The position numbers were made by a program, and so were the translations under genes. This document shows, one piece after another, positions 1 to 64,000 of a stretch of 64,000 nucleotides of DNA (position 1 is its first letter; each line of letters begins with the position of its first letter). Source of the stretch: Macrostomum lignano. Its lineage: Eukaryota. The notes beneath the pieces were generated by a model. That model saw only the letters and a program-made list of their open reading frames with translations. It made no database searches and had not been told where the DNA came from. Location: positions 26,235 through 90,234 of the forward strand of contig NIVC01003126.1 in NCBI GenBank assembly GCA_002269645.1. The letters are read 5' to 3'.

Positions 1-23887: not shown

Positions 23888-26800
23888 TTAACGAGGTCGC
23901 AGATTGTAGCCGTGTTGCTGTTTCTCGGTTGATGTTTGTGTCTCCTCGTGTTTTGTTGCGATGTGGCGGTTCGCCGAACGCGTGCGATCAGCGTTGTCTA
24001 GTGACGGTAAAAACGTTGTCATGTCAGTGTTGATCTTCTTTAGTCGATGAATGTGCACGTAGAATTGGTGCTGATGAGGATCTTGCACATTGGCCAGGCG
24101 TGCCGTTGTCGGTGACGTTAGTTGGACCACTCGATATGGTCCTTTGTATTTCTGTGCGTGTTTGTGCGTTTGTTGCGGCGGATAGTGCAGGTAGACGATG
24201 TCGCCGGCTGTCAGAGTTGTCGATCTCGTGTCGGTGCCGGTGGTTAGAGCCACCTGATTGTCGATGTTGTGCTTGGCTACTTTCCATGCGAGGTGTAGTT
24301 GCGTGACGAACTTTTGAATGGACGTCGGGACTTCCACATATTGCGATGGTAGTAGTTGCTGTGCCAATAGGTTTGGTGGTTGGAAGTCTCGTCCAAACAT
24401 TAGAAAGAATGGCGTATTGTCCGTCGATCTATGAATAGCGCTGTTGTAGGCCATTGTTACGGATTGTAGGTAGATGATCCAGTCTTCCGGCTGTTGATGC
24501 GCGAAGTGCGTGATCATCTCATGCAGATTACGATGAAACCGTTCAACCATGTTTGCTTTCGGATTGTAGGTCGACGTGTAGATCTGCGTGATGTTGAGTA
24601 TCTTCACAACTTGCTGAAACAGTTGAGATACAAATTGTGATCCATTGTCCGACGTGAGATTCTTCGGTGAGCCGTACTTGCAAATAATGTCGTTGAAGAA
24701 ACACATTGCCACCGTTTGAGCTGTGATGTCCGGTATCGGTATAGCGATAGCAAACTTCGAGAAAATATCCAAGGCGGTTAGGATGTAGGTGTAGGCGATG
24801 CCCTGGAGACAGCTCGGTGGTAGTGGTCCGGTGATGTCGATGCTGAGACAGTCCATAGTTGTTGACTTCGGAATGGACTGTAGCTGTGGCTTCTGTCGTC
24901 GTCCCGTCTTTGATGCTGCGCATGAGTGGCAGTTGTTGCAATACTGCTTGATGTCGCCGTACATGCTTGGCCAAAAGTAGTATTGCTCCACTCTTGCAAT
25001 GGTTTTGGCTGCCGACAGGTGTCCAGCGAGTGGATTGTCGTGCAGTTCGTTGAGAATTGCCTGCCTAAACGAATATGGCATGTAGATTTTAGGTTTGTTG
25101 TCACTCATCCAGTAGAGTCGTGACTTGTTGATTGTTAAATGTTGTCGCTGCTTGCGCAGGAATTTTCGTTCCACGGGGCTGAGCTTGATGTCCTTGTCGT
25201 TGTTTTTAATTGCTTGGTAGAAGTAGTCGTTCTCGGTTTCATCCATCAACTCCTTGATGTTAGGAATTGGATGAATGGCGTTGACTTCGTAGGTTCTTGA
25301 CAGAGCGTCCGCAGCCTTGTTAGTAATTCCTGGTTTGTAGACGAGTTTGTAGTTGTAGTCCTGGATCTTGAGTGTCATCCTGATGAGTCGGTTGTTTGTT
25401 TGTCCTTTTGTAGTTACGACGTAGGTCAGCGGTGCGTGATCTGTGCGTACTATCGTCTGTAATGGAGATCCATAGATGTAGTAGTGAAACTGTCGTAGAG
25501 CGAACAGAACTCCTAGTAGTTCTCGTTCCGTAGCTGACCATTTTGTCTCATTCGGTTTAAGTGCTCGACTGACGTAGGCTATAGGTCGTTCCTTTTTGTC
25601 TTCAGTTTCCTGTAGTAGGACTGCTCCGAGTCCCGTTCCTGAGGCGTCTGTCTCGATGATGAAGGGTTTGTCGAAGTCCGGATGCTGTAGCAGTGCGTCT
25701 GATGTCAGCTGCCGTTTGATTTCGTCAAAACTTTCTTGTTGCTTTTGTGTCCAATTCTCTTGTTTCCACTTGTCGAACTTGAGCAGGTCGTACAGCGGTT
25801 TTGCTGTCTTCGCGAAGTTCGGTAAGAACTTTCGGAAGTATTGCGCTAGTCCAAGAAACGATTGGACCTTTGTTATGCTAGTTGGCGTAGGAAACTTTTT
25901 TACTTTCTCCACGTTGTCTGGGTCCGGTGAAATTCCTTTGGCTGTCACTTGGTGTCCTAGGTAACGTACGTTGTCTCGGAAGAATTTGCATTTCGTTGGT
26001 TGCAGCTTAAGACCTTGGCGTTGAATGAGCGCTAGTGCCTTCTCCGTAGCTTCATAGAGTCGTTGGAAGTCTTCTCCGTAGGCCAAGATGTCGTCGACAT
26101 AGTGCAACAGGTTCGTGCATCCTGCAAGCATGTATGCCGTTAGTCGGCTCATTGTTGCTGGGCTGTTGCTGAGTCCCATTGGCGATCGGTTGTACTCGTA
26201 GACTTGTCCATTGTAGGTCTTGAAAGCCGTGTACTGTCGTGATTCTTTCTCGATTTCAATTTGCCAAAATCCATGACGTAGGTCGAACACCGTGAACAAT
26301 TTTGCTGTGTTGAGCTTCGCTAGTAGCTCGGAGATCTTTGGTAGGCTTTGCTGATCCGTCGGTATATACTTGTTCAGCAGTCTGAAGTCGCATACCAGTC
26401 GTCTTTCGTTAGTCTCCTTCTTTTGTACCAGTAGGCACGGTGAGGAGTAGGCTGAAATTGCTTTGCTGATGATGCCGTGCTTTAGCATTTTATCGATAAT
26501 TTCGTCAAAGTGTTGTTGCAGATGCTTGGCAATCGGGTACGGCTTGCACTGAATTGGTTCCGTGTGTGGTAGAAGCTTGATTTCTTGTTTAATGTCTTTA
26601 GCGCGTCCGATGTCGTAATCATGATGGCAGAAGGCTTCGTTGTACTTCCACAACAGTTGTCGAACTTTCTTCTTTTGTTGTTCCGTGATCGGGCTGTCGT
26701 CCAAGTTGATTTTCTTTTGAAATTCTTCTTCTGTTAGTCGTGGAGTCGCGTGCTCAATCAGCATAACTGATGCTTGAGTATTAAGATGACCGATGCACAT

Positions 26801-29800
26801 TCCTTGTCGTAGATGAACCATTTCCGCGTTTGGGTTAAAGATTTGTACTGGCAGCTGCGTATCTTTTGCCACCAGCACTAGTGCCGTAGGCATCATGATT
26901 TGATGTTTTGCCGTGACTCTCCTGTGTGGATCAAATATCATTGCTTCATCTGCCGCGCTGGTCGTTTTCGCTCTGACCCAGCATGCGCTTTCAGGCTGGA
27001 TGATGACATCTTGCTGCAGAGTTACTTTTGGTAGTACTCGAATCTGGTTAATCAGTGGTTGCTCCACCGTGTCGATCCTAAACGTTTGCTTGTTGAAGTC
27101 GAAGGTCAATGGTAGTCGAAGCTGTTTGAACGTGTCTATTCCAACGATGACGTCTTGGTTTGGTAGTCTGTCGATGATGTACGTCGGGACCGTCAGCTGT
27201 TTATTTGCAATTTTCAAGTCGATATCTGCTTTTCCTAGGATGTTGAGTGAATGTCCTCCTGCTCCTGCAACTGCGATTGCTGCTGGTCGTACCGCGAGTC
27301 GTAGCTTGTTGCATAATTGTTGCGAGATGACTGTGATCGAGCTGCCTGAATCCAGTAGTGCTCGACATGGCAAGTTGTTGACAATGACCTGAGCCATTGC
27401 TTTGCCAATCTCGGCGTGTAGCGTGCAGACGTAGTTTTCCGGCCATTTTGGCTCGTGTTGTTCGGGCTGATAAATAGGTGGCTGCATTCTCGGTGCTGTT
27501 GGTGTTGTCGGAATCGATGGATACATTCGCGTTGATAGTGTTGGCTGTCCTTGAGTTTCACGCTGTGCGTCTTCTGTCAATTCCAAGTTTTTGTCTTCAT
27601 CCCTTGTCGTCTTTTGCATGATAGCGTTCACTGTTCGTTTCGCTGTAGGGCAAGTGTTGCTGAAGCATCGTACTATCGATGAGATGATAAAAATTGCTGT
27701 GACTATCCAAACAACGCAGGCGCTGTAGAAGATGAAGCCTTGATATAGGCTGCCTCTTCCGTTAAGCAGCTCCAAGAAGCTGTTTGTCCAAAACGATTGG
27801 ATGGCGTTGTCCATTGACACAAGGACCGGGAAATTGCGTGTTCCCGTTCCTTTATTCTTTCGTGTGAAGAGTTGACGAATCATTTTTCGTTGAGTGATAA
27901 ACGCTTGCAAGAAGTCGTTGATGGTCCATCCTGGTGTTATTTCATCGAGTTGGATATCGGCGAATGGTGTGTACTTCGTTCTGTTGAATCGTATCTTCAG
28001 ATCGTCCATATCGTACGTTTCATCGACAATCACCTCTGGTTCTGTGATGTTCGCTGTCGTTCCTGTCGTTTTAATGACATGTAGTGCATCGTCCAGTTGA
28101 TAGTAGTTTGCTGCAGTGGTGCAAGGTCTTGGTATTGCGGTGCCAACGATGATGTTGTGTACCGTGTCCAAGAATCCTTGGATCCTTTTGCCTTCGTAGA
28201 ATGCTTCAATTCTCGGCTTGTCGTAGCAAGTTGTTAAAGTGTTCGACGGTAAGATGTTGAAGTGCTGTATCGGCGTACACTTGTATATCAGGAGATGTCC
28301 ATATATCGGAATTGCCAGAACCTCTCTCATTCCAGTGATCTTGCGAAATGTCATCGTAGGGTTGACATAGTAGTTTTGTCTTGCGTAGTTCAAGTTGATT
28401 GCGTGCATCTTGCAAGTTAACTGAACCAGTGATCGATGTAGGTGATTTAGCTGGTTATGCAGATTGTGATCTAAAGCCGTGATCTTTGCTGACAGTAGTC
28501 GGTTCGACACCAATCGTGGACGTTCTATGTCGCGTCGTTGCCTTTCTTGTTGCTGATATGTTCCGTTTATGATTGCCAGGAAGGTTTGTTTGTCACTATC
28601 CTTTACATAGACTGGTATTTCTTGCTCCGAGATGAACAGCGTCTTGTCCGTATTCTTGCATTTGAGTTCTTGTTCGATCGGCGTCTTTTGAAACGTCAAG
28701 GCCAAGTCTCCTGCTTTTGCCAAAAACGTATTCGACAATAGTCCTCCTTCCACTGTGTGATACTTTTGAAGCTTGCAGTCAATTTCCGGTTCTACTTCCC
28801 ATGCGAAGAAATATTGTCGTGACTTGTACGGTTCCTCATAGTGTGAGTGTGCTCTGTGCTCAATCTGCCATCGATAGTTTTGATGATATGTTGGACTCAG
28901 TGGTAGACTGTGTAATTCTTCCTTTCGTAGAATTGGTGTTGGACACCATCCTTCACTGTATCGACATTCGCTTAGTTGCAGCTGTAACGATTCCATTTTC
29001 TCGTACGGATTGTAGTAGAATGGAATATTTCTGATCAAGTAGCTGTTACGTGCCATATATTCTTTCCATTTTCCGAAGAAGTGAATATATCGACCGTTGG
29101 CTGAATTCTTTGTTCTGAACAGCTGTGCGTTACCGACCTTCTCATCTGGTTCCAATTCACCATCCTTTGAAAATAGTGTTTGGTTCCATTGTAGGCATTC
29201 CGCGTGTGACACATGTAGCTCATGTTGTTTAAATCGGATCCGGTTCCATTGTCCGCGCCAAACTTTTTCCACCAGGTGCTTGTCTCTAAAGCACACTATT
29301 CCAAGTTGTCGATGCTTCTTGATGTTAGCCTTGTAGAGATCGAGTGTAATCTTCTTTGGCTTCGTCTGGTTTGTCTTGAAGTAGCTGCATTTGATGTCGG
29401 TTGGTATCTTGTAGATCATCGGTTGGATATGCGCATCCGTTGGACAGATCATTGGTTTTTCTGTTGCCGTTGCTTTGGCGACTACTGCTATCAGTAGTAT
29501 CACGATGATCCAGAGCAGCCAGTTTTTCCACTTCTTGGACCTTGCCGTTGTCTTTGCTGGCATTGGCTGCGATTGCCATTCGTTATCCTCCATGTCCGCA
29601 TCGTATTCTTTCGGTTGTTCCATTGGCTGTTTCAGGCGGAAGGCTTCTGATTTGCTTTGCTCTTTGGCTAGTTCAGTATCTTCGTCTGCAGCTTCTTCCG
29701 ATGTTTCCGTTGTTTCACTCCATTGCGTTTGGTATCTTTTCTCTGCCTTGTAGTCGACCGTTTGAATATAGGCTTCACCATTTCGTTTGTATCGGATCTC

Positions 29801-31375
29801 GTAGCATTCGTCGCTGTCGGAACTCGGCTTTTCTTTTATCTGTTCTTTTTCCATTTCTTCATCTTTCCATTGTATTTCGTAGCCTTGATCGCTGTCGGAG
29901 CTTAGATTTTCCGCTCTCAGTTCTTCCTGCATTCCTTCTTCGGCTCGGTATCCGTTCGTGTCATCATGCACCTCGCAGTCGTGATCGTTGCCGTAACTTA
30001 TACATTCTTCTTCTTCCCTCATTTCTTTGTCTTTCGTGCTTGTTTTGTTGTCATCCACTGTTGTCGATTCATAGTTGTTTTGTCTGCCAGTCTTCATCTT
30101 TTCTTCGTTGCCGGTGTCGCTCTCCGCCTCCTCCCTTTTCTGTTGATTTACTTTCTTCCTGTTTTCTCTGCTGTCTCCGGTGGTCTCTTTTAATTCGATC
30201 ATTTCGGTTTCATTCGCCTCTTCTGTGTTGTCAGTGTTGTCCTCGTGCGTCGTCTTCTTTTCGATCAAGCTGATGTCAACTTCCGGGACTGTGAAGTCCA
30301 TTTCCAAGTCGTCAATTGTGAACACTTGCTGTTCTTGCTGTTCATTTTCCGGTGTGTACGTGATGGCATTCGCGTATCGTGGCATTGCTTGCGTCGGCTG
30401 TCTTTGTGTGTACCTGGCGTTGCGTGGCCTGTAGCCATTATTTCTGAAGCGACCGTCGTTTCCGAAGCGGCCATTATTTCCAGAGCGGTCATTATTTCCG
30501 AAGCGTCTATCATTTCCGAAGCGTCTTATGCCTTGTTGTTGGCGATTTTGATATTGCTGCCATGGTTTCTGCGGCTTTTGATTGTTGAATATCTGTCGCG
30601 GCTTGTCGTACCTTGTTGACCAATGAGGACAATTAATCTGATAATGTCCTTCTTGTCCGCAGTAGTAACATCTGGCTGAGGCTTGTTCATTTCTTCTTTT
30701 TTGTTCGGCGATAGCAGCTGTCTGGTGCTGCATTAATTTGTTTAATTGCTGCGTCAGTTTCTGCACTTCATTGTTGCCTGTCGTCATTAATGGGGCACTG
30801 GCTTCCCATTGCATTCCGCACCGCAAAAGGTCTTCTTCGGTTTCGATGTTTTCACGCAAAAGTCTATCCCGAAGTGACGGCTGTGCGTTGTTTATTACGT
30901 GCAAGATTAGGTTTTGTTCGCGATCCATCAATCTCTGTCTCTCTCTGGCGGCCAATTCTGCCGCTCCCAGTGGCGGTTGATCTGCAGCTTGCAGCGGTGG
31001 CTGATGTAGTGCCTTAATTATCTGGCGGATATCGTCCACAAAGGCGAGGAAGGATTCTGTTGCCTGCATCCTTCTGTTATGTAATTTGTGCAGCAGCACT
31101 GATCTGTTTGTGCCGCAACGGTTGAAATGCGCGCGCAGTTGAATGATTAGTGCTGGATAATTTTGCTGTGTTGCCGCATCCAGCTTGCCGTAAATTTCTC
31201 GCGCAGTACCTTGGAGAAGAGGTGGCAGCAGCTGTGCCTTCTCTGGATTTTGTAGGTTGTACTCCCTACATACCAGGTCAAAATGGTCGACAAATGTGTT
31301 AAAATCTTTCTCCATCGAGAAAGTACCGACCGTTTCTTTGATGTCTCTGTGTACCGTTGGATTGCGCCGCGCCAT
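23888..31375 (-). CDS. Gag-glycoprotein(gB-like)-Pol polyprotein, 2495 aa
   Basis: Capsid-like N-terminus; CCHC knuckle CYYCGQEGHYQINC (30629-30670); signal WLLWIIVILLIAVVAKATA (29465-29521); Cys-rich ectodomain with RQRR (28532-28543); TM (27672-27739); protease LLDSGS (27341-27358); RT DFRLLN, FDLRHGFWQI, PMGL, YVDD; RNase H ETDASG, ERELL, RTDH; integrase HHCC, LD, SDNG, VERFH; GPY. Confidence 0.97.
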   Translation of the reverse strand: MARRNPTVHRDIKETVGTFSMEKDFNTFVDHFDLVCREYNLQNPEKAQLLPPLLQGTAREIYGKLDAATQQNYPALIIQLRAHFNRCGTNRSVLLHKLHNRRMQATESFLAFVDDIRQIIKALHQPPLQAADQPPLGAAELAARERQRLMDREQNLILHVINNAQPSLRDRLLRENIETEEDLLRCGMQWEASAPLMTTGNNEVQKLTQQLNKLMQHQTAAIAEQKRRNEQASARCYYCGQEGHYQINCPHWSTRYDKPRQIFNNQKPQKPWQQYQNRQQQGIRRFGNDRRFGNNDRSGNNGRFGNDGRFRNNGYRPRNARYTQRQPTQAMPRYANAITYTPENEQQEQQVFTIDDLEMDFTVPEVDISLIEKKTTHEDNTDNTEEANETEMIELKETTGDSRENRKKVNQQKREEAESDTGNEEKMKTGRQNNYESTTVDDNKTSTKDKEMREEEECISYGNDHDCEVHDDTNGYRAEEGMQEELRAENLSSDSDQGYEIQWKDEEMEKEQIKEKPSSDSDECYEIRYKRNGEAYIQTVDYKAEKRYQTQWSETTETSEEAADEDTELAKEQSKSEAFRLKQPMEQPKEYDADMEDNEWQSQPMPAKTTARSKKWKNWLLWIIVILLIAVVAKATATEKPMICPTDAHIQPMIYKIPTDIKCSYFKTNQTKPKKITLDLYKANIKKHRQLGIVCFRDKHLVEKVWRGQWNRIRFKQHELHVSHAECLQWNQTLFSKDGELEPDEKVGNAQLFRTKNSANGRYIHFFGKWKEYMARNSYLIRNIPFYYNPYEKMESLQLQLSECRYSEGWCPTPILRKEELHSLPLSPTYHQNYRWQIEHRAHSHYEEPYKSRQYFFAWEVEPEIDCKLQKYHTVEGGLLSNTFLAKAGDLALTFQKTPIEQELKCKNTDKTLFISEQEIPVYVKDSDKQTFLAIINGTYQQQERQRRDIERPRLVSNRLLSAKITALDHNLHNQLNHLHRSLVQLTCKMHAINLNYARQNYYVNPTMTFRKITGMREVLAIPIYGHLLIYKCTPIQHFNILPSNTLTTCYDKPRIEAFYEGKRIQGFLDTVHNIIVGTAIPRPCTTAANYYQLDDALHVIKTTGTTANITEPEVIVDETYDMDDLKIRFNRTKYTPFADIQLDEITPGWTINDFLQAFITQRKMIRQLFTRKNKGTGTRNFPVLVSMDNAIQSFWTNSFLELLNGRGSLYQGFIFYSACVVWIVTAIFIISSIVRCFSNTCPTAKRTVNAIMQKTTRDEDKNLELTEDAQRETQGQPTLSTRMYPSIPTTPTAPRMQPPIYQPEQHEPKWPENYVCTLHAEIGKAMAQVIVNNLPCRALLDSGSSITVISQQLCNKLRLAVRPAAIAVAGAGGHSLNILGKADIDLKIANKQLTVPTYIIDRLPNQDVIVGIDTFKQLRLPLTFDFNKQTFRIDTVEQPLINQIRVLPKVTLQQDVIIQPESACWVRAKTTSAADEAMIFDPHRRVTAKHQIMMPTALVLVAKDTQLPVQIFNPNAEMVHLRQGMCIGHLNTQASVMLIEHATPRLTEEEFQKKINLDDSPITEQQKKKVRQLLWKYNEAFCHHDYDIGRAKDIKQEIKLLPHTEPIQCKPYPIAKHLQQHFDEIIDKMLKHGIISKAISAYSSPCLLVQKKETNERRLVCDFRLLNKYIPTDQQSLPKISELLAKLNTAKLFTVFDLRHGFWQIEIEKESRQYTAFKTYNGQVYEYNRSPMGLSNSPATMSRLTAYMLAGCTNLLHYVDDILAYGEDFQRLYEATEKALALIQRQGLKLQPTKCKFFRDNVRYLGHQVTAKGISPDPDNVEKVKKFPTPTSITKVQSFLGLAQYFRKFLPNFAKTAKPLYDLLKFDKWKQENWTQKQQESFDEIKRQLTSDALLQHPDFDKPFIIETDASGTGLGAVLLQETEDKKERPIAYVSRALKPNETKWSATERELLGVLFALRQFHYYIYGSPLQTIVRTDHAPLTYVVTTKGQTNNRLIRMTLKIQDYNYKLVYKPGITNKAADALSRTYEVNAIHPIPNIKELMDETENDYFYQAIKNNDKDIKLSPVERKFLRKQRQHLTINKSRLYWMSDNKPKIYMPYSFRQAILNELHDNPLAGHLSAAKTIARVEQYYFWPSMYGDIKQYCNNCHSCAASKTGRRQKPQLQSIPKSTTMDCLSIDITGPLPPSCLQGIAYTYILTALDIFSKFAIAIPIPDITAQTVAMCFFNDIICKYGSPKNLTSDNGSQFVSQLFQQVVKILNITQIYTSTYNPKANMVERFHRNLHEMITHFAHQQPEDWIIYLQSVTMAYNSAIHRSTDNTPFFLMFGRDFQPPNLLAQQLLPSQYVEVPTSIQKFVTQLHLAWKVAKHNIDNQVALTTGTDTRSTTLTAGDIVYLHYPPQQTHKHAQKYKGPYRVVQLTSPTTARLANVQDPHQHQFYVHIHRLKKINTDMTTFLPSLDNADRTRSANRHIATKHEETQTSTEKQQHGYNLRPR

Positions 31376-32151
31376 GTTGTTGATAGGATAGAACGGTAGT
31401 TCAAGATCTGGATCGATTTGTAACGGATCGTCCAGTGTGGTGTTTGCCTCGGAATAAACCTCAACTGTAACGAATTGCCTTGTAGTGTCGATCTGTTATT
31501 CGCTGGCCTCGAAGTTGCGGCTTGCTGCCACTGGTTGTCCTCAAATGAACTTGTTCTGTTCGCTTGCCGTTTTCGCACTTATGCGGCGTCCCGCAAAGTG
31601 TATCCTGAAGTGGACTTTGTCTTCTTGCTTTGCAAAGACTTTTTTCTCTTCCCTGACTTTCTCTCTTTTGTCAATTAACTCCGCTCTCCACGAAGTGTCA
31701 ATTAATTTCGGTTTTGTTTTAGTTTTTGTGCCGGCAAAATGTTTCAGTTATTTTTTGTTTGTTTGCGTCGACGATTCTTTGATTTTCGGTTTGTTTTCAG
31801 TGTACCGACGAAGTTAATTTCGGTTTTGTTTTAGTGTGTATTGATTAATAATTTTTTTGTTTATTTTCAGTGTACCGGACGTTGTTTTTCGGTTTTGTTT
31901 TAGGTTTACGCTTGCTCGAGCTCGTTAAAAACTAAAATTTAACACGCGTGCTCAAACGTTACTCAAAATTGACAGGTACTCAAGCCTGTATACCTAAGCT
32001 TTTACTCGAGTTTCAAATCGTACAAAAATCGAAAAGTGTCGAAAAGTGTTACCTCTAACACGTGCGCGCAAAATTAATGAAGTCGCTCTTTCGTCACTTT
32101 ACAATAGCTTGGCCAGGCTATTGCTCAAAAGTTTGAGTAGTGCCGAGAGGG

Positions 32152-32162
32152 CGAGATCACCA
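32152..32162 (-). promoter_or_regulatory. Putative primer-binding site (TGGTGATCTCG)
   Basis: Starts with TGG, 2 nt inside the 5' LTR boundary. It could pair with a tRNA-Trp-type 3' end (CGGGGUCACCA) using two G-U pairs; the tRNA identity is an inference. Confidence 0.6.
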
Positions 32163-32164
32163 AT

Positions 32165-33235
32165 TGATGTGTTCCTTATTACCAGTCCTCAACTGTAATC
32201 AAGGAACAATCACTTCTAGCTCTGTAGCTAGGCAACCCAGTAATCAAATGAAGGTATTCAATTACCTTTAATCAGGATTCTTAGATTTCGTTCTTGAGTC
32301 GTTCTCAACTGTAGATCTCTCAGTAGATCTTGTAGACTTCTAGACGTCTTCAGGTGTCGATCGGGTCCGAGTTTCCTTCTTCTTTCCTTTAGAAGTATTT
32401 CCGGCCGGAATCTGTCGTTCGGACCAATGGGAAGCTTCCAAATTAACAATGGGGATCCCTGCGCCAAACTGCGGTTTAATATAAGCCTACTCCTTCTAGT
32501 AGTGCCTCTATGCACTCTAGGTATGGCTCCGGAAACCACTGATAGTCTTCTAAGATCTATCAGGGGCAGTCCTTCTGGAGACTGCAACCAGTAGAGTCTA
32601 AACAGACTCAGGAGTCTCAACAGACTCACTATAAACTCAAGTCACTCTTGGACTTGAGCGAGACGTCTCAACCAACAGGCGCAAATGAGTAAGGCTTACC
32701 GCAAGAACTCGACCACGTCTTCGAGTTGCTTCAGGAAGTCTGCTGCAGATCTTCCTCTTCGGAGCTTTCTCTCTCGGAGATTGTGGCTCCGGGTCCGTTC
32801 CGGACCACTTGTATTTATAGGCAAATGGACCCCCATGAGGTCACGTGGGTCCAACTCTTCAGCTGTCAAAAAGGTCACGGTTTGGCTGCTGTCAAACTTG
32901 GCAGGGTAGAAAGTTACTCCATTGGTTCAGTGTAAAAGCGCGTGATTGGTCATCGCATTCGAGTTATTTTTAGTTACATTTGATTGGTTCACGTGCGTAC
33001 GGTTGAATGATGCATCTCTCCTGGGGTTTGCGTTCGACACGTACAGGTTACACGTGATTGGGTGATTTCTAAATTTAGCATGCTCAAGGTCTCTCTTTTT
33101 CTATTGGTTAGTCAGCATATACTTATAATTCAAAGCATACCTTTATTCATGCTCTTCAACTTACTACTAAATAAAATGTGTGAGTAGTACGTTAACACTT
33201 TTATGTCTTTTTTACGAAAGGTAGAACACTCTACA
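32165..33235 (-). repeat. 5' LTR (1071 bp) with TATA box and CCAAT/E-box cluster
   Basis: On the minus strand: TATAAAT at 32813-32819, preceded by about 5 CCAAT and 3 CACGTG motifs. Confidence 0.95.
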
Positions 33236-33625
33236 CTCTCCTCTCGTCTCCTCTCCTCTCCTCTCCTCTCGTCTCCTCTCCTCTCCTTTCCTTTCCTCTC
33301 CTCTCCTCTCCTCTCCTCTCCTCTCGTCTCCTCTCCTCTCCTCTCGTCTCCTCTCCTCTCCTCTCCTCTCCTCTCGTCTCCTCTCCTCTCGTCTCCTCTC
33401 CTCTCCTCTCCTCTCCTCTCCTCTCCTCTCCTCTCGTCTCCTCTCCTCTCGTCTCCTCTCCTCTCCTCTCCTCTCGTCTCCTCTCCTCTCCTCTCCTCTC
33501 GTCTCCTCTCCTCTCCTTTCCTCTCCTCTCCTCTCCTCTCCTCTCCTCTCCTCTCGTCTCCTCTCCTCTCCTTTCCTCTCCTCTCCTCTCCTCTCCTCTC
33601 CTCTCCTCTCCTCTCGTCTCCTCTT
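33236..33625. repeat. (CTCTC)n microsatellite, right of the LTR element
   Basis: Pentamer repeats with CTCTCGT variants. Confidence 0.97.
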
Positions 33626-34606
33626 ACTTGACTTAACTGCAGGGCAGTCCGAAGACGCAGCGGGGAGGCGAGAATCGCCCATTCCGCTAAACCCTGGTGA
33701 CCCGCTTCGGCAATGGTGCAGGGCCATGCAGTCAGGGCGGTCCGCCAGTACGTCCTGCAGCGTTTTCTTCATTAGGGAGAAAGAGGCTCGTCTAGTTGCC
33801 CGAAGGAACCGGACGAGCCGTGAGATGTTCTCGGGTCTACAAACGTCATCGATGGATGGGTTTGGACCGAGGTGGTTTAGCCGCTCCCTGGTGAAGAACG
33901 GGCATTGACAGACGAAATGTTGAGCATCTTCGTTGTCGTACAGTACTCGCAAGAGGGGCACAGTTCATTCCGGATGTCGCCCCGGAGGAAGCAGTGCCTA
34001 GCGAAGCAGCCATGACCCGTGAAGGTCATAGCAAGAGCCCGGATGTCCTTCCTGCTTTGGTTCAGGAGGACAGTTCGAAGCTTTCGAGATGGACGAGGGA
34101 CCGCCGCACGTGATTGGCGGCAGGTGGTGAGGTTCATCCATCTGTCCCTGTGCAGGGCGGAGGCCCAGGCAACAATGCTGCGATTGATGGTGGCCGCAGG
34201 GATTGGAGCCAAGGGCAGGGGTCCCTGGAGGGAGCCGCCACTTCCTTGTTTTGCAAGCGAGTCGGCTAGCTCGTTTCCAGGGAAGCCCGCGTGACCTGGG
34301 ATCCATTTGAGCTGGACAGCATTTTTGCGTCCCAGCGTATTGAGCATCCGGACGCAGTCGGAGACCGTCTGGGAGGCCGTAGTGGTGTGACAGACGGCTA
34401 TATAGCAGAGCAGCCTGACTGTCGGGGTGAAAAACTATAGTTTTTCCGGAAGTTTTTTGCTGCATACCTCTGCAGTGTGCAGGAGCTAATAGCAACTGGA
34501 CTTCGTTCTGGAAGACAGTATAGAGAGTCTTCCAGTGTGCTGGGCATGCGTGGCGAGCACGCGGCCATTGGTGAGAAAGCAGACCCCAAAGCCGGGGAGG
34601 CCGTCT
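33626..34606 (-). mobile_element. Degenerate 5'-truncated non-LTR retrotransposon (RNase H, CCHC finger, 3' UTR)
   Basis: Frameshifted RNase H motifs GFGVCF, TVFQNEV, PDSQAAL and WIPGHAGFPGNELADSLAKQG. Then HGCFARHCFLRGDIRNELCPSCE / DNEDAQHFVCQCPFF. Confidence 0.88.
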
Positions 34607-35386
34607 TTTCTCGTCTCCTCCCGTCTCGTCTCGTCTCGTCTCGTTTCCTCTCGTCTCGTCTCGTCTCGTCTCGTCTCGTCTCGTTTCCTCTCGTCTCGTC
34701 TCGTCTCGTCTCGTCTCGTCTCGTCTCGTCTCGTCTCGTCTCGTCTCCTCTCGTCTCGTCTCGTCTCCTCACCTCTCGTCTCGTCTCGTCTCGTCTCGTC
34801 TCGTTTCCTCTCGTCTCGTCTCCTCTCCTCTCGTCTCCTCTCATTTCTTCTCGTCTCCTCTCGTTTCCTCTCGTCTCGTCTCCTCTCCTCTCGTCTCCTC
34901 TCATTTCTTCTCGTCTCCTCTCGTTTCCTCTCGTCTCGTCTCCTCTCCTCTCGTCTCCTCTCATTTCTTCTCGTCTCCTCTCGTTTCCTCTCGTCTCGTC
35001 TCCTCTCGTCTCGTCTCCTCTCATTTCCTCTCGTCTCGTCTCCTCTCGTCTCGTCTCCTCTCATTTCTTCTCGTCTCCTCTCGTTTCCTCTCGTCTCGTC
35101 TCCTCTCCTCTCGTCTCCTCTCATTTCTTCTCGTCTCCTCTCGTTTCCTCTCGTCTCGTCTCCTCTCGTCTCGTCTCGTCTCGTCTCGTCTCGTCTCCTC
35201 TCGTCTCGTCTCGTCTCGTCTCCTCTCGTCTCGTCTCGTCTCCTCTCGTCTCCTCTCGTCTCGTCTCGTCTCGTCTCGTTTCCTCTCGTCTCGTTTCCTC
35301 TCGTCTCGTCTCCTCTCCTCTCGTCTCCTCTCATTTCCTCTCGTCTCCTCTCCTCTCGTCTCCTCTCGTTTCCTCTCGTCTCGTCT
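34607..35386. repeat. (CTCGT/CTCTC)n microsatellite
   Basis: Pentamer repeats with a higher-order ~60-bp periodicity in the middle. Confidence 0.97.
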
Positions 35387-35750
35387 TGTCATGCGCTAGG
35401 TTCTCTGTATCTGGCCCTTGAGGTAAAATTTCGCCAACCCCTGTTTTAGAACATATGGGCCACCTCGTCTTGGGTGTTTATGTCCTGTCAAGTTGTTTAA
35501 CAGGTCAACCTGCCCTGGGCCGATCTTAATTAATGATCACCTATAGCTACCATGGCATTTTAATAGTCAAATAGTTTAAGGAAAGCGATCCTTTTGCGAA
35601 ACATTTGCGAAACAGCGAAACATTTTGCACGTTAAAAGTCTTTGTGTTTTCGTACCGATTCAAAAGCGGCGTTTTCAAGGAATCGGTCACGTTAGGTGAG
35701 TTGAGAATAAAGCAGAACTTTAAGTTTTCTATTCTTACTTCTACATTTAA

Positions 35751-36450
35751 GCAAGGACGACTTAAGTAGAAGGACGGGAAACCTCGTTTCTTAGAAAAGT
35801 TTTGAAGGCACTTTTTCCCGAAAAAATACACTACGGAGATAGGAAGTTTTCATTTTTTCAGCACAAAAATTGTTATTGCGTTTGATAGGAGGCAGATCCA
35901 GTGTTCATCTTTTGATATGTTGTGCCTTTTTTATTGCTCTATCGATATTTATAAAGCTTTTCGTTCAGAAAATTAGGATTCTATGTTAATTTTTTATTCT
36001 ACGTATATTTTCGCGCGTCTTGTGCTTGAAATACATTAGAATGCCACGGCTCGGCTCTTTAGCTTCATGAGTCTTTTTTATCATTCTTACCCGACTGTTT
36101 AGCAAATATTTGTAACAGAGATGATAAAATAGGTTCATAAAACCAAATATTGGAGCTGTGTCATGCATTTTTGTGATTTTTAGATACAGGAAATATACGT
36201 AGAATAAAAAATTAACATAGAATCCTAATTTTCTGAACGAAAACTTTTATAAATATCGATAGAGCAATAAAAAAGGCACAACATATCAAAAGATGAACAC
36301 TGGTTCTGCCTCCTATCAAACGCAATAACAATTTTTGTGCTGAAAAAATGAAAACTTCCTATCTCCGTAGTGTATTTTTTCGGGAAAAAGTGCCTTCAAA
36401 ACTTTTCTAAGAAACGAGGTTTCCCGTCCTTCTACTTAAGTCGTCCTTGC
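35751..36450. mobile_element. Foldback/MITE element with 260-bp terminal inverted repeats
   Basis: 35751-36010 is the reverse complement of 36191-36450 with only a few mismatches. Flanked by direct ATTTAA (35745-35750, 36451-36456). Confidence 0.88.
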
Positions 36451-36779
36451 ATTTAAGTCAGATAATAAAAAGTAAACCCAGAGCAAGCAATGGTGACAGT
36501 GAATTTCAAAATATTAAATTTTTCAAAGTGTTAAAGTATCTGTAAGACTTCAGGTCGATGATAATATCAAATAAACTTCAAAAGTTCAACTTACATACTA
36601 TTTTATTTATCTTCAGCATTCAGGTTTTATAGATTTCACTTAAAAATACTGTTTTTTTAACTTCCTAGTTTTATCATTGGATATTTAGCTTCTTAAATTT
36701 ATCATGTCTGTCTATTCTAATTGTATTTTTTACATAAGACTATTTATCTAAATTTAGCAATTAAAAACATTAACATATT

Positions 36780-36973
36780 CAAGGGCATAGCCAGGAATTT
36801 CCTATGGGGGGATACACCAAAGGTGAATTTTCTATGGGGGGATATGCCAAGGTAAAATTGCTATGACAGAGACATGTGGTATCATGTATAGCAACAGAAG
36901 GCAACAAAAAAGTTTTGGTCAAGCTCTTTGGGAGGATACATCCCCCTCCCTATCCTCCCTCCCTATGCCCTTG
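36780..36973. mobile_element. hAT-type MITE (194 bp)
   Basis: TIR CAAGGGCATAG/CTATGCCCTTG; perfect 8-bp TSD AACATATT (36772-36779, 36974-36981). Confidence 0.88.
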
Positions 36974-38130
36974 AACATATTACCAATTTATGAATTTATC
37001 TAACTTTTTAATTCAAAAATAAGTTGATACAATGATACTCATAGAATTTGAGCAATTTCAAATAAATAAATACCCTTTGCATCAATCTGGTAGGCCTAAT
37101 ATTAATAAAGGCCAAGGGGGGCCTATTTCTAAAAAGTAGAATTCTAGCATAGGCCTAACCAAAATTTTCTTTTAGTTATCTATACTATATCTAATCTCAA
37201 ATATTTACCTGTTTGTATCCTATCCATATCCATAGCTAGTATATTTTCTGTAACTTCCTTGCTTTGGTTACAAAGCACTATTAACCAATAATACTTAAAG
37301 AAAATATTATAGCATTAATCTAAATTTTTGTCACCCACTACTCTATCTATACAAAAGGTAAGGTACCCCACACTCTGGATCATATAGTATACGCCCAAAA
37401 ATTTGGTTATTGGTAAGAGAAAAAAAGAAAAAAAAGAGTTGGTATTAAGTAGAAAAAAGATAAAAAGTTCATTTTTAATTATAAAGTGCAATTTTTGGCA
37501 TGCTTTGCATTAATTCAATTTTTGCTTGGGTGTGCACCCAGCACAATCTAGACTATGGAAGATAGACAAGAAAAAAATTAGACAGATTTTTTGTATTATT
37601 AGGAATAAGCAACTTATACTAAGAATTTCTTAAAGAGGTATAAGTAAATAATCAAAGTTAAAAATGGTAAAAAAATGGCTTTAGCTTATAAATGAGTAAG
37701 CCTATGTCATTTTTTGGTTCCTTTTTAGTTTTTTTAAAATAAATATTAATGGAATCATACATTGGTCTAGGCCTATCTTTTATCGTTTATATCAAATAAA
37801 AATAGTTTGATTTCCATTTTTCTACATTTGTAAGTGATAAATAGGCACTGAAAATAATATTTTTTTATTTATTTATAGGTTGTGTTACTTATAAGTATCT
37901 TAATAGAAAGTTATTATTTTTAGTTTACTTTTTAAAACTTAAGTATATAGGGCCACATATTCGTAATAAAAAGTTTTTGTATAAACACTACTATTCTAAT
38001 AAAAATATCTCCTAATTTAGTTATTCTTTAGTATATGTTACAATTTATTAAAATCTTGATTAAAAAAATATTGCTTATGACTTTAATGAAATAAAACAAT
38101 TTTAATAAAACTTTCAATACATACATTTTC

Positions 38131-41100
38131 ATGGCTCAATCTAACATGTCAACAGTAGCCAGTGCTGCTAACAGTCTAATTGAAGTGGATATTGACAAGC
38201 AGATCAATCTAATCAATTTAAGTAGGCTATCATTGCCTCAGCACACAGTTGTAAACTGCATATTTGTTAGTCCAAACTCAGAACTTAGTTTGGCTCAGAA
38301 CAGTTTGGTAAAAGTGAGAGCAGAGTGTCCATGCTCCGATGACAATACATGGAAGTCACCTGTTCGTCTTGCATTTGTCAGAGTTTGTAGCGATTCTAAA
38401 GGTCAGGAAGGTGACGGCCAGCTTCTTGCCGGCCATCCAAGTCTGATTCACAACCTGTTACGAGCTAAAACTTCGAGACAAGCTGACGTCGTTAAATGTC
38501 ATATTTACTGCCCTTCAGTGAGGCTTAGAATTGAGCAGTGCTCAACCAACGATACTGCATCAGCTAAGCGAGCACAAAGCATTCAGTTAGCATTGTCTCC
38601 TTCGCCACACTACCCTATCGGATATGAATACAAGTCCAGTTTGTTTGAGCTGTTCTCAACCCAGCAGTGCTTGTATCTGGGCGATCTTGTAACTGTGCCT
38701 GCATGCCAAACAGATGCTGCGACTCACGAGCTTGCGACTGGCACTGTGCTGTACTATACGGTAAGATTTAAGCCAAGAAATTTATAATACTCAAAAAAGC
38801 CTATTTTAATCGGTCAAGTTTAGAAAAAGCCGAAAGTAATGGTAGATTTTTTATTAATACTACTTGCTTTTACTAAGTAAGTAGTCCGATTGATTTTTTG
38901 TCAGTATATTTACCATGAACACGGATAACACGGAGCTTCACAAAAGTTCCATATGACACGGAGCTTGGTTTTGGATGGTGTCACCGAAGGCATTGTGCCA
39001 GGGTGCTTGGACCTCTTGCGAGTAATTATATTTCTGTGATATGCTATGATTTTGTTTTCTAATAGGGCAAATGTGCAACCGACAGCTCAGCCGCAGCTAT
39101 TGCGCGGCGCATCTGAAGGCTGCGTATGGCTGTTCAGTCCAAGGACTGTGGGGTCGCCACTCACACCCTCAATTACCCCAGCTAATGCTGGCACCCATTT
39201 TACAGCTGGGTAAACTGAATTGCAATGCAGAGTTAAGTGTCTCGCTCAAGGACATACAAATTGTTTCGAGTGAGTCAAGAATCGAACCCGCGACCTTCAA
39301 GTCGTGAGTCCGACGCTCTGACCACTAAGCTACAACCCCAGTTTTATTTTTACAGTTTTGAAGCATCAATCCAAGGTTGACAAGTCGCAATGAATAAAAA
39401 TATTCACGTAATTAATAATTCTTTCCTAATTGAACAGGTGACCGAAGTCAGCTCGGCTCTGAGCACCTTGCCGGGCCAATACTGGCCGGCTTGGAGTTCA
39501 CAGCAGCCTCCGAGTGCAAGCAGCCAACAACAATTACAAATCGGCTGTAAGTATCCTACGCACCGCGTCTTTATCCTTCGCCATCGCTACCGTTAGCCCG
39601 CAGGTTTTGTTAACGACTGACCCACTTTGCTGCGTCGATGCGTTGACGCTTCGATTGAGAATAGTCTTCCAGCCGTCACTGTGCTCCTGCACGGGCCAGC
39701 GGTTGCGGCAAAGCTGCCGCCGCTCTAGCCGTAGCTGACCGTCTCAGTTTACACGTCCGAATTGCTCGATGTGAAAATTTAACCGTCCAACTGCCTGGTT
39801 CGGTCAGTAGTAGCGACGGGTCTGCTCTTGGCTCTGCGTCTGACTATGGCGAGGAAGATTTTTCCACCATCCTGTCCGGTGACGCAGCCCTGCCGAGACT
39901 GCTGCTACTCACTGATGTCGGCTTGTTAGCTAGAAAACGGGACGGTTTGTCGGGTGCCGATCCGGCGGCTGTGACTGCGTTGGCTCGGTTGCTGAATCAG
40001 ACTGGCCGACAGCAGCAGGGTTGGTTGGAGCACACAGGTGTTACACTCGCTCACACGTGATTTACAGCGGCCTAGTTTAAATGCTTTTAAAAAATCGTAT
40101 TTGAAGCCAAAAAAATTGTCATTGTCCCGCAGACGGTCAAGGCCGGCAGCCGTCAGTCATAATTGGCACCTGTCAATCACTCAGCCAGTTGGACGCGGGC
40201 TTGCTGGCCCTGTTCCAGCTAGACCTGGCCGTGCCACCGCCAACCGAGTCGGAACGTCGGCAAGCTCTGCTAAATGCCGGCGCTGGTCTGGAAAGCGACG
40301 CCGCATTGCTGGACCGCTTAACTCAGCGCAGCGTCGGTTTCAACGCCGCCGAGCTCTGGGCGCTGAGACGGCGCGCTCGTTTGTCGGAATTTGGCTACCA
40401 AGATTCTGCTGAAGAGACTATTGATCTTACCGCTACTAGAAGCAAGCTTACAACAAATATCGAAGGTCAGATTCGTCCCTCTGCCCTGTCTGCCGCCCTG
40501 GATGCGACGCTGAAAGCTCGAGCTGCTTCTCTCGGCGCGTCGAGTCTGCCTACAACCGCCGCTGTAGCCTGGGAAGACGTCGGTGGTCAGGAAGCGGCCG
40601 TGGCTGAAATTTTAGCGACAGTGGAGGCGCCATTGAAACGGCCGGAGCTGCGACGGCACCGACGCTGCGGCCTGCTGCTCTACGGTCCGCCTGGCGTTGG
40701 CAAGACCCTGCTGGCCAGGGCGGCGGCCAGCCAGTTGGGGCTGTCCTTCCTGAGCGTGAAAGGTCCCGAGCTCGTCAACATGTACGTTGGTCAATCCGAA
40801 GCGAACGTCCGGGCACTGTTCGCTGACGCAATTCGTCTTGCGCCTTGCGTTGTATTCTTCGACGAATTGGACTCGATTGCGCCGGCTCGTGGCGGCGGCG
40901 GCGGAAGCGGTGCGGTTGACAGAATCGTTTCCCAGCTGCTCGCCGAACTTGATGGCATCAGAACGGCCGACGCTGCTGTTTTCGTCATTGGGGCCACCAA
41001 CCGAGCCGACCTGCTAGATCGCGCTCTCCTTCGGCCTGGCCGATTCGATCAGGCCTTGCTAATTGCGCCGGCCGAAAGTCTGGAGGATAAAACGGCCCTT

Positions 41101-41385
41101 TTCAGGGCTCAATTACGGCGACGCACGTGCGCACCGGATGTTGACGTTGAGACGCTGGCTGCCGCTCTGCCGTCGCTTGTCACTGGTGCTGATGTCATGT
41201 CGGTGGTGTCCAATGCCGCCGATCTGGCCTTGCGAGAGGCGGTTTCCGCCATAGACAGCGGATCGGAGGACGAGCTGAGTGTGAATTGTTGCCTGACTCA
41301 GGCCATGCTGCTTAGCTGCGCCAAAGAATTGGCGCCCTCCGTGACTGCTGAGCAAATGCTGGTTTATCGAAGCATGCAAGTTTGA
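38131..41385 (+). CDS. PEX6: Peroxisomal AAA ATPase PEX6 (exon 3 appears disrupted)
   Basis: Exons about 38131-38760, 39438-39546, 39604-40037, 40133-41385. D2 domain WEDVGG...GLLLYGPPGVGKTLLA...FLSVKGPELVNMYVGQSEANVR...FFDELDSIAP...DRIVSQLLAELDG...ATNRADLLDRALLRPGRFD. The D1 Walker A (VLLHGP/SGCGK) is split by a 1-nt frameshift at about 39697, and there is an in-frame TGA at 39618. Confidence 0.88.
39055..39338 (-). mobile_element. tRNA-derived SINE, copy 1
   Basis: Minus strand has a tRNA-like head (A box TAGCTTAGTGG, B box GGTTCGATTC), then GTCCTTGAGCGAGACACTTAAC...CCCAGCTGTAAAATGGGTGCC, a V/Meta-type SINE core. Related copies at 44.3 and 61.7 kb. Confidence 0.85.
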
Positions 41386-42321
41386 GGTGGATATTTAATT
41401 TTTTAAGCCTGTTTTTACTAGCTTTTGTCTTTTTTACTGTTTTTTTACGAAATAAACCGTTAAAAGAAGTGCTGTTTTGATTTTAAAGAAAATAGTTTGT
41501 TACTTAGTATTTAACTGGCACTGTTTTGTGGCCTCAGCTCAGTTCTTAAAGTTATTTACTATACTGTTACTACAGTAAAGAGTAAAGATTCTAACTTTCA
41601 GCAGCAGCCATCTATGAATATCCAAAATATGGGCAAAAATTCTATTGGAAGAAATACAAACCGAGAGGTAAAAAATTAGTGAACATAGCTCGTAATTGAC
41701 TGACTTTCGAAGTATTAGATGTGTAACTTTTTTCATGAAGATACTTCTGACAAAAACTACCAAAAGCAAATGACGACTGCCCAAGTATCATCAAGGACTG
41801 ATGGACAAGTCTGATGACAAAGGGAATGCCTTGATGCCTTTCTGGCGTGGATACATTGCTATATCTAATGCTTTCTTATCCAAACCGGCGATCCAGCGAA
41901 AAACTATTTTGTTCGGCTTAGAAAGTAAAATAAAACAAAGTAGCATTCAAAAATAAGTAGGGACACTGCGTTTTTGCTTCGTAAAATTATCGAACCACTA
42001 TACTTTAAAAATAATGCGTATCATGTAAAAGAAGAATAAAGTCGAAAACCTAAAAAGAAGCACAGAACTCAAGTTGAAATTTAACTTCTCACAATTCGCA
42101 TACTTTTTAACCGACTAATCATATTATTCGAATATGATAAATCTTGTGAGTCAACGTCTGTAGAGATCGAAGTTATTGGCGAACTATCAATAACTAGCTA
42201 AATACCAGTAAGAGTTTCTGAGATAAAAATGTTTTTTTACAAATGTACTAGCTGGCTACCATAGCTATTTCTGATTTAATATGGCTATTTCAAATTTCTA
42301 TCCATTTATCATACATAAAGT

Positions 42322-42695
42322 TAGGGGTCCCAATCCCGAGATCCCGCCTTTTTGTTAGTGTTCAGGGGCCCGGTATCCCGGTAAACACGGGATTGGAATT
42401 CACACTTTGCAGAAGTGAATATTTTTCGTCTTGCAGTTAGCACTTAACTGTTTTGAGAGAATTTTTGCATCCTGAGAATGAAGGACAGTAGGATTATCTA
42501 TCAACTGTATCAAGCACTACTAGTCACTACTAAGAGTCTAGTCTAGACTTTAGTCTAACTGTCTAAGTGGCAATGGCCTGGACCTGGACACTGGGCCCAC
42601 TAGCCCGGGCCCCACTGCACGCTGCAGGCGCTGCTACAGAAAGGAAAGGGGGCAGAAAAAAGTGATGGGGTGGTGACTGGGTTCTGAGTCTGAGC

Positions 42696-42778
<83 letters not shown>

Positions 42779-43128
42779 TCTGTGTTGGGGGCAGAGAAAG
42801 GCACCAGCACAGCGATACAGTATAGTCCTAATCCAAGGGAGGGTGTAGTTTAGTATGTATGTACAATTGTACATGGATAGTGAACACTGAACACTGATCA
42901 TTGGACAAGGACTAGAAAGCCAAGACTTCAACTATTTTATCAATGCAGTATAAGCTAGAAATAGAAAGTAGAAACCCAAATGATGCTCAAATTAGTTGAG
43001 AAATTTGTTTTGTGGACAATGGAAAACTTTGTGTAAATTTGTTTGGCCTGGGATCTTGGGATTGGGTCAATTTTTTGTCCAGGATCCAAGGTCCAGGATT
43101 GTAAAATGTCCAGGATTTGGGACCCCTA
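42322..43128. mobile_element. hAT-type non-autonomous element (807 bp) with internal (TG)n
   Basis: TIR TAGGGGTCCCAA/TTGGGACCCCTA; perfect 8-bp TSD CATAAAGT (42314-42321, 43129-43136); subterminal GGGATT/ATCCC motifs. Confidence 0.88.
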
Positions 43129-44265
43129 CATAAAGTCATGAATTTAAATAAAAATATGAAAAACCTTGTCTATTCTTTATTGTTATCTTAGGGTTCAATG
43201 CATTGGACCCTTGGTTTGACTGCTTGTCTATGTCTTGCTTTGTTTAAATTTTAATTAGTCATATTTAATTAGGTCTATTATTTATATCTATGGGTTTTGG
43301 AAAATGTAATAGCTATAAATTAAATTATATCATATGAAATTATATTAACAGTTGTAAGTAGTTTTAATTTAAGTACATTTTTGAGCTTCAAGTAGGTAGA
43401 TTCTATAATTCCTATGAATTTCTTAAGGAACTAATTGTCATAGTCGAAAATTAAATGATTAAAATCAAGGATTTATGGTGCATCCTATTTTTTAAGTTAT
43501 CAATTCCTAAGCAATAGCTTAGAGAAGTAAGACACTTTATGGACTGCATCTTGAATTAGATTTTCAGTTTTCATAAACATATAGGATACAAAAGTAGTTT
43601 GACATGTGCTAGTATTAGTGCACTAAAATCATACCTTATGCAATGCTTGAGTGATAGCTCTGGGTCCAGAAATGGCCAATCATGTTGATGATTATTTGTT
43701 AAAAATCAGCCTACAATTATATTGAGTTATATAAATTTTGCTAACTTCATTGTTAGTTATCTCTGTTATGTCCCTGATACATATCCAATTTATATGATCC
43801 TCAAAAATTGTGAACAGAATGCCTGTATTATTATTTATTCCACCATTTTTGTAGAAACAAGCTTCTTTTAGATCATAAAAATTGAATACATATCAGGGAC
43901 ATTTCTGCAACCAAAAAAGTTATGTATTGGAAACATCTAACTTTCTAATTTTGCTGCTTGGGGAGTACTTTCCCAGCCCTGCTCCACATATATGGCCTCA
44001 CACTTGGTTCCCTAGGAAGCCAAGATATGAATTTTCCATGACAATGTCATGGCAATCTCATCTGCTGCAATCAATTTCGCTGTAATCTCTGATGCATTTT
44101 AGTACTGACTAAATTCTCAAAAAAAACTTGTTTGAACATTAATATAGTTCATATGGTAAATTTTGGTCAAGTACATAATAGTACTGCTTCCTGGAAAGCA
44201 AAGTGCTTATCATGTACTGTAGTGGATTCATTGGCTTAATATAAATAATGATAATAACTGATTAT

Positions 44266-44600
44266 ACCTGCCCTAATAGGGCAGATGTGCAACCGACAGC
44301 TTAGCCGCAGCTATTGCACAGCACATCTGAAGGCTACGTCCAGCTATATACAGTAATAGCCATAATATTCTTCTGTAATATTATGAATATTACTTATAAT
44401 ATTATTTAGAAAGTAATATATAGATGCAGTAATATTCTTCAGTCCAAGGACTGGGGGGTCGCCACACACCCTCAATTACCCTAGCTAATACTGGCACCGA
44501 TTTTACAGTTGGGTGAACTGAAGCAATGCAGAGCTAAGTGTCTTGCTCAAGGACACAAATTGTTCCAAGTGGGTCAAGAATCGAACCCCCAACCATTGGG
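44266..44600 (-). mobile_element. tRNA-derived SINE, copy 2 (AT-rich internal insertion, head truncated)
   Basis: Shares GCCCTAATAGGGCAGATGTGCAACCGACAGC...TTTTACAG...CTTGCTCAAGGACACAAATTG...AATCGAACCC with copy 1. Confidence 0.82.
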
Positions 44601-45322
44601 TTGAGCAAAGTGCAAAAGAGTAAGGAGTACTGATTACCTTGTGGTAAATACACAAGTTTTTGAATGTTTGAAGACAGTAAAAGCTGCAGTTTATCAAGGC
44701 TGCATGTACATCCTGCTCCTACGAGCGGAATTAAACATATATGAATACCGCTATAATACTTAAGCATGACTGTAATGATTCTCTAGTGATAGTTTAAATG
44801 GAAGGACAATATAAGGTTATTCGTAAGTGGGACTTTAGGATAGTCACCCGACTCACGAGACGACCGTCCGGCGCTACCTGGCGATTAAATGGCACAAGTC
44901 CTTGCAAAAATATAGCAATGCAGTTTCGCGTGCCCTGAATATGGGAGACACCGCACAGACCCACGGCATGGTACTTGCACTGTGAAAATTGTACCATACT
45001 TATGGATACTACTGAATAATTCTCATAATTAATGTTTGCATTTATTTTTCTTGTTTGCGTTTGTTGTTTCTGCTCTAAAAATAACCCACCACTATCCTTA
45101 GGTCAACAGCATTATCCAGAGGTTTCAAGTGAAGAAATGTATTGGGTGTAGATTAGGTTTGACCATAGACATTTTATTTTATCCTACTAAAGGCTGATTT
45201 TTGACAATGCGTTAATCAATTAATAAATTATTATGTTCAATACGCATACATGTCTCATGCATAGATGTTACTGAGCTTGATCTAGCCATTATTTCATATT
45301 CCAGTATCGCCAAGTTGGCGGC

Positions 45323-48300
45323 ATGTGCGACGATGAAGACGCATACCCCTACTACGACCACCGTGGCTGGCGGCGTCTAAGGCCGCAACAGTCGCTAGAA
45401 GAGATTTATAACTTACTGCGCGACTTCGCTACTACTGATGAAGTAGTTATTAAAGCCCAAACAAAAACTGAGAGAGCGGATAAGCTTCTGTCTGATAACT
45501 CAGAAAACCACTGTCTCTGCAGGATTAAATTTGAACAGAACGGGCAGACAGTCGGCATTCCTGAGGGTAAATTTAAGGACTGTAAAAAAATTGTCCTACT
45601 AAACAACAACCGGAAGTATGAATACAACGATCTGGTTGTGGTGCGTGTTATCGAACAAAGAGTTGGCCGACCAGTTGAAGGCATCATCAAGACTCGTTAC
45701 GAAGTAATCCCAGCTTACAGATTGTACCGACCTGAAAAATTCATTGGCAAACGAACAACTGTGCTGTGCATTGTTCACCTGGCCGACTCTTTCAATTCTT
45801 GGGCCCAGCCGGTCTCAGACGAGACCATTACCAGAATTATTCTGCCAAGCAGGGCCGCCTGTGCATGTGCGGCAGACGGCGACGCTTGCTACGTGAATCT
45901 GTTAAACCCGGAAGATCGCGGCTCAGATAAACAACTTTTCGGTCGAGTGGTCGCCATAGAACAGCAGGCGCACAAGTTGAAGCATAAACTGTTGCTATGC
46001 CGCATAGTGCCCGGTAGCTATGCTCATATGGAGCCTCTCTGCGGCACTGTGCCGAGAATCACGTACGACAACTTGCATGCTCAACGCTTCGATGCCGAAG
46101 TGACTAAAAAGTTCAAGGAACACATCGGCAAGGAAAGTCAAGGCGCCGACATGGAATACGAAGAACGATTGCGATTCGCCAATTCTAACTATGTGACTCT
46201 GTTTTCCGTCAAGCTACGAGTAGATCCGAATACGAGTAATGTGCCAATTTTTCTGCCTAGAGCGGCAGTGAAAGTTAACAAGGATAACTGCGACAAGCTC
46301 TTTCTGGTGTGCTACTCACTCTGGCAGGTCGGGTATCCGTATCCGAAAGGACACGTTGTCGCCATAATAAACAAGAAAGATTTCGAACCAATGCGCGATC
46401 TATTGTTGTCAGTTCAATTTTCATTGCCGTTCATAAAAGCCGACGAAGAAATGGAGGCCAAGTTGAAGACAGAAGTATCCAAAGTTGCCAGTGAGGTCAG
46501 CAAATGCTGCAGCGATGCCGGCAGAGAAGACTGTCGCAGCCTTCTGGCAATCACTATCGATGACGAATCGACGCGAATGTTCGACGATGCTTTATCACTT
46601 GCAGCCATTTCCGAGAATGTCTACGAAATTGGAGTCCACGTGACCGATGCGTCCTACTACATTGAGAATAATTCTGCCTTGGACAGAACAGCACAAGAGA
46701 ATCTCATTGAAATTGAAGGCAACGATGCTGTTAAACACTCTGCACACTTATTTCCGCAAAGTCTGTCTCTGAACTGGCTCAGCTTAGTTGCCAATCAGTC
46801 AAGAAAGTGTTTATCAGTGTTTTTCACTGTCCGATTTGATAAGGCCAGCAGTTCATTCAGCATAGAATCTAAAAGAATTCTTCCTACCGTGATTAAAGTT
46901 CGTTGCAATTTGAAAAAGTCACAAGTTACCAAAGTGCTTACTCAGAATGAGTCACCCGAACGTAGAGATGACAAAGAAGTTGCTAGCATGCTGAAATTCC
47001 TCTGCAAGATTTCCATTCGATGGCGACTGGATCGACTCGGTGAGGCAGCCTTCTGCCAGTCGCCAAGAACCGGTGAGCCTCCCGTCGATCAAAACTTCGA
47101 AGCTAGCTGTTTGGTAGAGGAATTCATTCTCAAAGCTAATTTTGCCGTGGCAGAATTTCTAAAGAAAGAAAAAGCCGGAAACTACCCGATTCGAGTGCAG
47201 GACCCTCCCAGAGAAGCGGATATTGCCGCGTGGCTAAGAAATCACGGCGCCACTGTCGATCACTCGTCGGAGCTCTCGCGCTACTTATACGATCTGTTAG
47301 TGATTGTTCCGAATGAGCCTGCCAGCAGTCTGATTCTTGATCGCAGAGATTTTGACGATCTGCGAGTCATTTCTGACAAGAGAAAGTTTCTTTTGCGTCT
47401 GTTCTCTGAGAAGCAGTTCTCTCACCTGTTGCCCGCGATATCTGCGTGGCATCGGATTTCAAACAGAGCCGAGTATCGCATTGTTAGGAACGAGCCCAGC
47501 AAGCATTTCAGCTTGAACACCGAGGACTATGTCCAGTTTACAAGTCCTCTGTGGCGCTATACCGACTTGCTGATTCACAGGCATTTGAGAGTCGCTTTAA
47601 AAGTCTGCGATCAGAGCAGTATCGGCGACGCAGCCGAAGACATACAAAAATTTGAGCAATCTGTTAATAAAAAAGAAGTTAAGCTGATCAATCTACAGAA
47701 GAAAAGACAAGAAATTGACTTCGGACTAAACCTTAATTCGAATACTCAAAGATTCTTTCCTGCCACTGTAGAGTCAGTCGGGGAAGGCTATATTAGTCTT
47801 GCCTGCTCGCCAAGTACCAAAGCGGCTGTTCTTTCGAATCTGATCGTAAATCCCAGCCACCTGGGCCTGTTCTCGTCGCCAACAATCAGCGAAGGCTTAA
47901 TGGAATTGGCTTGGAATTTGCGGGTTTATTATCACGAAGACTTCGTTCGGCGAGGTCAGTGTGTTGCCAAGATAGATAGAAGCGTGGAGCCGCAAACAGA
48001 CAGAGGGCAACTACAAAGAGATTCGAATAGCATTCAAGACGGCGTTACCCAGGATGTGCTACTCAAGATTCAGAGTTTAAAAAGAAGCATTTGCGAAGCT
48101 GTTGGTGACTACAGTCAAATAGACATCCACGATCTAAGGCTGATGTTAGCCGAAGTGGGACGTGTTGAGGAACAGGTGGACATTAATGAGGTTCACTCGG
48201 ATCCCGGAATACAACGAACAAATATCTTAAACGCGTTGATCAAGCTTCATCTAAAACTAACTATTGGCAAAATCCTCAAAGTGCAGCTTTGCAGCGATTC

Positions 48301-51300
48301 CCAAACGGATATGCAGACAGCCGTTGTGCCTCAGCTGTTGGAAATCTGTCCAAATCTTTGCATCTGTTTGCAGCATCGCTCTCGCCCGATTCCTACGCTG
48401 GTTCCTCTTGCATTGCACGGCGCTCCTACAAGCTATAAAGATATAGAACACTATTCCAAAGTTTGGTTAGGATTGCTGAGAATGGAGTCGGCCAATGCCT
48501 GCATCTCGGATGAGAATGTTTTCGTGATTCATCATGTACCACTGACGCTGCACTGGAATGACCGGCGCAAGAAGCATCGAGCTTTTGCTCTCTTCAGCCT
48601 GTCTGAGAACTATTGCGAAAGACGAGGCATCTCGTTTGCTCAAGTTGAAGTCAAATCGTCGGAAGAGAATGAGCAAATTTCCGATGAGCGACTGCTCATT
48701 GAGGCCGATAATCGCAAGGTTTCATCCGACTATGCGTGCATTCGAATTCCGGAAACGAAGTGTAATAACATCATAGTGCTTCATGGAAGCGTTGCTCTTG
48801 TGTACAAGACTGGAGATAGGTTTAAAGTGATTGTCTATTTGGACGGCAAGTGTGACGAGTTCGCTGAGCCAACTGGAGGCTATAAGAAGGAGGTCACAGC
48901 AACCGTTGAAGTGATAAAAAAGCCGATGCCTCTGCTCAGAGAAGAGCTAACCATTGCTAATTTGGATGAGACCGTAAATGATCAACTAAGCCGTAATCTT
49001 GATGATAATATCATCATGTCGTTGATATTTTGGAGTAAGAATAGCATCAAGAGAGGTATGCTATATTTTCTTAAAATTTGGAAATTAATAACTACGAGTA
49101 AATGAATTCCCATAAAATCACAGTCAATTCTAATACTAATAAATTTTAGTGTCGAGAAACTCTGGTGACTATTTTCGATACCTCCAAGACTATTCGGTGA
49201 GGTCATTTGCCGTAAAAGTTCTTGTCGAATCTGACACAAATAGTGTACCTACGAGAAGAGTTCAAGCAATTGCTTGCAACACGAGCCAGTCCAGGGCGAT
49301 CAGCAACTCCTTGAGATTTCCCATCTCCCTAATTTGGGGGCCGCCTGGTAAGCGTTCAATCTATTTACGTGTCGAAAAATGAGTTGGCAAAGATGACTTC
49401 AAATTATCGATCACTCTACCAAAAAACCTTCATTTCTAACCCAGTGTTTGAGCTAAATTAAATCTAAAGACTGAAGTTCTGTCTGCGGACCCCCTGGCCC
49501 TTTCGTTATCTTATCTTAAGTCACAGTCGACTATCGTTTTATCGTATATGGCGCCCGTGCAAAAATGCAATAAGCAAGTCTAAGCTATTGCGAAGTCCAG
49601 TTCAGTGCAGCTGCCCTGAATCTCACTCGTTGCGATATCTCGTCAACTATTTTGTACTGCACTGGTCTCTGTCCCTACGTCGTACGATGCTGGCTTGCAG
49701 CGACGGCCTGTCATCGGAGTAGTTCGCAACTTGTTTTTTGAAAATCTCGTTGACATTCATTGATAGCTTATATGTATAGTTTATTAATTATTACTTTATT
49801 TCCTCAAATACTAAAATTTAGAGAATTTTCACCAAGTTTTATATTTTCGCCTTTGCCTCTTTTGTCGTGTTTTCTGTGTCATAAACCTGGATGCTTCAAT
49901 TTTTGGACTGGCCGTCTTCAGTGACGGGAGTTCTTGGCTTTAGAAGAAGCGCCTCCCAATTCAAGTTGTCATGGTTCTCAGTGAAGACGAGCTATCTTCA
50001 GCAATCAGGAAGCGTGCAGATATCCGCACAGTGATCAAGAAGGCTGAAAAACTTCTCTTTGTGGACATTGGTGGAGATGTCGATCGTGCTCAAGCGGATT
50101 CGATTGTGCAGATTGGGAATCGCAGATCAAGCTCCCCAAGATGCAGATGCACATTCACGGGGGGGGGGGGTAATTTCGTCTTGGCAGTCCTTTGGAATCC
50201 GCTTGACTTCCCCATTAATCGCAACTCTAACCTATCAGATATAGACAAGTTCAATTATCTTGTCAGCTCTCTACTTCAGTCAAGACCAAGCAGACGTTTA
50301 ATGAAACAGACGTCTAATAAAACAGATTGCGGATCATCTAGAATCCCGATTGAGACCAAAAATATCGGATATTGTGACATTGTAATATAATGACTTCGAG
50401 ATAGGTATTTGGCCAACGAGAAAGCAGCAAACCGTTGATGTATTCGTGCAGTAGTCCTCCGGAGAACTTTGTAGCTCTGGTGATCGCTCCGAATTGCATT
50501 TCGACATACTAAGGTAACGGGACCGCTAGATCACGAATAACTTGTCGTGTACGATATGATAGAAGAAATCTGATTCAATCAGTATCAAAATCGGAGTATG
50601 TCCGTCGCGTGAGTCATACGGATCGGCGAGATCCAAGCCGGATATATACAGGTGTGCTCATATTCATTGGCCCTCACAGATTGCTGTGGTTGACAAATAG
50701 TCTCAACTATGTTCGCCTGGAGTACAACTGTCTCAAAGGAATCGAGATTGTGCAAGGAAAACTTTGCACAGCCAGATTGGATGCTTGTGTTGCGACAATA
50801 CGCTCGTAGAAGGTAGAGACACTCATAACTGTTCAGTCGTTTCCACACAAAAAAACCATGGCCGCACAAACATCCTGTCGAATATAACTCCGATTGCTTG
50901 CGGTGTCGAGAAGGACGCGGACCATTATTCTCTGCGACCGTCGGCGCTTAAAATAATAGCTTTGGCAACTGATAATGCTACTGAGGAATTCCCAGCGTTA
51001 AAAAAATGACGTGACAAGTGGAAATACTACCAACTGTGATGGCTGGGCCATTGTTGCAGCACAGGGCAAATATGAGGATGAAAGAGTCGAACGAGATGCT
51101 ATATTGAGATGCTAATGTCTTTATAGGTTCAATCCTAAAGCCGTTATTTTTTGTCCTTTTCCATGAGTTTTCGAATTCGTTAGGCTAACTTTTCTTGACA
51201 AACTATTGCCAAAGTTTTTTTAAAGGTTTTTGTAAACGGGTCGTTCTCCGAATTATGATAAATTTCTTGGTGGCGACTAAGTTACGCGTCATTATTCGTC

Positions 51301-54300
51301 ATTTTTTTCACTTACTTGGTCCACTTTTAACGTTTTATTTTCCATGCACATGCACAGAAAGTAACCCATTTAGTCTCGTATTAATTGATTTTTTCATTAT
51401 CTGATTTATCACAGGCACCGGCAAGACGCTCACGGGAGTTCTAATAGCTTACTGGTTCTCAAGGATCAATCGCTGGATGGATAACGGGTCTCCGATTCAT
51501 TCAGACGACGACGATACTATGATCGACGACTCGGATTCGGAATTCGTTAAAATCGACTTTCCAGATATGAACAAACTAAGAAGTGACTATCGCGGTTACG
51601 GCTACACCCGTCCTAAAGATGCGTCCTCCACCACCAAGGTGGGAAAAGAATATCTGCAAGTCAAAACCCGTCGACAAGTCTTGTACTGCGGACCGTCGAA
51701 CCGCTCTGTGGATGTTGTTGTCGAGTACCTGCTGGATAAGCTGGGTAACAAGTGCCCGAAAGTTATTCGGGTCTTCAGTAAACATTTTGAAGACGCTCAG
51801 TATCCCACACCGTTCTACAAGCCGGACACGACGAGACGACCAACTGAAGTGACCTGCAGCGACAGAGTACGCGACGTGTCGCTTCACGAGCTTATTCGCA
51901 AATCCGGTAGTCAAAGTGCAAGGTTGATTCGAGACTTCGACGCGGTCTTTGAGTCTTTTAATTCTCGCCAAATGCGTGACGCGCCATCAATGGTCACTTG
52001 TCTAACAGAGCAGGCTGATCGCAGTCCCGAATTTTGTCAGTTTCTAACCAAAAACAGTGACGAAATGCCACCCATATCACTGCTGGCTGAAAATAGAGAT
52101 GAAAACGCCAACTTTTTCGACAGCCTAAAGGGTCTGGTCAACCTTTACGATGAATTAGTGCGAGTTGAAAAAATTAAAGCCCTCCAAGAAGCTGATATCG
52201 TTCTTTGCACAACTAGCAGCAGTGCGAATGGTCTGATGCAAAAAGCGTGCAAATTCACCCAGATTATAATCGACGAAGCTGGCATGTGCACCCAACCGCA
52301 GGTGCTGGTGCCGCTGGTTGGCAAAGCGGAAGCAATACTGCCGCCGGGATCGCCTCTGATACTGCTATCAAACAAGGGAGGGTCCGAGTTGAGGCCGGCA
52401 TCGAGCTACGCTGAACGGCTGGTCCTACTGGGCGACCACAAACAGTTGCGTCCAATCGTGCAGTGCCGAACTGCCAGTCGGATGGGCTTCAACATGTCGT
52501 TTATGGAGGCGCATCAAAAGGACTCTGTCATGCTCGAGGAGCAGTATCGTATGGTACGTGAACTTTTCGGGTCGTGAATAGGGATATATATGTAGACTGG
52601 CAGCATTTGAAGTTGTTGGAGTACACCAGAAGTCAAGCAATTTGCCTATTTTTTCTATAGAATTTTCACCTATTTAAACTCTTTGCAGCATCCCAGTCTC
52701 GCTGACTTCCCGGCCATCGAGTTCTACAACAGCAAGCTCATCACTCGCCCGTCGCCGTCGTGGACAGGCGTGGATCCGGACGTTGATCTGGCCAATCCGA
52801 CCGAGCGCAGCAAGTGGAACGGCTTGAACGTTCGCCTGCTACAGGGCCGCATGTTCGACAATCCGAGAGAGCCGTCGAAACCGGGGGTCCTGACCAGCGA
52901 GTGCGTCAATATATTCCACGGACAATGGCCGGGCCTTCGCACCCAGGAGAGCTGTCGCAGGCAGGGTCACGTGTATAGAACGCTGCCAAACAAAGTGGCC
53001 AAGCCGGCCAGTGTAGGACCGGAAGGAGAGGAGGATCGGCTGGTGTTTCTGCATCGCGAAGGCGAAGAGGAGCTCAGCAGTGCGGCCAGCGACGAAGGTG
53101 GCGAATTTTCGCGCTGCAATCGGCTGGAGGTTGAAACTGCGGTAAGTCTTGCGTGAATGGGTCATTCAGTTAGAATGTTTGTAGAGCTTGCGAACTTTTC
53201 CAGCTCGCAAGCTATGAAGTTATGAACTGTGCCCCTGATTGCAGAGTGTATTTCATTGACCTTGTTGTACGACCTAGTAACCAGCCAAAAATGCAAACAA
53301 AGATACATTCGGCAGCATTTAGAACACCGCCATCAAATCGGAGTGTGAGCAGTTGGGTCGTTCTCAAAGTTTAGTCGTAAGCAGTGAAACAAATATTTTT
53401 GAAAATCAGCCTGAAATATTGAATCTTTTCTTATTTTAGCTCTAAAAGGACTTAAAAAATATATGCCTCTCATGGGTCTTAATCTTTTTTAACATTGAAC
53501 TTTTGATGTTAATCTCATCAGAGTGCGCTATTTCATTTTTCGATATATATTTTTATTATCGCACGAGCTATAATACCCACTTTAGAGAAGCTACATTCTG
53601 TTCACGTGGTCTTATTAAAGAAGAAAATTGATAAATGTTATTTATAACTTTGGTTAACACAACCTAGAACCCATTTAACTCTTTCGATTGCAAAGCAGAT
53701 GTTGCTATTTCGATTTTTGCTAGAAACGTAACATTATGAATGATTAAAAAATTCACTTTTAATTAATTTGTTCTGTTGATAGAATAAGCTAATAGCTGCG
53801 TTTTCTGCTGTTTTTTTAAGAAAGATAGTCATATCTAACACTAAAGTATCAATTAAGGCAGTTTCATTCTATATTAAAAAAGAAAAGTTAAATAAATTCA
53901 ATTTTAAGTTTTTTTCAATAGCACAAAATTAACCTAACAAAGAGAGATTTCGCTGACTACAACAAAGCAAGTAGCACCAAAGTTATTTTAATTTAAAGTC
54001 CTCATCTGTGGGATGAGAAAAAGTACCACTTTTTTGTCTCTAGTTATGAAAAAAAAATTTCTCAGCATATTGTTAGGTTTTTTGGATGTTTTTTATGTAC
54101 GCTCGTATTTAGATGAATTTTTGCTATTAATCACCCAATATGTTAGTCAGAACAAACAGAATTTCATTTATGTAGATAAAATTGACTATTTTTCTCTTAA
54201 AAACAGTCGTTTTTTGTTGTTTTCACACAATTTTTTTAACTGATTTAAAATTTGTATTGTAAGTTACAAGTAAACATAATGAGTCAAAACAAGAGGTAGT

Positions 54301-57300
54301 AGAAACTGAAAAGAAAATAAGAGTAACGAATAATAAAAAAGTTGCATGATTTGATTAGTCAAGAAATAGTATAAAAACAATTTTGCATCTGATTTATTAT
54401 CTATGAAATTAGCTGTCTGAAGCACAAAAAATTAATTTCTTTGAAACATTAAATTCATTCTCATATGTTCTGCAATTCATTAAAGATATATATGTAGCAA
54501 CTTAAACATTCAGTTGATACTTTCCACCTTTGGATGCATATAGCTACTAACAAGAAAAAAGACAAAAGAAAAAACTTAATTGCCATTGATGCTGGCAATG
54601 TAATATTAAATATGGTACAGAAAGATGGAATCTCTACAGAGTGCTGCCACACGAATTTGTGAAGTGTTTAACAGATTAGTCATGGCAGTACCATAACAGA
54701 CATACTATATTTTATATTACTCTTCGATTGACAATTACGCTTTAGATATGTTTTAGATGATGATTTTCCATTGGGACTGACTCTATATACCGAGGCCAGA
54801 CACAGTTAAGTGCGGCTGACAGCACTGAAGCGGCGGTTAACAGAGAATGCGATGAGCTGTGGCCTGTGGAGACAGCCAGCTGATGTACGAGCATCAGTAA
54901 AAGGGAAAGACATCCAATAGTGTCTTGCTATTGGTTTGTTACATGTACAGCGAACATCTACTTTTATTCTAATGTGATCGATTTAATTCTACTGACCCAA
55001 TTGGCTAAAGCACTGTAAACTGCACACCTCTCGGACGGATATGTAATGCCATTTGCTGCACTTTTACCTGTTTCTCTGCCAGAACACCAGCATCATTGTA
55101 TGTGCCACAATGCTAAGATGTGCAGTGGTCCTTTGGATGTGGTTAGTTCTGCAGGCATCGACGTAATTTATCAAATGAGACGAATTGTATACCGAGCATG
55201 ACAGCTAGTGCAGGGCCAGAATCGATTACAGAGGTTCGCCAGAGCAATTGCAGTGATCCATGTGGCTGCCGAGTCAGACGTCTGTAATAGGCTAATTAAC
55301 TTACCAAGACCAAAGTATTTAATTTAAATTTATAAGCTGCTCTTTTAGTAGTTATGCAGCATAAGAAAATAGTATAGTAAAATAGTAAAATAGTATTAAA
55401 GCTATGTTGCAGAATATAAATGCTTGCTGAATTATTTTTAAAAAAAAACGCAAGTCTGTTCGAAAAAAGATACATGCATTTTAGGTTTTAAAAGAAATGG
55501 CTTCCTAGCTCGTTTACTATATATATTCTAATTCAAAAAAACTTTTAATGCTTTAAAAGACATATTTTGCAAGCCTAATTTTTAGCTAAACCAGTTTTGT
55601 ATATTTTAAGCATCATATTTCGGTGTTTAAGTACAATATTAAATTCTTGAGTGGTACAATATCAATTATTTCGGGTGTTTCTTGTTACGCGATAATTTTA
55701 AATACAAGCAATTTATACGAAAAAAAACAAAATGTTGATTTAAAAATAACATTTTCTATTGAAATAATACTTATTAAATAGTAAACATAGAATAAAAGAT
55801 GTATCTAATTTATAAAAAAATAAAAGAAAACTTGCATTATTTCACAATTTTTGGTCGTTTTATTTTCCGTTGCGAAAAATAACAAATTGCTAGATTTCGT
55901 CTTAAATATTTGGTTTCTTGTGGTTTTAACGGCAGTTTTTTAATTAAATTGACGAAAGAATCGTTTTTGCAAAATAATTACTTTATTCAAAAACTTTTTT
56001 TTCTGTACCAAAACATCATGACCTTAATTTGAGAACTACCCAGTTGTTATTAACAAACAAGTCTTTTCTTGATAAACAGGTGCAAGTTTACAAAGAGATC
56101 TACTTGCGCTTAACCGGAGTTCGCAGAGCCAATCCAGCCTCATCTGTAGCCATCATCTCGCAGTATCGGTACCAGGTGTCTGCGATCTCAACTCGGATTC
56201 GTCAGCTCAAATTGCCGATGCCAACAGTGAAAACGGTGATCGCCTGTCAGGGCAGCGAGTTTGACTACGTTATCCTCTCGCTGGTTCGGTCGTGTCCCAG
56301 ATTCCTGATACCGAGAACCAGTGTGCTGAGCTGGGAGCTCAAGTTTCTCGGCTTCATTACGGACGAAAACCAGATCAACGTGGCTCTTACAAGAGCGAGG
56401 CGTGGCCTCTTCATTATCGGTGGGTTCTCATCAGAATATTTACTGGCTTTGCAGGCTTTACCTGCAGTGTAGCCAAGAGTTTGGTGCCCCTAGTATTGGC
56501 GCCCCTGGTGCTAAAGCCCCTGGTGCTAAAGCCCCTGGTGCTAAAGCCCCTGGTGCTAAAGCCCCTGGTGCTAAAGCCCCTGGTGCTAAAGCCCCTGGTG
56601 CTAAAGCCCCTGGTGCTAAAGCCCCTGGTGCTAAAGCCCCTGGTGCTAAAGCCCCTGGTGCTAAAGCCCCTGGTGCTAAAGCCCCTGGTGCTAAAGCCCC
56701 TTGTGCTAAAGCCCCTGGTGCTAAAGCCCCTGGTGCTAAAGCCCCTGGTGCTAAAGCCCCTGGTGCTAAAGCCTCTGGTGCTAAAGCCCCTGGTGCTAAA
56801 GCCCCTGGTGCTAAAGCCCCTGGTGCTAAAGCCCCTGGTGCTAAAGCCCCTGGTGCTAAAGCCCCTGGTGCTAAATCCTCTGGTGCTAAAGCCCCTGGTG
56901 CTAAAGCCCCTAGTCCTAAAGCCCCCATGAAAAATCCTTATTACGAGCTACACCCCTGGATTTCACCAGAGTTTAGTCAGAAACTGTATAGCAGTATTTT
57001 TCGTGCAATTTATTATTCATATATTCTAGTTGTTTAGCTAGACACTGGACAAAAATTTCCCAGAAAGGGTTGACAAAAAAGTGTCAGATCTGTCACAGGT
57101 AGCAGCTAACCTTAACCCCCCCCAGTGTGATCGCATCGCATGGCAGTCTCATAAAGCTTTTAATGCTGAGCCATTGTCAAATAGTTCTCACAGCGCTTGG
57201 CTAAATTTTTCTAATAGCTTGCAGTCCCGATAGGTGGCGTAATTTTATATATAGCTTAAACAGAAGGGGTTGCAAATGGACTGACTGGTCAAGTCTCTTA

Positions 57301-60157
57301 ATGCAACCCTACGCTCAGCCACTGAAGCCAGTCCAGCCAATACGAAAAATATTGAATACGACTATATTGAATATACTCCAGCTTGTATCCAGAAAAAAAC
57401 ACCGCCATAAATAATTAATCGCCTCGCCCCATGTCCCCCGGTCGCTGGCCATCGAGCAGCTTCTCCAGTCTGCTACAATCTTTATTTTTATGGCTGCATA
57501 ATGGCCATTGTCCTACAACCAGCGTTGTGGCAAATCTGCCCATTCCGATAACTCCTTGGCACATAATTAAGCGCGCCAATACTGTACGCAGGCACGCACT
57601 CATACACAAGCTCAGAAAATGGCGTCACAATCTCAAATGAAATGGCGCCACAAACTCAATTAAAATGGCGCCACAAGCCGAATTGAAATGGCGCCACAAC
57701 CTCTACTGAAATGGCACCACAAACTTGAATGAATTGGCGGCACAACCTCAAATGAAATGGCGCCACACACTCCATTGAAATGGCGCCACAACCTTGAATG
57801 AATTGGCGCCACAACGTCAAATAAAGAGGCGCCACACACTTAAATGAAAAGGCGCCACACACTCAATTAAATGGCGCCACACACTCAAATTAAATGGCGC
57901 CACACACTCAAATTAAATGGCACTACACACTCAAATTAAATGGCGCCACACACTCAAATTAAATGGCGCCACACACTCAAATTAAATGGCGCTACACACT
58001 CAAATTAAATTGCGCCTAAACGTCAAATAAAATGGTGTCACAGCCTCAGCTTAAATGGCGCCACACCTCTAGTTGAAATGGCGCCCCAACCTCTGAAATG
58101 GCGCCAATAACTCAACTTTAATGGCGCCACACCCTCCATTGAAATGGCGCCACAACCTCAACTGAAATGGCGCCAATAACTCAACTTTAATGGCGCCACA
58201 CCCTCCATTGAAATGACGCCACAACCTCAACTGAATTAGCGCCACAACTTCAAATAAAATAGCGCCACAACCTCAACTGAATTAGCGCCACAACTTTAAA
58301 TAAAATAGCGCCACAACCTCAACTGAATTGGCGCCACAACCTCAAATGAAATGGTGCCAAAACCTCAACTGAATTGGCACCACAACCTCAAATGAAATGG
58401 CGCCACAACCTCGAATGAAATAGCGCCACACACTCAAATCAAAAAGGTGTTAATAGGTAACTAAGATTGCTGAATATATGCGTGTGAGTTTGAGTTACGG
58501 AGACTTAGCTTTATCTAAGTACACTGGAAAATGTCATTCAAAGGTTAGCAGTCGTAGGGAATTTTCTCCCCAATCGCTCAACAATAAGTAGCTTATTGAC
58601 GTAAAACAAGTAGAATACTTGAGCAGCACTGCCTTTCAACACACCATTGGAATTGGAACTTATTGAGTAGCTTAAATTGAAATTCATAGCTCGAAGACAA
58701 AAAAAAGCGTCTAGCAATTTTTTTATGCTTCAATAACTACAGAAGGTGAAGTTTCAATTTGCGAACGTAACGATTTCTCTCCGTTTCTCGTGAGGTTTTA
58801 AATTCCACTTACAGTTTTAGCTACCCTGGACGCCTGCAGGTCTTATGCATTTGCGGTAGAGAAGCACTCTTAACAGATAATAGTAAGACAAAACTCAATA
58901 TTATTTGCGACGCGTTTCGGCTAAAACTAGCCATCTTCAGGCACTATCGAACAGAATTTATTTCAACCTATTAAATACTGTGTAGATAATTTTTTCCAAT
59001 ATAATATATATATATATATATCTTTTCAATACCTGATTTTGTCGTCTACACAGTATTTAATAGGTTGAAATAAATTCTGTTCGATAGTGCCTGAAGATGG
59101 CTAGTTTTAGCCGAAACGCGTCGCAAATAATATTGAGTTTTGTCTTATGCATTTACCGGTATAGTCCTAGGTCGGAGCCAGCTACCCGTATGTGGCGCCC
59201 ATAAGCTTGAAAAGTGGCGCCCCATAAGCTTGGAAAGTGGCGCCCCATAGGCTGAAAGAGTGGCGCCCCATAAGCTTGAAAAGTGGCGCCCCATAGGCTG
59301 AAAGAGTGGCGCCCCATAAGCTTGGAAAGTGGCGCCCCATAGGCTGAAAGAGTGGCGCCCCATAAGCTTGGAAAGTGGCGCCCCATAGGCTGAAAGAGTG
59401 GCGCCCCATAAGCTTGGAAAGTGGCGCCCCATAGGCTGCAAGACTGGCGCCCCATAAGCTTGAAAAGTGGCGCCCCATAGGCTGAAAGAGTGGCGCCCCA
59501 TAAGCTTGGAAAGTGGCGCCCCATAGGCTGAAAGAGTGGCGCCCCATAAGCTTGGAAAGTGGCGCCCCATAGGCTGAAAGAGTGGCGCCCCATAAGCTTG
59601 AAAAGTGGCGCCCCATAGGCTGAAAGAGTGGCGCCCCATAAGCTTGGAAAGTGGACCCCATAGGCTGAAAGAGTGGCGCCCCATAAGCTTGGAAAGTGGC
59701 GCCTCATAGGCTGAACGAGTGGCGCCCCATAGGCTGCAAGAGTGGCGCCTCAAAGGCTGAAAAAAGTGGCGCGGATTTTTGCTTCTCTCTCTGCGTCGCT
59801 AAAAATCGGAAAAGAAATTTAAAAGTTTCTTTCATATCCTCAACGTCTACTACAAGTAGCCTATATGAGAATTTTTTTCAATTAATTAACGCAGGAAACA
59901 GTCACCTACTGCGAGTGAACGAAATGTGGAACCGTCTGCTGAAACGTCTGGATAGTCGCGGATGCATTTTGAAATCGAAAGAGGCATCGTTTCCCTTCGT
60001 TGGTGAATCGAAGCAGGCTCCCTGGTTTCATCCGGATTCTGCGGAGGCAAAAGCAGCGAGGGCCAACACGGAGTTGAAGAGCGACTCCGATCGTGGGGCC
60101 AGCTCTGACGATAGCCCTGCCGGTGGAGATGAAGATAGCGATTGTAGTGACTATTGA
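45323..60157 (+). CDS. HELZ2: HELZ2-like protein: RNB (RNase II/R) domain plus UPF1-like SF1 helicase, about 2041 aa
   Basis: Exons 45323-49055, 49150-49347, 51415-52553, 52689-53141, 56080-56419 and 59895-60157 splice in frame (6126 nt). RNB motifs TIDDESTRMFDDALS and FTSPLWRYTDLLIHR. Helicase motifs WGPPG|TGKT, IIIDEAGM, LLGDHKQLRP, QYRM|HP, CQGSEFDYVILSLVRS, NVALTRARRGLFIIG|N. The start may lie further upstream (acceptor-like CAG at 45304). Confidence 0.88.
56498..56928. repeat. 15-bp minisatellite (GCCCCTGGTGCTAAA)n, intronic
   Basis: About 28 tandem units. Confidence 0.97.
57640..58440. repeat. Degenerate ~27-bp minisatellite with AAATGGCGCCACA core
   Basis: Recurrent TGGCGCCACA motif at regular spacing. 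Confidence 0.9.
58884..59147. repeat. Perfect 103-bp inverted repeat, each arm with a hammerhead-like core
   Basis: 58884-58986 is the reverse complement of 59045-59147; the 58-bp spacer contains (AT)n. Confidence 0.93.
59088..59125 (+). ncRNA. Minimal type I hammerhead ribozyme-like motif (Penelope-type); mirror copy at 58906-58943 on the minus strand
   Basis: CTGAAGA-T-GGCTA-GTTT-TAGCC-GAAAC-GC-GTC: conserved core, 5-bp stem II and palindromic ACGCGT stem III. Stem I is only 3 bp (TGC/GCA). Confidence 0.65.
59190..59760. repeat. 46-bp (2 x 23-bp) minisatellite with AGTGGCGCCCCATA core
   Basis: Alternating AGCTTGGAAAGTGGCGCCCCATA and GGCTGAAAGAGTGGCGCCCCATA units. Confidence 0.95.
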
Positions 60158-60689
60158 CCAGCTCTGGCTAATTTGGATGGGTAACAGGGAGAGAGGTAGA
60201 TAGAGAGGGACACAGGTAGAGGCAGAGGTAGAGGTAGGTAGAGATGTAGAGAGGTAGGTAGAGGGAGGTAGAGAGGGAGAGAGGTAGGTAGAGAGGTAGA
60301 TAGAGAGGGAGAGAGGTAGAGAGAGAGAGAAATGTGCAGAACACTTGTATTTAATTCTAGCAGACTTAAATATGTTATCTCTTATTTACATTCTAATTTT
60401 TTTCAATAAAGTAAACAATAACTCTTTTAATTTGATATTTTTGTTTTTGCTTTTAGCTTGCGTGGTTTTCGCGCATTTTGCCATGCAAAAACTGTATATT
60501 GTAGCCAATATTATCCATTTTTATCGAATTTTCTTATCTTCTCAGCAACCACATGACTGACGCGCCATGGTCTAGCAACAAAAAATATTTTATTACGCAG
60601 TGATAAGACTTCCTCGATACCGACGTAATAGCACCTAGCAACCGTTTATGAACAAGACTGACGCGCATAACAACCAAATTCGTTCCCTT

Positions 60690-61275
60690 AGCAACCACAT
60701 TAGCATCATTAGCAACGACATTAGCGCCATTAGCAACCAAATAAGCACCATTAGCAACCAAATTAGCGGCCTTAGCAACCAAAATAGGATCATCAGCAAC
60801 CGAATTCGCGCCATTCGAAACAAATTGGCGCCATTAGCAACCAAATTAGCGCCATTAGCAACCAAATAAGCGCCATTAGAAACCACACTAGCGCCATTAG
60901 CAACTAAATTAGCGTCATCAGCAACCAAATAAGCGCTATTAGAAACCACACTATCGCCATTAGCAACCAAATTAGCGGCCTTAGCAACCAAAATAGGATC
61001 ATTAGCAACCGAATTCGCGCCATTCAAGACAAATTGGCGCCATTAGCAACCAAATTAGCGCCATTAGCAACCAAATAAGCGCCATTAGAAACCACACTAG
61101 CGCCATTAGCAACCAAAAAAGCGCCATTAGAAACCACACTAGTGCCATTAGCAACCAAATTATCGTCAATAGCAACCAAATTAGCGCCATTAGCAACCAA
61201 AAAGCTTCATTAGCAACCAAAAGAGCGTCATTAGCAACCAAAAAGCGCCATCAGCAACCAAAAAAGCGCCATATT
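60690..61275. repeat. Degenerate 21-bp minisatellite (TTAGCAACCAAATTAGCGCCA)n
   Basis: Tandem units, including a ~180-bp higher-order duplication. Confidence 0.92.
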
Positions 61276-61679
61276 AGCAAACCAAATATTTACATTTTAA
61301 AAGCAACATCACAACTTCTCTTATATATCCGATGCATTATTTTCTAAACTGTTTAGTTTAGAAATATATTTCTTCAGATAGATATTGCTGAGATATTTCT
61401 ATCTATCTTCATATTTCTTCATGTTTTCATGATATTTCTTCATTTTTTATTCTCACCAGGCTCTAATGGTCTTTGCTGTTTGCCTGGTTGTCTTTTTCCA
61501 GACGCAGATTGTTTGCCTAATGTAATTTAAAATTTGTTTTGCTGTGTTTGATGCGTGTTACGCGTCACTATTTAAATTTCCGTTTCTAAGAAATACTCAG
61601 CAACAGCGACAGCCCGGTCCCCTCACTCACGCTATCACACAGCCGAAAAGTTTTGCGTGCCATGCATAATCATAGCTTA

Positions 61680-61899
61680 CACCTGCCCTAATGGGCCAGA
61701 TGTGCAACCGACAGCTCAGCCGCAGGACTGGGGGGTCGCCACACACACCCTCAATTACCTCAGCTGATTCCGGCACCCATTTTACAGCTGGATTAAAGGT
61801 GTTTTGCTCAAGGACACAAATTGTTTCTAGTTGGGTCGAGAATCGAACCCCCGACCTTCCAGTAGTGAGTCCAATGCTCTAACCGCTATGGGCTACAAC
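61680..61899 (-). mobile_element. tRNA-derived SINE, copy 3 (internal deletion)
   Basis: Same family as 39055-39338. Confidence 0.82.
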
Positions 61900-63369
61900 C
61901 TCTAGGCTTATTTAAACAGGTCGTCTCTCCCATATATGAACCCCATCAAGCATGCCTGAGAGCTGTTGCTGAGTGCATTCCAAATGCACAAGCCGTCTCA
62001 TAATTTAACGATTGTAAAAAGCTTCTCCCGATCAATAGCTTACTACTCTCTCTGCTCCACATTGTTGTACATGACTCACTCTCTCTTGCCTAAGCTTAAT
62101 TATTGTTTAACAAGTCCTGACCAATCATGCATCACTTCGCGACTACGCCCACCAAAAAACAACTGGAAAATATATTAAGCAGACATTATTAAGCAAACTC
62201 ACTTTACAATTTTTTTGCAAGTCAGTTTTCTATTATTTTTTTGAAATAGCTACATTCTTAACAGTAATGTGGTCACAACTGTCACAACTGCTTTGCTCGC
62301 GGCCAACTTTCACCGGCACATCCTCGTCACTCGTCACTGATGGTTCTCCTCTTGACGGCTCTGCTACTTAGTCTCTGGGCCGTAGCAGTGGACGAAGATT
62401 GCGACTCGACTGAGACTGTCTAAATCAGTCAGGGTGGGCAGCATGATGACCGAAATTCAGTAGAACTTTGGCGACCACATGTTTCCTGTAGCAGGAAGCA
62501 GGAAGCACCCCAGGTATAAAAGTTCCAGAGAGAACTTTAAAATAGAAATAACCCGTGCACGCTTAAATAACAGTAGATTGATTAAAAAAGTTTGCCCTGA
62601 TTCGTTTCGCGTCGAGTAAACTTGTGTTGATAATAAAATAACTTCGTCAAATTTGAATTTTTACTATATAGGAATATAGTCTCATAAAATCTTAAAAATA
62701 GGATTCGTGAAAACATTTTTCCTCATTAAAAAGCGAAAAACTTTCCATAATCTTAAAAGCCCCGTTAAAAGCTCCGACAGCACTGAAGAGAATCAGTGAT
62801 AAAGTCAAATATGATGTTTCTTTTTTAATTGCTTATTTCTGTCTCGCTTTGAAAGATCTTATGACGAGCTGAATTAGCAAGCAACGGCAGCAGTGGACTA
62901 ACAGGTGAAACTGACATCAATCTGTCAATTCAATTAGTCAGAAGTGAAATTTCTGCGCCACATCAGGCAGCCTGTGCAGCGAATTAATGTACTTTTAATA
63001 TTCAGCTTTGGCCCTAAGGCTCTCATTAGTCTACACGTGCGCAGCTTGCGTTACACGCAAGAGAACTTTTAGCAACTCTAAAAGGCTGGCCACCTACAGC
63101 CTACCTCTACTTCCACTGACATCTCATTCAGTTTCACCCATTCGGCATATTTCCCGGCAGTTCTAATAACTACAGTGACATAAACCCACAGTTGAATAAT
63201 GATTGCAACTGTCTCCAGAATTTATTTATTGAAGTCACGATGCCTCAGCTCCAGCTCAGCAAAACCCCATCGCAGTGCATTTCAGTTCACAGAGTCAATC
63301 AGCTGAAGGTCAGACAGGCGGAGTTCGCAGCGTCCAACGAAAGCCAACGCGGCAGTTGGGCGACCCGTG

Positions 63370-63803
63370 TCAGGTGCAGCTGAAGGTCAGCTGCGTTCTC
63401 GTCAGGCAAATATAAGCGCCGAATACGTCTGTTGCTACGCAGTATCCAAGGCAAAATATTTCATCCACTTGGTTTTCAGCAATCACACCATTTGGGTTAA
63501 AGAAGTGACAGTACCGGAACCACCAACCGGTTTTCTTTGTTTGTGTTACTGAGCAGGACCCATGAAGGCCGTCATTGTCCCCATCGTAAGTGCTGAACTG
63601 CTGAAGGTTGTGAAACCGTCGTGTGTCATTATAGAGGTCGCCACCCGGATCCTCACCCCCGAGCATCAGTGTGTAGTTCGTGTCTTCTCCGCGCACCTGA
63701 AAGCCAGTGAAAGTCTGACGCATCAGTGAGCCGTCAAATCGAGCTCCCTCAAAGGTGAACTTGCAGTTCCGGTCCTTCGTCATGGCTGACAGCTGCTCCA
63801 GAC
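63370..63803 (-). CDS. Last exon of a fibrinogen-related domain (FReD) protein; the gene extends beyond the window
   Basis: Acceptor CTCGCAG|GT, then (G)LEQLSAMT...FQVRGEDTNYTLMLG...GD...HNLQQFSTYDGDND...C...GWWFRYCHFFNPNG, which fits the fibrinogen C-terminal consensus. Confidence 0.88.
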
Positions 63804-64000
63804 CTGCGAGATCGGTGAGTTAAGAATTGCCTATCAACTGTGGCGGCCGCACTGCTTTAAAGCGATGGTTTTGGACAGCTGCTTGCTTTGTTCCCCGCCA
63901 CACGTAAGGTCAAAACCGAACGGTCAGGTGGAATTATTCCTTGGCGTGATCTGTACTGTAAACATCAAATTCTTTTCTCCTTCGCCCTTCTGCCCGCTCT

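Follow-up and report, generated by a model that had tools for sequence, protein, structure and literature searches.

The 64-kb window, by which we mean the whole stretch of Macrostomum lignano DNA analysed here, carries on its minus strand an LTR retrotransposon whose envelope region (27672-29464) corresponds to residues 678-1275 of a 2,535-codon open frame (23888-31495). The env is not a separate gene but part of one Gag-Env-Pol frame, in which it lies between Gag and the protease. The features of the element, in the order in which the minus strand is read, are as follows.

33236-33239 and 22271-22274, no strand: target-site duplication CTCT (4 bp), within a CT-rich microsatellite.
32165-33235, minus strand: 5' LTR, 1,071 bp, with TG...CA ends; of the 1,072 bases aligned with the 3' LTR, 2 differ.
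32151-32162, minus strand: primer-binding site (PBS), a 12-mer 2 nt inside the 5' LTR.
23888-31495, minus strand: single open frame of 2,535 codons, with Gag, acidic linker, signal segment, Env, TM, protease (PR), reverse transcriptase (RT), RNase H (RH) and integrase (IN).
30596-31375, minus strand: putative Gag capsid region and one CCHC knuckle (30623-30670; zf-CCHC, aa 276-291, E 0.003).
29561-30328, minus strand: fast-evolving acidic linker, 30% D/E, 19-23% identical to the same-genome copies L021 and L022.
29465-29527, minus strand: internal signal segment (TM1), from hydropathy, residues 657-677, with a basic N-flank and a predicted A-T-A signal-peptidase site.
27761-29464, minus strand: Env ectodomain, predicted class III gB-type fold, 12 Cys, 5 sequons.
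29246-29260, minus strand: predicted fusion loop 1, W-R-G-Q-W, which caps a long beta-hairpin formed by model strands E51-70 and E73-83; a role in fusion is presumed.
29066-29089, minus strand: predicted fusion loop 2, aromatic-rich, env residues 126-133, preceding model strand E134-151, its role likewise presumed.
28532-28543, minus strand: furin-type site RQRR, polyprotein residues 985-988.
28364-28504, minus strand: central helix of 47 residues (model H321-367), the equivalent of gB domain III, with an NPT motif after it; the helix matches the gB central helix in the alignment.
27671-27742, minus strand: Env C-terminal TM (TM2), residues ~1252-1275, a predicted stop-transfer with basic residues downstream.
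27122-27391, minus strand: aspartic protease, residues 1369-1458 (PF13650, E 1.7e-9; PF13975, E 2.2e-8).
25946-26425, minus strand: reverse transcriptase (YVDD), residues 1691-1850 (PF00078, E 1e-27).
25355-25753, minus strand: RNase H, residues 1915-2047 (PF17919, PF17917).
24560-25078, minus strand: integrase zinc finger and core, residues 2140-2312 (PF17921, PF00665).
22275-23345, minus strand: 3' LTR, 1,071 bp.

The carrier is a Ty3/gypsy LTR retrotransposon. Its LTRs, 99.8% identical to each other, have TG...CA ends and are accompanied by a PBS and a target-site duplication, and the Pol domains follow one another in the order PR-RT-RH-IN. In a Pfam scan these domains matched gypsy-type families, which we take to be markers of gypsy and not of BEL/Pao, and BEL/Pao families were absent. 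The CTCT duplication of the window copy is weak as evidence because it sits in a repeat; 4-bp duplications surround all four other full copies and all six single LTRs that were readable. That the element prefers microsatellites as targets can be discounted, because the sequence flanking other copies is unrelated. The frame likely starts at Met41 (position 31375), and the relative P0002 starts at the corresponding methionine. The Gag capsid assignment is deduced from position and from 70% identity to the copy L021, the zf-CCHC match being a weak one that falls under the Pfam cut-off. With an intact gag, a gB-type env and pol between its LTRs, and several copies in the genome, the element is an 'errantivirus' of the GAG-ENV-POL, HSV/gB type in the operational sense of Chary and Hayashi.

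Elsewhere in the window lie an intact-looking piggyBac-type transposase of 566 aa (17535-19235, minus strand; PF13843, E 6e-71), an AAA+ ATPase in a single 426-aa frame (40105-41385, plus strand; PF00004, AAA_lid_3) and a HELZ2-like gene with very long exons (45281-53156, plus strand), in which a 1,274-aa frame holds RNB and OB_HELZ2 and an AAA_11 helicase is found downstream. There are also a MITE-like inverted repeat (35724-36477), with 287-nt arms that are 94% complementary and 180 nt apart, and a perfect 103-nt inverted repeat at 58884-59147.

The original prediction described the env as a class III, herpesvirus gB-type fusogen of about 600 residues, with 12 ectodomain cysteines, five N-glycosylation sequons, an RQRR site and a C-terminal TM. 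All of these counts are exact for the 598-aa sequence, and the three peptides that were quoted in it are present in the translation. Two things went unmentioned there: the internal signal segment immediately ahead of the env, and the fact that Gag and Pol flank it within one frame. The 12 cysteines lie between the two hydrophobic segments (polyprotein residues 684, 703, 735, 767, 844, 851, 907, 946, 1028, 1073, 1090 and 1125) and the sequons are NQT 709, NQT 771, NGT 977, NIT 1149 and NRT 1171. At the sequence level, this is the layout of a type I membrane glycoprotein, namely a signal, a Cys-conserved ectodomain and a C-terminal TM. When 44 relatives were aligned, in rows chosen by similarity to the query, ten of the 12 cysteines were invariant in the rows covering them and the remaining two were kept in 37 of 38, so that the pattern is beyond chance. 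The same-genome copies L021 and L022, 64-65% identical to the window env, retain all 12 cysteines and all five sequon positions. The furin-type site reads RHKR in both of these copies and KQRR in L013, and R-x-x-R-type basic motifs are present there in most relatives. According to the sequence and one predicted monomer model, the putative fusion-loop tips are aromatic at env residues 69-73 and 126-133. Most relatives are also aromatic at the tip of loop 1; the loop sequences differ among them, and the window lineage is without the CC pair found in loop 2 of most relatives.

A PDB search with the single sequence returned only four matches, all unrelated and at E≥0.72, and found no solved relative. 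The window Env matches PF24664 (Monjiviricetes fusion glycoprotein) with an E of 3e-4 and 19.4 bits, below the gathering cut-off of 27 required for membership, and has no match to PF00606 (herpesvirus gB) at E≤0.1; a match to DUF4885 (E 0.003, far under its cut-off) was taken as noise. An exhaustive search yielded 53 relatives, and an alignment, A1, was built from the query and 44 of these, the longest polyproteins being left out. When the A1 profile was compared with the PDB, all 23 matches at E≤10 were herpesvirus gB, and for 13 the E-value was under 1e-5. Its alignment to residues 463-654 of a gammaherpesvirus gB spans the central helix, the NPT motif and the CY.RP..G.L...N...C region, exactly the stretch that had been aligned with gB by eye in the original prediction, and correctly so.

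The AlphaFold model based on A1, a monomer (mean pLDDT 80.5, pTM 0.58), contains long beta-hairpins, the 47-residue helix and C-terminal helices. In a Foldseek search of the PDB with this model, 33 of 33 among the matches listed were gB (best E 6e-23, TM ~0.42). VIA-align, run on one and the same predicted model against 48,161 chains, gave Z≥8 for five chains, all gB; the best of these (Z 11.6) has 414 residues aligned at an rmsd of 8.3. Rhabdovirus G and thogotovirus GP follow at Z 5-6, and PH domains make up the remainder. Many PH domains align to model residues ~30-305 with Z 5-6.5, as expected of a PH-like domain. The predicted structure is thus a multi-domain, gB-like one, sharing with herpesvirus gB the putative fusion hairpins, the PH-like domain, the long central helix and the crown domain that characterize class III. 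It differs from gB in that it is shorter and part of a retroelement polyprotein, and the resemblance is to be read at TM-scores of ~0.4 and 9-15% identity. In a protein atlas its neighbours are the Monjiviricetes, rhabdovirus G and gp64 clusters, a placement that is weak evidence on its own because the recognition value is low; low-ranking atlas rows for arenavirus GP and ISAV HE were taken as noise. AlphaFold with Foldseek, which had been named beforehand as a check, returns a class III fold with gB as the best match. Backed as it is by the profile search, by two structure aligners on one model and by the atlas, the assignment to class III is, as a prediction, secure.

The same genome contains at least 77 env matches, 64-100% identical to that of the window, 11 of which lie in open frames of at least 2,460 aa. 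In the seven other two-LTR copies that were tested, the LTR pairs are 99.6-100% identical, and over 1,488 aa the window polyprotein shares 95% identity with a named M. lignano protein. The sequences indicate that the window element is young and recently active. The dN/dS of env is 0.048 in the comparison with L013 and 0.040 with L003, while that of the acidic linker is 0.55-0.67 with close copies; L021 and L022 keep their 64-65% env identity at saturated synonymous sites. These values indicate that env is under purifying selection. Synonymous distance to L013 is uneven along the element (env 0.53, RT 0.31, gag 0.18, protease 0.04), a pattern suggestive of recombination between subfamilies. Two types of LTR, of ~864 and 1,071 nt and 80% identical over 660 nt, are associated with nearly the same coding region (L024-L029). 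A solo LTR on another contig (L038, C12:421983-423054), 99.8% identical, has the same sequence on both flanks as the window element (window 21315-34218): one insertion exists both full-length and as a solo LTR, be it an allele, a duplicated chromosome or an assembly effect.

Among the relatives of the env, Gag marks are found upstream in 23 of 54 and Pol upstream in none, and a protease follows downstream in 13 of 53, many of the rows being fragments. The named ones are proteins of the nematodes Meloidogyne and Panagrolaimus and of M. lignano itself, and the closest identifiable kin in sequence are other Gag-Env-Pol retroelements. A quick tree, computed from 31 env regions after removal of every fragment shorter than 350 aa and of several further rows, joins the window protein to the same-genome copies, the P0004 family and one other protein, with an SH-aLRT of 99; its long branches are unsure. 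P0004 represents a second, distant family of single-frame Gag-Env-Pol elements in M. lignano (2,852 aa), 30% identical to the window element in env and 43% in RT, with an insertion of ~220 aa near the furin site. P0005, an env relative of 754 aa with 25% identity along most of the protein, falls among the flatworm envs; the protein is without Gag or Pol, and its contig is 2.5 kb long.

This kind of element is already known and the family apparently is too. According to Chary and Hayashi (eLife 2026, PMC13524379), the HSV/gB type is the only ENV in the errantiviruses of Nematoda, Bryozoa and Platyhelminthes, where the gene order is GAG-ENV-POL and the ectodomain may lie between a pair of TM segments. 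The window element shares with these the gene order and a gB-type env between two hydrophobic segments, but is distant from them: RT identity is 27-34% to five of these relatives, against 43% to the second M. lignano family, and the flatworm envs form a supported group of their own in the quick tree. Supplementary file 1 of the same article lists, for M. lignano, Platyhelminthes_Rhabditophora_Mlig_errantivirus_2, an ENV_HSV element with 16 copies and LTRs of ~864 nt. It has the same 12-nt PBS as the window element, its host is that of the named matching proteins, and its LTR length is close to that of same-genome copies with ~855-868-nt LTRs, the same PBS and an env 92-95% identical to that of the window. 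The window copy differs in its 1,071-nt LTRs, which are ~80% identical over 660 nt to the 864-nt type. From the shared PBS, the env identity to copies with the shorter LTRs and its own longer LTRs, it is best regarded as a sister subfamily of the published element. The terms 'polyprotein' and 'single ORF' are absent from the main text of PMC13524379, which cites Sacco et al. 2022 for the flipped gene order.

Other LTR elements with a captured fusogen, namely Ascaris Tas, mosquito BEL/Pao elements whose env is likewise gB-like, and the hookworm Atlas virus, belong to BEL/Pao and not to Ty3/gypsy. Tas had been offered as a precedent in the original prediction; its gB-like env is borne out by PMC9094657, but Tas is placed there among the belpaoviruses, so that the parallel does not extend to the carrier. 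Atlas virus is described in the same article as encoding a single polyprotein, like the window element, but with the order Gag-Pol-Env and a class II env. Our search of the literature for gag-env-pol retrotransposons found only Chary and Hayashi (PMC13524379); one for gag-env-pro-pol gave no match, and no paper was found on the envelopes of Macrostomum LTR retrotransposons.

The reading that we favour, and consider probable, is that the env is the class III gB-type fusogen of a recently active Ty3/gypsy element whose Gag-Env-Pol chain would be threaded twice through the ER membrane and give rise to enveloped particles. The whole of Gag-Env-Pol would be made as one polyprotein. Gag would remain cytosolic, the internal signal segment would take Env into the lumen, and a signal peptidase cut behind this segment would separate Gag from Env, leaving Gag membrane-anchored. 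Env would be glycosylated, disulfide-bonded and probably cut by furin, and TM2 would bring protease, RT and integrase back to the cytosol, where the element's protease could release Pol from the Env tail. Gag, Env and Pol would then be synthesised 1:1:1 on one membrane, with Gag and Pol tethered to it. Enveloped particles would bud, and predicted fusion by Env trimers would carry them into adjacent cells; as for Drosophila gypsy, the most plausible targets would be germline or stem cells.

Several observations are consistent with this scheme. A hydrophobic segment precedes env in 20 of 22 proteins tested, and in 18 of these K/R exceed D/E ahead of it. In the window element TM1 has a basic stretch upstream and a small-residue motif at its end, after which the mature N-terminus would begin. 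The positive-inside rule, applied to the basic flanks before TM1 and after TM2, would place both Gag and Pol on the cytosolic side and Env in the lumen. We infer cleavage and topology from the sequence alone; the later processing, budding and spread are proposed steps as well. The KQRR of the close subfamily L013 counts against the furin step. Equimolar Pol is unlike what retroviruses do, and other mRNAs or processing routes may therefore exist. The element encodes no gH/gL/gD partners, and herpes gB requires gH/gL to fire (PMC13524379).

An Env that has the same fold in the same element might also serve without free particles, either in direct cell-to-cell transfer or, chiefly, as a membrane scaffold bringing Gag and Pol together for assembly inside the cell. 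Env must be translated and folded for Pol to form, so that constraint could arise from this alone, the fusion-loop sequences vary among relatives, and for most of these elements, according to Chary and Hayashi (PMC13524379), it is not known how they are transmitted. We nevertheless regard this as unlikely, since cysteines, sequons, aromatic loop tips and a basic cleavage site are retained at saturated synonymous distance while the linker drifts, and a scaffold alone would need no fusion machinery. Slightly less likely still is that the frame does not yield one chain, Env coming from a spliced or trans-spliced mRNA or Gag being split off during translation. There are Met codons just ahead of the signal segment (aa 625, 635 and 645), and in the relative P0012 a canonical 2A StopGo motif (residues 200-207; for 2A, see the preprint 10.64898/2026.09.24.754024) immediately precedes the signal segment. 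This motif at a Gag-Env junction fits a need to separate the two proteins, and means that other routes exist. A motif search found it in P0012 alone among 55 proteins, with no NPG in the window polyprotein, and the frame is open across both env junctions in copies that are 65% identical. Four contigs were also aligned; their status as RNA is a guess, so that they do not bear on transcription, and among 15 of the 28 joints listed none removes gag or env with canonical splice ends. That env is a decaying or neutral passenger is very improbable: although many genome copies are broken, this is refuted for the recent past of the lineage by the dN/dS of 0.04-0.05 and by an identity of 65% despite saturated synonymous sites.

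The remaining alternative, a recent capture of env from a herpesvirus or from one negative-strand RNA virus (a nyamivirus or a chuvirus), bears on the donor, on which the original prediction had also touched. Its gB-like fold is borne out; a single donor is not indicated, nyamivirus-like, entomopox and herpes proteins scoring alike. The best solved-structure matches are herpes gB. Among predicted viral structures, Foldseek places Beihai rhabdo-like virus 3 (E 2.5e-25) and Midway nyavirus (4.8e-25) at the top, just above an orino-related virus, suid betaherpesvirus gB (6.4e-24) and entomopox proteins, all of the top matches being at 9-14% identity. Within A1, PF24664 matches 23 of the 45 members at E≤0.01 and PF00606 four. 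The Monjiviricetes glycoproteins (Nyamiviridae, chu-like, xinmo-like) are thus both the top predicted-structure matches and the top Pfam family, but they are stand-alone viral genes at 9-14% identity, and the window Env is under the PF24664 cut-off. Each of these rankings could be taken as pointing to a donor. Against this, the viral matches are interleaved and all at 9-15% identity, the nearest identifiable kin are Gag-Env-Pol retroelements, including those of Meloidogyne and Panagrolaimus, and the PDB ranking may mirror which class III proteins have been solved. Word-indexed homologue searches, with one and three matches, leave the donor unsettled because no viral protein is among them. An ancient association is argued for by Chary and Hayashi (PMC13524379), and we find a recent capture improbable. 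As viral families score alike and the identifiable relatives are retroelements, 'gB-type' names a fold and not a donor.

The assembly route may be the newest part of the favoured reading. Nematode ERVs with a continuous gag-env-pro-pol frame and a Nyamiviridae-like env have reportedly been described by Sacco et al. We tentatively suggest, as a possibility about which we are more reserved than about the fusogen itself, a route not shown before for any retroelement in the literature searched: a single chain woven through the ER in the manner of alphaviruses and flaviviruses, with Gag held on the Env signal segment, Pol on the Env tail, and a gB-type Env that would fuse without gH/gL-like partners.

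As a discovery the window element adds little; it is a clean, well-supported example of a gB-type env in a flatworm GAG-ENV-POL gypsy element. It sharpens a point left by the survey of Chary and Hayashi (PMC13524379), namely how the single Gag-Env-Pol chain would be processed and how such elements would enter cells. A partner-free gB-type fusogen, if true, bears on the evolution of the herpesvirus fusion machine. If the favoured reading is true, the several young, intact subfamilies of M. lignano would also make a workable animal model for the spread of a retroelement from soma to germline or stem cells by means of a class III envelope.
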